Source: Ignavibacteria bacterium UBA2360 (GTDB taxonomy: Bacteria; Bacteroidota; Ignavibacteria; Tepidaquicellales; OLB5). From it: a stretch of DNA of 64,000 nt. The notes beneath the pieces were generated by a model that had not been told where the DNA came from, ran no database searches, and saw only the letters and a program-made list of their open reading frames with translations. How positions within the stretch are numbered: the first letter of the stretch is position 1; each line of letters opens with the position of its first letter. The stretch is taken from positions 77,683 through 141,682 of the forward strand of contig DDTQ01000010.1 of the NCBI GenBank assembly GCA_002344125.1, written 5' to 3'. Positions 1 to 64,000 of the stretch are shown here, in pieces. Made by a program: the position numbers and the translations under genes.

Positions 1-1364
1 CGCAGCTGCTCGAAGGCAGCGGTTTTAAAGTTGAGCGCAAATTCAACCTTGGCGGCTCACTGGTCTGTTTTGAATCACTCAAAAATAATCAGATAGATGT
101 TTACCCTGAATACACCGGCACTATCAGCGAAGCTATTCTGAAGCTGAATGATAAGCCCGGCGTAAGTGAACTGAATGAAAGATTAAAGAGTGAGCATTCC
201 CTTGAGATAACCGGCAGCTTTGGTTTTGATAACACTTACGCTTTTGCCGTTAAGAAAATAACCGCTGAAAAATACGGTCTTGTGAATATTTCTGATCTTA
301 AGGCTCACCCCGAAATAAAAGCGGCTATGAGCTATGAGTTCATAAAAAGAAAGGACGGCTGGGAAAATCTCGCCGCTTTGTATCACCTCAAAATTAAACC
401 CGCAGGAATTGATCACGGGCTTGCTTACCGGTCTCTCGATGACGGCAAAATTGAGCTGACTGATGTGTATTCTACCGATGGAGAAATAAGCAAGTATGAT
501 CTTGTGATATTGAACGATGACAAAAATTATTTCCCTCAGTATATGGGTGTGCCTTTTATGCGGCAGGCAATCGACCCCAAAGCAAAAGAGCTTATCGCAA
601 GGCTTGCCGGCACAATTAACGATAGCCTGATGCGCGCGCTGAATTCACGGGTGCTGTACGAAAATAAGACCTTCGGCGAAGTTGCCAATGATTTCCTGAA
701 AGCAAATAATATGATTTCGGGTGTGGTTGAATACAAAAAAACTTCTGCAGCTGATGAAATTCTGCAAAAAACTCTGAGGCATTTGCAGATCACTTTCCTG
801 TCTCTGCTGCTTGCAATACTCATTGCCTTCCCTGTCGGGGTGCTTCTTTCTGCTCTGCCGGCAATTTCAAAGCCGGTGCTGTACATTGCAGGACTGCTCC
901 AGACAATTCCTTCAATAGCTTTGCTTGCGGTAATGATACCGCTGTTTGGGATAGGGATCGTTCCCGCTGTTGCTGCTTTGTTTTTATATGCGCTGCTTCC
1001 TATAATGCGAAACACTGCTTCAGGTATTTATTCGGTTGACCCGGTTATAAAGAAAGTAGCAGCCGGCATGGGACTCACAAAATGGCAGCGTTTGCGGTAC
1101 GTGGAAATCCCCATGGCTATGCCCGCCATTTTTGCAGGCATCAAAACTGCGGCAGTTATTAATATCGGAACAGCTACGCTTGCCGCGTTTATCGGTGCCG
1201 GGGGATTGGGTGAATTTATTGTAACGGGTCTTGCATTGAATGATACATCGCTTATCCTTAAAGGTGCGATTCCGGCTGCCATACTTGCAATACTTATCGA
1301 ATTTTTGTTCGAAATATTAGAACAGCTTTTAATACCTAAACATCTAAAACAAAAAAATACTTGA
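1..1364 (+). CDS. Osmoprotectant (glycine betaine/choline type) ABC transporter, fused substrate-binding domain + permease; 5' end lies outside the window
   Basis: The frame of ORF 282..1364 stays open back to nt 3 (QLLEGSGFKVERKFNLGG..IDVYPEYTGT..), so the listed Met is internal. The N-part resembles an OpuBC/OpuCC-type binding domain. The C-part is a multi-TM binding-protein-dependent permease (LLQTIPSIALLAVMIPLFGIG, YVEIPMAMPAIFAGIK). Confidence 0.85.
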   Translation, partial: QLLEGSGFKVERKFNLGGSLVCFESLKNNQIDVYPEYTGTISEAILKLNDKPGVSELNERLKSEHSLEITGSFGFDNTYAFAVKKITAEKYGLVNISDLKAHPEIKAAMSYEFIKRKDGWENLAALYHLKIKPAGIDHGLAYRSLDDGKIELTDVYSTDGEISKYDLVILNDDKNYFPQYMGVPFMRQAIDPKAKELIARLAGTINDSLMRALNSRVLYENKTFGEVANDFLKANNMISGVVEYKKTSAADEILQKTLRHLQITFLSLLLAILIAFPVGVLLSALPAISKPVLYIAGLLQTIPSIALLAVMIPLFGIGIVPAVAALFLYALLPIMRNTASGIYSVDPVIKKVAAGMGLTKWQRLRYVEIPMAMPAIFAGIKTAAVINIGTATLAAFIGAGGLGEFIVTGLALNDTSLILKGAIPAAILAILIEFLFEILEQLLIPKHLKQKNT

Positions 1365-1367
1365 TCT

Positions 1368-1691
1368 ATGCAGGCTCTCCAGTTGCTTGAACATAATTAT
1401 CCGCTGTATATCACCATCTGGCTGGTTATAACTGTTTTCATTCTATGGTTTTTCAGGTTCATGACAAGAAAGATGAGAGATACAGATGACAGGCAAACTA
1501 AAAGTTCATTGTTTACCATTACAATGTTCCTTGGCATCCCGCTGTTAATTGCAATTGTTGTCGGTCCTGTATTTTTTCTTATTGGTGATAAAAATATGGA
1601 TTCAGAATACCGCTTCTTATGGCTAGGACTTATATTTATATTTTTGCTGTATTTCCTATTTAAACAAAGAAAACCAAATTCCGGAAAATGA
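1368..1691 (+). CDS. Small integral membrane protein, function unknown
   Basis: 107 aa with three hydrophobic segments. It starts 3 nt after the transporter stop, and its TGA overlaps the next ATG (ATGA at 1688). Confidence 0.55.
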   Translation: MQALQLLEHNYPLYITIWLVITVFILWFFRFMTRKMRDTDDRQTKSSLFTITMFLGIPLLIAIVVGPVFFLIGDKNMDSEYRFLWLGLIFIFLLYFLFKQRKPNSGK

Positions 1692-2158
1692 TAGAAAGTG
1701 AAGATATTCGGGTTTCCGCAAAAGCAATTATTATAGAAGATAACAAACTGTTGGCTGCTAAGAAGGAAGATGAACATGGTTTCTACTACACAATACCCGG
1801 AGGAGGACAGAATCACAGCGAAAATCTGGAACAGGCATTAATTAGAGAATGTATTGAGGAAATTGCAGTCACAGTAAAGATGAATAGAATTCTGTTTATC
1901 AGAGATTATATCGGGGTGAATCATGAATTTCCCGATCATGCCAGAAGAAAAGTCCATCAGCTTGAAATCATGTTCGAAGCGGAAATTATCAGCGGCACAC
2001 CGCAAAACGGCAGTGAACCCGATAACGGACAGATATCTGTTGAATGGCTGCCCTTAGATAAAATTGAAAATTACAGGTTATATCCCAAAGCATTGATCAA
2101 ACATCTGAAAAATTTCAGTGAGTTTACAAATGCAGTTTACCTCGGTGATGTGAATTGA
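1688..2158 (+). CDS. NUDIX hydrolase
   Basis: Nudix box GGGQNHSENLEQALIRECIEEIAV (G-x5-E-x7-REx2EExG-like). Confidence 0.85.
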   Translation: MIESEDIRVSAKAIIIEDNKLLAAKKEDEHGFYYTIPGGGQNHSENLEQALIRECIEEIAVTVKMNRILFIRDYIGVNHEFPDHARRKVHQLEIMFEAEIISGTPQNGSEPDNGQISVEWLPLDKIENYRLYPKALIKHLKNFSEFTNAVYLGDVN

Positions 2159-2160
2159 AA

Positions 2161-2275
2161 GTCACCGTGAGCGTATGTCGCCCTGAGCGCTGTGCCCGCC
2201 TATGGCGGAGACGAAGCAGTCTCATATTTCCACGCATTTTTCAAATTCCCCTCTCGGAAGGGGTGTGTTGTCACT
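2161..2275. repeat. Intergenic GC-rich palindromic repeat modules (CCTGAGCG..GAAGCAGTCTCA type and CCCCTC..GAGGGG type); bounds approximate
   Basis: gtcgccctgagcgc-[ccgcctatggcgg hairpin]-acgaagcagtctca at 2177-2224 and cccctctcggaaggggtgtgtt at 2249-2270. Related copies occur at 8244, 25421, 50504, 54373 and 56472, and at 8167, 18228, 34405, 37721 and 55615. Confidence 0.7.
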
Positions 2276-2304
2276 TCTCTAAAGCGAGCAAGATCATTCT
2301 TAAA

Positions 2305-2334
2305 ACAAAAAACCCGGCAATAGCCGGGTTTTGG
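2305..2334. terminator. Bidirectional rho-independent terminator between the NUDIX gene (+) and nuoB (-)
   Basis: aaaaaacccggc-aata-gccgggtttt: an 8-bp GC stem with an A-run on one side and a T-run on the other. Confidence 0.65.
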
Positions 2335-2359
2335 ATCTATATCAGATTTATAAAATACT

Positions 2360-2869
2360 CTAACTAACCATTTCCTTAACTGACTGGTCAAACAGCTTAT
2401 GATGTGTCTTGCCGATCTTTTCCTGTATCTGCATCAATCCCTGAATCAGTGCATCGGGTCTTGGAGGACAGCCTGCTACGTAAACATCAACCGGAAGGAA
2501 CTGGTCAATTCCCTGAACCACGGAATAGCTTCTGTACATACCCCCTGAGGATGTGCATGCGCCCATCGCTATACAATACTTGGGCTCCGGCATTTGGTCC
2601 CATATTTTCCTTACAACCCACGCCATTTTGTATGTAACTGTTCCGGCCACGATCATTAAGTCTGATTGCCTTGGTGAAAACCGGAATACCTCGCTGCCAA
2701 ATCTTGAAGCGTCATATCTTGATGCCGCGAACGCCATCATTTCAATTGCGCAGCAGCTTATACCCATTGGCATAGGCCATACGGCATTCTTTCTCGCCCA
2801 GCCGATAATATCACTTATCTTGGTGGTAAAAAAACCTTCGCTTTGTAAACTTGAATTCAGATCAGACAT
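2360..2869 (-). CDS. nuoB: NADH-quinone oxidoreductase subunit B
   Basis: [15 protein letters not shown]..., [23 protein letters not shown]: the N2 cluster cysteine pattern typical of NuoB/Nqo6. Confidence 0.95.
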
Positions 2870-2899
2870 ATATAAACCTTCTTTAGTTTCTTTGTAATA

Positions 2900-3268
2900 C
2901 TAGTTCCACTTTAACGCGCCTTTGCGCAGCATATAAAAATATGCAATCAGCAGTAAACCAATGAAAACCATCATTTCTATCAGCGCATATGTCAGCATCG
3001 CGCCCTCAAAACCCGTAAATGTAACCGCCCACGGATACATGAAAACAATTTCAATATCAAATATAATGAAGAGCATTGCCGCCATATAATATTTAATCGA
3101 AAACTTTGAGTGTGCGGTTCCATAAGGTTCAACACCACTTTCATAAGTTGAAAGTTTTTCGGCATTTGGCTTTTTTGGACCCAGTATTTTTGAAACCAGA
3201 ACATTAATGATAGCGAAAGCAACTGCTCCGCCCATCATGATCAAAATTGGTATATAACTTTCTAACAT
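2900..3268 (-). CDS. nuoA: NADH-quinone oxidoreductase subunit A
   Basis: YESGVEPYGTAHSKFSIKYYMAAMLFIIFDIEIVFMYPWA is the NuoA signature. The ATG at 3268 (MLESYIPIL..) gives a typical length; the longer ORF to 3304 would need a TTG start. Confidence 0.85.
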   Translation of the reverse strand: MLESYIPILIMMGGAVAFAIINVLVSKILGPKKPNAEKLSTYESGVEPYGTAHSKFSIKYYMAAMLFIIFDIEIVFMYPWAVTFTGFEGAMLTYALIEMMVFIGLLLIAYFYMLRKGALKWN

Positions 3269-3382
3269 AGTATGCAAAAATAGCAAAATAATAGCTTTAT
3301 TCAAATCACAAAAGTATTACAGAAATTAACTTAAGCAATTTGAATTATTTTGAAAATGTAGAACTAAATATGGGATTTTCCA

Positions 3383-3970
3383 TTAATCAGTATCCTGCAT
3401 GATCTTTTTCGCTCTGCTGCGAAGATTTGCCGGAATGAGTTTGTTCTTGCTTTCAAATAAAATATGAAGCGCCTGATTAATTATCTTATTCTTCCGGGGT
3501 GAATTATCTTCAGCTGCCTGCAATAATTTCTCAATAATTTCAGGCAGTTTTTTATCGCTGTATTTATCCCACTTGCTGCCGTTAATTCTATTCATTCCAA
3601 TAAAAAAGTCCAAAGGGGCAACTTCATTTGTTTTTTTTGCCCAGCTTTCAATATCATTCGCAAATTCCGAGAACAATTCCAATAACATATTGCTGCTATA
3701 ATCTGCTTCATAACTTCCCCCCTTTTTAGCGAGATAGTGACCCGTTATTTCATCTTCATCGCTCATATTATAAAGCATTAGTAAATTTCCGATCCATAAA
3801 ACGCTTCCCGCAAGCACTTCCGGAACCATATTCTCTACCGCTTCTGCTGTTTCGCTGCTGATTTTTTCCTTAAAGCAAAACACAAAATACTTTTCACCCT
3901 GGAACGAATATAAATCAAGCGGTTTGCCGTGGTTTAAATAAACGAACGGAAAAATGTTATCTGTCTGCAT
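3383..3970 (-). CDS. Hypothetical cytoplasmic protein
   Basis: 195-aa ORF with no signal peptide or TM and no motif I recognise. Its start lies 1 nt after the stop of the upstream gene, which suggests co-translation. Confidence 0.6.
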   Translation of the reverse strand: MQTDNIFPFVYLNHGKPLDLYSFQGEKYFVFCFKEKISSETAEAVENMVPEVLAGSVLWIGNLLMLYNMSDEDEITGHYLAKKGGSYEADYSSNMLLELFSEFANDIESWAKKTNEVAPLDFFIGMNRINGSKWDKYSDKKLPEIIEKLLQAAEDNSPRKNKIINQALHILFESKNKLIPANLRSRAKKIMQDTD

Positions 3971-3971
3971 A

Positions 3972-4742
3972 TCAGCTTTTACCTGTTATAACTTTCGTCT
4001 CCCATCCGTCATAAACACCATCGTACTGCTCAGCAAGGTCATAAAGCTCCGCCGTAAAATCCAGCACATCATGGTAAGTGACAGGCAGTTGTTTTGTGAG
4101 CCTTACGCTCAACGGGTAATCTGAATCCTTTTCATCAGTTCTTTCTGAAGACAGCCTGTATCCCATCTTTTCGGCTTCTTTAAGGAATTTCTTCTTTTGA
4201 TCCTCTTTTTTGAAGAATATATAATTATCTACATCACGCGGCACGCTTAAATTATCGCCCTTTGATCTTAAGTTTTCCACCACTCGCCTGTTCATAATGG
4301 TATGCATCTCGTAATTGGTAGGGTAGAGATGTTTGAAGTATTGCTTCCATTTACTGTCTTCTTCAAAATAAACTTCAAATTGATAATCGCTGTATGCTTT
4401 CATTACATCCTTAACGGACTTTTTTACACCGTTACTTTTAGGTGCGTAAAAATAGAAGATCCTCGCCCCGTCGCAGGTTTCCCTTCCTGCGAATATGGCG
4501 TTGAAAGGTTCAATCAGCGCATCCGCTATTTTATCTTCAATCTTAAACAATTTTTCACTTTCTCCGTTTGAAGAAAAACCGTTTTCCTGCGGGTCGTTCA
4601 TTGTGAGAATAACTGTCAGAAGGTAGTTCTTATCTTTAAGCGGAGCGATCCTGTTCAGCCCAAGATCAAGGTATATTGAAGCCTGTGAACCGTCAAGCTC
4701 TGTAAAATAAAAATCCCAGTTTGGCTGATATTCTGTATTCAT
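3972..4742 (-). CDS. DUF695-like N-domain fused to an RraB-like (regulator of ribonuclease activity B fold) C-domain
   Basis: N-terminus NWDFYFTELDGSQASIYLDLGL resembles DUF695. The C-part (DVDNYIFFKKEDQKKKFLKEAEKMGYRL..) resembles RraB-type domains. Both are recalled family resemblance only. Confidence 0.5.
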   Translation of the reverse strand: MNTEYQPNWDFYFTELDGSQASIYLDLGLNRIAPLKDKNYLLTVILTMNDPQENGFSSNGESEKLFKIEDKIADALIEPFNAIFAGRETCDGARIFYFYAPKSNGVKKSVKDVMKAYSDYQFEVYFEEDSKWKQYFKHLYPTNYEMHTIMNRRVVENLRSKGDNLSVPRDVDNYIFFKKEDQKKKFLKEAEKMGYRLSSERTDEKDSDYPLSVRLTKQLPVTYHDVLDFTAELYDLAEQYDGVYDGWETKVITGKS

Positions 4743-4751
4743 AGTAATTTA

Positions 4752-5996
4752 TTATTTAACAAGCATCATTTTTTTTGTATCTGTAAAACCGTTACCTTCC
4801 ATTTTGCAGAAATAGATACCGCTTGGCTTATCGGCAGCATCCCATCTCACCATATAGCTGCCCGGCTTTAGCTCACTTTGTACAAGTTCAGCAACTTCTT
4901 CGCCAAGCATGTTAAACACCGCAATTTTTATATAACCGTTCTGTGCCACCCTGAAACTGATATTAGTAACAGGATTGAACGGGTTAGGGTAGTTGCTGCT
5001 TAACCCTGAACGTTCCGGAACTTCTGTTGATGTATTGCTCAGCCCCACAAATGCTCCGCCGCCGTTAGTAGTTTTTAATATTGTACCTGAATTTCCAACT
5101 GCAAAGCCGGTTGTTACTGAACCGAACTTAAATTCAATTGCCCTAATATGGCTGGTAGTGCCCGTTGTCAGCTCATACCAGTTCGTTCCGGCGTTTGTAG
5201 TTTTGAATATTTTACCGCCAATACCCCCGGCGTAACCGGTTTGTTCATTCACAGGGAAATCCAGTCCGTACAGCGCTCCTGCGCCGGGTATTGCGTGCTC
5301 ATTCCAGTTAGAACCGCCATTTGTAGTCTTGTATATTTTTCCTGTGGTTGATGCGAATCCCGTGCTGCTGTTTATCATCTTCATCGCGTGAACTGTTGCT
5401 CCTGCGGATAATACTTCTGCCCAAGATGTACCGCCGTTTATTGTTCTTATAATATATCCTTTTTGAGTTATATCATCATATCCGCACATGAAACCGAGCA
5501 ATGAGCTTGTGAACTGGATACCATAGTTATAAGAGTTCGCATAAAGATTATTTTCCTGAATGATCCAGTTTCCGCCGCCATTGGTTGTCTTCAGTACAGT
5601 ATCGGTTGATCCGCAGATCCAACCGGTGTTATCATTCATAAAATAGGCTGTATTCCAGAAACGGTTTGGAGCAGTCAGTTTGCTCCAGTTAGTACCCGAG
5701 TTTGTTGATTTTAGTACCAAACCATTACCAAAAGCCCAGCAAGTGGTTACACCTGATATCACCACATCAGAAAGTGAATTCTCCGGTAACGGATATGCTA
5801 CATTCAGCCAGTTTGTTCCTTCGTTGGTAGTTTTGTATATCTTGCCGCCGCCAACAGAAATTATAATCGGCAAAGATGAAAAGCTTGCTATACCATACAT
5901 CGTACTTGTGGTCCCGTTTGTCTGTGGCACCCATTGAGAAAACTGAACTGATGAAATGAATATTGAACACAAAATAAAGAATTTAAATATTTTCAT
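4752..5996 (-). CDS. Secreted beta-propeller protein (BNR/Ycf48-like repeats) with T9SS-type C-terminal sorting domain
   Basis: Signal peptide present. Seven KTTN(G/A)G(T/S/G)NW-type repeats. C-terminus NYPNPFNPVTNISF...GIYFCKMEG..KKMMLVK. Confidence 0.85.
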   Translation of the reverse strand: MKIFKFFILCSIFISSVQFSQWVPQTNGTTSTMYGIASFSSLPIIISVGGGKIYKTTNEGTNWLNVAYPLPENSLSDVVISGVTTCWAFGNGLVLKSTNSGTNWSKLTAPNRFWNTAYFMNDNTGWICGSTDTVLKTTNGGGNWIIQENNLYANSYNYGIQFTSSLLGFMCGYDDITQKGYIIRTINGGTSWAEVLSAGATVHAMKMINSSTGFASTTGKIYKTTNGGSNWNEHAIPGAGALYGLDFPVNEQTGYAGGIGGKIFKTTNAGTNWYELTTGTTSHIRAIEFKFGSVTTGFAVGNSGTILKTTNGGGAFVGLSNTSTEVPERSGLSSNYPNPFNPVTNISFRVAQNGYIKIAVFNMLGEEVAELVQSELKPGSYMVRWDAADKPSGIYFCKMEGNGFTDTKKMMLVK

Positions 5997-6275
5997 TTTT
6001 TGAATTAATTAGATTTTTTTATTGAATTTTTCTTTTCAACAAAAATACCTACTGCTGTCGATGCAATTCAAAGAATGAAAATCACGATTTTGTGCCGCAA
6101 AAAAACATTCCAACGCTGCAATATGGAATATTACAGCTGCAAATGCCTTATTTGCAGTATGTTGCAAATGGAAACAATTTTTTCAAAATTGGTCTTTTTG
6201 CATAAAGGAAAAGTTTTGATTAATGTTTCAGAAAATCGGGTAATCTCTCAATGTCCTTTGATGTGAATATATGCG

Positions 6276-8072
6276 CTAGTTATAGAAACTATCAATCAGG
6301 TCTTTGTGTTTTTCTTCAATTACTTTTCGTTTAAGTTTTAAAGTAGGTGTCAATTCACCGCTTTCAATTGTAAACGGTGTATCAAGCAGCGCGAATTTTC
6401 TCACGCGTTCATATTTGGAAATCTGTTTCTGCAGCACATCAATTTCTGATTCAAAGAAGTTATGTACAATATCATTATCGGTAAGTTCGGATAGCTTTTC
6501 AAATTTAATATCCAGCTTTTTGGCCAGGGCCTCGAGCATATCTGTATCGGGAACGATAATAGCAGTAACAAAATCCCTGTGATCAGATGCGAAAGAAATT
6601 ACCTGGCTTATGTATTCACTCCGCTCAAGATTTTCTTCTATGTGCGTAAGTGAAATATATTTCCCGCCCGCGGTTTTTATCAGCGTTTTTTTCCTGTCGG
6701 TTATCTTAAGCATTCCGTTTTCTATTCTGCCAATATCACCTGTGTGCAGCCATCCGTCTATGATCATCCCGGAAGTTTCTTTCTCATTGTTAAAATATCC
6801 CTGCATAACATTTTCACCCTGTACCAGTATTTCGCCGTCATCAGCTATCTTAACGGTAACATTTTCAAGCGGGGGACCCACTGTGCCGAACTCGTTGTTA
6901 TCAAGCCTGTTCACCGATATTACCGGCGATGCCTCTGTCATTCCATAACCCTGTAAAATCAGTAATCCTATCGCATCAAAAAACTCTGCTGTTTCTTTGC
7001 TTAACGCGGAGCCTCCTGAAATGAAAAATTTTATTTCTCCGCCCGTTCTTTGCCTTATGACCGAAAAGACCTTCTTATCAGCAAGTTTCCACAATGGATT
7101 AGTTTTGTTCTCCCGGTATGCTTTCCCTATTTTCAGCGCGCGTTTTGTGATGGTGCGTTTTAGAAGCGGCATCTGTTCCACTGATTTCGTCAGCCTGCTT
7201 TGTATCCTAGTGAACAGCATGGGTACAGCAAGCACAACCGTAGGTTTAACTTCAGTCATCTGCGCTGCCAGGGTATCAATGTTCTTAGCGTAGTAAATCT
7301 TAGCGCCTTTTGAAAGAGGCACATAGTAACCGCCAGTTCTCTCGTATGTATGCGCAAGAGGCAGGAAAGAGAGGAACCGGTCCTGCGGTACCACCGGGAA
7401 AGAATCAGTGCACTGCTTAACATTTGCCAGAACATTCCTGTGTGTAAGGCACACTCCTTTCGGAACTCCCGTTGTACCTGATGTATAAATTATCGTAAGC
7501 AGCTCATCGGTATTCTGTGCTTTTGCGCGCTTCAAAAAGTACTCGTCCGCAAGTTTATCGCTGTATGCGGTCTTCTCCTCCAGAAGCTCGCCATATATCA
7601 GTTCTTCAAAGCTTATTATGTTCTCTGATGTATGATCTGTTTTGTTAAATGTAATTATCTTTTTAAGGTGCGGCAGTTCGTTAAATACAGCAGATACCTT
7701 CTCTGCCATCAGCTTAGTTGATACAAAACACAGCCTGCTTTCTGAGTGACTGAGTATGAACCTTATCTGCTCTGATGTCATTGTGGGATATACAGGTACA
7801 GTAACTATACCTTCTGTAATACATGCGAAATCAGATACTGACCATTCAAACCGTGATTCCGAAATTATCGCTGCCTTATCACCGGGCTGCAATCCATATT
7901 GCTCAATTGCCCTTGCAAGAAGGTAAACAAGTTCCTTAAGCTTGCTTCCTGAAATGTTCTTGTAAACGGAATTTTTTTCATTTTCATCTTTCCAGTAAAT
8001 AGCGCCATCATTGCCGTATCGCCTGCATACTTCTATAAAGAATTCCGTAAAATTCGAATATTGTATATCCAT
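6276..8072 (-). CDS. Long-chain fatty acid-CoA ligase (AMP-forming, ANL superfamily)
   Basis: AMP-binding motif IIYTSGTTGVPKGV, plus GYGMTE and TGDIG. The ORF is open to 8138, but the ATG at 8072 (MDIQYSNFTEFF) has AAGG upstream and fits the usual N-terminus. Confidence 0.9.
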   Translation of the reverse strand: MDIQYSNFTEFFIEVCRRYGNDGAIYWKDENEKNSVYKNISGSKLKELVYLLARAIEQYGLQPGDKAAIISESRFEWSVSDFACITEGIVTVPVYPTMTSEQIRFILSHSESRLCFVSTKLMAEKVSAVFNELPHLKKIITFNKTDHTSENIISFEELIYGELLEEKTAYSDKLADEYFLKRAKAQNTDELLTIIYTSGTTGVPKGVCLTHRNVLANVKQCTDSFPVVPQDRFLSFLPLAHTYERTGGYYVPLSKGAKIYYAKNIDTLAAQMTEVKPTVVLAVPMLFTRIQSRLTKSVEQMPLLKRTITKRALKIGKAYRENKTNPLWKLADKKVFSVIRQRTGGEIKFFISGGSALSKETAEFFDAIGLLILQGYGMTEASPVISVNRLDNNEFGTVGPPLENVTVKIADDGEILVQGENVMQGYFNNEKETSGMIIDGWLHTGDIGRIENGMLKITDRKKTLIKTAGGKYISLTHIEENLERSEYISQVISFASDHRDFVTAIIVPDTDMLEALAKKLDIKFEKLSELTDNDIVHNFFESEIDVLQKQISKYERVRKFALLDTPFTIESGELTPTLKLKRKVIEEKHKDLIDSFYN

Positions 8073-8149
8073 ATTCTGCCTTAACATCTTATTAATTGAA
8101 AGCAAAATTACAAATAAATTGTATGATATATTATTCATTTCTGTAAGTA

Positions 8150-8460
8150 GTTGTCAGAATTTGTTACCCCCTCTCGAGAGGGGCGGCAGCCCGAAGGGTT
8201 GACAGGGTGTGTTAATTACTCTACGCTTGCAAATGGATGAATTCTGAGAGAAGCGCTAGCGACGAAGCAGTCTCATTAACATATGATAAGATTGATTGCT
8301 TCCATGCCCAAGGCATGGCAAGCGCTTCGCCCGCAAGATTTTTATTAATTTCTCATTGCCCACAAGAAAATTACGCAGTAATTCTTGAAGTCTGCACCTG
8401 CCTTTGGCACGGCCGCTTTGCGGGATTGATCATTGCCCGCTGATTCCCCCAACAATCAAC
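8150..8460. repeat. Intergenic mosaic of GC-rich palindromic repeat modules; bounds approximate
   Basis: Perfect palindrome cccctctcgagagggg (8168-8183); ctgagagaagcgctagcgacgaagcagtctca (8244-8275); gattgcttccatgcccaaggcatggcaagcgcttcgcccgcaag (8294-8340), which recurs at 19887 and, inverted, at 43688. Confidence 0.75.
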
Positions 8461-8549
8461 ATTTTTTTTCCGCCCAAAACCATACTTTATTAATTGTTAA
8501 TATTACCTTAGACCGCTAAATTGCGCTCATTAATTATACGGAGGCGGAA

Positions 8550-9296
8550 TTGAAACCTATTCTTTTTGCATTAATACTATTCTCATCTATAAATATTTAT
8601 TCACAGGTTGTAAATATTGAATCCAGAAGAATGCGTACCGATACTACGGGCTGGACGGGTTCTGCCGAAGGCAGCTTTCAGCTTTCAAAGGCTGTAGATG
8701 AAATATATGATTTCGGGGCATTGCTGCATATGCAGTATAAAGGGAAAAATGATCTTTGGCTTTTTTTGAATGAAGCAAGGATTATCAAAGGAGCGGGAAC
8801 CCAGTTCATCAATGCGGGCTTTGCGCACATACGGTATAACCGTAAGGTCACCAAAGAACTGCTTCGCTGGGAAGTTTTCGCGCAATACCAGTATAATAAA
8901 GCCCTTGAAGTAGGGCAGAGGGTACTTGCTGGAACGGGTCCGCGTATCAAAATTATTGAATCTGATATTTTCCGGGCATACGCCGCTGCGCTTTATATGT
9001 TTGAGTACCAGGAATCTGTGGATAAACTTATTATTGAAAGGAACCACCGGACAAGCAACTATCTTTCTATGACACTTGAGTTTGAAAGGTTCGAGATCAA
9101 AAATACAACTTATTACCAGCCAAATATGAAGGAAATGCAGGATTACAGAATACTCTCGCAATCAGACCTGCTGATAAAACTTACCGATAACCTGAAGTTC
9201 AAAACCGGTTTCAATTACAGGTATGATACCCGTCCTTTCCCCGGCGTGCCAAAAACGACTTATTACCTGAGTAACGGCATATTGTTTGAGTTTTGA
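8550..9296 (+). CDS. Predicted outer-membrane beta-barrel protein (possibly DUF481/YdiY-like)
   Basis: TTG start, signal peptide (..SINIYSQ), alternating amphipathic strands and a C-terminal aromatic residue (..GILFEF). The family assignment is tentative. Confidence 0.5.
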   Translation: MKPILFALILFSSINIYSQVVNIESRRMRTDTTGWTGSAEGSFQLSKAVDEIYDFGALLHMQYKGKNDLWLFLNEARIIKGAGTQFINAGFAHIRYNRKVTKELLRWEVFAQYQYNKALEVGQRVLAGTGPRIKIIESDIFRAYAAALYMFEYQESVDKLIIERNHRTSNYLSMTLEFERFEIKNTTYYQPNMKEMQDYRILSQSDLLIKLTDNLKFKTGFNYRYDTRPFPGVPKTTYYLSNGILFEF

Positions 9297-9355
9297 AGCT
9301 GTTGTTAGCTTCATTTAAATTCCACAGGTTATTACCTGTTTGATTTCATCTAAAA

Positions 9356-9381
9356 AGCTCCCGTAACAGGGAGCTTTTTTT
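9356..9381 (+). terminator. Rho-independent terminator
   Basis: agctccc-gtaaca-gggagct followed by a run of six T. Confidence 0.75.
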
Positions 9382-9566
9382 ATTGTTTCCGGAAAGTGAT
9401 CTGGATTAAATATATTATAAGTTTTCTCATTTCTTACTTGCTTTTTTTAAAATTTACCTTATATTTGTTAATAATATTTCAAAATTCATTGAATATCACA
9501 CAATAACAACCTAAATTTAGCCTATCGAAATTTCTACATATCGTTTCTAAACTAACAATTCATAGC

Positions 9567-10346
9567 TTGCGTAAAATAAAATATTTTCTAATACCCCTTT
9601 TTCTTGGAATTTTTATGTATTCCTGTGAAAAAGATGACAGCTCTGTTATAGACCCGATCCTTCATTTTCCTATTATTGACTCAGCTTTCATTTCTCCAAC
9701 TGTATTTGATACTAACAGGATTGACCTAAGTATAAATGCAAGAGTATCATCGGTGGATCCGATTAGCTCAGTTAAGGCTAAGATAATTGATCCGCTTGGT
9801 TCCCAGGTTACTGAGGTTGACCTTGTGCTCAATGGAGATTTGTACACATTCAATGCCGCCATAACACCCGGTTGTGTACTGGTGGGAAATTATAAGGTGG
9901 AGTTCTTAGCTGTTACTAATTCAGGGCTGAACAGTAATACTGTAACTAATACATTTCAGGTAATCAATTCAAATAGTATTAAACCTGTAGTTTCAATTGT
10001 ATATGCACCTGATAGTTTACTCCGTCCAACCGGCAGCGAACTGGTGCCGGCGTTTCTGCAGGTTCAGGTCAATGATCCTGATGGCATTTGCGATATTGAG
10101 TGGGCCAGGTTTAATGCGGTAAATCCAAACGGTATTCCCAATCCAAGCAATCCGTTTACCATGTATGATAATGGTAACCCGCTTCCTCCATTCAGCGATA
10201 CTGTTGCAAACGACGGGAAATACTCACTGACAATCTATATCGGCTCTTCTGCAACTTTGGGTGATTTCAGCTTTAAGTTCTTCGCAAAAGACAGGTCTGA
10301 TCTTACAAGTGATACTCTCTTAAAATTAATTAATGTACACGAATAA
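9567..10346 (+). CDS. Lipoprotein with Ig-like/beta-sandwich character, function unknown
   Basis: TTG start and lipobox FMYSC. The sequence is beta-rich. It sits 2 nt upstream of the next gene. Confidence 0.6.
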   Translation: MRKIKYFLIPLFLGIFMYSCEKDDSSVIDPILHFPIIDSAFISPTVFDTNRIDLSINARVSSVDPISSVKAKIIDPLGSQVTEVDLVLNGDLYTFNAAITPGCVLVGNYKVEFLAVTNSGLNSNTVTNTFQVINSNSIKPVVSIVYAPDSLLRPTGSELVPAFLQVQVNDPDGICDIEWARFNAVNPNGIPNPSNPFTMYDNGNPLPPFSDTVANDGKYSLTIYIGSSATLGDFSFKFFAKDRSDLTSDTLLKLINVHE

Positions 10347-10348
10347 CT

Positions 10349-12004
10349 ATGAAAAAATTCCTGTTAATTACATTACTGGCAGCTTTCAATCTCAGCCTAA
10401 GCTACGCGCAGATGCTGCCCGAAAATTTTAAAATATCAAACGATATTTATAAAACCTTTAAGCTAAATGAAAACTACAAAAAAGGGAACAGCCTGATTGG
10501 AAGGTTCTCATCTTCACCGGTTTCATCGCAGACAATTATATCGAATTTTATTTCTGATATTATAGTGGTGAGTAACGATGCCGGCGATACCATCTGGTTT
10601 GGCACAGGCAAAGGAATATCGCGCACTACTAACCGCGGCATATCATTTCAGAATTTTTACGGAACTGAACCCTTCGGAGATGATGATGTTTCGGGGCTCG
10701 CTGTTTACCAAAACTGGGTAGTAGTTGCCACCGCATATTCTCAATTTGTGAATGATGCATACGTACCCACCGGAACGGGCATCAAAGTATCCAGCGACTA
10801 TGGCGTTACGTGGGCTTCTTATCCGCAGCCTATGGATGCGCTTACCGATACATCTATTCAATACGGAATAAGCACAATACAGGCTCTGCCTGTTGTGGTT
10901 GATGAATTCAACCTTTCCTATGATATTGCCATAACAAAAAAGAATAACACATCTGATTCGCTCGTATTCTGGATAACTTCATGGGCGGGCGGCACCCGTA
11001 AATCCACTGATTTTGGCGCAAGCTGGCAGCGCGTTGTGCTGCCGCCGGATGCTTTTAATACTATTACGCCAACAGGCGGACCCTATAGCTTTCAGCTGAA
11101 TCCCCGCGACCCGCCGCAGGGTAATAACAATCACAAAGGATTCTCTGTTACTGCTGAAAATGATTCCACTATATATGTTGGCACTGCCAATGGTATCAAC
11201 AGGTCAACTGATTGGGGCATAAGCTGGAAAAAGTACAACTACGATAGTACCGGTTCAGGAAGCGGTGTATCTGGGGATTTTGTTGTAGGACTAGCAGTGC
11301 AGAAATACGGTAATAATACAATTATTTGGGCTTCAACAAATCCAACTAAAGGCGGCGAGTTTTCTTCGTTCAGTTATTCCGCCAATGGCGGCCTAACATG
11401 GGGCAACACCCTCGAAGGAGCGTTCACACATAATGTTGGATTTAAAGATTCCATAGTTTACGGCGCAACCGATGGCGGTATCTGGCGCAGTTATTTCACG
11501 CCTCCGGGCTTCAGCTGGTCCAGACCCTCTATCATTTACGATGAATTGATACGCGACCAGATCAGAACAGATCTATTCTATTCTGTGGATTCACAGGGCG
11601 ACTCAGTCTGGGTAGGCTCCGGTGATGGGCTTGCGCGCACTACGGATACACTGACAAGTCCGTGGGTAGGCAAGTGGAAGATCTTCCGCGCTTACCAGAA
11701 CATAGCGGCTACCAATGAAGCTTATGCCTCGCCAAATCCGTTCTCTCCGGATGATGAAGTGTGCAGGATATACTATAAGACAGGAAAAACTTCCGCGGAT
11801 ATCACGATAAAGATCTTTGATTTTGCGATGTTCCCCGTTAGAACAGTAATACAGAATGCTCAGCGTACATCGCCTGATGTAATTTGGGCAACTTGGGATG
11901 GCAAACGCGATGACGGTACACAGGTAAGTAATGGTGTTTACTTCTACCGAATACAGATTGATAAAGATGAAACAGTCTGGGGTAAAATAATTGTGATGCA
12001 GTAA
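10349..12004 (+). CDS. Secreted BNR/Asp-box beta-propeller protein with FlgD-Ig-like C-terminal domain
   Basis: Signal peptide present. Asp-box-like SSDYGVTW, STDFGASW, STDWGISW, SANGGLTW. C-terminus SPNPFSPDDE..ITIKIFDF..WDGKRDDGTQVSNGVYFYRI. Confidence 0.8.
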   Translation: MKKFLLITLLAAFNLSLSYAQMLPENFKISNDIYKTFKLNENYKKGNSLIGRFSSSPVSSQTIISNFISDIIVVSNDAGDTIWFGTGKGISRTTNRGISFQNFYGTEPFGDDDVSGLAVYQNWVVVATAYSQFVNDAYVPTGTGIKVSSDYGVTWASYPQPMDALTDTSIQYGISTIQALPVVVDEFNLSYDIAITKKNNTSDSLVFWITSWAGGTRKSTDFGASWQRVVLPPDAFNTITPTGGPYSFQLNPRDPPQGNNNHKGFSVTAENDSTIYVGTANGINRSTDWGISWKKYNYDSTGSGSGVSGDFVVGLAVQKYGNNTIIWASTNPTKGGEFSSFSYSANGGLTWGNTLEGAFTHNVGFKDSIVYGATDGGIWRSYFTPPGFSWSRPSIIYDELIRDQIRTDLFYSVDSQGDSVWVGSGDGLARTTDTLTSPWVGKWKIFRAYQNIAATNEAYASPNPFSPDDEVCRIYYKTGKTSADITIKIFDFAMFPVRTVIQNAQRTSPDVIWATWDGKRDDGTQVSNGVYFYRIQIDKDETVWGKIIVMQ

Positions 12005-12011
12005 AAAAATA

Positions 12012-12404
12012 ATGAAGAAAGAACACTTTAAATTGATCGTACTGATTTTCATTTCACTATTCATTTTTAATTGTTCAAATCAGTCAGGAATGAATGATTA
12101 TAACACAGTTGTTAAGTTCTCAAAAGGGGAGCAGCTTAAATTCCCGGATTTCACAATCGAATATACAGGCGAGAGAACCGAAACCAATCAGTTCCCGAAC
12201 GGGAACAGCGTCACAATAAAGTTCCATGAGTTCACTGTAACTTCAGCTTCTTCGAATAAAAAGGTAAGCTGGTCTTCAGGCACAGGTGATATTGCGCCTG
12301 TTGCATTTGAAATTGACGGAAAGAATTTTGAGCTCGAAATGTCAAATTCAGAAAAGCTTAAAACAAAATTATCTGAAAACGAATTTGTTATAGTTAAAAA
12401 ATAA
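12012..12404 (+). CDS. Small lipoprotein, function unknown
   Basis: Lipobox FIFNCS; 130 aa; tightly packed in the same-strand cluster. Confidence 0.6.
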   Translation: MKKEHFKLIVLIFISLFIFNCSNQSGMNDYNTVVKFSKGEQLKFPDFTIEYTGERTETNQFPNGNSVTIKFHEFTVTSASSNKKVSWSSGTGDIAPVAFEIDGKNFELEMSNSEKLKTKLSENEFVIVKK

Positions 12405-12407
12405 CAC

Positions 12408-13382
12408 ATGAAAATATATCTTAAAGCAGCAATAATTATCGCAGCCCTCACAGTACAATCGTACGCGCAGCTTGGCGGTTTGCCCGGTGCGTTTACACGC
12501 ATGGGTTTCAATTCCAGGGGTATATCAATGGGTAACGCTATGACTTCTGTAACAGCAGGTGATATCAGCGGACTCTATAACCCGGCGCTCTCACCATTCC
12601 AGAATGAACATCTTATCAATTTAAGCTATTCATTTCTTTCCCTGGATAGAAGCCTGAACTTTGTTAGCTATACAAAGAACTTTAAACTTCCCAAGCAGAC
12701 AGAAGGCGGAGCGGGTATTACTTTCGCGTGGATAAATTCAGGTGTTGGCAATATTGATGGCAGGGATATTGACGGCTTTTCGCTGGGTGAGCTTTCTACC
12801 AGCGATAACCAGTTTCTCTTCGCGCCTTCGGTCAGAATATCCAATAAGATATCACTTGGTGTAGGCTTTAAACTTTATTATTCCAAGCTCTACGAAGGTG
12901 TCTCAGCCACTTCGTTTGGCTTTGATATTGGCGGTTTGTATGCTGTGAACGAAAAAATAAACGTTGGTGTTACAGTTAAGGATATCAATTCGCAGTATGA
13001 GTGGAACACAATTGATGTTTACGGTCAAAACGGTAACCAGACAAAAGAAAAATTCCCCAAACTTTACACCCTGGGTATTTCATACCTGCTGCCGAATAAT
13101 TTTGGGTTGGTTGCGCTGGATTATGAAACAAGCAATAAGAGATCAAATATTATCAGGGTTGGCGCGGAAATAAGCCCGATAAAAGATATCAAGTTCCGAG
13201 CAGGTTTGGATAGGCTTGATCTCAGCGCGGATGATAAGTTCGGCGGGTCAAGACCCTCAGCGGGCATCGGGTATCAGAAAGTCTTTAGCAGCTATATAGT
13301 CGGCATCGATTATTCTTTTGTGCTCGAGCCTTTCACCCACAATCCGTTCCAGACAATTACGGCTGTTATTAAGTTTAAATAA
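12408..13382 (+). CDS. Outer-membrane beta-barrel protein, PorV/PorQ-like (T9SS-associated family), tentative
   Basis: Signal peptide ..QSYAQ. N-terminal motif RGISMGNAMTSVTAGDISGLYNPAL is typical of the PorV/PorQ group. Amphipathic strands; C-terminal F-K. Confidence 0.55.
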   Translation: MKIYLKAAIIIAALTVQSYAQLGGLPGAFTRMGFNSRGISMGNAMTSVTAGDISGLYNPALSPFQNEHLINLSYSFLSLDRSLNFVSYTKNFKLPKQTEGGAGITFAWINSGVGNIDGRDIDGFSLGELSTSDNQFLFAPSVRISNKISLGVGFKLYYSKLYEGVSATSFGFDIGGLYAVNEKINVGVTVKDINSQYEWNTIDVYGQNGNQTKEKFPKLYTLGISYLLPNNFGLVALDYETSNKRSNIIRVGAEISPIKDIKFRAGLDRLDLSADDKFGGSRPSAGIGYQKVFSSYIVGIDYSFVLEPFTHNPFQTITAVIKFK

Positions 13383-13419
13383 TGCGTATTTTTGTAAAAT
13401 TTTAAGAAACGGAATATTT

Positions 13420-14325
13420 TTGAGACATCTAATTAAATATATAGTAATACTCTTAGCTGTTGTTACAGTATCTAATGCGCAAAATGACGGCGCAGGTAAT
13501 ACCGGTTTGGCATTCCTGAAACTGGGTATTACATCGCGCTCAATTGCGATGGGAGAAGCTGTTGTTGGTAATTCTTTTGATGCTTCCGCTACTCATTACA
13601 ATCCGGCAGCACTGTTCAACGGCTCAAAGGTTAACATGGTCTTTATGCATAACGAGCAGGTCCTGGGTGTCCGCACGGAATTCCTTGCAGGGAAGGTAAA
13701 ATTTAACAAATTAGCTTTAGGGTTCAGTCTTAACAATACCTCCGTTGATAATATTGAGGTTCGTGAGATCCCCGGCTCCTCAATTGGAGAATTTACCGCG
13801 CAGAATTTTGCTATGGGTGTTTCGCTTGGCTATAAGGTCAACGAAAATCTTTCTGTTGGTTTGACAGGAAAATTCCTCTTCGAAAAAATTTATGTAGATA
13901 ACGCCTCGGGGGTCGCTTTGGATCTTGGCGGTTTATATGCCAAAGATAAATTCACGCTCGGCGCTGCAATTACAAATCTCGGCTCAATGAGCGAGCTTAG
14001 GAACGAATCAACCAAATTGCCTTCAGCTATTAGGTTTGGCGGTTCATATTATTTTGACCTGCTGGGGATCAGCTCAAGGCTTATTGTTGCCGCTGATGGG
14101 TACAAGGTAATGGATGGCGGTAAATTCCACGCCAATACCGGCGCAGAGCTGCTTTACAAAGATTTCCTCGCATTAAGGGTCGGTTACCAGTCAGGCTATG
14201 AAAATAAATCTATTGCTGCGGGTATTGGCTTAAAATATAAAGCATTCGCTCTTGATTACGCATTTGTACCTTATAAATACTCACTGGGCTCAAGTCATAC
14301 AATTACATTAGGCACAAATTTTTAG
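13420..14325 (+). CDS. Second PorV/PorQ-like outer-membrane beta-barrel protein (paralogue of 12408..13382)
   Basis: Same N-terminal motif (RSIAMGEAVVGNSFDASATHYNPAAL). The TTG at 13420 gives a clean signal peptide (MRHLIKYIVILLAVVTVSNAQ). The ATG at 13318 would overlap the upstream gene by 65 nt. Confidence 0.55.
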   Translation: MRHLIKYIVILLAVVTVSNAQNDGAGNTGLAFLKLGITSRSIAMGEAVVGNSFDASATHYNPAALFNGSKVNMVFMHNEQVLGVRTEFLAGKVKFNKLALGFSLNNTSVDNIEVREIPGSSIGEFTAQNFAMGVSLGYKVNENLSVGLTGKFLFEKIYVDNASGVALDLGGLYAKDKFTLGAAITNLGSMSELRNESTKLPSAIRFGGSYYFDLLGISSRLIVAADGYKVMDGGKFHANTGAELLYKDFLALRVGYQSGYENKSIAAGIGLKYKAFALDYAFVPYKYSLGSSHTITLGTNF

Positions 14326-14351
14326 ATACTTATTTTTAATGGGGGCAGCCG

Positions 14352-15320
14352 GTGGAAGTAGTTCAATACGAAAAAAAATATCTCGATAGCTGGGAAGATC
14401 TTGTTGCAGGTTCTTCAAACGGCACAATTTTCCATACACGCAAATTCCTTTCATATCATTCCCCTGATAAATTCAAAGATAACTCACTGCTCTTTTTTGA
14501 AGATAAAAAGCTCATCGCGGTTCTGCCTGCGGCTGATATAAAACGAGATGGTTCAAGAACTCTTTGGTCGCACATGGGCGCCAGCTATGGCGGCTTTGTA
14601 CACAATGAAAGCCTGAGCATCAAGCAGTCGTTTGATCTCACTCAAAGCCTCATAGACCACTCCTTGAGCGAAAAATTCGAAAAGATAGTAATTACCGGCG
14701 TTCCGCTTTGTTACCAGAAGAGGTATAACCAGTATCTCGATTTTGCGTTCATCAAAAATGGTTTCAATTATCTTAAGCGGGAAGTGACAAGCGTTATCAC
14801 GCTGAATGTTACCGAAGATAACGCAATGAAACTTATTAAGCCTGAATCACGCACATCAGTTCGCAAAGCGGAAAAACTTGGCGTAGTAATAAAGAAGTCC
14901 AATGATTTTGAGGAATATTACAATATCCTCAAAAGCAATCTTGCAATGCGCCACAACGTTCAGCCTGCGCATACCCTTGAAGAACTTTATACATTAAAAG
15001 AGCTCTTCCCTCAAAAGATACAGCTCTTCGGCGCGTATGTTAAGAATAAAATGATAGCAGGTGTTATCAATTTCTACTGCAACGATAAAACTGTATTGGT
15101 ATTCTACATCAGCCACAACCAGGAGTACCAGCAGTACAGGGCTGTGAACCTGCTGTTTTACACGATCATGAAGGATGCAATAAGCAGGGGACTCGAATTC
15201 CTGGATTTCGGGTTATTTACTGTCAATATGGATCCTAACTGGGGACTTGGCAAGTTCAAAGAATCATTTGGCGCGCGCGGTTTATTAAGGGATTCTTTTT
15301 TTCTGGACCTGAAATATTAA
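14352..15320 (+). CDS. FemAB-like / GNAT-fold acyl(aminoacyl)transferase
   Basis: GTG start. The C-half pattern (SVRKAEKLGV..., LFGAYVKNKMIAGVINFYCNDKTVLVFYISHN.., LDFG) resembles FemAB/BioF2-like acetyltransferase domains found in polysaccharide loci. Confidence 0.55.
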   Translation: MEVVQYEKKYLDSWEDLVAGSSNGTIFHTRKFLSYHSPDKFKDNSLLFFEDKKLIAVLPAADIKRDGSRTLWSHMGASYGGFVHNESLSIKQSFDLTQSLIDHSLSEKFEKIVITGVPLCYQKRYNQYLDFAFIKNGFNYLKREVTSVITLNVTEDNAMKLIKPESRTSVRKAEKLGVVIKKSNDFEEYYNILKSNLAMRHNVQPAHTLEELYTLKELFPQKIQLFGAYVKNKMIAGVINFYCNDKTVLVFYISHNQEYQQYRAVNLLFYTIMKDAISRGLEFLDFGLFTVNMDPNWGLGKFKESFGARGLLRDSFFLDLKY

Positions 15321-15336
15321 TCAGCTGAAGATCAGA

Positions 15337-16299
15337 GTGATTGAAAATAAAAAAATCCTGTTCCTTGTTCTGTTCATTTCCGTAATACTCGGTTACTACC
15401 AAACCGTTCGGACTGACGCTCCCAATTACGAGCTTAAGCTTACACGCCACACAACTATAATTAATAATACAATTGAGTATCCTTACAAATACAGATTGCT
15501 GAATCCATACATTACTCAGGTTTGGTATTCTTCGCTTGGGGCGGCGCTGCCGCAAAAGCCTGCTTTCCTTGCGGCATATACACTTCAGAATATAATTGTA
15601 TTCGCATTCATGTTCTTCTGTTTAATGAAATTTTTCAGGCTGTGGTTTGATGATACAGGGGCGGTCATTGGGCTGCTGCTTTTCGCGGCGCTTGTGCCTT
15701 TATCGCTGACAGGCTACGATATACTGGGTGATATGACAACTGCAGGCATTATGGCTCTTGGTTTTTACTTCATCAACACTGCAAAAACAAAATTTTTATA
15801 CCCGCTTCTGTTTATTGCGGCATTTAATGAGCTGCAGCTTATATTGCTTATAGCGTTCTATTTCTTCGCAAAGCTCAGTAACCTTAAAGATAAAACAGTT
15901 TGGTTAAACAGTATTCTGCTGACAATAACATTTATTGCTGGTTATGCAGCCGTTTATCTCATCCGCGGCGGCTCCGCCGGTTCAGGAGATGTGAACTGGT
16001 ATTTTACCAAAGATGCGGCTTTCAACATCGCCAACAAAGATTGGATAGTATTATGGTTCATAATGATAGCTCCATTAATTTATTTTGTTTTTAAAGGATT
16101 TCGAGCAAAACCGGAATTTTTAAGGAACAGCGCTGTTATAGTATTACCTGTTTTCTATTTTGCGTCTTTTTTCTTCATCGCAAGGCTGCGCGAAATTGAT
16201 AAGGCTTTAACTATATTTACAATACTTATTCCGCTTACATTGATGACAATTTTTCCGAACAACATAAAAAAACAAAAGGAAGAGCGGCTTAATACATAA
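15337..16299 (+). CDS. Polytopic membrane protein (about 9 TM), possible polysaccharide polymerase/glycosyltransferase
   Basis: Hydrophobicity pattern only. Located in the glycan locus; its stop overlaps the asnB start. Confidence 0.4.
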   Translation: MIENKKILFLVLFISVILGYYQTVRTDAPNYELKLTRHTTIINNTIEYPYKYRLLNPYITQVWYSSLGAALPQKPAFLAAYTLQNIIVFAFMFFCLMKFFRLWFDDTGAVIGLLLFAALVPLSLTGYDILGDMTTAGIMALGFYFINTAKTKFLYPLLFIAAFNELQLILLIAFYFFAKLSNLKDKTVWLNSILLTITFIAGYAAVYLIRGGSAGSGDVNWYFTKDAAFNIANKDWIVLWFIMIAPLIYFVFKGFRAKPEFLRNSAVIVLPVFYFASFFFIARLREIDKALTIFTILIPLTLMTIFPNNIKKQKEERLNT

Positions 16300-18125
16300 T
16301 GTGCGGAATATCCGGAATATTTAATTTTGATGGCGCACCCGTAAACGAAGCGCAGCTTCGCGAAATGAACCGCGTGATTCACCACCGCGGACCCGATGGT
16401 GACGGCATATATATCGAAGGTAATGCCGGTATTGGCAGTACACGCCTCGCTATTATTGATCTCCGTGAAATTGCCAATATGCCTATCTACGATACAGAAA
16501 ACCGCTATGTGATTGTTTATAACGGTGAAATATTCAACTATGTTGAGCTCAGAAATGAACTGCTTCAAAAAGGACATAAGTTCAATACCGGCTCTGATAC
16601 GGAAGTAGTACTGAATGCTTATAAGCAGTGGGGCGAGGATTGCCTGCACCGCCTCAATGGAATGTGGGCATTTGCCATTTGGGATAAAACAAAAAAGACC
16701 CTGTTCTGCTCCCGTGACAGATACGGCATCAAACCTTTGTATTTCTACAAAGATGATAACAAACTTATCTTTGGCTCAGAAATCAAGCAGATCTTAAGCT
16801 GCGGTGTTGATAAAACTGTTAATGATGAAACAATTTACGATTACCTTGTTTTCCATTTCATTGATCACACCGAAAATACTTTCTTCAAAAATATTACAAA
16901 GGTACAGGCCGGACATAAATTCACAATAAAGAACAATGAATTTAAGCTCTCAAGGTGGTACAACCTGCCTGAGGTGAGTTACATCCGGGATGAAAAGAAC
17001 CTGTACAGCGATCTGTATGACCTGCTGTATGATTCCGTAAGGCTGCGCCTGCGCAGCGATGTTGAAGTTGGCAGCTGCCTGAGCGGGGGACTGGATTCAT
17101 CGGCAATAGTATGCATCATGCATGAGATTCTGCATAACGAAGGCAAGCCTGAAATCCAGAAGACATTCACCGCCTGCTACGATGACCCGTTGATAGATGA
17201 ACGGCCGTATGTTGAGGAAGTTATAAAACAAACCAATTCCACAAAGTATTACCTGTTTCCTGATGTTCAGGGCTTTAGGAGTGATATCGATAAAATGACA
17301 TATCACCAGGATGAGCCTTACACCGGCGCTACTGTATTTGCACAGTGGAGCGTATTCAAAAAAATACATGAAGCCGGAATAAAGGTGGTGCTTGACGGGC
17401 AGGGCAGCGATGAAATTCTGCTTGGCTATTTTTCATTTTTCCCGTTCCATTTAAAACGCAATCTGCTCAATCCGTTTAAGTTTATTTCTGAATACGTGAA
17501 CGGTGTAAATACTTCAAACCTTGGATATAACAAATTCACACAGAACCTTATTTACTTCAACACAGGCTCAGTGCGTTACCGCCATGTTATGAAAAACAGC
17601 AGGGCTTTTGTTAAGAATGATTTCATAACGGCGCATAACCGCCGGGATCTTTTTAATCAGATGATAGCCGCAACCGGACTTGAAGAAAACAGGTTGTCAA
17701 ATCTCTGGAATATCTCACTGCCTTCGCTTTTAAGATACGAAGACCGCAACTCAATGGCTTTTTCCGTGGAAGCAAGGATCCCGTTCCTCGATCACCGGCT
17801 GGTTGAATATATTTTCCGCATTCCCCTGAATAAGCTTATACATAAAGGATGGACTAAGTTTGCCTTGAGGGAATCACTAAAGGGCAGGATACCCGAAGAT
17901 ATCAGAATGCGAAAAGGCAAACTTGCCTTTTCAGTTCCGCAGAAAAAATGGCTGAGGGAGATCACCGGTTACCTCGAAGAGACGTTTACCCATGATTTCA
18001 GAAGCGGTAGATTCATCGACCGCGATAAAGTTTTGGGAATTATCCGTTCCGGCTATTTTAACGATAAAGTCCTTTACCGCGCTTTCGCGCTGGAAAAATG
18101 GATGAAGGTATTTGATTTGCATTAA
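16299..18125 (+). CDS. asnB: Asparagine synthase (glutamine-hydrolysing), polysaccharide-locus type
   Basis: N-terminal nucleophile MCGI.GIF and the PP-loop SCLSGGLDSS. Confidence 0.9.
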   Translation: MCGISGIFNFDGAPVNEAQLREMNRVIHHRGPDGDGIYIEGNAGIGSTRLAIIDLREIANMPIYDTENRYVIVYNGEIFNYVELRNELLQKGHKFNTGSDTEVVLNAYKQWGEDCLHRLNGMWAFAIWDKTKKTLFCSRDRYGIKPLYFYKDDNKLIFGSEIKQILSCGVDKTVNDETIYDYLVFHFIDHTENTFFKNITKVQAGHKFTIKNNEFKLSRWYNLPEVSYIRDEKNLYSDLYDLLYDSVRLRLRSDVEVGSCLSGGLDSSAIVCIMHEILHNEGKPEIQKTFTACYDDPLIDERPYVEEVIKQTNSTKYYLFPDVQGFRSDIDKMTYHQDEPYTGATVFAQWSVFKKIHEAGIKVVLDGQGSDEILLGYFSFFPFHLKRNLLNPFKFISEYVNGVNTSNLGYNKFTQNLIYFNTGSVRYRHVMKNSRAFVKNDFITAHNRRDLFNQMIAATGLEENRLSNLWNISLPSLLRYEDRNSMAFSVEARIPFLDHRLVEYIFRIPLNKLIHKGWTKFALRESLKGRIPEDIRMRKGKLAFSVPQKKWLREITGYLEETFTHDFRSGRFIDRDKVLGIIRSGYFNDKVLYRAFALEKWMKVFDLH

Positions 18126-18198
18126 ATTGATATGATATCTAACAAAAGTTGCCCATTGAACTTTCATGATTTTTATTGATGTTTATTGGTAAACGCAT

Positions 18199-18290
18199 TT
18201 TGCGAAGCGCCCGAAGTCACGATTAAACTCTCCCCTCTCCCTGTGGGAGAACTGCACCTGCAGTCAGGTGGGCAGTGGGGTGAGGGAGAA
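18199..18290. repeat. Intergenic repeat modules (..tgcgaagcgc.. fragment and CCCCTCTCC..GGGGTGAGGG type)
   Basis: ctcccctctccctgtgggagaactgcacctgcagtcaggtgggcagtggggtgagggagaa resembles 55615-55655 and 37721-37760. Confidence 0.65.
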
Positions 18291-18360
18291 TAGTAAGATT
18301 AAATGTCCTTGTTACATTTACCTTTTAAATAAATCTCTCCTTTTATATATTTATAAATCT

Positions 18361-18549
18361 ATGATTTATCATATTGTAATATCTACAGATGAAGATGGGG
18401 TTTTCACCGGTTCTGTAAAAGAACTGCCGGGATGCATTTCACAAGGAAAGAACAGGGAAGAACTCATTTATAATATTGAAGAAGCAGTTGAGCTATATCT
18501 GGAAAGCTATGAAAAACACAACGAAACTTATCTTTTGAATAATGAGTAA
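18361..18549 (+). CDS. HicB-family (UPF0150) antitoxin-like protein, N-domain only
   Basis: MIYHIVISTDEDGVFTGSVKELPGCISQGKNREELIYNIEEAVELYLE matches the HicB N-terminal fold signature. The ATG at 18361 is preferred over the longer ORF that runs through the repeat region. Confidence 0.75.
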   Translation: MIYHIVISTDEDGVFTGSVKELPGCISQGKNREELIYNIEEAVELYLESYEKHNETYLLNNE

Positions 18550-19651
18550 ATCCGTCCTACATATCGCCCCTGAAAATACTGCGGGAGTGCCGTATAATGT
18601 AATGAAGATGCAGTCAATGTTTGGTATGCCGGCCAGGCTGCTTACGTTTTACAAAATTCCGTATGATTTCCCCGAGGATGTTTGCCTCAACCTGCCGCTT
18701 CCACGAAGCAAGGTTGCCATGAAATGGCGGGAGTTCAAACAATCCAACATGCAGTCTAAGATAAAAAAGGACAGCGTAGATATGTGGACGCATATGCCGT
18801 ATTTTGAACCAAAGAACTCCGCGGAAAAGGCTTACATGAAGCTTCGCGAGAACAGGAACAAACCTAAATTCCTGAAAGCGCTCGATGATATCAAAGCGGA
18901 TACATTTGATATAGTTCATTTTGATGGCGGCATTGATTTCTTCAGTGACTCACAGCTTGCAAAAGCTTTCAAAATGAAGGGTAAAAAGATCGTAAATTGT
19001 TACTTTGGTGATGACCTGAGAACGCGCGGTATTGTAAGGGATATGGATGAATTAAGCGACCTGAACCTGACATTTGAATATGATCATACGCTTCGCCACC
19101 CGGATATAAATTTCCTTTTTTTCCCGTTTGATAACTCTTCAATTGAATATATTCCGGATGATGTTTACAACGAAACCGCTTCGCAAAAGATCAGGATAAT
19201 TCACTCACCAACACAGCGTACAGTAAAAGGCACCGCAGAAATATCCGCTGCTGTTGAATTGGTGCAGAAGTCAAGGGATGTTGAATTCCTTATCATCGAA
19301 AACACTCCCCGCGAAGAACTGCTGAAGCTCAAAATGAACTGCCACATCGCAATTGACCAGATAGGCAACAGGGGAGGGACGGGTTACGGTATAAATTCCC
19401 TTGAAACCCTGTCAATGGGTCTGCCTACAATTACAGATATGAATTGCGGAATGGATACCTGGCTGCCGGAAAATCCGTTCATTGTTGCCAACAAAGATAC
19501 ACTGGCTGAAAGATTAATTGAACTTATAGATAACGAAGAGCTCCGCAAAAGCAAAAGGGCTGCTTCAAGAGCATGGGTTGATAAATACCATTCTTACAGC
19601 TCAGTATTCAATAAACTCACTGAGTATTACCAAAAAGCCGGAATTTTATGA
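18542..19651 (+). CDS. Glycosyltransferase-like protein (GT-B fold, GT4-like C-domain), tentative
   Basis: The C-half (RIIHSPTQRTVKGT..., DQIGNRGGTGYGINSLETLSMGLPTI) resembles a GT1/GT4 nucleotide-sugar binding domain. Its start overlaps the HicB-like stop by 8 nt. Confidence 0.5.
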   Translation: MSKSVLHIAPENTAGVPYNVMKMQSMFGMPARLLTFYKIPYDFPEDVCLNLPLPRSKVAMKWREFKQSNMQSKIKKDSVDMWTHMPYFEPKNSAEKAYMKLRENRNKPKFLKALDDIKADTFDIVHFDGGIDFFSDSQLAKAFKMKGKKIVNCYFGDDLRTRGIVRDMDELSDLNLTFEYDHTLRHPDINFLFFPFDNSSIEYIPDDVYNETASQKIRIIHSPTQRTVKGTAEISAAVELVQKSRDVEFLIIENTPREELLKLKMNCHIAIDQIGNRGGTGYGINSLETLSMGLPTITDMNCGMDTWLPENPFIVANKDTLAERLIELIDNEELRKSKRAASRAWVDKYHSYSSVFNKLTEYYQKAGIL

Positions 19652-19659
19652 CTGAATTC

Positions 19660-19990
19660 TTCTAATTGAGTAACCACGACTTCTTGACTGGTGCCGCAGT
19701 TTAGGTCATGGACTAAAAACCGCGAAAAACCCGGGGCTTTGGCAAATCGTCTCAAAACTATGTTAACCCCCGGCTTTCAAGCCGGGGATATTGCGATACC
19801 AAACTGAAATGGGCTTTAGCCCTGAATCAATAAGAGTAGATCTATTTTTTCTGTTTTTCTGCAGGACTTGTTTTCAACCGCCTATGAGATCGCTTCAATG
19901 CCAAGGGCAGGCAAGCACTTCGTTCGCAAAGTATAACTTATTTTTGCGAGGAGCGGCAGCAACGAGGCAATCTTACGGGGTTTAGAAGCA
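19660..19990. repeat. Intergenic mosaic of repeat modules; bounds approximate
   Basis: ccacgacttcttgactggtgccgcagtttaggtcatgg (19674-19711) is similar to 56564-56600. Hairpins ccccggctttcaagccgggg and gggctttagccc are present. gagatcgcttcaatgccaagggcaggcaagcacttcgttcgcaaagt (19887-19932) is similar to 8294 and 43688 (inverted). Confidence 0.75.
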
Positions 19991-20009
19991 CCAAAATTAA
20001 TCACTAAAT

Positions 20010-21476
20010 TTGCCATCCCAAATACATAAAATATTTTCCGATACGATCATCTACACTATTGGCAGTGTATTCAATCGTTTGCTCCCTTTCCTGCTGCTTC
20101 CTATCTATACACTTTACTTCCCGCCGGCTGAATACGGAATATTCTCCCTGGTATATTCATTCTGGTTCTTTGTATCGGTATTCTACCTGTATGGAATGGA
20201 AACTGCCTTCCAGAAGCTCTTCCTCGAAGCAAAAGATGAGGAATCCAAAAAAAAGATCTACAGCTCAACGCTGACACTTATTTTCTCAACTTCGGTTCTC
20301 TTCAGCGTCGTGATCTATTTCCTTTCAGATACAATTGCCTCAAAAATTACGGGGAGTCCTGCCAACGGTTACTTAATACGCCTCCTTGCATTTATCTTGG
20401 TTGCTGATTCTTTGTACCGGTTCCCTATGATCCTCATCAACAGCATTCAGCGTTCTAAACTTTATTCATTCCTGAACTCCCTTGCTGTGATAATTAACGT
20501 GGCGGCAAACATTCTCCTTATCGTAGTATATAAGCAGGGGATAGAGGCAATATTCTATTCTTACCTGGTCTCATATACTTTCCTCTTTGTTATTTCGCTT
20601 TTCAGTTCAATTAAATATTTTAAGATAGAAATAAACAGTGAGACTGTTAAAAACCTGCTCAAAAATGCTCACCTGTTTTTATATTACGGGATCTTTCTTA
20701 TTTCAATCGATCTTATAGACAGGTTCATTCTGGAATATTTCAAAGGCTCCGCCGAGGTTGGTATCTATTCAGCCAGCTACCGCATTGGTATTGTTATGAA
20801 TCTGGTCATCACCGGCTTTAAAGTCGCATGGACGCCTTTCTTCATGAACATGAAAGGAGAAGAAGGCAACAGGGAAGTGTTCTCAAAAGTATTCACTTAT
20901 TTCTGCTACGGCGGTCTTGTTGTATTCCTGCTTTTCTCTTTGCTGGCAGATGATCTTGTGAAGATCAATATTGCCGGTTTCACATTGCTGAATGAAAAAT
21001 ACTGGAGTGGTCTTGTTATTATTCCATATATACTGCTCGCATATTTATTCTCAGGGTTATATCTTAATCTTACGGTTGCGTCATTTTTCAGAAATAAGAT
21101 CAAGTATCTTATCATTTCTTCCGGCATCGGCTGCCTCAGTAATATAGCGCTGAACTTTATTCTGATACCGCATTTTTCAATAATAGGCGCTGCAATTTCT
21201 ACAATGCTGTCCTATCTGATCATGTTCATTGCCCTATATATATTTTCGCAAAAAATATATAAAATCGATTATCATTGGGGTCTGATAACAAAAGCTGCAA
21301 CTATTACACTTCTGCTGTATGTTATTAATATTTACATACCCTATATCTTCAAATTAAGCTATATTTACATAGTTTTAATTGAAATATTGAGTGTTTTCAT
21401 TCTGTATTACGTTCTTTTAGGCAGCCAAACAATTAACTTGATAAAAACATTCAATGTTAAGAAACAGTTAAAGTAG
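20010..21476 (+). CDS. Oligosaccharide/polysaccharide flippase (Wzx, MOP superfamily)
   Basis: TTG start; about 12-14 TM. The N-terminus SDTIIYTIGSVFNRLLPFLLLPIYTLYF is typical of Wzx-like flippases. Confidence 0.8.
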   Translation: MPSQIHKIFSDTIIYTIGSVFNRLLPFLLLPIYTLYFPPAEYGIFSLVYSFWFFVSVFYLYGMETAFQKLFLEAKDEESKKKIYSSTLTLIFSTSVLFSVVIYFLSDTIASKITGSPANGYLIRLLAFILVADSLYRFPMILINSIQRSKLYSFLNSLAVIINVAANILLIVVYKQGIEAIFYSYLVSYTFLFVISLFSSIKYFKIEINSETVKNLLKNAHLFLYYGIFLISIDLIDRFILEYFKGSAEVGIYSASYRIGIVMNLVITGFKVAWTPFFMNMKGEEGNREVFSKVFTYFCYGGLVVFLLFSLLADDLVKINIAGFTLLNEKYWSGLVIIPYILLAYLFSGLYLNLTVASFFRNKIKYLIISSGIGCLSNIALNFILIPHFSIIGAAISTMLSYLIMFIALYIFSQKIYKIDYHWGLITKAATITLLLYVINIYIPYIFKLSYIYIVLIEILSVFILYYVLLGSQTINLIKTFNVKKQLK

Positions 21477-21564
21477 CACTTTAAGTGTTTGGCTCTTGAC
21501 AACACTAATAAATATAATTATATTTGAAGAGCTTCTCCATTACTTTAAGGGTATTTCTGTTTAT

Positions 21565-21651
21565 GGAGAGGTGCGAGAGTGGTTGAATCGGTCGGTCTCG
21601 AAAACCGGTGTAGCGGCAACGCTACCGTGGGTTCGAATCCCACCCTCTCCG
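21565..21651 (+). tRNA. tRNA-Ser (anticodon CGA)
   Basis: Acceptor GGAGAGG/CCTCTCC. Anticodon loop CUCGAAA. Long variable arm (TAGCGGCAACGCTAC). T-arm GTGGG-TTCGAAT-CCCAC. Discriminator G; CCA not encoded. Confidence 0.95.
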
Positions 21652-21698
21652 CAGATTATCTTTAATTCTTGAAGTTCTGAAATTTTAATTATATCACC

Positions 21699-22208
21699 AT
21701 GAAATACACAAAAACAATTCTGCTTTCCCTCTTATTCGCTTTACTGTTTATTCCAAATACCCGCATATCAGCGCAGGATGAAATGGATTTTGAGTTGTTT
21801 ATGGGCATGATGTCCGAATCCATCAGCGAACAACAACTCGATGAGCTTAGTTACATGCTTCCCATGAAAATTAAGGTCACCGGCTACGCCCACGGCGATT
21901 TTTCCTTTGATGGTGAAAATGACCTGGTCATTGCAATTAGGGATACCAAAAAGACTCCCAAAAATACAGTTGATGTTTACTTCTTCGAAAATATCGCTAA
22001 CCAGTCCTACAAGCTTGTCAAAAAACAAAACTACAAATATTACGAAATTTCTCTTGAAGTTTCATTCCTCGTAAAAGAAGGCAAGTGTTACGTTACCAAT
22101 CGCGATGATAACAACTGGTATTTTACCGGTTACAGAATTGACGAGGAGCAGCTTGTTCAGGATGAAAAGGAAATCTTTCCAATAGAGTTTGAAAACGCAG
22201 GCAATTAA
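21699..22208 (+). CDS. Secreted hypothetical protein
   Basis: Signal peptide (..NTRISAQ). 169 aa, followed by a strong terminator. Confidence 0.6.
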   Translation: MKYTKTILLSLLFALLFIPNTRISAQDEMDFELFMGMMSESISEQQLDELSYMLPMKIKVTGYAHGDFSFDGENDLVIAIRDTKKTPKNTVDVYFFENIANQSYKLVKKQNYKYYEISLEVSFLVKEGKCYVTNRDDNNWYFTGYRIDEEQLVQDEKEIFPIEFENAGN

Positions 22209-22245
22209 ACATATTCTTTCCCCACTTAAAGCCTGTTTTCACGTC

Positions 22246-22275
22246 GCCCCGGATTGTTAGCCGGGGCTTTTTTTT
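22246..22275 (+). terminator. Rho-independent terminator
   Basis: gccccgg-attgttag-ccggggc followed by 8 T. Confidence 0.8.
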
Positions 22276-22287
22276 AACTGATACTTT

Positions 22288-22341
22288 GTCATTCCCGCGC
22301 CTGCCTGCCATAACGGCAGTTCAGGCAGGAAAGCGGGAATC
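22288..22341. repeat. Nested repeat: GTCATTCCCGCG..CGGGAATC module carrying a 30-nt CCTGCCTG..CAGGCAGG hairpin in its loop
   Basis: gtcattcccgcg-cctgcctgccataacggcagttcaggcagg-aaagcgggaatc. The inner 30-mer is 29/30 identical to the reverse complement of 54388-54417. The outer module recurs at 33087-33110 without the insert. Confidence 0.85.
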
Positions 22342-22476
22342 TTTATCAATTTTACATTATATTTCCCCCGTTGTTGGTCTTGTGACCAACAACTATTGTG
22401 TTACCTCTAGGCTTTACTTTCTAAGTATCCCGCTATGTGACTATAATTATTTTAATTAAATAATTAACTTTGCACT

Positions 22477-23772
22477 ATGATAGAACGATATACTCTCCCC
22501 GAAATTGGCAGCATATGGTCAGAAGAAAATAAATTCTCCATTTGGCTAAAAATTGAAATATTCGCTTCTGAAGCGAACAATAAACTTGGAATAGTTCCCA
22601 CCTCAGCATTAAAGAAAATCCGCTCGAAGGCAAAATTCAACGTTAAAAAAATAAATGAAATTGAAGCAGTAGTTAAGCATGATGTCATTGCATTCTTAAC
22701 TAATGTCGGCAGTTATGTCGGACCCGAATCGAGGTTCATTCATTACGGCATGACAAGCAGCGATGTACTTGATACAGCCCTTTCAGTGCAGATGAAAGAA
22801 GCGGGTGAACTGCTGCTGAGGCAGCTTATAGTTTTAAGATCAGCCCTCGCTAAGAAAGCCAAAAAGTATAAATATCTGCCTATGGTAGGCAGAACCCACG
22901 GCGTTCACGCCGAAGCGGTCACGCTTGGGCTCAAGTTTGCTTTATGGTATGATGAAGTTAACCGTGATATAACAAGATTGAAAACAGCCATCAAAACTGT
23001 TTCAGTCGGTAAGATCTCAGGCGCTGTTGGTACGTATGAACACCTGAATCCGTATGTTGAGCGTTACGTTTGCAAAAAGCTGGGCCTCGAGCCGGCAAAC
23101 GCTGCAACGCAGATAATTCAGCGTGATGTTCACGCTGAATACATGACAACACTTGCAATAATTGCTTCATCACTCGAAAAATTCGCGACTGAAATACGCC
23201 ACCAGCAAAAGACTGAAGTACTGGAGCTTGAAGAACCATTTACAAAAGGGCAGAAAGGATCTTCAGCAATGCCGCATAAGAAAAATCCGGTAATTTGTGA
23301 GCGTATTGCCGGCTTGGCAAGGGTCATCCGCAGCAACTCCATTGCTGCCATGGAAAATGTCAATCTCTGGCATGAGCGTGATATCTCGCACTCATCTGTT
23401 GAGCGCATGATCATTCCAGATAGCACAATGCTTATGTATTACATGCTTGTGAAAATGATCGAAGTTGTTGAAGGGCTTGTTGTCAACAAAGAAAATATCG
23501 CAAAAAATCTTAACCGCACTCACGGACTCATATACTCACAGCGCGCATTGTTAAAGCTCGTTGAAGCGGGTCTTACCCGCGAGCAGGCTTATAAAGCCGT
23601 GCAGGATAACGCCATGTGGTCCTGGAAGACGGGTGAAGATTTCCGTGACCTGCTTGAAAGCGATAAAGTGATATCATCAAAGGTCAAAAAGGCGCAGATA
23701 GAAGACATTTTCAACCCCCAAAAGGTATTCAAGAATATCGATTATATCTTCAAAAATACTGGTATAAAATAA
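22477..23772 (+). CDS. purB: Adenylosuccinate lyase
   Basis: Fumarate-lyase signature GSSAMPHKKNP. The N-terminus RYTLPEIGSIWSEE is typical of PurB. Confidence 0.95.
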   Translation: MIERYTLPEIGSIWSEENKFSIWLKIEIFASEANNKLGIVPTSALKKIRSKAKFNVKKINEIEAVVKHDVIAFLTNVGSYVGPESRFIHYGMTSSDVLDTALSVQMKEAGELLLRQLIVLRSALAKKAKKYKYLPMVGRTHGVHAEAVTLGLKFALWYDEVNRDITRLKTAIKTVSVGKISGAVGTYEHLNPYVERYVCKKLGLEPANAATQIIQRDVHAEYMTTLAIIASSLEKFATEIRHQQKTEVLELEEPFTKGQKGSSAMPHKKNPVICERIAGLARVIRSNSIAAMENVNLWHERDISHSSVERMIIPDSTMLMYYMLVKMIEVVEGLVVNKENIAKNLNRTHGLIYSQRALLKLVEAGLTREQAYKAVQDNAMWSWKTGEDFRDLLESDKVISSKVKKAQIEDIFNPQKVFKNIDYIFKNTGIK

Positions 23773-24083
23773 CATTTTGTAAATCGAATCGCTGATTCGA
23801 TTAGTCGAAACAGCGTTTCGACTTACAATTACATTCCCTTTCCTTGAAATTCTCCCATTTTTTCATTAAATTTGTAGTCTAATATATGAACTATTTTAGC
23901 CCGCCTGGCTGCTAAATCCGTTCCGGACTGAACATTTCAGTATCGTATCATATTCAAAGTCAGGGTAATTTTTATCAGTATCTGCGTTACTTGCAGCAAT
24001 TTTCCAAAATAAAACAGCAGCTAAACAATTTTCAAATATTTTATTTGAAATTTGTAATTTGATATTTGACATTTTGATTTTCA

Positions 24084-24157
24084 GGGCGGTTAGCTCAGTT
24101 GGTTAGAGCGCCACGTTGACATCGTGGAGGTCACCGGTTCGAATCCAGTATCGCCCA
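24084..24157 (+). tRNA. tRNA-Val (anticodon GAC)
   Basis: GGGCGGT/ATCGCCC acceptor, D-arm GCTC-AGTTGGTTA-GAGC, anticodon stem CCACG/CGTGG with loop TTGACAT, T-loop TTCGAAT. There is one C-A mismatch in the T-stem (ACCGG/CCAGT). Confidence 0.9.
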
Positions 24158-24236
24158 CAAGCGATATAATTGGCATCAATCATATCATATTGTAAAAAAG
24201 TATTGGGGATAATTATAAATCTATATAAATAAATTA

Positions 24237-25412
24237 ATGAACAAAACTATCAAAATATCAATTTTCCTGATGTTGTTCTTCTTTTCATCAAGCGTATTTT
24301 CGCAGATTTATTCACCAAAGGATATAGTCAACGTTTATGATCCTTTCACATTGACATTCGGTGAACTTGTTCTGAACACAAATGATGAAGATTTCAAAGA
24401 ACATAATTTTGTAATTATTATTACTATTACAATCGGACCCGAGAAGATCATTAAATTTTTATATAAAGATGACCTCCTGATAAACAATGTGAAGAACTAT
24501 AACGATGAATACTGGGCTATCAATTTTACCGCGAGGAAAAACAACATTGTACTTATTCCCGCGATCTACAATATCGCAAATAACGGCGGTATGATAAATA
24601 TCAGGATGGAAGGCTATTCAAACATTTCCGCCGGCGATGAATCAATGATGAGCCAGCTTTCAACAGGATATGTTTATACAAGCTCTACGATGTACGCTTC
24701 CATGGAACAGGCTTACAAATACCTGGCATCATCACCTGAAGTGAACAAACCGAACTCAAGCCTGTTAACTACTGCCGAAGTGCTGCAGAGGAATGTATCC
24801 ACAAGACCCGGAATATTTTATCTTGGCAACCCGACCGATATAAGCTACGCTATACCTGAGGATCCGAAAAAAGTTATAGGTACAAACCTTCTTATCCAGG
24901 GGCAGAAAAAAGTTGAATCAAAATTATCAAATAAAGCGGCTGATGTTTGGAATATCCTTGTAACAAAGTACACAGATGTGAAACTGGTGCAGGGTGAGTC
25001 ATACTTCAACAAAATAAAAGGCGCTTTCAGTGATATTATCAATATGCCAAAGATCGATGAAAATAAACGCGAAGGTTTAATTGCTCGCTGCAACGAAATT
25101 ATCAATGAAGATCTGGTAATGGGGCGCAAAGCCGGTGTCTATATGAATAACGAAGTCATTGAGCAGTTCACATATCTTATGAATTTTGTGAAAGCCGGCA
25201 TCAGGGCAAAATCTGATACAGCGGCAACAACAGCGGATTTTATGAAAGCTGATGAACGCGAAGCGTTGAATTACTTTGAAACAAACCTGAAAGAGAACGA
25301 TTTCGATCTGAATAACCAGTACCTGTTTGATGATTATATCAATTCATCGGTTAACAGGGGCGCAATTCAGAAAGAAATTGATATCATAAGAAGATATTAC
25401 CAGCTTAAGTAA
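24237..25412 (+). CDS. Secreted hypothetical protein
   Basis: Signal peptide (..SSSVFSQ); 391 aa; no recognisable motif. Confidence 0.6.
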   Translation: MNKTIKISIFLMLFFFSSSVFSQIYSPKDIVNVYDPFTLTFGELVLNTNDEDFKEHNFVIIITITIGPEKIIKFLYKDDLLINNVKNYNDEYWAINFTARKNNIVLIPAIYNIANNGGMINIRMEGYSNISAGDESMMSQLSTGYVYTSSTMYASMEQAYKYLASSPEVNKPNSSLLTTAEVLQRNVSTRPGIFYLGNPTDISYAIPEDPKKVIGTNLLIQGQKKVESKLSNKAADVWNILVTKYTDVKLVQGESYFNKIKGAFSDIINMPKIDENKREGLIARCNEIINEDLVMGRKAGVYMNNEVIEQFTYLMNFVKAGIRAKSDTAATTADFMKADEREALNYFETNLKENDFDLNNQYLFDDYINSSVNRGAIQKEIDIIRRYYQLK

Positions 25413-25509
25413 TTTTCAAAACCCTGAGTGAAACGAAGGGTCTCATTCACAGAACGAATATTATGAATTGTACTTTGTTCTGATAACAATTTTTAAATTA
25501 GTCATATAA

Positions 25510-27444
25510 TTGAGCAATAACGAAAATATTAAAATTACTTTTCCTGACGGGAATTCTAAAGAATTCCCTAAGGGAACTTCTTCTCTTGATATAGCGAGAT
25601 CCATAAGCAAAGGTCTCGCGGAAGATGTACTTGTCGCCGAAGTGAATGGCATCCTTGTTGATCTTGTGAAACCTATTAATCAGGATTCATCGGTCAAATT
25701 CTACAAGTTCGGCGATGATGAAGGCAGGAAGGTCTATTGGCATACCACCAGCCATATAATGGCGCAGGCAGTTGAAGAATTATTCCCCGGCGCTAAGTTT
25801 GGCGTGGGTCCGCCCATTGAAAACGGATTTTACTATGATGTCGATTCCGAACATAAGTTCACCGATGAAGATCTCAAAAAGATCGAAGATAAAATGCTTG
25901 AGATCGCTAAGCGCGATCTTGTTACTACCCGCGAGGAATTAAAACGCGAAGATGCCATTGCTTATTTCAAATCAAAAAGGGTCGATCCGTATAAAGTTGA
26001 AATACTGGAAGATATAGCGAAGAACGAAGAGTATGTTTCGTTGTATCACCAGGGCGGATTTACCGATCTTTGCCGCGGTCCACACATGCCAACTACCGCA
26101 AAGCTTAAGAATGTAAAACTCTTGAGTGTGTCAGGTTCATATTGGCGCGGTGACTCAGACCGCCAGCAGCTCCAAAGGATCTACGGCATATCTTTCCCCA
26201 AAAAGAAAGAGCTTGATGATTATCTGCATCTTCTTGAAGAAGCTAAGAAAAGGGATCACAGGAAACTCGGAAAAGAACTTGAGCTTTTCATGTTCCACGA
26301 ATACAGTCCGGGCGCTCCATTCTGGCTGCCCAACGGGATGGTAATCTTCAAAGAACTCGAAAAGTTATGGCGTGAGATACATGACTATAATGGTTACGAT
26401 GAGATAAATACTCCAATAATGGTTAAAGATAAATTGTTTGAACAATCAGGTCATCTAGAGCATTACCGGGAAAATATGTTCAGGATTGATGATGGCGATG
26501 AGACTTACTATCTTAAACCTATGAACTGCCCCGAAGCTACACTGGTTTATTCAAACAAAATGAGAAGTTATAAGGATCTACCTTTGAGATTGAGTGAAAT
26601 TGGCAGGCTGCACAGAAATGAACTTCGCGGTGCTTTAGGCGGAATGTTCCGTGTAAGGCAGATAACTATGGATGATGCTCATATATTCTGTACTCCAGAA
26701 CAGATACAGGAAGAGATCACCGGAGTTATGGGACTCATCAAAAGATTTTATGCTATTTTCGGACTTGAGCCAAGATTCTTCCTTTCTACCAGACCTGATA
26801 ACGCAATGGGAACCAAAGAAGTTTGGGATAAGGCAGAAGCTTCGCTTGCCGCAGCTTTGGAAGCCAATGAACTGAAATACGAAGTCAACGAAAAAGACGG
26901 CGCATTCTACGGACCCAAGATTGACGTGAATATTAAAGATGCATTGAATCGTGATTGGCAGATAGCAACAATTCAGCTTGATTATAACCTGCCCGAAAGA
27001 TTTGACCTGACCTATGAAGGCAGCGACGGACAGAAGCACCGTCCCGTGATGGTACACCGTGCCATCTTCGGCAGTTTTGAAAGATTCATAGGGATGATAA
27101 TTGAGCATTTTGCGGGTAACTTTCCGCTATGGCTTTCTCCGCTTCAGGTGGCAGTTCTTGCAATTACCGATAATCAGTTAGATTACGCTAAAGAAGTTTA
27201 TGGTAAATTCAGGGATGCAGGTTTCAGGGTTGAACTTGATTCACGCAGCGAAAAAATTGGCTACAAAATACGTGATTGGGAAACCAAAAAAGTACCGTAC
27301 ATGATAGTGCTTGGCGATAAGGAAATGCAGGCAGGTAATATCACCGTACGCGCGCACAAAAAAGGTGATCTTGGTAAGCACGAACTTGAGGCCTTCATCA
27401 GCAGTTTAATAGATGAAAGAGATTCAAAAAAGATAAATCAGTAA
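25510..27444 (+). CDS. thrS: Threonyl-tRNA synthetase
   Basis: TGS N-domain (IKITFPDGNSKEF), editing-domain HTTSHIMAQA, class II motifs (FRVRQITMDDAHIF) and a C-terminal anticodon-binding domain. TTG start. Confidence 0.95.
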   Translation: MSNNENIKITFPDGNSKEFPKGTSSLDIARSISKGLAEDVLVAEVNGILVDLVKPINQDSSVKFYKFGDDEGRKVYWHTTSHIMAQAVEELFPGAKFGVGPPIENGFYYDVDSEHKFTDEDLKKIEDKMLEIAKRDLVTTREELKREDAIAYFKSKRVDPYKVEILEDIAKNEEYVSLYHQGGFTDLCRGPHMPTTAKLKNVKLLSVSGSYWRGDSDRQQLQRIYGISFPKKKELDDYLHLLEEAKKRDHRKLGKELELFMFHEYSPGAPFWLPNGMVIFKELEKLWREIHDYNGYDEINTPIMVKDKLFEQSGHLEHYRENMFRIDDGDETYYLKPMNCPEATLVYSNKMRSYKDLPLRLSEIGRLHRNELRGALGGMFRVRQITMDDAHIFCTPEQIQEEITGVMGLIKRFYAIFGLEPRFFLSTRPDNAMGTKEVWDKAEASLAAALEANELKYEVNEKDGAFYGPKIDVNIKDALNRDWQIATIQLDYNLPERFDLTYEGSDGQKHRPVMVHRAIFGSFERFIGMIIEHFAGNFPLWLSPLQVAVLAITDNQLDYAKEVYGKFRDAGFRVELDSRSEKIGYKIRDWETKKVPYMIVLGDKEMQAGNITVRAHKKGDLGKHELEAFISSLIDERDSKKINQ

Positions 27445-27500
27445 AAATCAGCAGCAATATTTCAGCAGCGCAAAATTTATAACTTTTAAAGGAGTTAATC

Positions 27501-28145
27501 ATTAAGGAAAGAAAGATCAAAACACGCATCAATGAACAGATTCGTGTTCCCGAGGTAAGGGTTATTGATGAGAACGGCGATCAGGCCGGTGTAAAACCAA
27601 CTCAGGAAGCCCTTAGGATGGCAAGATCAAAAGATCTTGACCTGATTGAAGTTTCGCCAAACGCCAAACCGCCTGTTTGTAAAATAGGTGATTTTGGTAA
27701 ATACAATTACGAAAAGCAGAAAAAGGAAAAAGAGCAGAAAAAGAGCAAAACTTCCACGCAGCTTAAGGAAATTCGCTTTCATCCGAATACTGATACTCAT
27801 GATATGGATTTCAAGTGCCGCCACCTTGTGGAATTCCTTGTGCAGGGCCACAAAGTAAAGGCTACTATCATTTTCATAGGCAGAATGATGGTTCACCAGG
27901 ATATCGGCAGAAAGCTTATGGATGAGATACTCGAAAGACTGACAGTTGTGGGTAAAATTGAACAGCCTCCTAAAATGGAAGGCCGCTATTTGACCGTAAT
28001 GCTTATCCCTGATAAGAAGAAGATAGATGATTATAAGAAGAACCTGGAAAAAGGCAAACCTTCTGAGAAAACAGAAGAAGCAAAGGTTGAGCCAAAAACT
28101 GAATCTAAACCGGAACCGGCAGCGGAAGTTCCGGCTGATAAGTAA
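27501..28145 (+). CDS. infC: Translation initiation factor IF-3, probable ATT start
   Basis: The conserved N-domain (INEQIRVPEVRVIDENGDQAGV) lies upstream of the first ATG (27618). In-frame ATT at 27501 sits 6 nt after AAAGGAG (27488-27494), and an in-frame stop lies at 27480. There is a Lys/Glu/Pro-rich C-terminal tail. Confidence 0.85.
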   Translation: MKERKIKTRINEQIRVPEVRVIDENGDQAGVKPTQEALRMARSKDLDLIEVSPNAKPPVCKIGDFGKYNYEKQKKEKEQKKSKTSTQLKEIRFHPNTDTHDMDFKCRHLVEFLVQGHKVKATIIFIGRMMVHQDIGRKLMDEILERLTVVGKIEQPPKMEGRYLTVMLIPDKKKIDDYKKNLEKGKPSEKTEEAKVEPKTESKPEPAAEVPADK

Positions 28146-28191
28146 AATATAAAAAAGAAAAATCAATAATTAACGAAAGTAAGGTATTAAA

Positions 28192-28386
28192 ATGCCAAAG
28201 ATGAAATCAAACCGCGGTGCAGCAAAATCATTTAAGGTTACTGCTACCGGGAAGGTAAAAAGAAAACATTCTTTAAAGAGACACATACTTACAAAAAAAT
28301 CAGCTAAAAGAATAAGACAGCTCAGACACGATGCGCTTGTTTCAGAAGCTGATGCAAAACGCGTAAGAAGAATGCTTCTTGCCTAA
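28192..28386 (+). CDS. rpmI: 50S ribosomal protein L35
   Basis: [26 protein letters not shown]..; position between infC and rplT. Confidence 0.95.
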
Positions 28387-28430
28387 TAAACAAAAAATAA
28401 AAATTAATATAACACAGGAGATATAATAAT

Positions 28431-28778
28431 ATGCCTCGTTCAGTAAATGCAGTAGCTTCCAGAAAAAGACGCAAGAGAATGCTTGCCAAAGCGAAAGGCT
28501 ACTGGGGCAGAAGAAGTAAAGTCACAACAGTCGCTAAACACAGCGTTGAAAAAGCAGGACAGCACGCTTATTCAGGCCGCAAACTTAAAAAGCGCGTTAT
28601 GCGCAATATCTGGACAGTGAGAATTAACGCTGCCGCCAGGGATAATAACACTACATACTCAAAACTTATCGGCGCTCTTAATAAGAAGAATATCGATATC
28701 AACAGGAAAGTTCTCGCGCAGCTTGCATACGATAATCCGGCGGCATTCACAGAAGTTGTGAAGTTCGCTATGAGCTGA
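28431..28778 (+). CDS. rplT: 50S ribosomal protein L20
   Basis: [26 protein letters not shown]..; GGAG Shine-Dalgarno upstream. Confidence 0.95.
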
Positions 28779-28804
28779 TCCTGCATGGCAGGATATAATT
28801 TTCA

Positions 28805-28828
28805 GCCACGGCTTTATTAGCCGTGGCG
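28805..28828 (+). other. Stem-loop between rplT and pheS (possible attenuator/processing site)
   Basis: gccacggc-tttatta-gccgtggc, preceded by a smaller hairpin tcctgc-atg-gcagga immediately after the rplT stop. No clear U-run follows. Confidence 0.3.
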
Positions 28829-28916
28829 GTGAAAATGTTTTGACCGCGTAAAGCAACATTTGTCGCAGCAGTCCGTTTATAAAAAAATAGATCTGGAAAA
28901 TAAGAGTTAACCCAAA

Positions 28917-29936
28917 ATGCTGTCTGATCTCAATGAAATTGAGCAGGAAATAAATTCATTTCCGGTGAATTCACCTGAAGAGCTTGAAAACTTCAGACTG
29001 AAATTCATTTCCCGCAACGGTCTTCTAACAGGTCTGTTTGAAGAACTGAAGAACGTTAGCAGGGAAGAAAAACCCGTTGTTGGCAAGAAACTTAACGAAG
29101 TTAAAAAACTTGCTGAAAGTAAGTTCAATACCTTAAAAGCGCAGCTGGATGATACCGGCTCCAAAAAGGAAGATATCGATCTTACGCTGCCTGCCGCTTC
29201 ATACAGTATCGGCAGAGAGCACCTCATTTCCCAAACCCTCGCAGAAATGGTTAAGATATTCCGCGAAATTGGATTCAAGGTAACAGATGGACCCGAGCTT
29301 GAAGAGGAATTTTATAACTTCGACGCTTTGAACACTCCCGCTCACCACCCCGCAAGGGATATGCAGGATACATTCTACGTTCAGAGTACCACAGATAAAG
29401 ATAAAAAACACGTGCTTCGCACTCATACATCGCCTGTGCAGATAAGAACCATGCTGCAAAATAAACCTCCTTTGAGGATCATCAGCCCGGGAAAGGTTTT
29501 CAGAAATGAAACCGTCACCTATAAAAATTATTTTATGTTTCACCAGCTCGAAGGTCTTTACATAGATAAAAATGTAAGTATGAGAGATCTCAAAGGCGTT
29601 CTTGCCTACTTCTTCAAAAAATTCTACGGAGAAAACACAAAGATACGCTTTATACCGAGCTTTTTCCCCTTCACAGAACCATCAGGTCAGGTGGATATTT
29701 CATGCTTCATTTGCGGCGGCAAAGGCTGCAAAACATGCAAAGAAACAGGCTGGCTTGAAGTCGGCGGCTGCGGAATGGTGGACCCCAATGTATTCAGATC
29801 GGTTAACATAGACCCCGAAGAATATACAGGCTACGCCTTCGGCATGGGAATGGAAAGACTCACCATGATGAAATACGGCATCAAAGATATCCGCATACTT
29901 TATCAAAATGACGTGAGATTTCTTGACCAGTTCTAA
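28917..29936 (+). CDS. pheS: Phenylalanyl-tRNA synthetase alpha subunit
   Basis: HPARDMQDTFY, FRNE, class II motif 3 GFAFGMGMERLTM. Confidence 0.95.
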   Translation: MLSDLNEIEQEINSFPVNSPEELENFRLKFISRNGLLTGLFEELKNVSREEKPVVGKKLNEVKKLAESKFNTLKAQLDDTGSKKEDIDLTLPAASYSIGREHLISQTLAEMVKIFREIGFKVTDGPELEEEFYNFDALNTPAHHPARDMQDTFYVQSTTDKDKKHVLRTHTSPVQIRTMLQNKPPLRIISPGKVFRNETVTYKNYFMFHQLEGLYIDKNVSMRDLKGVLAYFFKKFYGENTKIRFIPSFFPFTEPSGQVDISCFICGGKGCKTCKETGWLEVGGCGMVDPNVFRSVNIDPEEYTGYAFGMGMERLTMMKYGIKDIRILYQNDVRFLDQF

Positions 29937-30563
29937 ATGGCAGAGCTATTCACCATAAATAATTTCGTTATTTTTGTTCTTTGTTATTTGATAGGATCAT
30001 TCCCCACAGCATATATACTTGTTAAACTCAGGTCCAACAAAGATCTGACCAAAGAAGGCTCGGGAAATGTAGGTACACTGAATTCATTCACTGTATCTAA
30101 ATCCAAAGCAATTGGCATAACAGTACTTCTGATAGATATCCTGAAAGGGGCTCTGCCCGTTTATTTCATGATGTTTATCATGCCGCATCCATACCAGTCA
30201 GTTTTGCTTGGCGCATGCGCCTTGATCCTGGGGCATAACTATCCCGTTTGGCTCAGATTCAAAGGCGGCAGGGGACTCGCCACCGGCGCGGGTATTTTTC
30301 TCGTGGTAAATTACTACATATTCATCGGATGGTGTGTTGTATGGCTTTTGGTGTTCATTCTGAAAAGAAAAGTGCTGATAGCAAATACCGCGGCGACTTT
30401 TTCGCTTCCTGTGTATGTGCTGTTGATAAATTTTTTCAGCTTTATGCTTGTAAACAGCCAGGCTGCGGGATTTTCTCTGAACTATTTTAACGTTTATTCA
30501 ATTATAATAACAGCAATCATCCTTTCAAGGCACACTGAAGTTTTTAAAAAAGAAAATAAATAA
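29937..30563 (+). CDS. plsY: Glycerol-3-phosphate acyltransferase PlsY
   Basis: GSGNVGTLN and HNYPVWLRFKGGRGLATGAG motifs with about 5 TM. The ATG directly abuts the pheS stop; no pheT follows. Confidence 0.9.
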   Translation: MAELFTINNFVIFVLCYLIGSFPTAYILVKLRSNKDLTKEGSGNVGTLNSFTVSKSKAIGITVLLIDILKGALPVYFMMFIMPHPYQSVLLGACALILGHNYPVWLRFKGGRGLATGAGIFLVVNYYIFIGWCVVWLLVFILKRKVLIANTAATFSLPVYVLLINFFSFMLVNSQAAGFSLNYFNVYSIIITAIILSRHTEVFKKENK

Positions 30564-30586
30564 TTCATTAATATAAAACATTAATT

Positions 30587-31477
30587 ATGTTTCCAAATTT
30601 AAAGAACCCGGTTTTTACAGATGTTGATGACCTGAATGAAATGGCAAGACAGATAAGAAGAGATATTATCAACATGCTTCTTATTTCCAAGTCAGGACAT
30701 TCCGGCGGACCGCTCGGGCTGGCGGATATTTTTGCAGCTTTATACTTCAATAAGTTAAATTTGCTGCCCGAAGATCCGTATAACCAAGAAAGAGATTATG
30801 TTTTCCTCTCTATCGGACACGTTGCGCCTGTATGGTATGCTACGCTTTCAAGGCGCGGATTTTTCCCGATTGATGAATTGAAAACGCTCCGCAAAGTTAA
30901 CGGCAGGCTGCAGGGACACCCTGCGCCGCTTAAAACACACGGAGTTCCGGGTGTAGAAATTGCCTCCGGTGCATTGGGCCAGGGACTCTCCATTGCGGTC
31001 GGCGCGGCGTTAGGACTGAAACTTTCTGGTAAACCTAATCACGTTTATTGCATCTGCGGCGATGGTGAGCTTGGCGAAGGTCAGATATGGGAAGCCGCAA
31101 TGACCGCTGATCACCACAAGACCGATAACCTCACGGTTATTGTTGACCGCAACCACTGCCAGATAGATAACCGCACCGAAAATGTGCTGAAACTTGAACC
31201 GCTGGCAGATAAATGGAAAGCTTTTGGATTTGAAGTGTTCGAAATTGACGGGCATAACATGAAAGAAGTGCTTGATACCATTGATGCTGTAAAAAAAGTT
31301 AAAGGCAAGCCTTCCTGCATTATTGCTTATACCAAAATGGGCAGGGGAGTTTCATTCATGGAAGATAATTACAAATGGCACGGAGTGCCGCCAAATGATG
31401 AGCAGGGCAAAATTGCTCTGGGCGAATTGCCTTCTACAAAGTTCGGTGATTTTGTAGATTACTATAACGGAAAATAA
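30587..31477 (+). CDS. Transketolase, N-terminal (TPP-binding) subunit
   Basis: SGHSGGPLGLADIFAALYF, GDGELGEGQIWEA. Confidence 0.9.
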   Translation: MFPNLKNPVFTDVDDLNEMARQIRRDIINMLLISKSGHSGGPLGLADIFAALYFNKLNLLPEDPYNQERDYVFLSIGHVAPVWYATLSRRGFFPIDELKTLRKVNGRLQGHPAPLKTHGVPGVEIASGALGQGLSIAVGAALGLKLSGKPNHVYCICGDGELGEGQIWEAAMTADHHKTDNLTVIVDRNHCQIDNRTENVLKLEPLADKWKAFGFEVFEIDGHNMKEVLDTIDAVKKVKGKPSCIIAYTKMGRGVSFMEDNYKWHGVPPNDEQGKIALGELPSTKFGDFVDYYNGK

Positions 31478-31486
31478 TAAAATAAC

Positions 31487-31963
31487 ATGAAAAATCTCTT
31501 TGTTATCTTAGCTATGGTTCTTTTAACAGCAGTTTACCCGGGCTGCTCTAATTCAGGCAGCGATGACTCGAAGGTTCCTTCTGAAATTGTCCTGGATGGC
31601 ATGTATTCTGCAATAGAAGAAAAACGCGAAGTGCTGATCACCAATAACGAGCAGTTCCAGAGCTTAATGAATGAAATTTACAGGAATATGGACCAGATGC
31701 CGAGATTCCCCGTTGTTGATTTTACTAAGAACAGTGTCGTGGCAGTCTTTATAGGTGAAAGACCAAACGGCGGGTACATGGTATCAATTGATAGCATAAC
31801 CGAAGGCTCAAGATATGTTAATGTGAACGTGGTTGAAACCACACCGGGTCCAAATTGCATGACAACACAGGCGATCACAAGACCGTTCGCAATTGTAAAG
31901 ATACCCAAAACTGATAATAAACCTGTTTTTAAAACCAAACAAATTGTTAAAGACTGTCAATAA
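31487..31963 (+). CDS. Lipoprotein, PrcB-C-terminal-domain-like (tentative)
   Basis: Lipobox YPGCS. The segment VAVFIGERPNGGYMVSIDSI resembles the PrcB_C motif. The gene lies between the two transketolase halves. Confidence 0.45.
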   Translation: MKNLFVILAMVLLTAVYPGCSNSGSDDSKVPSEIVLDGMYSAIEEKREVLITNNEQFQSLMNEIYRNMDQMPRFPVVDFTKNSVVAVFIGERPNGGYMVSIDSITEGSRYVNVNVVETTPGPNCMTTQAITRPFAIVKIPKTDNKPVFKTKQIVKDCQ

Positions 31964-31972
31964 AGAAAGAAT

Positions 31973-32968
31973 ATGAACTATATAAACAAGTTTGAGAATT
32001 ATTTAATTGAAGATCTGGATCTTAATAATCCTGAATTGAAAGAAACCCGCCGCGGTTTTGGTGATGCGCTTGTTGATCTTGGTAAATCTAACCCCGATGT
32101 TGTTGTGCTGGGAGGCGATGTAAGCGGCTCAGTAAGGACAGATATGTTCCGTGACGCTTACCCCGATAGGTTCTTTTCTGTGGGTATTGCTGAACAGGAT
32201 ATGATGGGTACAGCTGCGGGACTCGCCCTGGTTGGTAAAATTCCGTTCGCATCGACCTACGGTGAATTTGCAACAGGCAGACCCTTCGACCAGATAAGAC
32301 AATCAATCGCATATAGCGAAATGAATGTTAAGATATGCGCTTCGCACTGCGGATTCACAGTCGGACCCGATGGTGCTACGCACCAGTCACTCGAAGATGT
32401 TGGCATAATGAGAATATTACCGCACATGACTGTTGTTACTCCCGTAGATTACAACCAAACCTACCGGGCAATTATAGAGTGTACAAAATCAGAGCATCCG
32501 TTTTATATAAGGTTTTACAGGGATAATTCACCCAACTACACCAATCCTCATGCACCGTTCAAATTCGGCAAAGCCGATACATTGTTTGAAGGCAGCGATT
32601 GTACAATAATCGCAAGCGGACTCATGGTTTGGGAAAGCATGATGGCATTAGAGGCTTTAGCCGGGGAAAAAATTTCATGCAGACTCATAAATATGCATAC
32701 AATTAAACCAATTGACCGTGAAGCAATTGTAAAAGCTGCAAAAGATACAGGCTGCATTGTTACCTGCGAGGATCACCAGAAAATTGGCGGACTCGGCGGC
32801 GCCGTTGCTGAAGTGCTTGCGCAGGAATATCCGGCGCCTGTTGAATTCATAGGCGCAAGTGATACCTTTGGCGAGTCAGGCAAAGCAGCTGAACTCTACG
32901 AAAAATACGGTATTGCAAGCCGCTTTATTGTAGAAGCGGTTAAAAGAGCTATAAAAAGAAAAAAATAA
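31973..32968 (+). CDS. Transketolase, C-terminal (pyrimidine-binding/C-domain) subunit
   Basis: FFSVGIAEQDMMGTAAGLA, GATHQSLEDVGIMR. Confidence 0.9.
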   Translation: MNYINKFENYLIEDLDLNNPELKETRRGFGDALVDLGKSNPDVVVLGGDVSGSVRTDMFRDAYPDRFFSVGIAEQDMMGTAAGLALVGKIPFASTYGEFATGRPFDQIRQSIAYSEMNVKICASHCGFTVGPDGATHQSLEDVGIMRILPHMTVVTPVDYNQTYRAIIECTKSEHPFYIRFYRDNSPNYTNPHAPFKFGKADTLFEGSDCTIIASGLMVWESMMALEALAGEKISCRLINMHTIKPIDREAIVKAAKDTGCIVTCEDHQKIGGLGGAVAEVLAQEYPAPVEFIGASDTFGESGKAAELYEKYGIASRFIVEAVKRAIKRKK

Positions 32969-33086
32969 TTAATCGGTTTTTCTAAAACCGTTTAAGATGC
33001 TATAACTGTATATTTTATATTACAGGAAAATTTGAAAGAATTTTTATGGCTCTTAAACGGTTTTACTGTTTAAAGCGACTCTTTTT

Positions 33087-33110
33087 GTCATTCCTGCGAA
33101 GACAGGAATC
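33087..33110. repeat. GTCATTCC..GGAATC palindromic repeat module (short form)
   Basis: gtcattcctgcgaagacaggaatc; the same family as 22288-22341, 36007-36034 and 37584-37654. Confidence 0.7.
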
Positions 33111-33212
33111 TTTAAAGCACGAGAATCAATACTGTAGTATATAACATTTTTTAACTGTCATATAAAATTATTTAAATTAAAACTTAATTTATAGTTTCTT
33201 AACTTCATTATT

Positions 33213-34370
33213 ATGAACAGATCTAAATTCCTGATTTTCTCTCTGGCATTCATTGCCGTTTTAGCTTCCGGATTCATTTTCGGACATTTCATATTCAAAA
33301 ACAGTGAAGCTACCGAGCTTAAGCCCGAAAATATCAGCAGGGAACGTATCTCACAAGATATCACTGATTCCCGCGAAAATGCTATCACACGCACTGTCAG
33401 CGAGGTTTCAAAAGCTGTGGTTGGTATAAGCGTCACTGAAGTCCGTGAATACCGCGACCCGTTCGGCGATGACCCGTTTTTCAGGCAATTCTTCGGGGAC
33501 CGTTCCTACAAACAGGAAGTTCAGGGACTCGGCTCCGGCTTCCTCATTTCTGATGACGGCTATATTATTACTAATGATCACGTCGTCGGGAACGCCACAA
33601 AAGTCGTGGTATCTATGACAAACGGTGAGCACCTTGATGCTGAGATAGTGGGCAAGGATTCCTACAGCGATATTGCCGTACTTAAAGTTAACAAAACAGG
33701 TTTACCCTATATTAAGCTGGGCAACAGCGATGATGTAATTATTGGGGAGTGGGTTGTTGCATTCGGAAATCCGTTTGGATTGTTCGAAGTGAATCAGAAG
33801 CCAACGGTTACCGTTGGCGTTGTGAGCGCAATGGGTATGAAGCTTAACTCAGGGCAGAACAGGTTCTACCGCAATATGATACAGACCGATGCGCCTATCA
33901 ATTCCGGTAACAGCGGGGGACCGCTGGTAAACAGCATAGGCGAAGTTATCGGAATGAATACGCTCATTTACACCGGTAACTCAATGGCCGGAGGAAACAT
34001 CGGCCTTGGTTTCGCTATACCTATGAACAAAGTTAAAATGATTGTTGACCGCATAAAAAAGGATGGCAAGATAGAACGTAACTACGATATCGGGCTAAGG
34101 CTGCAGACAGTTGATAAGAACATTGCGCAGTATTTCAAGCTCAACAATGTTCAGGGTGCTATAGTTGTGAATATTGAGCAGGGCAGTATGGCTGCCAAAG
34201 AAGGCATTCTGCCTGAGGATATTATTCTTTCAGTGAACGGAGAGAAGATAGGCAGCGATGCTGATTTCTGGGGTATCGTACTTGATATGAATATCGGCGA
34301 GAAAATTAAACTAAAGATCCTCCGCAAAGGCGATGAGATCGAAAAAGAATTCGAACTGAAAGTAAAGTAA
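33213..34370 (+). CDS. HtrA/DegP-family periplasmic serine protease with one PDZ domain
   Basis: N-terminal anchor/signal. Catalytic triad context NDHVV, DIAVLK, GNSGGPLVN. C-terminal PDZ (EGILPEDIILSVNGEKI). Confidence 0.9.
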   Translation: MNRSKFLIFSLAFIAVLASGFIFGHFIFKNSEATELKPENISRERISQDITDSRENAITRTVSEVSKAVVGISVTEVREYRDPFGDDPFFRQFFGDRSYKQEVQGLGSGFLISDDGYIITNDHVVGNATKVVVSMTNGEHLDAEIVGKDSYSDIAVLKVNKTGLPYIKLGNSDDVIIGEWVVAFGNPFGLFEVNQKPTVTVGVVSAMGMKLNSGQNRFYRNMIQTDAPINSGNSGGPLVNSIGEVIGMNTLIYTGNSMAGGNIGLGFAIPMNKVKMIVDRIKKDGKIERNYDIGLRLQTVDKNIAQYFKLNNVQGAIVVNIEQGSMAAKEGILPEDIILSVNGEKIGSDADFWGIVLDMNIGEKIKLKILRKGDEIEKEFELKVK

Positions 34371-34394
34371 CTTGCTTTTAATCAAAGCATCCGT

Positions 34395-34673
34395 TCATCA
34401 AAAACTCCCCTCCTTCCTCAAGGAGGGGAAGAGATAAATTTCCGGCAGGAAATTTATCGAGGGGTGGTTTCAGCCTCACCAAATCCAAGTCAAACGAGGA
34501 TGTTAGGCATAGCTTGTCTGACCATATCTTTTGTAGGCGTAGTGGCTTGCCCGACGCCTTTTTATCTTCTGAAAACTATGCGAAGACAATACTACTATCT
34601 ATATTTTCTGTAGTCGAAGCCTTTTTTTACTCCTATGGAGCAGGCTTCGTTACTAATCTATCCCAACGCCCAT
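34395..34673. repeat. Stack of at least 5 different GC-rich hairpin modules in one 387-nt spacer; bounds approximate
   Basis: cccctcc..ggagggg (34407-34428), aaatttcc-ggca-ggaaattt (34436-34455), aggcgt..acgcct, cgaagcc..ggcttcg. Confidence 0.65.
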
Positions 34674-34706
34674 AAAAAAAGGCAGGTTAGTTAACCTGCC
34701 TTTTTT
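34674..34706. terminator. Bidirectional rho-independent terminator (serves the minus-strand gene 34758..35486)
   Basis: aaaaaaa-ggcaggtta-gt-taacctgcc-tttttt. Confidence 0.7.
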
Positions 34707-34707
34707 A

Positions 34708-34733
34708 GCTTCCCAAACCGGAGTTTGGGAAGC
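34708..34733. repeat. TTCCCAAAC-N4-GTTTGGGAA hairpin element (copy 1 of 5)
   Basis: gcttcccaaac-cgga-gtttgggaagc, 25 nt downstream of the stop of the minus-strand gene. Confidence 0.85.
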
Positions 34734-34757
34734 AGATAAATAATCTCAAACATGTTG

Positions 34758-35486
34758 CTACTTCGTCAATATCATCTTCTTAACTTCTGAATATCTTTCA
34801 GTTTCAAGCTTGTAAAAATATATACCGCTTGTCAGATTCGCATACTTGGAAGCGTCAAATGTAACCGTATAAGTACCTTTTTGCTGATTTGCGTCAACAA
34901 GCGTTGCAATTTCCTTGCCAATCAGATCAAACACTTTCAGCTTAACGTAAGATGCGTCAAACAATTCATACGAAATATTTGTTGTTGGGTTAAACGGATT
35001 TGGTGTGTTCTGCTCAACCTTAAAATTCTTAATCCCGGTAATACCTATCTTAAGCTCATCAGCTTCAAATACTACCTGGCCGTTGGATGCGAATCCTTTT
35101 AACTTATAAAAATAAACTCCGTCTCGTTCGGGTTCATCTTCATAATCATACATATATACAACGCCACCATCATTGTTGGCCGCCTTTTCAAAGTAATCAT
35201 CCTTCGAAATCCTGTCATCGCTTACTTTTTTGTAATCTTTCTTCTTGGGGTCAAGTCTGTACACTTCAAAGTATGAAATGCTCTTGGGATTGAGTACCCG
35301 CCAGTTAACATAAACAGTCTTGTCTTTAATCTTAGCGGAAAATACCGTAAGCGCGTCTGCGGAATCAGTTACTTCCGATGTTGTTTCATCACCTTCAGGC
35401 AATAAAATGTTGTTATCTCCTGTGAGTGTTTTTGTGCCGGTGAAAAATATTATTAAGAGAGCTGCAATCAGTAAGTTTTTACTCAT
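34758..35486 (-). CDS. Secreted protein with FN3-like region and T9SS-type C-terminal sorting domain
   Basis: Signal peptide present. C-terminus NTPNPFNPTTNISYEL...GIYFYKLETERYSEVKKMILTK. Its ATG overlaps the nuoI stop (ATGA). Confidence 0.8.
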   Translation of the reverse strand: MSKNLLIAALLIIFFTGTKTLTGDNNILLPEGDETTSEVTDSADALTVFSAKIKDKTVYVNWRVLNPKSISYFEVYRLDPKKKDYKKVSDDRISKDDYFEKAANNDGGVVYMYDYEDEPERDGVYFYKLKGFASNGQVVFEADELKIGITGIKNFKVEQNTPNPFNPTTNISYELFDASYVKLKVFDLIGKEIATLVDANQQKGTYTVTFDASKYANLTSGIYFYKLETERYSEVKKMILTK

Positions 35487-35986
35487 ACATTCTCGTGTAA
35501 AAATTCCAATCTCTTCTTTAAGCGGCGTTCGCTCATAAGAAGCTTATCTTTGCCGAATATCGCCTCTTCCTGTGATGTGAAAGAAAGCACATATTCATCG
35601 CTCATAACAATTGCCTCTTCAGGGCAGACCTCCTCGCAGAAACCGCAGAATATGCAGCGAAGCATATTTATCTCGAATTTCTCGGGGAATCTTTCCTTCT
35701 CAAGCGTAGGCACTTCATTAGCCTGCACTTCAATTGCTAAAGCGGGGCAGACCCTGGAACACAAGCCGCATGCAACACATCTTTCAATGCCGTTTTCCGC
35801 TCTAACCAGCACGGGCCTTCCGCGGAAGGCTGTTGGCGGTGTCCATTTTTCTTCGGGATACTGCCGTGTAACCTTCGGCTTGAACATATTCTTAAATGTA
35901 AGCCAAAGCCCGCCAACTATCTGCGGGATGTATGTCTTTTCAAAAACCGTTAGATCCTTACTTCTTACCTGTTGTATATCTGCCAT
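35483..35986 (-). CDS. nuoI: NADH-quinone oxidoreductase subunit I (2x[4Fe-4S] ferredoxin)
   Basis: TRQYPEEK, ERCVACGLCSRVCP and CIFCGFCEEVCP with NuoI-typical spacing. Confidence 0.9.
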   Translation of the reverse strand: MADIQQVRSKDLTVFEKTYIPQIVGGLWLTFKNMFKPKVTRQYPEEKWTPPTAFRGRPVLVRAENGIERCVACGLCSRVCPALAIEVQANEVPTLEKERFPEKFEINMLRCIFCGFCEEVCPEEAIVMSDEYVLSFTSQEEAIFGKDKLLMSERRLKKRLEFLHENV

Positions 35987-36151
35987 AATTTTCTATTCCC
36001 TGTTAACCCCTTTGGGGCGAAGGCGGGAATCTCAATTGTCGATCTTTACTATATCTTTATAAATGTTTGATACTGTTATTTAAAACAAAATAATCTGCAA
36101 TCTGTTCCAATAATCAATTCAACTGCACACAAATTCACATGTTAACATTCT

Positions 36152-36204
36152 AACCAACTTACCAACTCAACCACTTACCAACTCAACCTACTCACCAACT
36201 CAAC
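36152..36204. repeat. Imperfect 16-nt tandem repeat (about 3.3 copies) abutting and overlapping by 1 nt the stop codon of 36204..36923
   Basis: aaccaactt-accaactcaacc-actt-accaactcaacc-tactc-accaactcaac. Confidence 0.8.
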
Positions 36205-36923
36205 TATTTAACCAGCACCATCTTCTTAACATCAACGTAATCGCCTGATCTTAAGCTGTAATAATACATACCGCTTGAAAGTCCTTTTGCGCTGAAATCA
36301 GCCTGGTATTCACCGGCAGTTAACTGCCCGTTTACCAGTATTGCAACTTCTCTGCCAAGCATATCAAACACTCTGAGTGAAACATAATCACCTTTTGGTA
36401 TTGAGAAGTTTATTTTTGTATTCGGGTTAAACGGATTCGGATAATTTTGAGATAAGCTGAATTCCTTAGCAACGCTGCTGATGTTTGTTATACCAATAGG
36501 GAATGAAGTCACCCCAAATGTTACATCGCCACTATTCTGCCCTGGATTTGAAACTCTCTCAACTCTCCATGTTGATGTCCCTGCTCCACTGTTACCGGGT
36601 AATTTTGAATAATAAATATATATTGTAGAATTGCCCGGGGGGTAGTCTGCAATTGCAGTATCTACACCTGTACCGTAGCATAAATTGATATCACAAATTC
36701 CAACACCTTCCCATGTGCCGGGAATGTTTGAAGATATTAAAATAACTCTGAATTCCTCAGTTGTGCCATATGGATTATTAATTGTTGCATGTGATTTTGC
36801 TTCTACGGAATCCTCATGAAACGGAACCCATTCCGGATCAGTTCTTGTGAAACCGGGATTCTGTGCAAATAAATTGAAAGATGCTGCTGCAAAAACCAAA
36901 AGCGTTAAAAAGTATTTTTTCAT
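36204..36923 (-). CDS. Secreted protein with T9SS-type C-terminal sorting domain
   Basis: Signal peptide (..NLFAQ). C-terminus NYPNPFNPNTKINFSI..GMYYYSLRSGDYVDVKKMVLVK. Confidence 0.8.
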   Translation of the reverse strand: MKKYFLTLLVFAAASFNLFAQNPGFTRTDPEWVPFHEDSVEAKSHATINNPYGTTEEFRVILISSNIPGTWEGVGICDINLCYGTGVDTAIADYPPGNSTIYIYYSKLPGNSGAGTSTWRVERVSNPGQNSGDVTFGVTSFPIGITNISSVAKEFSLSQNYPNPFNPNTKINFSIPKGDYVSLRVFDMLGREVAILVNGQLTAGEYQADFSAKGLSSGMYYYSLRSGDYVDVKKMVLVK

Positions 36924-37051
36924 TTTTTATGTTATATTTTCAACAAATTTATATGAATTCTAATCCAAAATCAACTTAAATAACAGGCTATTTTAGCTAA
37001 CGTAAAATACTATTTTTGCTAAATTAATGAAAATTTAGGCTGATATTTGGC

Positions 37052-37525
37052 TTAATAAACCCTTTTATCCTTCATTTGCGACCAATATTCAAATACTTCA
37101 ACACATTCTTTCTTCATAAAGTCACCAATAATCTCAACATTGCTCAATCCCATTTCTTTAAGCATGTGGTTTGATACTTTCAGCTCATTAAATCCAAACC
37201 GCTCCGCATCTGCTATATCTGCCCCGTAGAATATTTTATCTATCCTCGCCCAGTGTATCGCTGTAAAGCACATTGGACAAGGCTCACAGGTTGAATATAT
37301 GGTGCAGCCGCTGAGATCAATATTACCAATATGTTTACAGGCATTACGGATAGCGTGAATTTCACCGTGAGCGGTAATATCTGTGCTTGCCCATACGATG
37401 TTGTGGTCGCAGGCAATCACTTCATCGCCCCTTACAATGCATGCAGCAAACGGGGTCTGACCCGCATCAACGCCTTCGCGGCATTTATCAATTGCCATCT
37501 GCATGTACTTTTCGTCTCTTGTCAT
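37052..37525 (-). CDS. CDA-fold nucleoside deaminase, guanine deaminase (GuaD)-like
   Basis: Zinc motifs HGEIHAI and CEPCPMC. Length and overall pattern are close to B. subtilis GuaD as I recall it. Confidence 0.75.
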   Translation of the reverse strand: MTRDEKYMQMAIDKCREGVDAGQTPFAACIVRGDEVIACDHNIVWASTDITAHGEIHAIRNACKHIGNIDLSGCTIYSTCEPCPMCFTAIHWARIDKIFYGADIADAERFGFNELKVSNHMLKEMGLSNVEIIGDFMKKECVEVFEYWSQMKDKRVY

Positions 37526-37583
37526 AATTTGTTATGATTAATATACAAAAATACGAAGAAATGATTAAACATTCAGTTTCAAT

Positions 37584-37760
37584 GCATGTCATACCCCGGC
37601 CCGACGCATGTCATACCCCTGCCTGCTGCAGGCAGGCGCACAGGCGGGAATATCAGGCAGCAATCCAGTACAGACGTGCCGCCCTGACTGGCTTGACAGT
37701 TGGCACGTCTCAAAGTTGAGTGGCTCCCTCCCCTTCGGTGTGGGTTGGGGTGAGGTTTGA
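37584..37760. repeat. Intergenic repeat mosaic; bounds approximate
   Basis: catgtcatacccc x2 (37585, 37607), palindrome cctgcctgc-t-gcaggcagg (37618-37636), ..caggcgggaatatc, and ccctccccttcggtgtgggttggggtgaggttt (37726-37758). Confidence 0.7.
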
Positions 37761-37829
37761 AACTACATACCGTATTTTTATGTCATATAATTATACAATA
37801 TACCTTATATTTACAGCGTCTATCAATAT

Positions 37830-40244
37830 ATGAATAACACACAATTTCCGTTTAAAACATCATTTTCACTGGATAAACTCATCGATTTCTGGCGAAAATC
37901 AGCAGAAAGTTCCGAAGAGTGCATTGGCACTGAATTCGCCCGAAGGCTTGTACATGATATTGAACAGGTTCCTGAACTAAACGGCTCAATTTCTGATTAC
38001 TCTGTGCTGCATAAACACAAAGAACTGGTTGGTGCTCTGATGTCTGCTATTATTACTCCGGCTTACTGGAACACTAATCTGACTTCTGTCTGCCTTCCGT
38101 TGTTAAGTACCTCAATATATGCTACTCCCAAATTCAACGAACTCTTCGTTGATGATAGCGGAAACTTCACACACGATCTCAATGTTTCCAGGGAATATTT
38201 TGATATTGGAAAGATCATAACTGTTTACGCGACCATACTCAAACGTGTGTACAATGTAGATATGACGATAATCGTTCCGCTTATAAGAACGATAACGGAT
38301 AAAGATACCGGCCTTGAAAGATTTTACAAAATGAATTTGGATGACCGGTTCATAGATGTTAACATAAACGGTACACTGCCCGAAATAAAACAGGAGCAGA
38401 TCACACTTCTTTCGGAGAATATGTTTAATATTCAGCTGTGGAATGAGATCATTCCGCCTGATCTGATTGAATTCACAGGATTCCTTGTTGTAAATATGTT
38501 CGAAGTGACTGACCAGGAAGCGCTTTCAAAACTGAAATTCGATCTGCTTGATAAGAATATTCTCACTTCACCAAATGGTTTTTCTACCCTTGAAAAACGT
38601 ATCAGAACAATGTTCCGCAACCCGGAATTAAGGCTTGGCATTGCTTCATTTACAGATGATAAAACCACCATCATGCGCAGCGGCACAAAAATAGGGGAGA
38701 GTTTTATTTTAAGTGAATCTTGCGCGGAAAATTGCACTGATTATGATGATTCAATTTATGAAAAAGCCGTTAACAGCGGCGAACCGCAGATAATTTATGA
38801 TCTTAACATTCTGCCGAACTGCACCAAGGTTGAAAAAGAGATACGCAAAATGGGCATCCGTAACCTTATGATCGCTCCGCTTGTATTCGAAGGTAAAACA
38901 ATTGGCGTCATGGAGCTCGGCTCTCCAAAAGCCGGTTCGCTTAATTCCATAAACGCGCTGAAACTGATCGAGATCCTTCCGCTCTTCTCGCTTGCGCTTA
39001 AACGCAGCCTCGAAGATATAGAAAACCGCATTCAGGCTATCATTAAAGAAAAATGTACGGCAGTGCACCCCGCTGTGGAGTGGCGTTTCCGTAAAGCGGC
39101 TATGAACCTGATTGAAAAGGAATCTTCCGATGAGTTCGCCAACATGGAAGATATTATCTTTAAAGATGTTTACCCGCTTTACGCGCTTTCTGATATCAGG
39201 AATTCTTCTGCAACTCGCAATAAGGCTATTCAGAAAGATCTCAGGGATAATTTAAAACTTGCAAAGGAAATAATCTCTGCTGCATCATCTGTAAAATTAA
39301 TGCCTGAGTTTGAGCATATTATTTACAAGATAGAAAAGCACATCTATTTACTTGAAGATGGTTTACAGACAGGTGATGAAGCCGCAGTCCAGGCATTCCT
39401 GAAAAAGGAGATCGAGCCGCTCTTTGATAGTATAACAAATTTAAGCAGCGATACGCGCTCCGCAATAGAGAGGTACAATAACGCTGTTGATAAAGAAATT
39501 GGGCTTGTTTATCGCAAACGCAAGGAATATGACCACAGCGTAAAAACACTGAACGAAAATATCGCTTCTATTGTTGATGATGAAGAAGCATATGCGCAAA
39601 CTATTTTTCCGCATTACTTTGAAAAATATAAAACTGATGGCGTTGAATATACTATGTATATCGGCGATTCAATTTCGGAAAAGGGCAGTTTTCACCCGGT
39701 TTATCTCAAAAACCTGAGATTATGGCAGTTTATACTCATGTGCCGGGTCGCGGCTATGGCTGAAAAAGTCAAACCAATGCTCAAAATTCAGCTTGAGCTC
39801 GCGCATCTTGTGCTTGTGCAGAATACTCCTCTGGCTATAAGGTTTCACCATGACCAGAAAAAATTCGATGTTGACGGCACATATAATGTGCATTATGAAA
39901 TAATGAAGAAACGAATTGATAAAGCTGAGATCCGCGGAAAAGAAGAACGCCTCACACAGCCTGGCAAAATAGCTGTCGTCTATTCGCAGCAATCCGAAGC
40001 AAATGAGTATGTGCAGTATATTGAATACCTCCAGGCAAAAGGATTCCTTAAAAAAGAAGTAGAGCACCTGGAACTTGAGGACCTGCAGGGAGTATATGGA
40101 TTAAGGGCTATAAGAGTTACAGTTGATCTTGAATCCAAAGTTTATGATTCCGCTTTAAAAAGCGATTTAAACGGGAAAAGTGATTTAAACTTGAAAAGTG
40201 ATCTAAACGTGAAAAGTGATTTTAAAGAATTTATAAAAGTATAG
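37830..40244 (+). CDS. Large cytoplasmic GAF-domain protein with unidentified C-terminal (output?) region
   Basis: GAF-like core (MGIRNLMIAPLVFEGKTIGVMELGSPKAGSLNS). No TM and no kinase, cyclase, HD or HTH motif that I can see. Hexapeptide repeats at the C-terminus. Confidence 0.65.
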   Translation: MNNTQFPFKTSFSLDKLIDFWRKSAESSEECIGTEFARRLVHDIEQVPELNGSISDYSVLHKHKELVGALMSAIITPAYWNTNLTSVCLPLLSTSIYATPKFNELFVDDSGNFTHDLNVSREYFDIGKIITVYATILKRVYNVDMTIIVPLIRTITDKDTGLERFYKMNLDDRFIDVNINGTLPEIKQEQITLLSENMFNIQLWNEIIPPDLIEFTGFLVVNMFEVTDQEALSKLKFDLLDKNILTSPNGFSTLEKRIRTMFRNPELRLGIASFTDDKTTIMRSGTKIGESFILSESCAENCTDYDDSIYEKAVNSGEPQIIYDLNILPNCTKVEKEIRKMGIRNLMIAPLVFEGKTIGVMELGSPKAGSLNSINALKLIEILPLFSLALKRSLEDIENRIQAIIKEKCTAVHPAVEWRFRKAAMNLIEKESSDEFANMEDIIFKDVYPLYALSDIRNSSATRNKAIQKDLRDNLKLAKEIISAASSVKLMPEFEHIIYKIEKHIYLLEDGLQTGDEAAVQAFLKKEIEPLFDSITNLSSDTRSAIERYNNAVDKEIGLVYRKRKEYDHSVKTLNENIASIVDDEEAYAQTIFPHYFEKYKTDGVEYTMYIGDSISEKGSFHPVYLKNLRLWQFILMCRVAAMAEKVKPMLKIQLELAHLVLVQNTPLAIRFHHDQKKFDVDGTYNVHYEIMKKRIDKAEIRGKEERLTQPGKIAVVYSQQSEANEYVQYIEYLQAKGFLKKEVEHLELEDLQGVYGLRAIRVTVDLESKVYDSALKSDLNGKSDLNLKSDLNVKSDFKEFIKV
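40158..40229 (+). repeat. In-frame 18-nt x 4 tandem repeat (KSDLNG/KSDLNL/KSDLNV/KSDFKE)
   Basis: aaaagcgatttaaacggg aaaagtgatttaaacttg aaaagtgatctaaacgtg aaaagtgattttaaagaa. Confidence 0.9.
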
Positions 40245-40257
40245 GTTTTAAAAATAA

Positions 40258-41253
40258 ATGACATTCTGGAAAAAATTTTTATTGGGCATTGCTGGGCTGT
40301 TCATCGCGTTTCTGCTGATGAACTTCATTGTAATGCCATGGTACGTAAGACACGATACGCTTGTTAAGGTACCGGGTGTTGTGGGCCTATCTTTTGATGA
40401 AGCAAAAAAGCAGCTTGATGAAGCCGGGCTCGAGGGCCTGCAGGGTGATATCAGGTATGACCCTGCAAAACCCATTGGAACTGTTGTTGATCAGAATCCG
40501 CCGGCGGACCAAACCGTTAAAGATGGCAGAAGGATATATCTTATCATAAGCGGAGGTGAGCAGCTTTATGATGTACCTAACCTTGTGGGCAGAACGCTGC
40601 GCGAAGCTAAGTTCATGCTGAATCAGCGCAATTTGGATGCCCAGGAAGTTGAATACAAGCCTTCGGCGCAATACCCTACGGGCATTGTCCTTGGACAAAT
40701 TGAGAACGCAGGCTCCAAAGTAAAAAAAGGTACTCGAATAGGAGTCATTGTGTCAACCGGAATGGATGCCGGGGATATCAAGGTACCCGATCTTACCGGC
40801 AAGAACATAGAAGAAGCCAAAAAGCTTCTTGCTGTTAATAAGCTCACTATTGGCAAGATCAACTATCAGCCTTCTGCCAATGTACCGCTGAACTCTGTCA
40901 TAGATCAGTATCCCAAAGCAAACACTATGGCAAAAGAAAACCAGAAGATAGATGTTTTTGTTAACCGCGAAAATAAAAAGAAAATAGTTATCGAAGGTGA
41001 AGAGGACGGTATTAAGGAATCTGAACAGGAAGTTAAGCCTGATGACGGCGAATTTAAAGATGATTCCAGAAAAGATGATAAGAAAAAGGATGATGTGAAG
41101 TCCAAACCTACCGATAAAGATAAAAAGGGTGATGTTAAAACGAAACCCACAGATAAAAAAGACGAGAAGAAAACCACTCCTCAGCCTAAAAATGAAAAGG
41201 ATAAAGATAAAAAGGACGGTACAAAGAAAAATAATGAAGGTACCAATTTCTGA
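40258..41253 (+). CDS. Membrane-anchored protein with three PASTA repeats and a Lys/Asp-rich tail (no kinase or PBP domain)
   Basis: One N-terminal TM (LLGIAGLFIAFLLMNFIVMPWYV). Three repeats of the VP.L.G....A...L......(I/V)..Y type. The tail is KDDKKKDDVKSKPTDKDKKGDVKTKPTDKK... Confidence 0.85.
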   Translation: MTFWKKFLLGIAGLFIAFLLMNFIVMPWYVRHDTLVKVPGVVGLSFDEAKKQLDEAGLEGLQGDIRYDPAKPIGTVVDQNPPADQTVKDGRRIYLIISGGEQLYDVPNLVGRTLREAKFMLNQRNLDAQEVEYKPSAQYPTGIVLGQIENAGSKVKKGTRIGVIVSTGMDAGDIKVPDLTGKNIEEAKKLLAVNKLTIGKINYQPSANVPLNSVIDQYPKANTMAKENQKIDVFVNRENKKKIVIEGEEDGIKESEQEVKPDDGEFKDDSRKDDKKKDDVKSKPTDKDKKGDVKTKPTDKKDEKKTTPQPKNEKDKDKKDGTKKNNEGTNF

Positions 41254-41278
41254 TAATTTTAGATATAACATGTAAACT

Positions 41279-41932
41279 ATGAAACTTATAGCTCCATCTG
41301 TGCTTTCTGCGGATTTTTCTCAGATAGCTTCCCAAATTGAAATGATAACCGATGCAGGAGCTGACCTCCTGCATCTTGATGTTATGGACGGGCACTTTGT
41401 GCCCAATATTACATTCGGTCCCAAAATGGTCGCCGATATTCGCAAGCTCACTAAACTCACCCTTGATGTACACCTGATGATAAGTGAACCCGAAAAATAT
41501 GTCAATGAATTCGCAAAAGCAGGGGCTGACTGGATAAGCGTTCATCATGAAGCTTCAAAACACCTCAACAGGCTTGTTAACCAAATAAAAGACACTGGCG
41601 CAAAAGCAGGTGTTGTGCTTAATCCCGCGACTTCTGTTGATGTGCTCGAGGAAATTCTGCCTTACGCTGATTTTATTCTCCTTATGTCGGTAAACCCCGG
41701 CTTCGGAGGCCAGAAGTTCATTACAACATCAACCGCTAAAGCTAAAAAGCTTTCAGCTATGATCAAAGAACAAAACACAAAGACATTCATAGAAATGGAT
41801 GGCGGTATTGGCATTGAAAATATCAAAATGCTGAGCGATGCCGGAGTAAATGTTTTTGTTGCCGGGAATGCTGTTTTCGGCTCTGCTGATCCCGCAGAAA
41901 CAATTACCAAAATGAAAAAACTGATTGCTTAA
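41279..41932 (+). CDS. rpe: Ribulose-phosphate 3-epimerase
   Basis: IAPSVLSADF, HLDVMDGHFVPN, MSVNPGFGGQKFI. Confidence 0.95.
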   Translation: MKLIAPSVLSADFSQIASQIEMITDAGADLLHLDVMDGHFVPNITFGPKMVADIRKLTKLTLDVHLMISEPEKYVNEFAKAGADWISVHHEASKHLNRLVNQIKDTGAKAGVVLNPATSVDVLEEILPYADFILLMSVNPGFGGQKFITTSTAKAKKLSAMIKEQNTKTFIEMDGGIGIENIKMLSDAGVNVFVAGNAVFGSADPAETITKMKKLIA

Positions 41933-41958
41933 ACAGATTTGAAACTAAGATCAATTAT

Positions 41959-43548
41959 ATGAGACCCGCATTTACATTCTCTGAAATAAGGGAAGCTGAA
42001 AAAGTAATAATAGAAAAAGAGGGAATACCCTCTTTAATTTTAATGGAAAATGCGGGGAAAAATTCATTTGATGTGATTTCATCAATTTACCCTGATCTCG
42101 GTGAAAGAACCATTTTCATTGTTTGCGGCAAAGGGAATAATGCAGGCGATGGCTATGTTGCCGCACGCAATTTTCTGATAAATTCTATACCTGTTGAGAT
42201 TTTTAATTTATCCGGTCAGAGTGAACTCAAAGGCGACGCTTTGGTCAATTATGATATCCTCGCAAAGCTTTCTTCAAAGCTTTGCATTATGCACACCATC
42301 ACCGGGGGTGATCCCGATATACTTTACAGCTCACTTAACAATGTTAAAGGAAAAGCATTAATAATTGATGCCATTCTTGGAAGCGGTATTAAAGGCAGTG
42401 TCACTGGACTCTACGAAAAAATTATTGATCAGATAAATTCAGTTAAACATAAAAATTTTAAGATCGATGTGGTCTCTTTGGATGTGCCAAGCGGGCTTGG
42501 CGAAGGTAATACCGAAGGCGCTGTTATTGACGCCTGTCATACAATAACAATGGGCGCAATTAAGACAGATCTTTTGTTTGGGAAAGGTAAAGAAAACTCA
42601 GGCAAAGTTTATGTGGTCCCAATCGGTATAACCAATGATTTGTTTGAACGGGTTAATACTTACAACAAGTTCTTAATAGAAGAATACGATGTTAAAAAAC
42701 TGATTCCTAAACGAAAAAAAACTTCCTATAAATACTCTAATGGTAAAACTTTGATCATAGGCGGTTCAAAGGGATTATCGGGCGCGGTAATAATGAGCTC
42801 ACTTGCCGCATTAAAATGCGGCTCTGGAGCGGTGCTTGCAGCTTTCCCGCACTCCATAAGCGCGCACTTCAGCCGCAAACTTGCTGAAGTGATAAAGACC
42901 GAATTGAATGAAACCACCGATGGCTCAATTGCCGGTGATTCATTCAGCAGTATCCAGAAGCAAATAGATAAAGCCGATGCAGTACTTATCGGTCCCGGCT
43001 TATCATTGAATCCTGAAACCGCAAATTTCCTGTATGATGTGATCACAAATTCCATGAAACCGCTTGTTATAGACGCGGATGCATTAACCCTGCTTGCCGG
43101 AAATCTGGGAATACTAAACGAAAGGAAAGGCGGCAGTGAAGTAATTCTTACTCCGCATATAGGTGAGTTTGCAAAGCTCACAGGCAAAACCCCTGAAGAA
43201 ATAAATGCTGATAGATTTGAACTCACAAAGCAGTTTGCAAAGGAATTTAACGTCAATGTAGTTCTCAAATCAGAAACAACAATAAGCTGTTCAAGCGATG
43301 GCGAAATATTCATAAATGATTCAGGCAATGAGCAGCTTGGCTCAGCAGGCTCAGGAGATGTTCTTTCGGGTATAATAACATCACTGCTTGCGCAAACCGG
43401 AAACGCGAGAACTGCTATGATTTGCGGCAATTATATCCACGGCATGCTTGCCGATATGTATTTTGATAAGTATGGCAACAAACAATCAGCTTCGCAGCAG
43501 GATCTGATCAAGTTCATTCCCAATGTAATTACAGAGTTATTGAATTGA
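41959..43548 (+). CDS. nnr: Bifunctional NAD(P)H-hydrate repair enzyme (epimerase + ADP-dependent dehydratase)
   Basis: YjeF-N (CGKGNNAGDGYVAAR) and the C-terminal carbohydrate-kinase domain (GSAGSGDVLSGII). Confidence 0.9.
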   Translation: MRPAFTFSEIREAEKVIIEKEGIPSLILMENAGKNSFDVISSIYPDLGERTIFIVCGKGNNAGDGYVAARNFLINSIPVEIFNLSGQSELKGDALVNYDILAKLSSKLCIMHTITGGDPDILYSSLNNVKGKALIIDAILGSGIKGSVTGLYEKIIDQINSVKHKNFKIDVVSLDVPSGLGEGNTEGAVIDACHTITMGAIKTDLLFGKGKENSGKVYVVPIGITNDLFERVNTYNKFLIEEYDVKKLIPKRKKTSYKYSNGKTLIIGGSKGLSGAVIMSSLAALKCGSGAVLAAFPHSISAHFSRKLAEVIKTELNETTDGSIAGDSFSSIQKQIDKADAVLIGPGLSLNPETANFLYDVITNSMKPLVIDADALTLLAGNLGILNERKGGSEVILTPHIGEFAKLTGKTPEEINADRFELTKQFAKEFNVNVVLKSETTISCSSDGEIFINDSGNEQLGSAGSGDVLSGIITSLLAQTGNARTAMICGNYIHGMLADMYFDKYGNKQSASQQDLIKFIPNVITELLN

Positions 43549-43559
43549 TCCTGTTGTAG

Positions 43560-43598
43560 CAAACATTCCCAAACAGGAGTTTGGGAATGAGTATTAAA
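43560..43598. repeat. 39-nt perfect direct repeat, copy 1 (contains TTCCCAAAC hairpin copy 2 of 5, 43564-43589)
   Basis: caaacattcccaaacaggagtttgggaatgagtattaaa, identical to 43748-43786. Confidence 0.95.
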
Positions 43599-43605
43599 CA
43601 ACAAA

Positions 43606-43640
43606 CAGCTTCGCAGCAGGATCTGATCAAGTTCATTCCC
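43606..43640 (+). repeat. 35-nt exact duplicate of the nnr 3' coding tail (43487-43521)
   Basis: cagcttcgcagcaggatctgatcaagttcattccc occurs at both positions. The second copy continues as a diverged alternative C-terminus (..IKFIPAVFTGILN vs ..IKFIPNVITELLN). Confidence 0.95.
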
Positions 43641-43687
43641 GCTGTATTTACCGGGATACTGAACATTTGCAAGGAGTGAGGGATAAA

Positions 43688-43735
43688 ATTTTGCGAGCGA
43701 AGCGCTTGCCTGCCTTTGGCATGGAAGCAATCTCA
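43688..43735. repeat. Repeat module (inverted copy of the 8294/19887 element)
   Basis: ttttgcgagcgaagcgcttgcctgcctttggcatggaagcaatctca. Its reverse complement aligns at roughly 85-90% with 8294-8340. Confidence 0.85.
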
Positions 43736-43747
43736 TCAATAGTGCAA

Positions 43748-43786
43748 CAAACATTCCCAAACAGGAGTTTGGGAATGAGTATTAAA
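43748..43786. repeat. 39-nt perfect direct repeat, copy 2 (contains TTCCCAAAC hairpin copy 3 of 5, 43752-43777)
   Basis: Identical to 43560-43598. Confidence 0.95.
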
Positions 43787-43825
43787 AAACAGTCACAATT
43801 TTTGAAAGCCTTTTATCATGAGTAG

Positions 43826-43845
43826 CCACGACCTTTAGGTCGTGG
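43826..43845. repeat. CCACGACC-TTTA-GGTCGTGG hairpin (short form of the 19674 / 56564 element)
   Basis: The long forms carry a 17-18 nt insert (cttgactgccactgcag) between the same arms. It is followed by the ggggctttagcccc hairpin at 43869-43882. Confidence 0.8.
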
Positions 43846-43958
43846 GTAAATGAGGGAAAAAAAATATGGGGCTTTAGCCCCGGTATTGATGTTCAAAATT
43901 CAACCAAATACATCTGAAAAAATTTCTTAAATATCACTTCCCGTTCATTTTATGGGCA

Positions 43959-44312
43959 TTGATAATATTCATACAATCAAGTTTCCCGGCTGTTGAGCTT
44001 CCCAAAGTGGAGCTTTTCAGCTTTGATAAACTCGTGCACGCCGGTGTATTCGGTTTGCTTGCGGCTTTAGGATATTTGTCATTCATTAATCTGAATCCCG
44101 AAAGTACATTCACAAGATCGCCGTATGTATGGAGCGCAGTTGTTTGCATACTTTACGGCGCCTCAGATGAAATTCACCAGTATTTTGTGCCAAACCGCTC
44201 ATCTGAAGTTCTTGATTGGGTAGCCGACGTGATTGGCATATTGATAATGCTGCTGGTTATAAGATATTTTCTTTCTAAAAGATACAAAATGTTCAGGAAG
44301 AGTTTAGCCTGA
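43959..44312 (+). CDS. VanZ-family membrane protein (true start probably upstream, see findings)
   Basis: DKLVHAGVFGLLA and SDEIHQYFVPNRSSEVLDWVADVIG. The frame is open from 43890 and encodes KKFLKYHFPFILWAL.. before the TTG at 43959. Confidence 0.75.
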   Translation: MIIFIQSSFPAVELPKVELFSFDKLVHAGVFGLLAALGYLSFINLNPESTFTRSPYVWSAVVCILYGASDEIHQYFVPNRSSEVLDWVADVIGILIMLLVIRYFLSKRYKMFRKSLA

Positions 44313-44458
44313 ATGCATCGCCGCTAACCGGTTTTTAACACTGAATTTGCTTAATTTTTGTACTGAATCTGGTTCTATAAACGAGTTTTAATTACTCCAT
44401 TTTAAATTGATTATCTTAACAAATATGAGTATTTTTGTAAATATGGGGACATTTAAGA

Positions 44459-45595
44459 ATGTTCTTTAAAGTTCTTTCTCAGGATAGCAATTCTAAAGCA
44501 AGAGTTTCGGAAATTACTACCTCACATGGTACTTTTCAGACTCCTATTTTTATGCCCGTTGGCACACAGGCAACCGTTAAAGCTATTGAGCAGCGCGAGC
44601 TTGTGGAAATTGGAGCAAAGATCATTTTAGGTAATACTTACCATCTTTATTTAAGGCCCGGAACCGATGTTTTAAATAAAGCCGGGGGACTGCATAAATT
44701 CATGAACTGGAACAAGCCGATACTTACTGATAGCGGCGGGTTTCAGGTTTTTAGTTTATCAGCCTTAAGGAAAATTTCTGCCGAAGGCGCCGAATTCAAA
44801 TCGCATTTGGATGGAAGCTCTCACATGTTCACACCCGAAAAAGTTGTGAACATACAGCGCGAAATAGGCAGTGATATAATGATGGTGCTTGATGAATGCC
44901 TCGAAAATCCGGCGGAATATTCCAAAGTTGAAAGTTCAGTTAAGCTAACATCAGGCTGGGCTAAAAGAAGCCGTGATGAATTTTTAAATACAGCACCGCT
45001 TTACGGACATGATCAGTTTCAATTCGGTATTATCCAGGGTTCAGTTTACAATGAGCTTCGAAAACGCTCCGCGTTGGATCTTGCTGAAATGAATTTTGAC
45101 GGCTACGCCATAGGAGGTCTTGCAGTAGGCGAAGAAAATTCAGTAATGTACGATGTGGTTGAATTTACCGAACAGTTCATGCCTCGAGATAAACCCAGGT
45201 ATTTAATGGGCGTAGGTACACCCGAAGATCTGCTGAACGCTATTGAGCGCGGTGTTGATATGTTTGATTGTGTTATGCCAACGCGCAACGCGAGGAATGC
45301 GACAATGTTCACTTCGAGGGGTAAGTTAAGGCTGCGGAACCTGGATAACAAATTCAATTTTGGTGTGATAGATGATGAGGTCTCAAGCTATACATCCGAT
45401 AATTTTACGCCTTCATACTTAAGGCACCTTTTTATGTGCGATGAAATGCTGGCAGCGCAGCTTACTACTATTCACAACTTAAGGTTCTACCTGCACCTGG
45501 TTGAGCGGGCAAGGGAAGCTATCTTAAACAACAGTTTCACGGAATTCAAAAGAAGTTTTTTAGAAAAATATAATTCAGGAATTAAATCAGTTTAA
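44459..45595 (+). CDS. tgt: tRNA-guanine transglycosylase (queuine tRNA-ribosyltransferase)
   Basis: TPIFMPVGTQATVK, LTDSGGFQV, zinc site CxC..C..H region (FDCVMPTRNARN). Confidence 0.95.
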   Translation: MFFKVLSQDSNSKARVSEITTSHGTFQTPIFMPVGTQATVKAIEQRELVEIGAKIILGNTYHLYLRPGTDVLNKAGGLHKFMNWNKPILTDSGGFQVFSLSALRKISAEGAEFKSHLDGSSHMFTPEKVVNIQREIGSDIMMVLDECLENPAEYSKVESSVKLTSGWAKRSRDEFLNTAPLYGHDQFQFGIIQGSVYNELRKRSALDLAEMNFDGYAIGGLAVGEENSVMYDVVEFTEQFMPRDKPRYLMGVGTPEDLLNAIERGVDMFDCVMPTRNARNATMFTSRGKLRLRNLDNKFNFGVIDDEVSSYTSDNFTPSYLRHLFMCDEMLAAQLTTIHNLRFYLHLVERAREAILNNSFTEFKRSFLEKYNSGIKSV

Positions 45596-45637
45596 AAAAA
45601 GTTTAATAATTCAGTAAAGTAAGGAAGGTATATTAAA

Positions 45638-45961
45638 TTGACACATTTATTTATAATATTACAGGCTCAGTCAGATGGCATTGCAAGTCTTGTAAGCTCA
45701 TTGCTGCCGTTCATTCTTATCATTGCGGTATTTTATTTTTTAATATTAAGACCCCAGCAGAAACGCCAGAAGGAAAGAGCGAAACTGCTCGAGGGCGTTA
45801 AAAAAGGCGATAAGATCATTACCTCCGGCGGTATCCACGGTACAGTTGAAGGCGTTGAAGATGATTCTGTGCTTGTCAAAATTGCCGATAACGTAAAGGT
45901 TAAAATGGATAAAGCCGCCATTGGAACAATTGTTGGCTTAACCGATCAGGGCAAGAAGTAA
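45638..45961 (+). CDS. yajC: Preprotein translocase subunit YajC
   Basis: FYFLILRPQQKRQKE..GDKIITSGGIHGTV. TTG start with AAGGAAGG upstream. Confidence 0.9.
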   Translation: MTHLFIILQAQSDGIASLVSSLLPFILIIAVFYFLILRPQQKRQKERAKLLEGVKKGDKIITSGGIHGTVEGVEDDSVLVKIADNVKVKMDKAAIGTIVGLTDQGKK

Positions 45962-46028
45962 CATATTTTATCCTTAATTACAAGGAAACCAATTGTGGCG
46001 TTTTATAAATGATCGCCACATTTTATTT

Positions 46029-47285
46029 ATGAAACTAAAGAAATTGAAAATTAAGAGCGCGGAAAAGTTTAAATTCAGTTCTATCGAATCTGCTATTGCT
46101 GATTTTAAAAAAGGTAAATGCGTTATTGTTGTTGATGATGAAGACCGTGAAAACGAGGGTGACCTCATTTACTCCGCGGAAAAATCAACACCGGAGCTTG
46201 TGAATTTTCTTATCAAATATACCAGCGGCGTAATCTGTGTTTCCATAGAAGACCGCAGACTTAAGGAACTTAAGCTGGATATGATGACAAATCATAATAC
46301 GGCGCTGCATGAAACTGCATTTACTATAAGCGTTGATTATGTTCACGGTACCTCAACCGGGATATCTGCTTCTGACAGGAACAGAACGATCTTGGCACTG
46401 GTGAACAAAAACACCAAACCCGAAGACCTGGGCAGACCCGGACACGTTTTTCCGCTGAGAGCTTTCCCCGGTGGCGTATTAAGGCGTGCGGGTCACACAG
46501 AGGCCGCTGTTGATCTCGCTAGACTTGCGGGACACTACCCGGCAGGTGTACTTTGCGAGATCATCAAAAAAGATGGTGAAATGGCAAGGGTTCCGCAGCT
46601 TTCCGAGCTTGCTAAAAAACACAAGCTCAAGATAATCACCATTAAAGATCTCATTAATTACAGGCTTGAGCGCGAAGTGCTTATCGAAAAGCTTGTAGAT
46701 GTGAACCTGCCCACAAAACACGGGGCATTCAAACTTCATATGTTCAAGAATCTTCTTGATAACAAAGAGCATCTTGCGCTGGTTAAAGGTGAAATTGATC
46801 CCAAAAAGCCGATACTTGTCCGTGTGCATTCGGAATGTTTAACCGGTGATCTGCTCGGTTCACTCAGGTGCGATTGCCAGGACCAGCTTGTGAAATCACT
46901 AAAGATCATTGAGCACGAAAAGAACGGCATCCTTCTTTACATGCGGCAGGAAGGACGAGGCATAGGGCTTGCCAATAAACTGAAAGCGTATAAGCTGCAG
47001 GATGAAGGCGCTGATACCGTTGAAGCCAACGAAGCGCTTGGATTCAAAGCCGATCTTCGTGATTACGGAATTGGCGCGCAGATATTAAGGAACCTTGGAG
47101 TGAAAAAAATGATTCTATTAACCAATAACCCCAAGAAAGTTGTTGGCTTAAAAGGGTACGGACTCGAAATAGTTAAACGTATCCCAATTGAAATTCCCGC
47201 GAATTCTGTAAACGAAAAATATTTAAAAACCAAAAGAGATAAATTGGGACATCTACTGTTAATCAACAAAAATCAGGAGAATTAA
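46029..47285 (+). CDS. ribBA: Bifunctional 3,4-dihydroxy-2-butanone-4-phosphate synthase / GTP cyclohydrolase II
   Basis: VVDDEDRENEGDLI, RAGHTEAAVDLA, HSECLTGDLLGSLRCDC, EGRGIGL. The ATG at 46029 is preferred over the TTG at 45993. Confidence 0.9.
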   Translation: MKLKKLKIKSAEKFKFSSIESAIADFKKGKCVIVVDDEDRENEGDLIYSAEKSTPELVNFLIKYTSGVICVSIEDRRLKELKLDMMTNHNTALHETAFTISVDYVHGTSTGISASDRNRTILALVNKNTKPEDLGRPGHVFPLRAFPGGVLRRAGHTEAAVDLARLAGHYPAGVLCEIIKKDGEMARVPQLSELAKKHKLKIITIKDLINYRLEREVLIEKLVDVNLPTKHGAFKLHMFKNLLDNKEHLALVKGEIDPKKPILVRVHSECLTGDLLGSLRCDCQDQLVKSLKIIEHEKNGILLYMRQEGRGIGLANKLKAYKLQDEGADTVEANEALGFKADLRDYGIGAQILRNLGVKKMILLTNNPKKVVGLKGYGLEIVKRIPIEIPANSVNEKYLKTKRDKLGHLLLINKNQEN

Positions 47286-47291
47286 ATTATT

Positions 47292-47777
47292 ATGGATTCA
47301 AACAACAAAGGATTTGTTTACCTAACAAAGGACAGGCTTCATGAACTCGAAACCGAGCTTAACGACCTGAAGCAAAGAGGCAGAAAAGATATTGCCGAAA
47401 AGATCGCTGAAGCAAGAGCTCACGGCGATCTCAGTGAAAACGCTGAATACGATGCTGCCAAGCATCAGCAGGAGCAGCTTGAAATGCGTATAGCAAAGTT
47501 CGAAGAAACGCTCTCAAGAGTAAAGATCATTTCAGCTGATGAACTGCCGAATGATAAAATTTACATTCTCCATAACGTTAAGCTTAAGGACCTTAAGACA
47601 AAGGAAGAATTTACATATAAACTGGTTTCACCTGAAGAAGCTGATCTTGAGCAGGATAAGATCTCTGTAACTTCACCTATTGGCAAATCGCTGCTGGGCA
47701 AAAAGAAAAATGAAGAAGTAGAGATAATCGTTCCGGCGGGAAAGCTGAAATACAAAATTGTTGATTTTACTAAGTAA
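47292..47777 (+). CDS. greA: Transcription elongation factor GreA
   Basis: ARAHGDLSENAEYDAAK and the C-terminal FKBP-like domain (SPIGKSLLGKKKNEEVEI). Confidence 0.95.
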   Translation: MDSNNKGFVYLTKDRLHELETELNDLKQRGRKDIAEKIAEARAHGDLSENAEYDAAKHQQEQLEMRIAKFEETLSRVKIISADELPNDKIYILHNVKLKDLKTKEEFTYKLVSPEEADLEQDKISVTSPIGKSLLGKKKNEEVEIIVPAGKLKYKIVDFTK

Positions 47778-47794
47778 CAGCCTGAAACAAAAAA

Positions 47795-48709
47795 ATGGAT
47801 AAAGATAAAAGAACTCTTTTAAAGGTCGGGATGACGGTTGTCGTTTCCATAATCATTCTGTTGTGGGGTATTGCATTTTTAAAAGATCTTAAATTCGGCC
47901 TCGAAACAAACGAGCTTGTAGTTTATTTTTCTGATGTGAACGGATTGAAAGAAGGTGACCCTGTCAGCGTTAACGGTGTTACTAAAGGGAAGATCACCGG
48001 CATTGAATTGGCGCCCGGGGATTCCGTAAAAGTGGATTTCTCACTTTCTAAAGAAGTTACCCTCAGGAAAGATTACGATGTATCTGTAGCCATGATAGAA
48101 CTCATGAGCGGCAAGCAGATATACATTAAGCCCGGGGTTTCAAAAGAAGCCGCAGATATTACAAAACCGCTTGTTGGCGCTAAAACAAATGATATTGTTG
48201 GCTTAATTGGCACAATGAATGAAGTTGGCGCTGATGTTAAGCTTATAACAAGAAGGCTTGATACAGCAATGACCAAAATGACTGTCACAGTTGATAACAT
48301 AAATTCAATTGTTGGCGATGACGGTCTGAAATCTAATATTAAGGGAGCCGCAAGCAATTTTAATCTTGCATCAAGGAATCTGAACCTGATGCTTGCTGAT
48401 ACAAGGAACAGTATCAACTCGTTGACTCTTAAACTGAACAGCATCGCAACCAATGTTGATAATACTGTAACCGATACAAAGCCTGAAATTAAACAGACAA
48501 TGGATGATGTAAGGCTTCTCACCGGAAGGCTGGACTCGCTTACCGTTAACCTGAATAATCTTGTCCTCGGAGTGAATGATTCCAATTCTACGGTCGGAAA
48601 GCTGCTTACTGAGGATGAAATGTACGAAAATATAAATAAAGCTTTGCTTAATATTAACAAGCTGGTCAAAAAAATAGAAAAAGACGGCATCAGGCTTAAG
48701 CTGTTCTAA
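47795..48709 (+). CDS. MlaD/MCE-domain protein
   Basis: N-terminal TM plus the MCE domain (VYFSDVNGLKEGDPVSVNGVTKGKITGIEL), followed by a long helical region. Confidence 0.8.
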   Translation: MDKDKRTLLKVGMTVVVSIIILLWGIAFLKDLKFGLETNELVVYFSDVNGLKEGDPVSVNGVTKGKITGIELAPGDSVKVDFSLSKEVTLRKDYDVSVAMIELMSGKQIYIKPGVSKEAADITKPLVGAKTNDIVGLIGTMNEVGADVKLITRRLDTAMTKMTVTVDNINSIVGDDGLKSNIKGAASNFNLASRNLNLMLADTRNSINSLTLKLNSIATNVDNTVTDTKPEIKQTMDDVRLLTGRLDSLTVNLNNLVLGVNDSNSTVGKLLTEDEMYENINKALLNINKLVKKIEKDGIRLKLF

Positions 48710-48743
48710 ATAAAAAATTGTAACCAAAAAAAATTCACGTTAT

Positions 48744-50498
48744 ATGCTCAAAAAAAACCTGGGTTTTATTGTTACAGCCGGTCTCATTGCTTTATTCCTA
48801 TACTATGCTTCTCAATTCAATAATCCCTTAAACGGATCACAAAAAAAGAAAAGTGATATTAACTATTCTTCAGATGTAACGGGCACAAACGGAATGGTAG
48901 TTTCCGCAAGCCGCTATGCTTCTGAAGTGGGTGTGAACATTCTGCAAAGCGGCGGTAACGCCGTTGACGCGGCAGTTGCTATGGGCTTTGCGCTAACTGT
49001 TACTTATCCCCAGGCAGGCAATATAGGCGGCGGGGGATTCATGGTCATAAAAACCAAAGATAAAATTACCACAATTGATTACCGCGAAAAAGCGCCTGCG
49101 GCATCAACCCGCAATATGTTCCTTGATGATAAAGGAAATTTTCTCCCTGAAAAAAGTCAGGTAGGCCATCTTTCTGCAGGTGTACCCGGCTCAGTTGCTG
49201 GTATGCTCTACGCTCTGCAGAAATACGGCTCTATGACCCGCGAAGATGTTCTTGCGCAATCAATTAAACTCGCCGAAGACGGCTTTGAAATGGAAGACCG
49301 CCTGGCGGAATCTCTCAATTCAGATTTTGATCTGTTTAATGAATTTCCTTCTTCACGCAAGATTTTTACTAAAGGTGGAGCGAAGTTTAAAGCCGGTGAG
49401 AAATTTATTCAAAAAGATCTTGCCAATACACTTAAACTTATAAGTATTCACGGAAGGGATGGCTTCTATGCCGGCATTACCGCTGATCTGATAGTTAAAG
49501 AAATGCAGCAGGGCGCAGGCATCATAACAAAAGAAGACCTGCTTAACTACCAGCCTGTTGAACGGGAACCTGTTCACACAAATTATAAGGGCTACGATGT
49601 TTACTCAATGCCGCCGCCAAGCAGCGGGGGGATCGCGCTTATCCAGCTTCTCAATATGATCGAAAATGAAACCCTGCCAGATAGGAACGATGTTTACTAT
49701 GGCATCAAAGAACAATCAAATTATTACCACACCGCCATTGAGAACATGAAGCGTGTTTATGCGGATAGAAGCGAGCATTTGGGTGATCCCGATTTCTGGA
49801 AAGTACCGGTGAGTGAGCTCACCAATAAAGATTATGCCAAAACCCGCAGAAATGAAATTGGCGAAAATTCAACCCCGGCTAATGAAATTAAACCCGGCGT
49901 GTTCGTTAAGGAATCTGACCAAACCACTCATTACAGCGTTATTGATAAAGATGGAAATATGGTCAGTGTTACCACTACACTAAATAATACCTATGGTTCA
50001 GGGGTTGTTGTTGATGGCGCGGGTTTCCTGCTAAATGATGAAATGGATGATTTCGCGTCAAAACCCGGTGAACCCAATATGTTCGGGCTTATCGGCAACG
50101 AAGCCAATGCTATTGTTCCCGGTAAACGTATGCTAAGTTCTATGACTCCCACCATAATCCTGAAAGATGGAGATCCTTTTCTTATTATTGGATCTCCCGG
50201 TGGCGGCAGGATCATAACTTCGGTTTATACTTCAATCGTAAATATTATCGATTTCAAAATGTCACTTGATTCCGCAATTGATAAACCGCGCTTCCATCAT
50301 CAGTGGCAGCCGGAATATCTGCAATACGAAGCAGGGGCTGTAGATGATGAAGTTATGGCCAAGTTGAAAGAAAAAGGGCACCAGGTAAAACAGATATCAG
50401 ATTATGGCAGAGTAGAAGGCATATTGGTTGACTGGAAAAATAAGGTTTATTACGGTCACAGTGACCGCCGCGGCTACGGCGCGGCTATAGGGTATTAA
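48744..50498 (+). CDS. ggt: Gamma-glutamyltransferase
   Basis: Autoprocessing site ..ESDQTTHYSVIDKDGN.., GGGFM, MDDFA, SSMTPTI, GSPGG. Confidence 0.95.
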   Translation: MLKKNLGFIVTAGLIALFLYYASQFNNPLNGSQKKKSDINYSSDVTGTNGMVVSASRYASEVGVNILQSGGNAVDAAVAMGFALTVTYPQAGNIGGGGFMVIKTKDKITTIDYREKAPAASTRNMFLDDKGNFLPEKSQVGHLSAGVPGSVAGMLYALQKYGSMTREDVLAQSIKLAEDGFEMEDRLAESLNSDFDLFNEFPSSRKIFTKGGAKFKAGEKFIQKDLANTLKLISIHGRDGFYAGITADLIVKEMQQGAGIITKEDLLNYQPVEREPVHTNYKGYDVYSMPPPSSGGIALIQLLNMIENETLPDRNDVYYGIKEQSNYYHTAIENMKRVYADRSEHLGDPDFWKVPVSELTNKDYAKTRRNEIGENSTPANEIKPGVFVKESDQTTHYSVIDKDGNMVSVTTTLNNTYGSGVVVDGAGFLLNDEMDDFASKPGEPNMFGLIGNEANAIVPGKRMLSSMTPTIILKDGDPFLIIGSPGGGRIITSVYTSIVNIIDFKMSLDSAIDKPRFHHQWQPEYLQYEAGAVDDEVMAKLKEKGHQVKQISDYGRVEGILVDWKNKVYYGHSDRRGYGAAIGY

Positions 50499-50571
50499 TT
50501 AAAATCCTGAGCTTAGACTTCGCAGAGTCTCCCGAAGGGGACTCTGCAGAAAAAAATTATATATCAGATAA

Positions 50572-50943
50572 ATGAGATCAAAATTAATTTTAATTTTTCT
50601 ATTTTTAACAGTGCTGTTTTTCTCTTCCTGCTCAAGCCTTAAAGAGATAGAAAACTATGCAGGCGAGAATATTTCTATGGGAGTGGGCGGATTTGCCTCT
50701 GTTACTATGGAAGCCGATACTCACCAGGGGTATGATTGGGTAGTTTCTTCCAGCAGCAATTCATCAATTGCCAAATATGAAGGCAAAGAGAATAATTACG
50801 GAGAAAAGAATACGGATCTTACCAAACAGGTAATTAAATTTAAAGGATTGAAAAAAGGTAAAACTATTATTACTTTGAATTATGTTAAGCAGGGCGATAT
50901 GCTTGCCAAAAAAACAAGAACTGTAAATATTACTGTTTACTAA
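50572..50943 (+). CDS. Lipoprotein, degenerate chagasin-like (peptidase inhibitor I42) domain
   Basis: Lipobox FFSSCS. L2-like THQGYDWVV; the other inhibitory loops are not obvious. Confidence 0.5.
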   Translation: MRSKLILIFLFLTVLFFSSCSSLKEIENYAGENISMGVGGFASVTMEADTHQGYDWVVSSSSNSSIAKYEGKENNYGEKNTDLTKQVIKFKGLKKGKTIITLNYVKQGDMLAKKTRTVNITVY

Positions 50944-50953
50944 TAGCACAAAT

Positions 50954-51775
50954 TTGAAATTTACGACTAAGACATTTATTGCATTCCTCTTCCTTTTCAT
51001 ATCACAGAGTGTATTCTGCTACAGCGATACTTCTTCTGTTAATGAACCGGGACAATATACCTTTATTCGACAGGATTACTTTGGTCTCAACGATGAATAC
51101 GAAACTCCGTACTACATCTTTAAAGGTAAAAAAAACGGACCCGTAATGATCCTCGATGGGGGTATTCATGGTGATGAGATAGCTTCTTATATGGCATGCG
51201 ATTCAATCGTAAAATACCTGAACCTCTATTCCGGTACGCTGATCGTTATTCCCAGAACCAACATAATAGCATGCAATCAAAATACCAGGCAGGTGAATTT
51301 TGATTTCAATCATGCATTTCCGGGTGATATAACCGCTGACCTGTTTGAATACAGGCTGGCTTATGAACTTATGTGGATAGTTGATTCAGTAAAACCTGAT
51401 CTCATTATTAACCTTCACGAAGCAAGGACCAAATGGTCACCAAAAGCTCTAACTGACCCAGAAAAGGCCTATGGCCAGATCGTCATTTCCTGCCTGCAGC
51501 CGTTTGAGGAATTGCTCGTACGCTCTGTTGATAACATGAATAAACGCATTCCCGAAGGTGATTATCAATTTCACACGCATTATTATTCTTACCGCGATCA
51601 CAGCTCACTGGATAACTTTGTTTCAAAGTTCAATATTAAATCATATACTGTCGAAACATACCGTGGATTCGATATCGACGCGCGCGTCAAACTGCAGCTT
51701 ATAGCTGCGCTGCAATTTATGGAAGAAATAGGGCTGGAATTCAGTTTCCCTGCTCACTTAACAGCATTTCAATAA
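50954..51775 (+). CDS. Secreted M14-like zinc carboxypeptidase / succinylglutamate-desuccinylase-aspartoacylase superfamily protein
   Basis: TTG start and signal peptide. GGIHGDEIAS (HxxE zinc motif) and INLHEA (second His). Confidence 0.55.
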   Translation: MKFTTKTFIAFLFLFISQSVFCYSDTSSVNEPGQYTFIRQDYFGLNDEYETPYYIFKGKKNGPVMILDGGIHGDEIASYMACDSIVKYLNLYSGTLIVIPRTNIIACNQNTRQVNFDFNHAFPGDITADLFEYRLAYELMWIVDSVKPDLIINLHEARTKWSPKALTDPEKAYGQIVISCLQPFEELLVRSVDNMNKRIPEGDYQFHTHYYSYRDHSSLDNFVSKFNIKSYTVETYRGFDIDARVKLQLIAALQFMEEIGLEFSFPAHLTAFQ

Positions 51776-51824
51776 GCTTAATTGTTATGGCTTGGGGTAA
51801 TTCAAATAATTTAATTTAATCAAC

Positions 51825-52205
51825 ATGAAAAAAATAATAAACGCATCTGCATTAATTTTTTTGATTGGTTTGGTAACAATTTCCTACTCACAGGAAAAGA
51901 CTTACACTGAAACCAGCACAGAAATAGTAGCTTCTGTTGGCGAGAATTTCACAATTTCACTGGAATCAAACCAATCAACAGGCTATTCATGGTCTGTTGG
52001 TATGGTAAGTGATAATGCCCAGGTAGTAGTTGCAGGAATGGATTACGATCTGCCCGAAGGCTCTAAAACAGGGCAGGGGGGAGCCGAAGTGTGGCACTTA
52101 AAAGCTGTCGCTCCGGGTTCTGTAAAACTTATGTTCTATTACGCACGGTCATGGGAAAAAGATGCTCCCGCAAAAACAGTAACATTCAATGTTTCAATAA
52201 AGTAA
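51825..52205 (+). CDS. Secreted chagasin-family cysteine-peptidase inhibitor (I42)
   Basis: All three inhibitory loops are recognisable: NQSTGYSW (L2), GQGGAEVW (L4, GxGG), ARSWE (L6, RPW-like). Confidence 0.75.
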   Translation: MKKIINASALIFLIGLVTISYSQEKTYTETSTEIVASVGENFTISLESNQSTGYSWSVGMVSDNAQVVVAGMDYDLPEGSKTGQGGAEVWHLKAVAPGSVKLMFYYARSWEKDAPAKTVTFNVSIK

Positions 52206-52214
52206 TAACAAAAA

Positions 52215-52240
52215 GCTTCCCAAACAAAAGTTTGGGAAGC
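52215..52240. repeat. TTCCCAAAC-N4-GTTTGGGAA hairpin (copy 4 of 5)
   Basis: gcttcccaaac-aaaa-gtttgggaagc, 10 nt after the I42 stop. Confidence 0.85.
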
Positions 52241-52255
52241 AGTTATTTCAATCCT

Positions 52256-52281
52256 GTTTCCCAAACTCCAGTTTGGGAAAC
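52256..52281. repeat. TTCCCAAAC-N4-GTTTGGGAA hairpin (copy 5 of 5)
   Basis: gtttcccaaac-tcca-gtttgggaaac, 10 nt after the stop of the minus-strand rhodanese gene. Confidence 0.85.
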
Positions 52282-52290
52282 AATAGTACT

Positions 52291-52836
52291 TTACTCCACA
52301 GATGTCCCTTCAAACTCAATTCTTGTATCGTTTACACTTAATATTTCATTCAGCTCGTAAACATTCTTATAGCCGTATCCGTAAAGATTCAGGTATGTTG
52401 GAATGTTAAGAGCAAGCGTAATACCTTTATCACCGCCGCCTTTAATATCTATTTTAGGCATTGATATTTTTGTAGGGAAATATTCAATATCATCTATAAA
52501 ATTGTTATTGCAGTAAATGAGTATTTTAGTATCGAATGAAGGAATTATCTCCGCAAGCGTTTCCTGTGTGAAATCTGAAAAATTGAGATTTACCGCTCCC
52601 TTAACGTGCTTACTGCTGTACATTGTATTTGATCTGGCGTCAAGAATTACCACATTTTCCTGCTTAGCAAGTTCAGTAAAATCTTCGATACTCAATAATC
52701 TTGCCTGCCTGTGCTCCTTTGCTTCAGCCATCAGCTTCTCGTAGTCTTCGAAGCTCACAAAAGGTGATTTTTCCTGTGCGCAGGCTGCAATTGCATAAAA
52801 TGCAAATAGCACTAAAATTAAGTTGATTTTTCTCAT
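52291..52836 (-). CDS. Secreted rhodanese-like domain protein
   Basis: Signal peptide present. VVILDARSNTMYSSKHVKGAVNL and an active-site-position Cys in ILIYCNNNF (atypical loop, no Arg). Confidence 0.7.
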   Translation of the reverse strand: MRKINLILVLFAFYAIAACAQEKSPFVSFEDYEKLMAEAKEHRQARLLSIEDFTELAKQENVVILDARSNTMYSSKHVKGAVNLNFSDFTQETLAEIIPSFDTKILIYCNNNFIDDIEYFPTKISMPKIDIKGGGDKGITLALNIPTYLNLYGYGYKNVYELNEILSVNDTRIEFEGTSVE

Positions 52837-52968
52837 TTTTTTAAAAATTTGATTGATATTAAGGGTTATAGTGTTTAACTTCTAAAATTGTTCCCGAAAA
52901 TTTGTGCCTGCTATAAAAGTTAAATTCAATTTACCACTGGATATTTGAACTGGAATGCAGATAAATTC

Positions 52969-53295
52969 TTATATCTTGAATTTTCGCCTGGATAGCTTAA
53001 TTGTAAAATGAATTCTGGAATCAAGCGCATTGAATACTTTCATAATCGTATCAAAGCGGGCGTTTGTCAGGTTATTTTCAAGTTTGGATATCTGTGATTT
53101 TTGCACACCTACAAGTTTACCTAATTGACCCTGTGTCAATTTCCGCTTACGTCTTGTCTGTTTGATAGCTTCACCAAGGAACTCGAGTTTTAACTCGTAC
53201 TCAAAATCTTCCCTCCGTTTGGTTCCTCTTTTGCCGATAAATTTATCAGTCAATTCATCTAGGGTATATAATTCCAGTTTGCCTTTTTTATGCAT
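52969..53295 (-). CDS. XRE-family HTH antitoxin (HigA-like)
   Basis: HTH KLTQGQLGKLVGVQKSQISKLENN. The gene starts 2 nt after the toxin stop. Confidence 0.8.
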   Translation of the reverse strand: MHKKGKLELYTLDELTDKFIGKRGTKRREDFEYELKLEFLGEAIKQTRRKRKLTQGQLGKLVGVQKSQISKLENNLTNARFDTIMKVFNALDSRIHFTIKLSRRKFKI

Positions 53296-53297
53296 AA

Positions 53298-53633
53298 TTA
53301 TTTTAAATTAAAATATTCTTTTCTTAAAGTTTCTGCATGTTCAATTTCTGCTTTGGGAGTTTTTGATGTCTTCTTAATTAAGCCGTGAGTATTTACCACA
53401 AGAATATTTTCCTTATTTGTTTTATCCCAAAATGCAAATAGTCTGTAGTAGGTTTTGTTGTAAATTGTCCTGAACTCCCATATGTCTTCGGTTAATTTTT
53501 TAAATAAACCGGGATCGTTAAATAACTGAGCTTTTCGAATATTAAATAGTATCTTATCTCTGGATTTTACATCTATCGATTCAAGAAAATCTTTAGCTTC
53601 TTTCAGGAAAAGTACATTAAACTTACTATTCAT
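53298..53633 (-). CDS. RelE/ParE-superfamily toxin (Gp49/HigB-like)
   Basis: FLKEAKDFLESI..DIWEFRTIYNKTYYRLFAFWDK...LVVNTHGLIKKTSKTP is typical of the Gp49-like toxin family. The toxin-first gene order matches higBA. Confidence 0.8.
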   Translation of the reverse strand: MNSKFNVLFLKEAKDFLESIDVKSRDKILFNIRKAQLFNDPGLFKKLTEDIWEFRTIYNKTYYRLFAFWDKTNKENILVVNTHGLIKKTSKTPKAEIEHAETLRKEYFNLK

Positions 53634-53695
53634 ATAATTGTTATTTAAATATAAAAGTTTCCTTATGAAGAAACAAGTAAATTTCTCTTCAAGTT

Positions 53696-53726
53696 ATAAA
53701 AAAGCCGGATAAAGAATATATCCGGC
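53696..53726 (-). terminator. Rho-independent terminator closing the zinc-ribbon gene string
   Basis: On the minus strand: gccggata-tattctt-tatccggc followed by tttttt. It lies 30 nt after the stop at 53756. Confidence 0.75.
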
Positions 53727-53755
53727 GTGAACTCCTGCTACCACAAATTCAATTA

Positions 53756-54364
53756 TTATGCCACCTCAATCCCCAAAACTGCATCCTTAAGCCTGCCGTT
53801 AGGCTGTTTGTAGAACGGTACGCCAAGTACCTGGTAGCTCTTTACGTTAATATCGTAATTGATATTTCTCACAGTATCGCTTTTTTCAGCTTCTATTGAA
53901 AGGAATAAAAATTCTGCTATCTTTTTAGCGTCATCCTTGGAAAAATTAAATCCTGTAAGCTTTACATTATACTTCTGCGGTGAAGGTACCGCGTTCTTCA
54001 GAGTATAATTAACTCCAATGTTCTTTGCGGATTCTATAGGCATCCAGAATGCAGGCACATAAAATTTAACGTCGCCTTCGGTCTTATTGGCTCCGCCAAA
54101 AAGATTTGATATCCACCCGCCGGATGAATCGCGTGAGTGGATTCTTACATGCGCATCAACAAGCCAAAAGCCTTTATAAACCAGCTCGCCATCGCCCTTA
54201 ACCAGGGGAGCGGCAAAGTTCACTTCCATTGGAACCAGCTCATCGTTTACAATTTCCCAGCCGTTTCCGCAGCTTGAGCAATATACGATGCTGTCATTCA
54301 TTTCAACGGTTAGCCCGCTATCGCATGATTTGCATTTTACAGCTATTAATTTAAAATCTTCCAT
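53756..54364 (-). CDS. Zinc-ribbon protein paralogue 3 (soluble; no TM)
   Basis: CKSC-x14-CSSC at the N-terminus. Shares aromatic beta-rich motifs with the two upstream genes (LVYKGFWLV, FYVPAFWMP, YQVLGVPFY). The ATG at 54364 with GAAGG upstream is preferred over the GTG at 54388, which lies inside a repeat module. Confidence 0.7.
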   Translation of the reverse strand: MEDFKLIAVKCKSCDSGLTVEMNDSIVYCSSCGNGWEIVNDELVPMEVNFAAPLVKGDGELVYKGFWLVDAHVRIHSRDSSGGWISNLFGGANKTEGDVKFYVPAFWMPIESAKNIGVNYTLKNAVPSPQKYNVKLTGFNFSKDDAKKIAEFLFLSIEAEKSDTVRNINYDINVKSYQVLGVPFYKQPNGRLKDAVLGIEVA

Positions 54365-54372
54365 AACCTTCA

Positions 54373-54423
54373 ATCCTGAGCGAAGCACCTGCCTGAACTG
54401 CCGTTACGGCAGGCAGGTTCTCA
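54373..54423. repeat. Nested repeat between zinc-ribbon genes 2 and 3
   Basis: atcctgagcgaagca-[cctgcctgaactgccgttacggcaggcagg]-ttctca. The inner 30-mer (54388-54417) is 29/30 identical to the reverse complement of 22300-22329. Confidence 0.85.
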
Positions 54424-54486
54424 TCAGTAGATCCTCAAATTTAAATTTATTTAATAAAAAATGTTTACCTGCAGCCTGCAGTTGCA

Positions 54487-55572
54487 TTATCTCCTCAAGA
54501 AGCTCGAAGCAATACTCGCCACATCAACAACATTCATACCCGATGCCATGTTTTTTACAGTATTGCCGCCTTTGCCTCCAAGAAAACTCTTTTTTGGCGC
54601 GGCAACAATTCCTGTGCCTTCTTCTATTTCGCCGCCATATCTGAACTTCTTATAACCCCACATCATAATAATTATACCGAATATCAGTGCAAAGATATAT
54701 ACAACCAGCGCCGCTTTCGCGCTGTCACCATCTCCAATTATACCGAAAATTCCAAAGAAAGTAACAAGATATGTCCCAACCGCTGTTCCAAAAATACCCG
54801 CAACAGCGCGGTATAAATTATTACCCGGCGCCTTGCCGTAACATATCGTACCATCTTCGCCATCTACCACTACCTGGTAAGTTCTGCCTTTATATAAATA
54901 TCTTACTACCCATAACGGGTAATATACTATAGATACATTAGGTCTGACAAGATCGTTATGCTGAAACGTGATCTGATCAACCTTAACGGAATTAACAGCC
55001 TCATTTACAAACTGTTCCTTAGCTATATCGGTCACTTCACGTTCAGATGAAATAATATTAAAAAGCATTCCCTCTGATTGCAGCTCTTCAAAATTTATGG
55101 GACGCATTTCATCGCCTGCAAGGTTTACCTTGCGCACGCCAAGCTCCGCGACATCACATGCCGCAAATGTCCTGTCAAACGGTTTCTGAATTTTGCGCTC
55201 AACATCAACATAATATGTAGTTGTCCTGCCGTTAACCGTTTGCGTGCGGCGCTCTTTTCCGAATACCCAGCCAATAACATCAGCTCTTACGCGCCAATAG
55301 GGTATGTAAACCAAAAACGCGTCATCAATCTTTGCGTCATTTTTCAGCCCGCGCGCCTTGGCAAGTCCCTTGCCAAGCCAATTGAACATATTCTGTATAG
55401 CTATATTCCGCTGTATCTTTCTCGGAACGTAATACTTAACAACGCCATCTACACCTTTTGTCAGCAAAAGAGTGCCGCAGTACTTGCAGTTGAAAGTTTT
55501 TACTCCTTCTCTTAAGTCAAGTTCTCCTGCGCAGGCGGGACACGTTATTCCTTTTAATACTTTTTCAGCCAA
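54487..55572 (-). CDS. Zinc-ribbon membrane protein paralogue 2 (two C-proximal TM helices + Gly-rich tail)
   Basis: CPAC-x14-CKYC. Motifs FLVYIPYWRV and SIVYYPLWVVRYLYKGRTYQVVVDGEDGTI. TMs LYRAVAGIFGTAVGTYLVTFFGIFGIIG and AALVVYIFALIFGIIIMMWGY. TTG is the only available start. Confidence 0.7.
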   Translation of the reverse strand: MAEKVLKGITCPACAGELDLREGVKTFNCKYCGTLLLTKGVDGVVKYYVPRKIQRNIAIQNMFNWLGKGLAKARGLKNDAKIDDAFLVYIPYWRVRADVIGWVFGKERRTQTVNGRTTTYYVDVERKIQKPFDRTFAACDVAELGVRKVNLAGDEMRPINFEELQSEGMLFNIISSEREVTDIAKEQFVNEAVNSVKVDQITFQHNDLVRPNVSIVYYPLWVVRYLYKGRTYQVVVDGEDGTICYGKAPGNNLYRAVAGIFGTAVGTYLVTFFGIFGIIGDGDSAKAALVVYIFALIFGIIIMMWGYKKFRYGGEIEEGTGIVAAPKKSFLGGKGGNTVKNMASGMNVVDVASIASSFLRR

Positions 55573-55614
55573 TTTACAATAAAATTATAGATTCGATTAT
55601 TATTTTTACTCATT

Positions 55615-55655
55615 TCCCCCCTCTCCTCTCAGGAGAGGGGATGGGGGTGAGGTTT
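55615..55655. repeat. CCCCTCTCC-loop-GGAGAGGGG..GGGGTGAGG repeat module between zinc-ribbon genes 1 and 2
   Basis: cccccctctcctctcaggagaggggatgggggtgaggtttt, ending 5 nt from the stop of 55660..56463. Confidence 0.8.
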
Positions 55656-55659
55656 TAAT

Positions 55660-56463
55660 TTACACTTTCTTCGCTATCACATACGCCATCACTATCAGAG
55701 GTATTGATACAAGACCGTAAGCGAATATCTTAAAGAACTCCGCTGTAAGCAAAGCTTCTTCTATGTAGCTGCTGTTTAGTGCGAAACCTATTACGTAACA
55801 CAATATACTGGTTATCACAAAAGCGGCAATGCTGAGTCCAAATAGAATTCTGAACGGTGCTTCGCTCTTTGCGGGATAGATATTTGAGTACACTTGTCCC
55901 GAGGAAGCTTCAACCAGCGCAGTGTAACTCTGCCCGCCAAAATTGTAATAAAACTGGTAGAACGGTATGTGAACCAGTGCGGCTTCTTTGACAATATCAA
56001 GGCTTACGCCGGAACCCTGCAGCCATGCCTGGGCTGAATCATACAGCACATCCGGCTTTACGATCTCATGGTCATTGTGGATATTTTTATCATAGAACTT
56101 AAGTGCACCGGCAGGTATCTGCAGCTTCTTTATCTCAGAAACGGATGTGCTTGCCGCAGGCTGCAGAAATATCTTGTCACCTGAGCCGTCCTTGGTCTTA
56201 AAGTACCACACAGGGAAGTAATAGAACTCAGTCTTTACTATCTGCGCTTTCTGGTCAAGATCTTTAACAGTATGATTACCCGACATCCAGCGTTTTAAAT
56301 TGCCTTCTGCCTCATTGGGTTTGAAGTTTGAATGTATAAGGTAATGGAATACTACTTTTCTTTTATCTAAAAATAAAGCCGATGCGCAAAAAGGACACTC
56401 TATGAAAGTTTCATCCTGTTGTACTGTAACATCAGCTCCGCATTGTGTACATTTTATTTGCAT
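55660..56463 (-). CDS. Zinc-ribbon membrane protein paralogue 1 (two C-terminal TM helices)
   Basis: CTQC-x14-CPFC. Motifs FYYFPVWYF and ALVHIPFYQFYYNFGGQSYTALVEASSGQV. TMs FRILFGLSIAAFVITSILCYVIGFAL and FFKIFAYGLVSIPLIVMAYVIA. Confidence 0.75.
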   Translation of the reverse strand: MQIKCTQCGADVTVQQDETFIECPFCASALFLDKRKVVFHYLIHSNFKPNEAEGNLKRWMSGNHTVKDLDQKAQIVKTEFYYFPVWYFKTKDGSGDKIFLQPAASTSVSEIKKLQIPAGALKFYDKNIHNDHEIVKPDVLYDSAQAWLQGSGVSLDIVKEAALVHIPFYQFYYNFGGQSYTALVEASSGQVYSNIYPAKSEAPFRILFGLSIAAFVITSILCYVIGFALNSSYIEEALLTAEFFKIFAYGLVSIPLIVMAYVIAKKV

Positions 56464-56471
56464 TTTTTCAA

Positions 56472-56650
56472 CTCTGAGCGCAGCGTCTGCCTTATAGTGC
56501 TATGCACGAGAAGGAAGAGTCTCTTCGCTATTAATGTAATACTTTAATAAAAAAATGAATTGACACGACCTCTTGACTGCCACTGCAGTTTAGGTCGTGG
56601 ATACTAGAACCAAAAAATAACCGGGGCTTTCTCCGAAGGAGTGCCTTTGG
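56472..56650. repeat. Repeat mosaic in the 360-nt spacer between the SPFH gene and zinc-ribbon gene 1; bounds approximate
   Basis: ctctgagcgcagcg..gaaggaagagtctc (56472-56524). cacgacctcttgactgccactgcagtttaggtcgtg (56564-56600) plus ccggggctttctccgaaggagtgcctttggcaagccc, similar to 19674-19745. Confidence 0.75.
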
Positions 56651-56771
56651 CAAGCCCAAGTTTAACATCAAATATCTAAAATAATGAAAGTTCTGAATAA
56701 TAGAAATGATTTCTTTATTCTTAAAACACAGTAGCACAGAAATTTGCTTGACCTTTAGGTCTGTCTGTGTA

Positions 56772-56808
56772 TAATAAAATTAAGAAGGACAGACAAAAAT
56801 GTCTGTCC
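56772..56808 (-). terminator. Terminator-like hairpin 17 nt after the SPFH stop (possibly partial/attenuating)
   Basis: Minus strand: ggacagac-attttt-gtctgtcc followed by ttcttaattttattat (T-rich but interrupted). Confidence 0.45.
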
Positions 56809-56824
56809 CACTATTAATTTGTTC

Positions 56825-57838
56825 TTACAGTTTCGAAAGCAGATCTTTTTTCTTTGTATCAAATTCCTCCTGGGTCAGCGCGCCTGCATCCTTAAGCTTT
56901 GCGAGCTTTTCTATGGTTGCAAGTACATCATCCTGTGACTGCTGAACAGGTGCCTGCTGGTTGTTCTGCTGCTGGTTCTGTGGATTCTGCTGATTCTGCT
57001 GCATGGAACCCATCATCATGTTAGCCATTGTCATACCGGCTCCCAAGCCAACACCTAAACCTGCTGTGCCGCCTGCGCCTTCATTTTCCGCCGCTTTTTC
57101 CATTGCCATAGCGGTCTTGAATTTCATATAGTTATCCAGATTTCCGATAGCGCCCATTGAGCTTCTTTCGTTGATCTTTTCCTGTACTTCATCCGGCGGA
57201 ACTATACCTACTATTATTAGATCCGTCAGCTCAATACCCATTGCATTGAAGAAATCTGTGACTTCTGCCTTTATGCCGGTCTCTATCTGCGGATAGTATT
57301 GGCCCAGATCAAATACTGTTTTCAGATTCTTGCCGAGTACTGTATTTAATTTAGATACAATTGAATCCCTTAAGTAATCTTCAATCTCATTTGTGGTATA
57401 TTTACCCTGTGTACCGACTATTTCATTAATAAAAAGCTGGGGATCCTTAACCCTCATTGAGAATTTACCCGAAGCCCTCAACTGAACGAATGATAATTCA
57501 GTATCGCGGAAGTTAATGGGTGATTTGGTTCCCCATTTAAGATCAATGAATTTCTTCATTGATACATAATATACCTGCGCCTGGAACGGTGAGTTAAACC
57601 CGAATGGCAGTGAAAGCAGTTTAGTTAAGAATGGAATGTTAGCCGTTGTTAATGTATGGCGGCCCGCGCTGAATACATCAAGCGCTTTTCCGTCTTTGTA
57701 AAATACCGCTGCCTGCGTATCCTGCACAATAAGCTGCGCGCCCATTTTAATATCTGTGGAACCGGCCTGCGGTTCGCGGTGAACCAGCTCTTTGCCTGAT
57801 TCATCAAAAAATTGGATTATCTCTAATGCATTACCCAT
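56825..57838 (-). CDS. Soluble SPFH (band-7) domain protein of the YdjI/COG4260 type with Q/N-rich linker and C-terminal SHOCT domain
   Basis: N-terminus [60 protein letters not shown] is typical of TM-less SPFH proteins. It is followed by [43 protein letters not shown], then [29 protein letters not shown] (SHOCT consensus). Confidence 0.8.
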
Positions 57839-57916
57839 GTTAGTTATTTCCTTCTATATTGTTTAATTTATTCTCTTTTATTTTTGTAAAATTAATCATT
57901 TGCATATTTAAATACA

Positions 57917-57975
57917 ATTATAGAACTGTAAAAATTCCCCTTTGTTTCAGGAAAAATTTACCCTTTTGTTTCAGG
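57917..57975 (-). promoter_or_regulatory. Candidate promoter (-10 TATAAT) with two 15-nt direct repeats immediately upstream, 5' of the SPFH gene
   Basis: Minus strand: CCTGAAACAAAAGGG-N9-CCTGAAACAAAGGGG-N14-TATAAT. TATAAT is at 57922-57917, 79 nt upstream of the ATG. Confidence 0.3.
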
Positions 57976-58326
57976 TTTTTGATGTGAAAAATCCTAAAAT
58001 TGCTCAGTTTTGCCCTCCTTGGTGTTTGCACAACTTAATTCTCTTTTAGACACAAAGACTCAAAGAACGTAGAGTTACTCAATGTAAATCGATTATCATT
58101 GGATAAATTTATAGAAAATTCATAACTATTAACCCCGTCATTTATGACGGGGTATTTAAAATATCCAACGTGTGGGCTTTAGCCCTGAAGGAAGTTTTTC
58201 GCTGGCCTGAGTAGAAAAATTTGATTCTTAGTCCTCACCTTTGGGATGATTTAGATGGATTAGCTTCAAAATTGCTATTAATTTTAAACATTTGTATTTT
58301 GCGGGGTTAAAATTAAAGCGTAATAT

Positions 58327-59748
58327 ATGGAACAAAAGCATTCTTTAATACGGAAGTTAGGGCTCTTCACAGCCGTTACTATTGTAATTGGCTCTATGAT
58401 CGGCTCCGGTATATTCAAGAAGTCCGCTTCGATGTCCGGGGAGCTTGGCGCGCCGGGGATAATTCTCGCTATCTGGCTGATTGCGGGTATTATTAGTCTT
58501 ATCGGTGCTCTAACAAACGCCGAAGTTGCAGGTATCCTGCCTAGGGCAGGGGGACAGTATGTGTACTTCCGCGAAATGTATGGTAACTTTACCGCTTATC
58601 TGTATGGCTGGGCAATATTTGCCGTGATACAGACAGGCTCAATTGCATCTATTGCATACGTGTTCAGCGGGTACTTTGAGTACTTTTTCCCGACCCCGCA
58701 TCTCTCACCGGAATGGGAGGCATGGGGATTCTCGCTGCAGTGGGGCGAGCAGGTAATCCTTGACCTGTACCCGCTTAAGGATATTGGTTTAAAGATGCTT
58801 ACCATCGCTTTAATAATGTTCCTTTCAACAGTAAATTTCTTCGGTGTTGCATTCGGCGGCATTGTGCAGAATGTATTTACCATACTCAAGAATATAGCAA
58901 TTGCATTCATAGTCGTACTGGCGCTTACTATGGGAGCCGGTTCTGTGGCAAATTTCTCGCCGTTTGTTAATTCAGCCTTCCAGTATCCTTCGGGGAGTCT
59001 GTTAGGTGGAATCGTCCTCGCTCTAAGCGGCGCGTTTTGGGCGTATGACGGGTGGAATAACATAACATACCTTGGGGGAGAAGTAAAAGACGCTCAGCGG
59101 AATATTCCAAAGGCTATGATTTTCGGAATGTCATTTGTGATAGCCGTTTACCTGCTGGTAAACCTTGCGTACTTTTACGTTCTGCCTGTTGAGACAATTG
59201 CCGGCTCATCATTTCTGGCAAGTGATGTTATGCAAAAAGCGGTTGGCGGATGGGGCGGCGCGTTTGTAGCAATCGCTGTACTTATTTCGACCTTCGGCAC
59301 AACAAATGGTACAATATTGGTAAGTGCCAGAGTCTATTACGCTATGGCGAAAGACGGCTTGTTCTTTAAGAAGCTCGAAGACGTTCACCATAAATATAAA
59401 ACCCCGGGTACTTCAATTATTATTCAGGGTATTTGGGCGAGCTTGATTACTATGACGGGTACATTTGATCAGCTGACCGATATGCTGATATTTGTTTCAT
59501 GGATATTTTACGGTATGGGCGCCTACGGAGTGTTTGTGCTTCGCAAAAAGATGCCCAATGCTGATCGTCCTTATAAAGCTTTCGGCTACCCGATACTGCC
59601 GGCATTCTTCGTGCTATTTTCGGCGTTCTTCGTTGGATTCAGTATTTGGTACAATGTCCGCAACGCTGTATTTGGTATGCTTCTGGTGGCAATAGGTATT
59701 CCGCTGTATTATTATTTTAACAAGCAGAAGCGCGAAGCAAAAGCATAG
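58327..59748 (+). CDS. APC-superfamily amino acid permease
   Basis: 12 TM. The N-terminal KLGLFTAVTIVIGSMIGSGIF motif is typical of APC transporters. Confidence 0.85.
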   Translation: MEQKHSLIRKLGLFTAVTIVIGSMIGSGIFKKSASMSGELGAPGIILAIWLIAGIISLIGALTNAEVAGILPRAGGQYVYFREMYGNFTAYLYGWAIFAVIQTGSIASIAYVFSGYFEYFFPTPHLSPEWEAWGFSLQWGEQVILDLYPLKDIGLKMLTIALIMFLSTVNFFGVAFGGIVQNVFTILKNIAIAFIVVLALTMGAGSVANFSPFVNSAFQYPSGSLLGGIVLALSGAFWAYDGWNNITYLGGEVKDAQRNIPKAMIFGMSFVIAVYLLVNLAYFYVLPVETIAGSSFLASDVMQKAVGGWGGAFVAIAVLISTFGTTNGTILVSARVYYAMAKDGLFFKKLEDVHHKYKTPGTSIIIQGIWASLITMTGTFDQLTDMLIFVSWIFYGMGAYGVFVLRKKMPNADRPYKAFGYPILPAFFVLFSAFFVGFSIWYNVRNAVFGMLLVAIGIPLYYYFNKQKREAKA

Positions 59749-59862
59749 AACACGGATTTATAAAAAAAGCAGAACACGGATTAAACTGATTAGACTGATG
59801 TACGCTGATAGATTTCAGTGTAATCCGTGTAGATCAGTTCCATCCGTGTCATCCGTGTTCTA
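59746..59862. repeat. 117-nt element bounded by perfect 12-nt inverted repeats (TAGAACACGGAT / ATCCGTGTTCTA) with internal ACACGGAT/ATCCGTGT copies
   Basis: The left arm at 59746-59757 starts with the permease TAG stop; the right arm is at 59851-59862. Inner pairing is acacggatt (59774-82) with aatccgtgt (59822-30). Confidence 0.85.
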
Positions 59863-59890
59863 TTAAACACCCGCATTTACACAAAACCAA

Positions 59891-60286
59891 ATGAATTCAG
59901 CTAATCAGCTTAACACATTACGAAAGATACTCATTTACCTGCAATTTCCGGTGTACATACTTGCGCTCAAGTTTGTACTATCGTTCTTCTTCAAAGTTGA
60001 TGGAGATTCACAAACAATTGAAAGTCTTTTCAACTATCTGTTGTGGGCATTTGTATTTACTTTCATTGCATCGGGAATTGTATCGGTTGTAATGTTAGTA
60101 TTGGCTTATGCCAAAAACAGTGTCCTGCTGTTTTTAGCCGTGTCTATAGCTCTATTGGCAATTTTTTATACATACCTGTTTAACTTTGCGGGTCACTTTA
60201 TGTTCATAATAATACCCCTGATTGTTGTCCTGTACCATGTTGTCATTTTTACAGTTTTTGCAGCTCCCTTGCCCTCCAAAAATTAA
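59891..60286 (+). CDS. Integral membrane protein (4 TM), function unknown
   Basis: Hydrophobicity pattern only. Confidence 0.55.
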   Translation: MNSANQLNTLRKILIYLQFPVYILALKFVLSFFFKVDGDSQTIESLFNYLLWAFVFTFIASGIVSVVMLVLAYAKNSVLLFLAVSIALLAIFYTYLFNFAGHFMFIIIPLIVVLYHVVIFTVFAAPLPSKN

Positions 60287-60388
60287 TCTTTCCCTGAAAT
60301 TTCCATAAAATCTATCAGTTTGGCAGTTTTTAATAATATATGTTTATAATAACATTTTATATCATACTATTTTATCTTATACTTAAGT

Positions 60389-61405
60389 ATGCAATTGGAT
60401 AAGAAATTACAGGAAAGAGAAAAAGAGCTCGAAGCATTTCACCGGGTAAGTGAAATATTATATACTTACGATGGTAATATCAAAGAAGTCATTCAGAAGA
60501 TTTTACTGGTTATCACCGGCGCATTCCAGTATCCTGAAATTACGGCTGCATCTTTCTCATATGATAATATAAGTGTTCAAACTGATAATTATAAAAGCAC
60601 AGGCAGGGCATTAAAAGCGGAATTCACAGCCCAGCAAAAAACCGGCTGCATCGAAGTGGTTTATCTTAGAAAAATGCCAGATGCAGATGAAGGACCATTT
60701 CTGAAAGAAGAAAAAAAATTGCTGGGGTCGCTGGTAAAACTCATCGGTATGTATTTTGAAATGAACGCAAAGAATATTATCCTTGATGTAAACGTTAAAG
60801 AAAAAGAATTGCTGCTTAAGGAGATCCACCACCGTGTAAAAAATAACCTGCAGATAATTAACAGCCTGATGAGACTGCAGTCAAACATGATAACCGAAGA
60901 GAACACGAAGGATGTTTTCAAAACAACAGAGAACCGGATCAAAGCGATCTCGCTCATTGAAGAAAAACTGTTCCGCTCCGCCAATATTAAAAGCATTGAT
61001 TACAGTGAGTGCTTCACACAGTTAACTGAACAAATTCTCAGCGCATATAAAGCGCACAAAAAGAAGATCACATATTCCTTGGATTTCATGGATTTTGGTA
61101 TCAGTATCAACAGGGCTATTCCACTGGCTCTTATTATCAATGAGCTCATTACCAATTCAATTAAACACGCTTTCAAAGATCTGCCTGGGGGGAATATTTC
61201 TATCAGCTTTAAATGTGAAAGCGGCAATTGCCGCCTTGAGTATATTGATAACGGACGCGGGTTAAATAAAGATTTCGATGCAGGTAATCCCCGCAGACTT
61301 GGATACATGCTCATAAACGCATTGACCTCTCAACTTGATGGTGGGTTTAGCATTGAAAACAAAACAAATGGCTTCAAATTTACTCTTAATTTCCCGGTAA
61401 ATTAG
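60389..61405 (+). CDS. Cytoplasmic sensor histidine kinase, HisKA_2/HWE-type
   Basis: H-box EIHHRVKNNLQIINSLMRLQ, N-box LIINELITNSIKHAF, G-box DNGRGL. No TM, and no response regulator nearby. Confidence 0.8.
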   Translation: MQLDKKLQEREKELEAFHRVSEILYTYDGNIKEVIQKILLVITGAFQYPEITAASFSYDNISVQTDNYKSTGRALKAEFTAQQKTGCIEVVYLRKMPDADEGPFLKEEKKLLGSLVKLIGMYFEMNAKNIILDVNVKEKELLLKEIHHRVKNNLQIINSLMRLQSNMITEENTKDVFKTTENRIKAISLIEEKLFRSANIKSIDYSECFTQLTEQILSAYKAHKKKITYSLDFMDFGISINRAIPLALIINELITNSIKHAFKDLPGGNISISFKCESGNCRLEYIDNGRGLNKDFDAGNPRRLGYMLINALTSQLDGGFSIENKTNGFKFTLNFPVN

Positions 61406-61522
61406 AACCTGTAAATGTATGTTACCAAAAACTGCTGTTTATATAGTATCCACGAAATTGCTAAATCTGTTTAAACAGACAAATAACCATGTTATGCTTC
61501 ATTCCATTAATGGAATGGGACA

Positions 61523-61769
61523 CTTATCTAATCAGCACCATTTTTTTGGCTTCATAGTATTTACCAGCAGAGATAGTGTAGAAGTAAATTCCGCTTGAAA
61601 AAATTTCCGCGTTCCAATCAACCCTGTATGAACCCGCCGTCAGATTCTGGTCAACTAATACCGCAATAACTTTACCCTGTGAATTGTACACTGTTAATTT
61701 TACAACAGATTCTTTTGGAATATCAAAATCTATATTAGTTTTTGGATTGAATGGATTTGGGAAATTTTG
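61523..61769. repeat. 247-nt segment duplicated at 63421-63667 (3' ends of the tandem paralogues)
   Basis: 112 nt with 1 mismatch, then a 40-nt patch with about 12 mismatches, then 95 nt identical (offset 1898 nt). Confidence 0.9.
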
Positions 61770-63224
61770 TTTAAGTAGAAAAGAATTCGGAATATTTGAA
61801 TTGATATTTATTACACCAGGGAAGGACAATTGATTATGCTGGATTCTGCAAAAATACATTTTCGCTGAGCTGTTATCCAATCCATTTACATTGCTGCCGG
61901 CAATTGTATCTCTTTGGAATAATAAATTTACATAAAAGTATCCTTGTATATAATCATTAAAATCAGATATAGATGCATATCTGTAATCACTTAAATCACC
62001 GTAAATGTTTGTTATCCTGTTATAAACCCCCCATGTATTGCCGGAATTTGTTGAATATCTGTACCAAACATCAAAATAATTATTGCCGTTTGAACCTGTA
62101 TCCAGTCTGGCTTTTTCATAAACTACGATGCTGGTTTTGGGGTTTGAATTTATGTAGCCTATAACAGGTCTGCATACTGCCGCATACCCGTCACTTTGCG
62201 GATTTGTTCCGATCATGTTGTTTGAGGAGTCAATAACAATTGGTATGCCTGAATTCAGAGCAGGAGACCAGAACTGAATTTTTGCTGTTTGAAGTATATC
62301 TGGTATATTTGTTACATATTTAACCGTTTCAAAAACTACATTCGGCGTCTCCCCGCTATAACCCACATCTATGCCATTATATGCGCCGTAATTATTATTT
62401 GATAAAGGGTCCCAAATGAGAACAGGTGCGCTCCAGGTTATTCCATCATCAGTGCTTTCTTTAAAACTTACTTTTCCCGCTGTTAAAGAGCCCTCCATAA
62501 TATACGCTAAACCAATCTTACCGTTTTCGCTCTTAGCCATTGCACACCTGAAAGAATTGGAAATTTGCGGTTCAGGGATATAACCGCTGAAATTAGATGA
62601 AGATAAACTTAAACTTCTGTTGAGCATATTTCCCGCAACAAAGACAAATTTAGTTTGATTGTTCAACATTTTAGTCTGAATTCCCACAGGCCAAAGCGCT
62701 GCGGCAGAGCCGTAAATTCCCGGATCAAGTTGTATAAACGCTGCTGCTCCCGGTCCAACATCTGCAAACCACTGGGCACGTTCAATTGTACCGCCAAGTT
62801 TTGTGTGATTCCCGATTAATGCACTTCCATCACTCATAATAAGCATAACCGGAAACCCGGCACTTGTATTGCCTGTTATCGAGTTATATGCTGACCATGT
62901 AAATCCATAATCTGAACTAAAACAATAAACTGTTCTTCTTGAAGAAACCAGGCTGTCTCTGTTTGGAGAATACATAAATGCTGCATGAATATTTGAGGGG
63001 GTATTTGGGTCCAGTTGAACCATATGCGAACTTCCGTTTGACTGTAGGTCATAATACGTTCGTAAATTCGGTGCTATCGAAATCATTATGAAACTAAATA
63101 AGGTATCTGAATATTGAGAATTACCTTTTTCGTATTGAATGTGGTATCCTGTAGAATTATCAGGATTTGACAGCAATGATTGGGTTAAAAAAAAACACAC
63201 AATTAAACTAATAGATTTTTTCAT
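61524..63224 (-). CDS. Secreted BNR/sialidase-like beta-propeller protein with T9SS-type C-terminal sorting domain
   Basis: Signal peptide present. Asp-box-like SSDYGFTWS, STDDGITWS, STNSGNTWG. C-terminus NFPNPFNPKTNIDFDI..GIYFYTISAGKYYEAKKMVLIR. Confidence 0.8.
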   Translation of the reverse strand: MKKSISLIVCFFLTQSLLSNPDNSTGYHIQYEKGNSQYSDTLFSFIMISIAPNLRTYYDLQSNGSSHMVQLDPNTPSNIHAAFMYSPNRDSLVSSRRTVYCFSSDYGFTWSAYNSITGNTSAGFPVMLIMSDGSALIGNHTKLGGTIERAQWFADVGPGAAAFIQLDPGIYGSAAALWPVGIQTKMLNNQTKFVFVAGNMLNRSLSLSSSNFSGYIPEPQISNSFRCAMAKSENGKIGLAYIMEGSLTAGKVSFKESTDDGITWSAPVLIWDPLSNNNYGAYNGIDVGYSGETPNVVFETVKYVTNIPDILQTAKIQFWSPALNSGIPIVIDSSNNMIGTNPQSDGYAAVCRPVIGYINSNPKTSIVVYEKARLDTGSNGNNYFDVWYRYSTNSGNTWGVYNRITNIYGDLSDYRYASISDFNDYIQGYFYVNLLFQRDTIAGSNVNGLDNSSAKMYFCRIQHNQLSFPGVININSNIPNSFLLKQNFPNPFNPKTNIDFDIPKESVVKLTVYNSQGKVIAVLVDQNLTAGSYRVDWNAEIFSSGIYFYTISAGKYYEAKKMVLIR

Positions 63225-63421
63225 TGCAGGATAAATAATTATATTTAATGAACTTATTTTTAAGAAAACAATTTCTGGTTTTGTAAAAACTTAAAGAGAA
63301 TGAAAGAATAAATTTACTGACAAAATCAGTTTTTGTGATTAGGTTAGATTAAATCCGTGGAAATCTGTTATATCCTTGAACACCCGTGTATTGCTTTGCC
63401 CCCACATCAACTATCAGACTC

Positions 63422-64000
63422 TTATTTAATCAGCACCATTTTTTTGGCTTCATAGTATTTACCAGCAGAGATAGTGTAGAAGTAAATTCCGCTTGAAAAA
63501 ATTTCCGCGTTCCAATCAACCCTGTATGAACCTGCCGACAGTTGTTGGTTAACTAATCGCGCAACAACTTCTCCCTGTGAATTGTACACTGTTAATTTTA
63601 CAACAGATTCTTTTGGAATATCAAAATCTATATTAGTTTTTGGATTGAATGGATTTGGGAAATTTTGATTGAGCTTGTAAGCAGCAGGTATTTCTGTACC
63701 TATATTCTGTATTCCAAAAGGGGGATATGGCAAAACAATTTTGCAGTGCATAGTTTTTGCAAGTGACTTTCCAGCGCCATTGATAAAACTACCGGGAATG
63801 GAATCCTGTTGGAACACCAAATGAAAGGCTCTGGTACTATTTTTGTTGGAAACTGAGACATACCTGTTATCATTTAAAGGGCCCGAATTATTCGTTATCA
63901 TTTCAGGATTCATCCATGTATTCCCGGAATTAGAAGATAACCTGTAATAAATATCAAAATAGTTGTTTGAATCAAGCACATCTGTCCTTGCTTTACAATA
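63422..64000 (-). CDS. Paralogue of 61524..63224 (C-terminal part; 5' end outside window)
   Basis: The frame stays open to nt 64000 (..YCKARTDVLDSNNYFDIYYRLSSNSGNTW aligns with ..EKARLDTGSNGNNYFDVWYRYSTNSGNTW). The sorting domain is near-identical. Confidence 0.8.
   Translation of the reverse strand, partial: YCKARTDVLDSNNYFDIYYRLSSNSGNTWMNPEMITNNSGPLNDNRYVSVSNKNSTRAFHLVFQQDSIPGSFINGAGKSLAKTMHCKIVLPYPPFGIQNIGTEIPAAYKLNQNFPNPFNPKTNIDFDIPKESVVKLTVYNSQGEVVARLVNQQLSAGSYRVDWNAEIFSSGIYFYTISAGKYYEAKKMVLIK

Follow-up and report, generated by a model that had tools for sequence, protein, structure and literature searches.

An SPFH-SHOCT gene and a three-gene zinc-ribbon cassette in Ignavibacteriota related to the SamG/SamI (YdjG/YdjI) proteins of Bacillus subtilis

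Introduction

[quoted passage not shown] SamI is soluble and requires YdjG and YdjH to form membrane foci; its two-hybrid contact is YdjH, not YdjG (PMC8581546). Loss of SamI results in unrestrained SamGH signalling (bioRxiv 10.64898/2026.02.06.704340). PspA-free band-7/SHOCT operons of the polyamine type have also been described, such as the Ralstonia operon of DUF350, SPFH-SHOCT, and zinc-ribbon-DUF4178 genes (PMC11237479). In the classical pairs HflK/C-FtsH, QmcA-YbbJ/NfeD, and flotillin-NfeD, the gene for an SPFH oligomer likewise lies beside that for the membrane partner it scaffolds. Here, we describe a locus of one SPFH gene (A) and three zinc-ribbon genes (B, C, and D) in a 64-kb stretch of the genome of Ignavibacteria bacterium UBA2360, hereafter the window, and compare it with these systems.

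Results

Four co-oriented minus-strand ORFs were confirmed in the window, in agreement with the preliminary description: A (56825..57838), B (55660..56463), C (54487..55572, TTG start), and D (53756..54364). The ORF of D reaches back to a GTG at 54388; its start is most likely the ATG at 54364, which gives a protein of 202 aa, and orthologues open with M-x-DFKL. The terminator proposed after D was recovered as an intrinsic-terminator-like hairpin at 53696..53726 on the minus strand, consisting of GCCGGAT-loop-ATCCGGC followed by TTTTTT (53704-53726). Directly downstream of D lies a toxin-antitoxin pair, a Gp49-family toxin with an HTH_3 antitoxin.

Gene A encodes a soluble 337-aa SPFH protein of the SamI type. 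Pfam placed Band_7_1 at residues 27-229 (210 bits, E=3.5e-62) and SHOCT at residues 308-334 (E=4.3e-9), and both domains were present in 40/40 A orthologues scanned. No TM helix was found, the maximum Kyte-Doolittle value in 19-residue windows being 1.56 at a cut-off of 1.6. The linker, as read from the translation, is rich in Gly/Ala/Met and then in Gln/Asn. This architecture and the affiliation with YdjI had been predicted earlier, and the latter was confirmed by 32% identity to B. subtilis YdjI (E=2.5e-28). No solved structure was found by sequence with the A-family profile at E<=0.01. The SHOCT tail had been viewed as a special addition that serves oligomerisation. The tail is nothing special, however: Band_7_1 is the most frequent partner of SHOCT, and SHOCT is also found on a YdjI-like protein of Ralstonia. 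Oligomerisation by SHOCT has been tested directly once, with a negative result (PMC3581485).

The B (267 aa), C (361 aa), and D proteins all open with the CxxC-x14-CxxC pattern noted previously, with cysteines at C5/C8/C23/C26 in B and at C11/C14/C29/C32 in both C and D. As had been proposed, two of them have paired TM helices and the third is soluble. B and C are both tail-anchored in the inner membrane by a C-terminal TM hairpin, which follows a zinc ribbon and two alpha/beta modules; the ribbon and the alpha/beta domains face the cytoplasm. The hydrophobic segments span residues 202-232 and 241-265 in B, and 257-280 and 282-308 in C, in which a cytoplasmic tail of about 50 aa follows. D is a soluble zinc-ribbon protein with a domain of its own of about 150 aa, and no hydrophobic segment was found in it by hydropathy scan. 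The two modules of C each consist of a helix plus a long beta sheet, and the motif FRYGGE(I/V)EEG is conserved. The AlphaFold model of C was confident (pLDDT 89.8), and no fold match to it was found in the PDB.

The three proteins had been regarded as paralogues with shared motifs. The paralogy of B and C was upheld (BLASTP E=4e-7; E=5e-16 between distant orthologues of the two), but the likeness of D to them is limited to the ribbon and the first beta strand (D family against C family, hhalign probability 97.7%, E=1.3e-12, 72 columns). All three were picked up by the C-family HMM, B at E=3e-28. The C-family profile found 1684 clusters at 50% identity; B had 442 homologues, none with a Pfam domain. 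B and C are true homologues of YdjG, beyond mere look-alikes. YdjG residues 51-337 matched the C-family HMM at E=1e-25, C matched B. subtilis YdjG over 292 aa (BLASTP E=3e-9), and B matched it at E=5.5e-5 (phmmer). Together with the match between A and YdjI, these results turn the resemblance to ydjGHI reported in the preliminary description into real homology. The DUF4178 domain, which the preliminary description had listed as something to check for, gave no match to B, C, or D even at E<=1.

Some source annotations ('RNA polymerase subunit RPC12/RpoP', 'Zn-ribbon RNA-binding protein involved in translation', and 'ribosomal protein L37AE') would make these proteins nucleic-acid-binding or translation-related factors, and their ribbons do match RpoP, LysW, and S27e weakly. 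However, such matches cover only the ribbon of about 30 residues and fall far under the family thresholds; the other 85-90% of each protein is a YdjG-type domain, and B and C are membrane-anchored besides. This reading is already disfavoured, and we consider it highly improbable.

Synteny was examined in 82 Ignavibacteriota loci, with identities of C down to 55%. The order A-B-C-D was nearly invariant: A precedes B in 68/69 loci, B precedes C in 75/75, and D follows C in 73/73. Gene-neighbourhood conservation, the main check by which the functional unit could have been refuted, is thus very strong in Ignavibacteriota. Of the 80 Ignavibacteriota species genomes that matched best, all 80 had the module, with its gene order fixed and its identity tracking relatedness. 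This distribution is core-like, not island-like, and inheritance of the module resembles that of core genes.

The same distribution argues against an anti-phage or abortive-infection system, in which A would be the sensor, the TM-hairpin zinc-ribbon proteins would be membrane-disrupting effectors, and the toxin-antitoxin pair would belong to the islet. The pair directly downstream had been taken as a weak hint of this kind, but it follows D in only about 3/73 loci and is not a conserved part of the locus. The long beta hairpins of the C model were aligned to pore-forming toxins by Foldseek, although non-significantly (probability <=0.1). A TIR-domain gene does lie beside a related SPFH and YdjG-like pair on a Vibrio plasmid. 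PADLOC gave no significant match: A and C had none at E<=1, and those of B and D were weak (E=0.004-0.03) and covered the zinc ribbon only. C-family relatives were not found in 2.9 million viral contigs (IMG/VR), and the GC content of the locus is not atypical. The defence or infection-sensing role raised earlier is therefore very unlikely.

Outside Ignavibacteriota, B-C-D was found without an adjacent SPFH gene in 8/8 contexts examined (Anaerolineae, one deltaproteobacterial MAG, and metagenome contigs), and one Ignavibacteria genome (L055) shows the same arrangement. Orthologues in Anaerolineae share 40% identity with B (E=5e-69) and about 26% with D (E=2e-20). Several lineages, Anaerolineae and others from metagenomes, encode a C-D fusion protein of about 600 aa with D at the C-terminus; residues 3-326 match the C family (E~1e-98) and residues 412-600 the D family (E~1e-35 to 1e-40). 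Such a fusion fits the topology, since the C-terminus of C lies in the cytoplasm. The B, C, and D genes overlap or abut in other phyla, which suggests translational coupling among these three only. As it occurs with no adjacent SPFH gene, the cassette can do without A, and the SPFH gene is an addition to it. B-C-D is an undescribed three-gene cassette that other phyla have as well, there with no scaffold protein beside it. The earlier proposal that the zinc-ribbon partner was triplicated locally to serve the SPFH protein has to be abandoned in favour of an older cassette, and tethering an SPFH oligomer cannot be its whole function.

The A-B spacer is 361 nt in the window, contains up to three terminator-like hairpins, and has a length between about 0 and 690 nt across loci. 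One hairpin (GGGACAGAC-loop-GTCTGTCC, 10 pairs in the hairpin scan, with a T-rich tail) lies directly 3' of A at 56786..56809 on the minus strand. Within the intergenic region, the first 66 nt contain this hairpin and are 93-97% identical in loci L004 and L005; L007 and L014 match over shorter stretches. A conserved structured non-coding element at 56564..56657, also on the minus strand, comprises the hairpins GGGCTTGCC...GAAAGCCCC and CACGACCT...AGGTCGTG, and a T run comes after each hairpin. In alignment with loci L003, L006, L009, L010, L011, and L020, its outer stems are kept and the loop and inner sequence vary. The element is locus-specific, with a single copy in the window, and may act as leader or attenuator for B-C-D. 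The whole spacer folds with z=-5.5, and no Rfam match was found. Given a gap of this length with another terminator-like hairpin, A and B-C-D may be two transcription units. Of the single gene string described earlier, the co-orientation stands, and the co-transcription of A with B-C-D is uncertain.

The spacer, the coupling among B, C, and D, and the occurrence of the cassette alone would all suit an autonomous, SPFH-independent membrane complex of three proteins, with A (and U, in most lineages) as a long-standing neighbour or as a gene that is co-regulated but not physically coupled. Yet A has stayed adjacent in nearly all loci across deep divergence, which would hardly be expected without selection. 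In addition, pairs of a Band_7_1 SPFH protein and a YdjG-family protein arise independently in Bacillus, Vibrio, and Paracoccus, and the pair is functionally linked in B. subtilis (PMC8581546). We regard the autonomous complex as possible but rather unlikely.

The B. subtilis pspA-ydjGHI locus was recovered and compared directly. Adjacent co-oriented genes are found at both loci. A and YdjI are both TM-less Band_7_1 proteins in which the Gly/Ala/Met and Gln/Asn linker precedes a small C-terminal module, SHOCT in A and a zinc ribbon in YdjI. B, C, and YdjG have an N-terminal zinc ribbon, an alpha/beta domain with the motifs Y-x-P-x-W and VDG-x-x-G, and a C-terminal membrane anchor. The SPFH gene is first here and last in B. 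subtilis. In place of one YdjG with two ribbons and a single TM helix, the locus has three diverged paralogues with one ribbon each, of which B and C have TM hairpins and D is soluble. Unlike the B. subtilis operon, which includes pspA and ydjH, the window yielded no PspA or TPM gene, as had been claimed, and no DUF4178 gene; the Bacillus effector arm is missing here or lies elsewhere. Sigma-W control is a Bacillus feature.

Independent SPFH and YdjG-like pairs also occur in Proteobacteria, on plasmids of Vibrio coralliilyticus (NZ_CP048695) and Paracoccus ferrooxidans (pFER4), where a Band_7_1 SPFH gene is immediately followed, as here, by a gene for a C-family zinc-ribbon membrane protein (C-family HMM E~1e-30) and the operon lacks a PspA or TPM gene. 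Their SPFH proteins end in GYF_2 instead of SHOCT, and the single partner has the YdjG architecture of two ribbons and one TM helix, with no D-type protein. The Ralstonia operon resembles the locus in that Band_7_1 plus SHOCT is followed by a zinc-ribbon membrane protein. However, its partner is a DUF4178 protein (E=1.2e-30) with a weak C-family match (E=3e-7, best stretch 5e-6), and DUF350/polyamine genes are absent from our locus. In contrast to the classical SPFH proteins, A falls within the Band_7_1 branch and lacks its own membrane anchor, and an NfeD or FtsH partner is absent.

Discussion

The locus is probably a PspA-less, TPM-less variant of the SamG/SamI membrane module, a function that we infer from homology and gene order. 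Counted against this reading are the lack of a counterpart of YdjH, the two-hybrid partner of YdjI; the occurrence of B-C-D without an adjacent SPFH gene in all contexts examined outside Ignavibacteriota and in L055; the A-B gap with its terminator-like hairpins; and the lack of PspA in the window. Any PspA/IM30 effector would have to lie elsewhere in the genome.

As such a variant, the module may work as follows. D would join B and C in a heteromeric complex at the inner face of the membrane, and this complex would bring A to the membrane, as happens with SamI in B. subtilis. The contacts, the stimulus, the direction of the effect (brake or scaffold), and the output in this scheme are putative. 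A would then assemble at the membrane as an SPFH oligomer that may scaffold or restrain the B-C-D complex during perturbation of the membrane or envelope.

Gene organization of the locus

Four minus-strand ORFs in the same orientation were called at 53756-57838, and GC content is unremarkable. Gene A (56825-57838; 337 aa) encodes a protein with Band_7_1 and SHOCT domains. Gene B (55660-56463; 267 aa) encodes a zinc-ribbon protein with TM segments at residues 202-232 and 241-265. The product of gene C (54487-55572; 361 aa; TTG start) also carries a zinc ribbon and has TM segments at residues 257-280 and 282-308; its TM hairpin is followed by a conserved FRYGGE(I/V)EEG motif and then by a tail. 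Gene D encodes a 202-aa zinc-ribbon protein with no TM segment, and alignment with orthologues places its start at ATG 54364, not at GTG 54388. A CxxC-x14-CxxC motif is located at the N-terminus of B, C, and D alike. The gene string ends at a terminator-like hairpin (53704-53726) followed by a T run. The ORF calls and domain assignments agree with the preliminary description, which had listed four co-oriented genes ended by a terminator, with two zinc-ribbon products bearing a TM pair and a third being soluble.

Another terminator-like hairpin (56786-56809) lies directly after A, and the gap between A and B is 361 nt (56464-56824). This spacer holds a conserved non-coding element (56564-56657, minus strand) made up of two hairpins with a T run after each. 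Six related genomes preserve the outer stems, with variation in the inner sequence and loop size, and folding of the whole A-B spacer gave a z of -5.5. No Rfam match to the element was obtained. A dispersed repeat was considered and rejected because the element is unique in the window and locus-specific. The element may act as an attenuator or leader of B-C-D; alternatively, it may be a small RNA. Elsewhere in the window, weak Rfam matches (E = 0.02-0.8) were stacked on approximately 100 nt at 52172-52293 (minus strand), between gene 51825-52205 and the rhodanese gene. They were well below the gathering scores, and the pile-up is probably a stable hairpin or a terminator.

A is a predicted SamI-type SPFH protein

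The product of A matched Pfam Band_7_1 (PF13421) at 210.2 bits (gathering cut-off, 24) and SHOCT at residues 308-334 (E = 4.3e-9). Both domains were present in 40/40 A orthologues scanned. The hydrophobicity maximum of A was 1.56, and no segment reached 1.6 (Kyte-Doolittle, 19 residues); its earlier designation as a TM-less SPFH protein with a SHOCT tail is thus supported. In BLASTP, A shared 32% identity over 257 aa with YdjI (SamI) of the Bacillus subtilis pspA-ydjGHI operon (E = 2.5e-28); a phmmer search with YdjI recovered A at E = 1.5e-34. A low-complexity linker, rich in G/A/M and then in Q/N, follows the SPFH domain in both proteins. Only the last module sets them apart (SHOCT in A, a zinc ribbon in YdjI); no YdjI-style C-terminal zinc finger was found in A by Pfam. 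Such alternative tails are common, other homologues ending in SHOCT (Ralstonia) or GYF_2 (Vibrio and Paracoccus). An A-family profile had no match among PDB sequences at E ≤ 0.01. On this sequence evidence, A is assigned to the SamI family.

Band_7_1 is the commonest companion of SHOCT, and SHOCT showed no oligomerization in the sole test made (PMC3581485). In B. subtilis, SamI is soluble, its membrane localization requires SamG and SamH (YdjG and YdjH), and PspA foci require SamI (PMC8581546). Such partner-dependent membrane recruitment of a YdjI/SamI-type SPFH protein is known for B. subtilis only (PMC8581546). SamGH signalling is unrestrained once SamI is lost (bioRxiv 10.64898/2026.02.06.704340).

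B and C are assigned to the SamG family

B and C of the window matched each other at E = 4e-7, and their orthologues on a metagenome contig (L085) did so at E = 5e-16 (BLASTP). BLASTP matches of D to B and C were weak. Profile-profile comparison (hhalign) of the D and C families gave a probability of 97.7% (E = 1.3e-12) over 72 columns, which correspond to the ribbon and the first Y-x-P-F-W strand. Since these parts were matched and the rest was not, D is best regarded as a diverged, truncated relative of B and C with its own C-terminal domain. The proposal of three zinc-ribbon paralogues therefore stands for B and C, and for D over the ribbon and first strand but not elsewhere.

A C-family HMM was built from 59 diverse sequences. 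Residues 51-337 of YdjG matched this HMM at E = 1e-25, with both signature motifs aligned. YdjG also matched C of the window (E = 3e-9 over 292 aa, BLASTP), a Vibrio partner protein (E = 9e-36, BLASTP), and B (E = 5.5e-5, phmmer). B and C are accordingly classified by sequence as SamG family members; D, without the anchor and most of the YdjG-type domain, is only a partial member. The YdjG and YdjI matches turn the resemblance to ydjGHI, noted in the preliminary description, into genuine homology. B and C consist of a zinc ribbon, two alpha/beta modules, and a C-terminal TM hairpin. YdjG has been described as two zinc ribbons, a YpeB-related, NTF2-like domain, and a TM segment (Ravi et al., PMC11237479), an architecture that resembles that of B and C. 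B and C differ from YdjG in having one ribbon each instead of two, and a TM hairpin instead of one TM helix.

Scans of B, C, and D with Pfam, NCBIfam, PHROGs, and PADLOC returned sub-threshold zinc-ribbon matches only and assigned the globular parts to no family. DUF4178 (PF13785), which had been put forward as a domain to look for, was not found in B, C, or D at E ≤ 1. The operon partner of a Ralstonia SPFH-SHOCT protein combines a zinc ribbon with DUF4178 (E = 1.2e-30). The 5' end of ydjG, taken from a primer in PMC8581546, was made degenerate and scanned against metagenome contigs; the scan retrieved the B. subtilis pspA-ydjG-ydjH-ydjI locus. The same published primer sequence had no match in viral contigs.

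A tblastn search of plasmids with C found a match in a Vibrio coralliilyticus plasmid, directly 3' of a Band_7_1 SPFH gene, and an equivalent SPFH and C-family pair is carried by a Paracoccus plasmid. Both partner proteins matched the C-family HMM at E of approximately 1e-30. The pairing of a Band_7_1 SPFH gene with a SamG-family gene thus recurs in three unrelated lineages and at least three separate architectures (Bacillus, proteobacterial plasmids, and Ignavibacteria).

Predicted structure of C

AlphaFold modelling of C with the 59 diverse sequences gave a pLDDT of 89.8 and a pTM of 0.79. With a shallow, Ignavibacteria-only alignment, the pLDDT was 59.6 and the Foldseek matches were meaningless. 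The model comprises the ribbon, a helix (55-66) with a long beta hairpin (81-137), a second helix (177-195) with a second sheet (200-250), and the TM hairpin (252-312). Foldseek found nothing significant in the PDB (best E = 0.044), and zinc ribbons were all that the C-family profile recovered from PDB sequences. A '...VVVDGEDG...' pattern closes the second module, and residues 178-243 of C had a sub-threshold Pfam match to PepSY (E = 0.086); both agree with the YpeB/PepSY-like assignment in the literature but are not sufficient to establish it. Among predicted viral structures (BFVD), Foldseek matched the C model to A0A5K0UBJ7 (Yasminevirus) and A0A3G4ZSZ8 (Edafosvirus), with E = 6e-9 and 3e-7. 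These model matches suggest that a SamG-like fold also occurs in eukaryotic-virus proteins, possibly as a J-domain fusion. Both viral entries are named 'DnaJ-like subfamily C member 3'.

Conservation and synteny in Ignavibacteriota

In a protein collection clustered at 90% identity, C had 1120 homologues and B had 442. Among the matches listed, all were from Ignavibacteria or without a name, and none had a Pfam domain. A C-family motif gave 352 matches in a set of one genome per species, of which the best 80 were all from Ignavibacteriota or FCB MAGs. ORFs of these best 80 loci and two more were compared with the window proteins by BLASTP, and gene order was counted over the loci with room for the neighbour. 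B was directly upstream of C in 75/75 loci, D directly downstream of C in 73/73, and A directly upstream of B in 68/69 (the exception being L055); identity to C of the window ranged from 95% down to 55%. The gene order on which the proposed functional unit depends is therefore kept across Ignavibacteriota.

A further gene, U, precedes A in 41/62 loci, which belong to a more distant clade (e.g. L001:5596-6126, L002:4121-4645, and 39 further loci). U was absent from 20/20 loci of the clade that includes the window, the whole of which has lost it, and an HMM of U had no match among the six-frame ORFs of the window. Its product is approximately 175 aa long and all-helical, with an invariant IPGYDGY...RGYSG motif. 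It has no Pfam family, and a U-family profile returned nothing meaningful from the PDB. U occupies the position that pspA has in the Bacillus operon.

B-C-D cassettes without an SPFH gene

Among 1.84 billion cluster representatives (50% identity), the C-family profile matched 1684 clusters at E ≤ 0.001 and 346 at E ≤ 1e-10. The genomic context of eight distant C-family members was looked up (Anaerolineae/Chloroflexi, one deltaproteobacterial MAG, and metagenome contigs), and the spread outside Ignavibacteriota is judged from these 8 metagenomic or MAG contexts. In 8/8 contexts, the B-family gene (240-276 aa) came first, then the C-family gene, and last a D-family gene or domain, with frequent overlaps between the genes. 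The flanking genes are strong homologues, with HMM E = 1e-55 to 1e-91 for those of the B family and 1e-31 to 1e-43 for those of the D family. No SPFH gene was nearby in any of the eight, nor was there any further recurrent neighbour. Because B-C-D occurs without SPFH in all of these contexts, the B-C-D cassette is taken to be the core unit, and SPFH (and U where present) a presumptive Ignavibacteriota-specific addition. In the window, as at 68/69 Ignavibacteriota loci, a Band_7_1 gene stands next to B-C-D; the cassettes examined from other phyla have none beside them.

In several of these lineages, C and D are fused into one protein of 499-616 aa, mostly approximately 600 aa (P0281, encoded at L092:1613-3427; L092:5861-7681; P0409, P0413, P0414, P0287, P0390, and P0356). 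Residues 3-326 of the fusions correspond to the C family (E of approximately 1e-98) and residues 412-600 to the full D family (E of approximately 1e-35 to 1e-40). An Anaerolineae MAG contig (L092) has two tandem copies of the B and C-D set. The fusion makes topological sense because the computed end of C is cytoplasmic and D is soluble, and it is good evidence from sequence that C and D act together. Neither the SPFH-free B-C-D cassette nor the C-D fusion was described in the literature searched. In another metagenomic protein, P0277 (558 aa), a C-family module (238-553) follows the C-terminal part of a protein-kinase domain and an AAA_16 segment; P0277 represents a fused signalling protein or else an artefact of gene calling.

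PspA, TPM, and defence genes

B. subtilis PspA had no phmmer match at E ≤ 1 among the six-frame ORFs of the 64-kb window, and B. subtilis YdjH/SamH (TPM) had none either. Ten flanking or size-compatible proteins were assigned by Pfam to rhodanese, amino-acid permease, histidine kinase, and other families or to none, with no PspA or TPM among them. The earlier statement that the window has neither gene was thus borne out. U was also considered as a cryptic PspA and was rejected (hhalign probability 0.3%). By homology, the locus is of the SamG/SamI kind; it does not qualify as a Psp operon, because no PspA and no TPM protein are encoded in the window.

A toxin-antitoxin pair (52969-53633, minus strand) lies directly downstream of D and consists of a Gp49/HigB-type toxin (111 aa) and an HTH_3 antitoxin (108 aa). 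The preliminary description had taken this pair as compatible with a defence or stress islet and had raised the idea of infection sensing. An equivalent pair follows D only in the Ignavibacteriota loci L012, L013, and, weakly, L008; hence, it is interpreted as a mobile insertion outside the module. PADLOC-DB 2.0 gave no significant match (A and C had no match at E ≤ 1, and those of B and D, at E = 0.004-0.03, were limited to the zinc ribbon), IMG/VR viral contigs contained no relative, and conservation of the module is core-like. The sole hint of a defence role is the TIR-domain neighbour of the Vibrio plasmid pair, and we consider it very improbable that the locus is a defence system. In that plasmid (NZ_CP048695, 1797-6796), the SPFH-GYF_2 and YdjG-like pair adjoins a divergent cluster of a TIR-domain protein, a TRAFs-binding-domain protein, and two hypothetical proteins. 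This neighbourhood may be defence-related.

Discussion

The gene content, in which an SPFH-SHOCT protein is combined with two SamG paralogues bearing a TM hairpin and with a third, soluble protein, is not described in the literature searched. Gene order, homology, domain architecture, cytoplasmic topology, the C-D fusion, and the recurrent pairing of Band_7_1 with SamG-family genes are computational results. We propose that B, C, and D assemble into a heteromeric complex at the inner face of the membrane, on which A would dock as an SPFH oligomer. The A oligomer would scaffold or restrain B-C-D during membrane perturbation, and an ESCRT-III-type effector, if any, would be encoded elsewhere or unused. 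Three points weigh against a coupling of A to B-C-D: the two-hybrid contact of Bacillus YdjI is YdjH, which is missing here; the cassette occurs without SPFH in other phyla; and A and B-C-D may be separate transcripts.

A broader reading, which we hold only tentatively and consider rather doubtful as a whole, starts from the cassette itself. B-C-D might be a widespread, unnamed three-component inner-membrane complex, made of two TM-hairpin SamG-like proteins and a soluble zinc-ribbon subunit, with a cytoplasmic fold that has no solved relative. Its role in Chloroflexota, Ignavibacteriota, some Deltaproteobacteria, and other lineages might be that of an autonomous scaffold or sensor of membrane state. 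B. subtilis SamG would then be a reduced single-gene derivative, and the Band_7_1 SPFH protein a brake or scaffold recruited repeatedly in different lineages.

The finding alone brings no new biological principle, function being deduced, and the locus is of moderate interest for the SPFH-protein and envelope-stress field. Until now, work on SamG and SamI has been confined to B. subtilis, where they were treated as PspA accessories. The SamG-type protein is a member of a large family without a Pfam model, whose most conserved form is a three-gene cassette able to exist without SPFH, PspA, or a TPM protein. The natural C-D fusion may serve as a guide to subunit contacts. Such loci would offer simpler, PspA-free systems for asking what SamG-like proteins sense and how a soluble SPFH protein acts on them.

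What the first reader, a model, noticed from the sequence alone, without database searches (positions are those of the whole stretch)
53756..56463. Triplicated zinc-ribbon paralogues with graded membrane anchoring
SEEN: all three proteins have an identical ribbon geometry (C-x2-C-x14-C-x2-C within the first 32 residues). Each then carries two occurrences of a motif of the form aromatic-aromatic-P-x-(W/Y). Early copies are FYYFPVWYF, FLVYIPYWRV and FYVPAFWMP. Late copies are ALVHIPFYQFYY..G.SY..LVEASSGQV, SIVYYPLWVVRYLYKGRTYQVVVDGEDGTI and YQVLGVPFYKQPNGRLKDAVLGIEV. Lengths are 267, 361 and about 202 aa. Paralogue 1 ends directly in 2 TM helices. Paralogue 2 has 2 TM helices plus a roughly 45-aa Gly-rich cytoplasmic tail. 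Paralogue 3 has none. INFERENCE: these arose by tandem duplication followed by subfunctionalisation, for example a hetero-oligomeric anchor plus a soluble adaptor. I do not recognise this domain as a characterised family.
Basis: partly seen in the sequence, partly recalled or inferred. Interest (0 to 1): 0.65.

Follow-up and report, generated by a model that had tools for sequence, protein, structure and literature searches.

The report
YdjG-like zinc-ribbon trio beside SPFH
The three zinc-ribbon genes are true, ancient paralogues of Bacillus subtilis YdjG/SamG, which tethers a soluble flotillin-like (SPFH) protein to the membrane, and they follow such an SPFH gene here, so this is a three-subunit variant of a known membrane-stress module.

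Summary
Three minus-strand genes, Z1 (55660-56463, 267 aa), Z2 (54487-55572, 361 aa) and Z3 (53756-54364, 202 aa), share a C-x2-C-x14-C-x2-C ribbon. Z1 and Z2 have a C-terminal two-helix membrane hairpin; Z3 has none. Profile comparisons show homology over the whole soluble part: Z1~Z2 E 2e-35 and Z3~Z2 E 3e-12.

The gene directly upstream (56825-57838) is a soluble SPFH protein (Pfam Band_7_1 plus SHOCT), 32% identical to B. subtilis YdjI/SamI. The Z proteins are homologous to B. subtilis YdjG/SamG (hhalign 99.4%, E 4e-21), a membrane protein needed to recruit YdjI and PspA.

S-Z1-Z2-Z3 keeps the same order and strand in all 80 related loci, mostly labelled Ignavibacteria; 65 hold all four genes. 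The Z1-Z2-Z3 trio also occurs in distant lineages without an adjacent SPFH gene. In some of them Z3 is fused to the C-terminus of Z2.

No PspA or YdjH/TPM gene lies nearby. No Pfam, NCBIfam or PDB match covers the post-ribbon domain.

Most likely function: a heteromeric platform on the cytoplasmic face of the membrane that docks the SPFH protein. This is a new variant of a known kind, of moderate interest.

The parts
56825..57838 (-). S: soluble SPFH protein (337 aa). Band_7_1 domain at residues 27-229, a Q/N-rich low-complexity linker, and a C-terminal SHOCT domain at 308-334. Homologue of B. subtilis YdjI/SamI.
   Evidence: Pfam Band_7_1 3.5e-62 and SHOCT 4.3e-9. BLASTP vs B. subtilis YdjI: 32% identity, E 1e-27. 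No hydrophobic segment. First gene of the conserved S-Z1-Z2-Z3 unit.
56786..56809 (-). Terminator-like hairpin (10-bp stem, then a T-rich tail) 16 nt after the S stop codon, inside a 361-bp S-Z1 spacer.
   Evidence: Function not tested. In other loci S and Z1 abut or overlap (for example L041).
55660..56463 (-). Z1 (267 aa): zinc ribbon, then the YdjG-like soluble domain, then a two-helix membrane hairpin, ending 2-3 residues after the second helix.
   Evidence: hhalign vs the Z2 superfamily: 99.9%, E 2e-35. hhalign vs YdjG: 97.5%, E 8.5e-12.
56386..56451 (-). Z1 zinc ribbon, residues 5-26 (C5, C8, C23, C26).
   Evidence: Cys invariant in 23 homologues.
55669..55851 (-). Z1 membrane hairpin, residues ~205-265.
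   Evidence: Kyte-Doolittle hydropathy.
55618..55640 (.). Perfect 10-bp inverted repeat (CCCCTCTCCT/AGGAGAGGGG) in the Z1-Z2 spacer.
   Evidence: Present only in the closest relatives L004 and L005, so probably not a conserved regulatory element.
54487..55572 (-). Z2 (361 aa, TTG start): zinc ribbon, then the YdjG-like domain built of two helix-plus-sheet modules with very long beta-hairpins, then a two-helix membrane hairpin, a conserved juxtamembrane motif KKFRYGGE[IV]EEGTGI, and a disordered tail ending in a short helix. The closest counterpart of YdjG/SamG.
   Evidence: hhalign vs YdjG: 99.4%, E 4e-21. tblastn of YdjG against the window: E 7.5e-9. The family has 1662 clusters at 50% identity.
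55477..55542 (-). Z2 zinc ribbon, residues 11-32.
   Evidence: Invariant in 51 diverse relatives.
54649..54804 (-). Z2 membrane hairpin, residues ~257-308.
   Evidence: Hydropathy. AF2 helices at 252-270 and 284-312.
54490..54648 (-). Z2 C-terminal tail, residues 309-361 (53 aa, 9 Gly). The FRYGGE motif is conserved across phyla. Residues 327-361 have pLDDT below 50, apart from a predicted terminal helix at 352-360.
   Evidence: In fusion proteins from other lineages the Z3 module follows this tail.
54384..54421 (.). Imperfect GC-rich inverted repeat in the Z2-Z3 spacer.
   Evidence: Not followed up.
53756..54364 (-). Z3 (202 aa): zinc ribbon plus a trimmed YdjG-like domain. No membrane segment, so the soluble paralogue.
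   Evidence: Diverse Z3 profile vs the Z2 superfamily: 97.6%, E 3e-12, 194 columns.
54269..54334 (-). Z3 zinc ribbon, residues 11-32.
   Evidence: The four Cys are invariant in the 22-sequence alignment; in the 94-sequence alignment C29 and C32 are invariant and C11 and C14 nearly so.
53704..53726 (-). Terminator-like hairpin (8-bp stem plus a T-run) 30 nt after the Z3 stop; the likely end of the transcription unit.

Best explanation
The region is a four-gene unit, S-Z1-Z2-Z3. S is a soluble SPFH protein of the YdjI/SamI type. Z1, Z2 and Z3 are ancient paralogues of B. subtilis YdjG/SamG.

Shown here:
- The homology of Z1, Z2 and Z3 to one another and to YdjG.
- The homology of S to YdjI.
- Strict conservation of the gene order.
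- The existence of Z2::Z3 fusion proteins.
- The absence of any membrane segment in S and Z3.

Inferred: Z1 and Z2 insert in the cytoplasmic membrane through C-terminal helical hairpins, with the zinc ribbon and the YpeB/PepSY-like domain in the cytoplasm. Topology is N-in/C-in, based on the reducing-compartment zinc ribbon, the absence of a signal peptide, and basic residues flanking the hairpin on both cytoplasmic sides. Z1 and Z2 associate with each other. Z3 docks on the cytoplasmic tail side of Z2. Together they form a platform under the membrane that recruits and positions oligomers of S.

By analogy with B. subtilis, where YdjG and YdjH are required for membrane foci of YdjI and PspA, the unit would serve membrane-stress surveillance or maintenance. 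In this lineage it lacks PspA and the TPM protein YdjH in the neighbourhood; two extra YdjG paralogues stand in their place.
For: Homology among the three Z proteins:
- Z1~Z2: 99.9%, E 2e-35. Z3~Z2: 97.6%, E 3e-12 over the whole Z3.

Homology to YdjG, using the B. subtilis pspA-ydjGHI locus fetched:
- hhalign 98.8-99.4%, E 1e-16 to 4e-21, covering 250-258 columns from YdjG's second ribbon to its membrane segment.
- tblastn of YdjG on the window hits Z2 (7.5e-9) and Z1 (7.6e-5).

S and YdjI:
- S is Band_7_1, 32% identical to YdjI (E 1e-27).
- Both have the same layout: SPFH domain, then an M/Q/N-rich linker, then a small C-terminal module.
- S has no hydrophobic segment.

Gene order:
- S-Z1-Z2-Z3 is on one strand in all 80 loci, mostly labelled Ignavibacteria; 65 hold all four genes and the other 15 are cut by contig ends.
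- In many of these loci the genes abut or overlap.
- Flanking genes are shared only with close relatives.

Outside Ignavibacteria:
- An SPFH gene is also linked to Z genes in L085/L086 and L088.
- Z3 is fused behind Z2, after an apparently even number of hydrophobic segments (two in P0383 and P0483; less clear in P0376 and P0451). This places Z3 on the same side as the Z2 N-domain and argues for physical association.

Experimental basis for the analogy: deleting ydjG or ydjH abolishes YdjI and PspA membrane foci, and two-hybrid assays link YdjG-YdjH and YdjH-YdjI/PspA (PMC8581546). SamG-SamH recruit SamI (bioRxiv 10.64898/2026.02.06.704340).
Against: - No interaction was tested here, and no multimer prediction was available.
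- In B. subtilis the two-hybrid contact with YdjI was seen for YdjH (a TPM protein), not YdjG. No YdjH or PspA homologue lies in the window or within 7 kb in the 80 loci.
- At least five of the nine contexts examined outside Ignavibacteria hold the Z trio with no SPFH gene in the sequence shown: L087, L089, L090, L093 and the P0395 context. L092 is too short to tell. The trio's core job may therefore not be SPFH anchoring.
- A terminator-like hairpin and a 361-bp spacer separate S from Z1 in this genome.
- The AF2 model of Z2 is only moderately confident (mean pLDDT 76), and no solved structure resembles it.
Confidence: 0.6

Rival explanations
1. The Z1-Z2-Z3 trio is an autonomous membrane-stress sensor or signalling complex. 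The SPFH protein is its regulator (a brake) rather than its cargo, as now proposed for SamGH/SamI in B. subtilis. SPFH linkage is therefore optional.
For: - The trio occurs without an adjacent SPFH gene in several distant lineages.
- The 2026 preprint (10.64898/2026.02.06.704340) reports that loss of SamI gives SamH-dependent constitutive stress signalling.
- A library hit (P0374) carries a kinase fragment and an AAA_16 domain in front of a Z2-like module.
- The cross-phylum conservation of the juxtamembrane FRYGGE motif would suit a signalling surface.
Against: - No output domain or regulator gene (sigma factor, kinase, response regulator) is conserved next to the trio in the 80 loci.
- In the preprint the signalling phenotype depends on SamH, which has no homologue here.
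- This reading overlaps with the anchor model rather than excluding it.
Confidence: 0.25
2. Z2, or Z1 and Z2 together, is a holin-like or abortive-infection membrane effector kept in check by the SPFH protein. The unit would be part of a defence island next to a toxin-antitoxin pair.
For: - Weak Pfam hit of the Z2 hairpin to Phage_holin_3_6 (E 0.0065, 16.9 bits against a cut-off of 28.4).
- Some database entries for Z2 homologues are named 'phage holin family protein'.
- A Gp49/HigB-like gene plus an HTH gene lie directly downstream.
- The Z2 model resembles two giant-virus proteins in BFVD (E 1e-9 and 2e-7).
Against: - No significant PADLOC match: only a marginal ribbon-only hit of Z1 to PDC-S64 at E 0.0039.
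- No relatives in IMG/VR by pattern scan.
- The toxin-antitoxin pair is present in only 3-4 of the 80 loci.
- The unit sits at a fixed chromosomal position with class-wide conservation, unlike mobile defence genes.
- The holin hit is below threshold and confined to the hydrophobic hairpin.
Confidence: 0.05
3. The zinc ribbons bind nucleic acid, and the proteins are membrane-tethered transcription or translation regulators. Automatic annotations suggest this (RpoP/RPC12, TFIIB-type ribbon, DUF1610).
For: - JGI names such as 'DNA-directed RNA polymerase subunit RPC12/RpoP'.
- YdjG matches Pfam Zn_Ribbon_TF (1.3e-10).
- PMC9239133 comments that this ribbon type is known to bind DNA.
Against: - All ribbon matches for Z1-Z3 are below the curated cut-offs and cover only about 30 residues.
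- Zinc ribbons are generic protein-interaction modules.
- No HTH or other DNA-binding domain is present, and no target gene is conserved nearby.
Confidence: 0.05
4. The three genes are functionally redundant copies that do not form a complex.
For: They share a single fold and ribbon.
Against: - The three paralogue families have low cross-scores and diverged long ago.
- Each keeps its own architecture, and all three are retained together in the same order across distant lineages.
- Z2::Z3 fusions exist.
Confidence: 0.03

Closest known systems
Bacillus subtilis YdjG/SamG, within the pspA-ydjGHI (samGHI) operon
   Same: - N-terminal C-x2-C-x14-C-x2-C zinc ribbon.
- Homologous post-ribbon domain, including the YxPxW strands and the '...DG.tG.v.GK.P' strand.
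- C-terminal membrane anchor.
- A gene for a soluble Band_7_1 SPFH protein in the same cluster.

   Different: - Here there are three paralogues instead of one gene: two with a two-helix hairpin and one soluble.
- Each has a single ribbon; YdjG has two.
- There is no PspA and no TPM-domain YdjH nearby.
- The SPFH gene comes first rather than last.
- The SPFH protein ends in SHOCT instead of a double zinc ribbon.
SPFH proteins with dedicated membrane partners: NfeD-SPFH pairs (QmcA-YbbJ, YqiJ-YqiK, YuaF-FloT) and HflK/C-FtsH
   Same: An SPFH-family protein is encoded next to small membrane proteins that are thought to organise or anchor its oligomer at the membrane (from the literature cited in 10.64898/2026.02.06.704340 and PMC11237479).
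   Different: - No NfeD or OB-fold partner: Pfam finds none in Z1-Z3.
- The SPFH protein has no membrane segment of its own.
- The partners are zinc-ribbon/YpeB-like proteins.
PepSY / YpeB domain (Pfam PF03413)
   Same: - Helix packed on a short antiparallel sheet, with a '...V.VDG.tG.i' strand.
- Weak Pfam hits in Z2 (E 0.086) and in 5 of 51 relatives (best 0.008).
- PMC11237479 calls the YdjG domain 'related to YpeB'.
   Different: - All hits are below the gathering score.
- Foldseek against PDB found no significant match: no hit below E 0.03, and the CD1622 lipoprotein 4exr at E 0.08 was not checked for fold class.
- The predicted location is cytoplasmic, whereas classical PepSY domains are extracytoplasmic (my own knowledge).
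- The strands in Z2 are unusually long, about 30 residues.

Membership tests
YdjG/SamG family (B. subtilis) | N-terminal C4 zinc ribbon | tested here: met
   C-x2-C-x14-C-x2-C is present in Z1, Z2 and Z3, and in both ribbons of YdjG. The Cys are invariant.
YdjG/SamG family (B. subtilis) | Post-ribbon domain homologous to YdjG residues ~85-310 | tested here: met
   - Z2 superfamily profile vs YdjG: 99.4%, E 4e-21, 258 columns.
- Z1 profile vs YdjG: 97.5%, E 8.5e-12, N-terminal half only by hhalign; hmmsearch also finds the C-terminal strand.
- Z3 profile vs YdjG: 93.5%, E 2e-7.

YdjG/SamG family (B. subtilis) | C-terminal membrane anchor | tested here: met
   Z1 and Z2 have two hydrophobic helices, where YdjG has one. 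Z3 has none, so Z3 alone does not meet this feature.
YdjG/SamG family (B. subtilis) | Encoded with a soluble Band_7_1 SPFH protein (YdjI/SamI) | tested here: met
   S at 56825-57838 is Band_7_1 (3.5e-62) and 32% identical to YdjI. The linkage is conserved in 80 loci.
YdjG/SamG family (B. subtilis) | Required for membrane recruitment of the SPFH protein and PspA | not testable with these tools
   Known only from B. subtilis genetics and microscopy (PMC8581546).
Psp (phage-shock) operon of the pspA-ydjGHI type | PspA/IM30 gene and TPM-domain YdjH gene in the cluster | tested here: not met
   tblastn with B. subtilis PspA and YdjH gives no hit in the 64-kb window, nor within about 7 kb of the unit in 80 related loci.
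PepSY (PF03413) | Score above the Pfam gathering threshold (24 bits) | tested here: not met
   Z2 scores 13.6 bits, E 0.086. Five of 51 relatives hit at E up to 1, best 0.008. The resemblance remains a lead, and agrees with the remark in PMC11237479.
NfeD-type SPFH partner | NfeD / OB-fold domain in the membrane partner | tested here: not met
   No NfeD hit in Z1-Z3 at E up to 1.
Holin superfamily III (PF07332) | Score above the Pfam gathering threshold (28.4 bits) | tested here: not met
   16.9 bits, confined to the Z2 hydrophobic hairpin.
Known anti-phage defence systems (PADLOC-DB 2.0) | Match of any component to a defence model | tested here: not met
   Only a ribbon-only hit of Z1 to PDC-S64 at E 0.0039.

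The most novel reading that the evidence does not exclude
The Z1-Z2-Z3 trio is a self-standing heterotrimeric (or higher-order) complex under the membrane, found across phyla and not yet defined as a family. It has more than 1,600 clusters at 50% identity and no Pfam model. Its ancestral role would not depend on SPFH or PspA. Bacillus YdjG would be a reduced, single-gene derivative whose extra first ribbon may be a remnant of a Z3-like partner. The roughly 30-residue beta-hairpins of Z2 would assemble into a large sheet or ring beneath the bilayer.
Probability: 0.3. Interest if true: 0.65.

Novelty: new variant of a known kind. Interest (0 to 1): 0.45.

Why it matters
YdjG/SamG has been studied only in Bacillus, as a single, poorly described 'zinc-ribbon membrane protein' that helps place an SPFH protein and PspA at the membrane.

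This locus shows that YdjG belongs to a large family with no curated domain model: 1662 clusters at 50% identity. In many bacteria the family exists as a fixed set of three paralogues, two membrane-anchored and one soluble. The soluble member is sometimes fused to the second.

That gives three things:
- A concrete subunit model to test for how anchor-less SPFH proteins are tethered.
- A definable new domain family: ribbon plus a tandem YpeB/PepSY-like module with conserved YxPxW and FRYGGE motifs.
- A natural experiment separating the SPFH link from PspA and TPM, because Ignavibacteria keep S and the trio without either nearby.

It is not a new kind of system, and no mechanism was demonstrated here.

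Tried and rejected
- Pfam, NCBIfam, PADLOC and PHROGs scans of Z1-Z3 found only sub-threshold zinc-ribbon hits.
- Sequence search of PDB with four profiles found ribbons only.
- Foldseek of the Z2 and Z3 AF2 models against PDB found nothing below E 0.03, and all TM-scores were low. The pore-forming-toxin and arrestin hits are noise caused by the long hairpins.
- The first hhalign with narrow Ignavibacteria-only profiles made Z3 look related only through its ribbon: A2~A3 5%, Z3 core vs Z2 core 14%. Adding Z3 homologues from distant loci and from fusion proteins overturned this.
The narrower alignment returned only close relatives, mostly labelled Ignavibacteria (some Bacteroidota or Chlorobi), among the best 80 of 362. 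The wider distribution therefore had to come from the look-up of encoding contigs.
- The listing of cluster members gave almost no names or taxonomy for distant relatives.
- The Rfam scan of the unit found nothing.
- The intercistronic hairpins were considered as regulatory elements, but the Z1-Z2 hairpin is not conserved beyond L004 and L005.
- The IMG/VR pattern scan found no viral relatives.
- The internal repeat was not detectable in Z1 with the narrow profile.

Full report
**1. What is there**

Four genes lie on the minus strand:
- S, 56825-57838, 337 aa.
- Z1, 55660-56463, 267 aa.
- Z2, 54487-55572, 361 aa, with a TTG start.
- Z3, 53756-54364, 202 aa. The ATG start is supported by the 94 aligned homologues, most of which are 202-205 aa.

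Each Z protein begins with a C-x2-C-x14-C-x2-C ribbon. The cysteines are invariant in every 21-23-sequence family alignment and in 51 diverse relatives.

Hydropathy gives two C-terminal hydrophobic helices in Z1 and two in Z2. It gives none in Z3 or S. Z2 continues with a 53-residue tail containing 9 glycines.

Terminator-like hairpins follow S (56786-56809) and Z3 (53704-53726). No other member of these families is encoded in the window.

**2. Are the three proteins related beyond chance?**

Yes.
- BLASTP Z1 vs Z2: E 4e-7 for the N-terminal 88 residues and 0.003 for the C-terminal motif.
- hhalign of the family profiles, Z1~Z2: 96%, E 1e-9 over 195 columns.

With narrow Ignavibacteria-only profiles Z3 matched only weakly. 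I then added Z3 homologues from distant contigs and from fusion proteins. The Z3 profile now aligns with the Z2 superfamily over its whole length: 97.6%, E 3e-12, 194 columns. Z1 aligns at 99.9%, E 2e-35.

That alignment corrects one detail of the finding. The Z3 segment equivalent to the 'early' motif is LVYKGFWLV (family consensus YKPFW; Pro is replaced by Gly in this genome). FYVPAFWMP aligns with another strand of Z2.

The two motif copies in Z2 probably reflect an internal duplication. The Z2 N-module matches its C-module at 88%, E 3e-6. The AF2 model shows helix-plus-sheet twice: H55-66 with strands 81-137, then H177-195 with strands 200-250. The narrow Z1 profile did not show this repeat.

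**3.

The upstream gene S is a Pfam Band_7_1 SPFH protein (3.5e-62). It has a Q/N-rich linker and a SHOCT domain and no membrane segment. That combination recalled the B. subtilis pspA-ydjGHI operon.

I recovered that locus from a metagenome, using the published ydjG primer sequence back-translated into a degenerate pattern (PMC8581546).
- YdjG aligns with the Z2 superfamily profile at 98.8-99.4%, E 1e-16 to 4e-21. The alignment runs from its second ribbon through both YxPxW strands to its membrane segment.
- hmmsearch ranks YdjG closest to Z2 (1.4e-26), then Z1 (6.8e-20), then Z3 (6e-9).
- tblastn of YdjG against the window finds Z2 (7.5e-9) and Z1 (7.6e-5).
- S is 32% identical to YdjI (E 1e-27) and shares its layout.
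- Pfam sees only a TFIIB-type ribbon in YdjG.

[quoted passage not shown] This fits the sub-threshold PepSY hits here.

**4. Comparative genomics**

A profile search of 1.84 billion representative proteins found 1662 clusters at E up to 1e-3 and 345 at E up to 1e-10. Most full-length hits are 310-380 aa with the same ribbon spacing.

In GTDB genomes 362 relatives were found. The 80 best come from MAGs mostly labelled Ignavibacteria, with some labelled Bacteroidota or Chlorobi.
- All 80 carry S-Z1-Z2-Z3 on one strand; 65 hold all four genes and 15 are cut by contig ends.
- The genes often overlap.
- Flanking genes are shared only among close relatives.

Outside that group I examined nine contexts.
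- Z1-Z2-Z3 in the same order was confirmed by HMM search in L087, L088, L089, L090, L092 and L093. For the P0395 contig it rests on gene sizes only (249, 364 and 170 aa), because no DNA was available.
- An Anaerolineae contig (L084) has two tandem copies of Z1 followed by a Z2::Z3 fusion.
- L085/L086 have S, three unrelated genes, then Z1 and Z2.

An SPFH gene is adjacent only in L085/L086 and L088. G+C of these contigs ranges from 0.32 to 0.63.

Fusion proteins join Z3 to the Z2 C-terminus after an apparently even number of hydrophobic segments (two in P0383 and P0483; less clear in P0376 and P0451). The fusions are P0376, P0383, P0451 and P0483.

No PspA or YdjH/TPM homologue is in the window or in the 80 loci.

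**5. Structure**

The AF2 models are moderately confident: Z2 has mean pLDDT 76, with the core at 85-93, and Z3 has mean pLDDT 83. Neither has a significant match in PDB by Foldseek or by sequence.

Against BFVD, the Z2 model matches two giant-virus proteins at E 1e-9 and 2e-7. I could not follow this up.

**6. Mechanism**

Shown: the homologies, the architecture, the gene linkage and the fusions.

Inferred:
- Topology is N-in/C-in.
- Z1 and Z2 associate.
- Z3 docks on the tail side of Z2.
- The complex recruits the anchor-less SPFH protein to the inner face of the membrane.

The last inference rests on analogy with YdjG/YdjH-dependent localisation of YdjI and PspA in B. subtilis (PMC8581546).

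The main rival draws on the 2026 SamGHI preprint and on the trios without an SPFH neighbour. It holds that the trio is itself a stress sensor and that SPFH only modulates it. Holin-like or defence readings, and nucleic-acid-binding readings, have little support.

**7. Verdict**

The family is not unknown but is barely characterised, and no curated model covers it.

The locus is a three-paralogue, PspA-less and TPM-less variant of the YdjG/YdjI (SamG/SamI) module. The trio itself is ancient and widespread, and I found no description of it in the papers I read.

Novelty: new variant of a known kind. Interest: 0.45.

Noticed in passing
window 52969-53633 (-): A Gp49/HigB-like toxin gene (PF05973, 1.1e-15) and an HTH_3 antitoxin-like gene lie directly downstream of Z3. 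Homologues are present in only 3-4 of the 80 related loci, so this is probably a recent insertion unrelated to the unit.
   Followed up: partly
window 50572-52205 (+): Two chagasin-family peptidase-inhibitor genes (Inhibitor_I42: 3.8e-6 and 2.2e-23), each with a hydrophobic N-terminus (signal or lipoprotein status not tested), flank an AstE/AspA-like gene (PF24827, 3e-9). The arrangement is conserved in 10-15 close relatives.
   Followed up: partly
window 56464-56824, 55573-55659, 54365-54486: Each spacer in the unit carries a GC-rich hairpin: 56787-56808, 55618-55640 and 54384-54421. The S-Z1 spacer is 361 bp here, whereas S and Z1 overlap in loci such as L041. The Z1-Z2 hairpin recurs only in L004 and L005.
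   Followed up: partly
Z2 model m1e5ca297202b vs BFVD: Foldseek matches two giant-virus proteins annotated 'DnaJ-like subfamily C member 3': Yasminevirus A0A5K0UBJ7 (E 1e-9) and Edafosvirus A0A3G4ZSZ8 (345 aa, E 2e-7). No PDB entry matches. These may be viral members of the family.
   Followed up: no
L084 (Anaerolineae MAG, JAFGOG010000625.1) 773-7678: Two tandem cassettes, each a Z1-like gene followed by a Z2::Z3 fusion gene (604 and 606 aa), separated by three genes with no Pfam hit on record.
   Followed up: partly
P0374 (558 aa, library hit): A protein-kinase C-lobe fragment and an AAA_16 domain precede a full Z2-like module (residues 236-550). This is either a STAND/kinase fusion or a truncated gene call.
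   Followed up: no
L081 477-1502 (B. subtilis ydjG): YdjG has two ribbons with the same x14 spacing. The extra first ribbon (residues 2-34) aligns with the Z3 ribbon when the Z3 profile is compared with YdjG (hhalign 91%; tblastn against the window E 0.057). It may be a remnant of a Z3-like partner.
   Followed up: partly
L002 and L003, between Z1 and Z2 (~6424-6995): A spacer of about 570 bp interrupts Z1-Z2 in two close relatives. It begins with a reading frame that has a signal-peptide-like start (MIKVLIFLLVLLSCAISAQ...).
   Followed up: no
L085/L086, between S and Z1: In this non-Ignavibacteria lineage, three genes sit between the SPFH gene (Band_7_1 plus a double zinc ribbon) and Z1-Z2. 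They encode proteins of 86 aa, 144 aa (weak YbjN hit) and 336-347 aa (no Pfam hit). No Z3 follows Z2.
   Followed up: partly
L087 9627-10775 and the P0395 context: Phospholipase-D-type (PLDc_2) genes lie close to the trio in two unrelated contigs. This may be a lipid-metabolism link or a coincidence.
   Followed up: no
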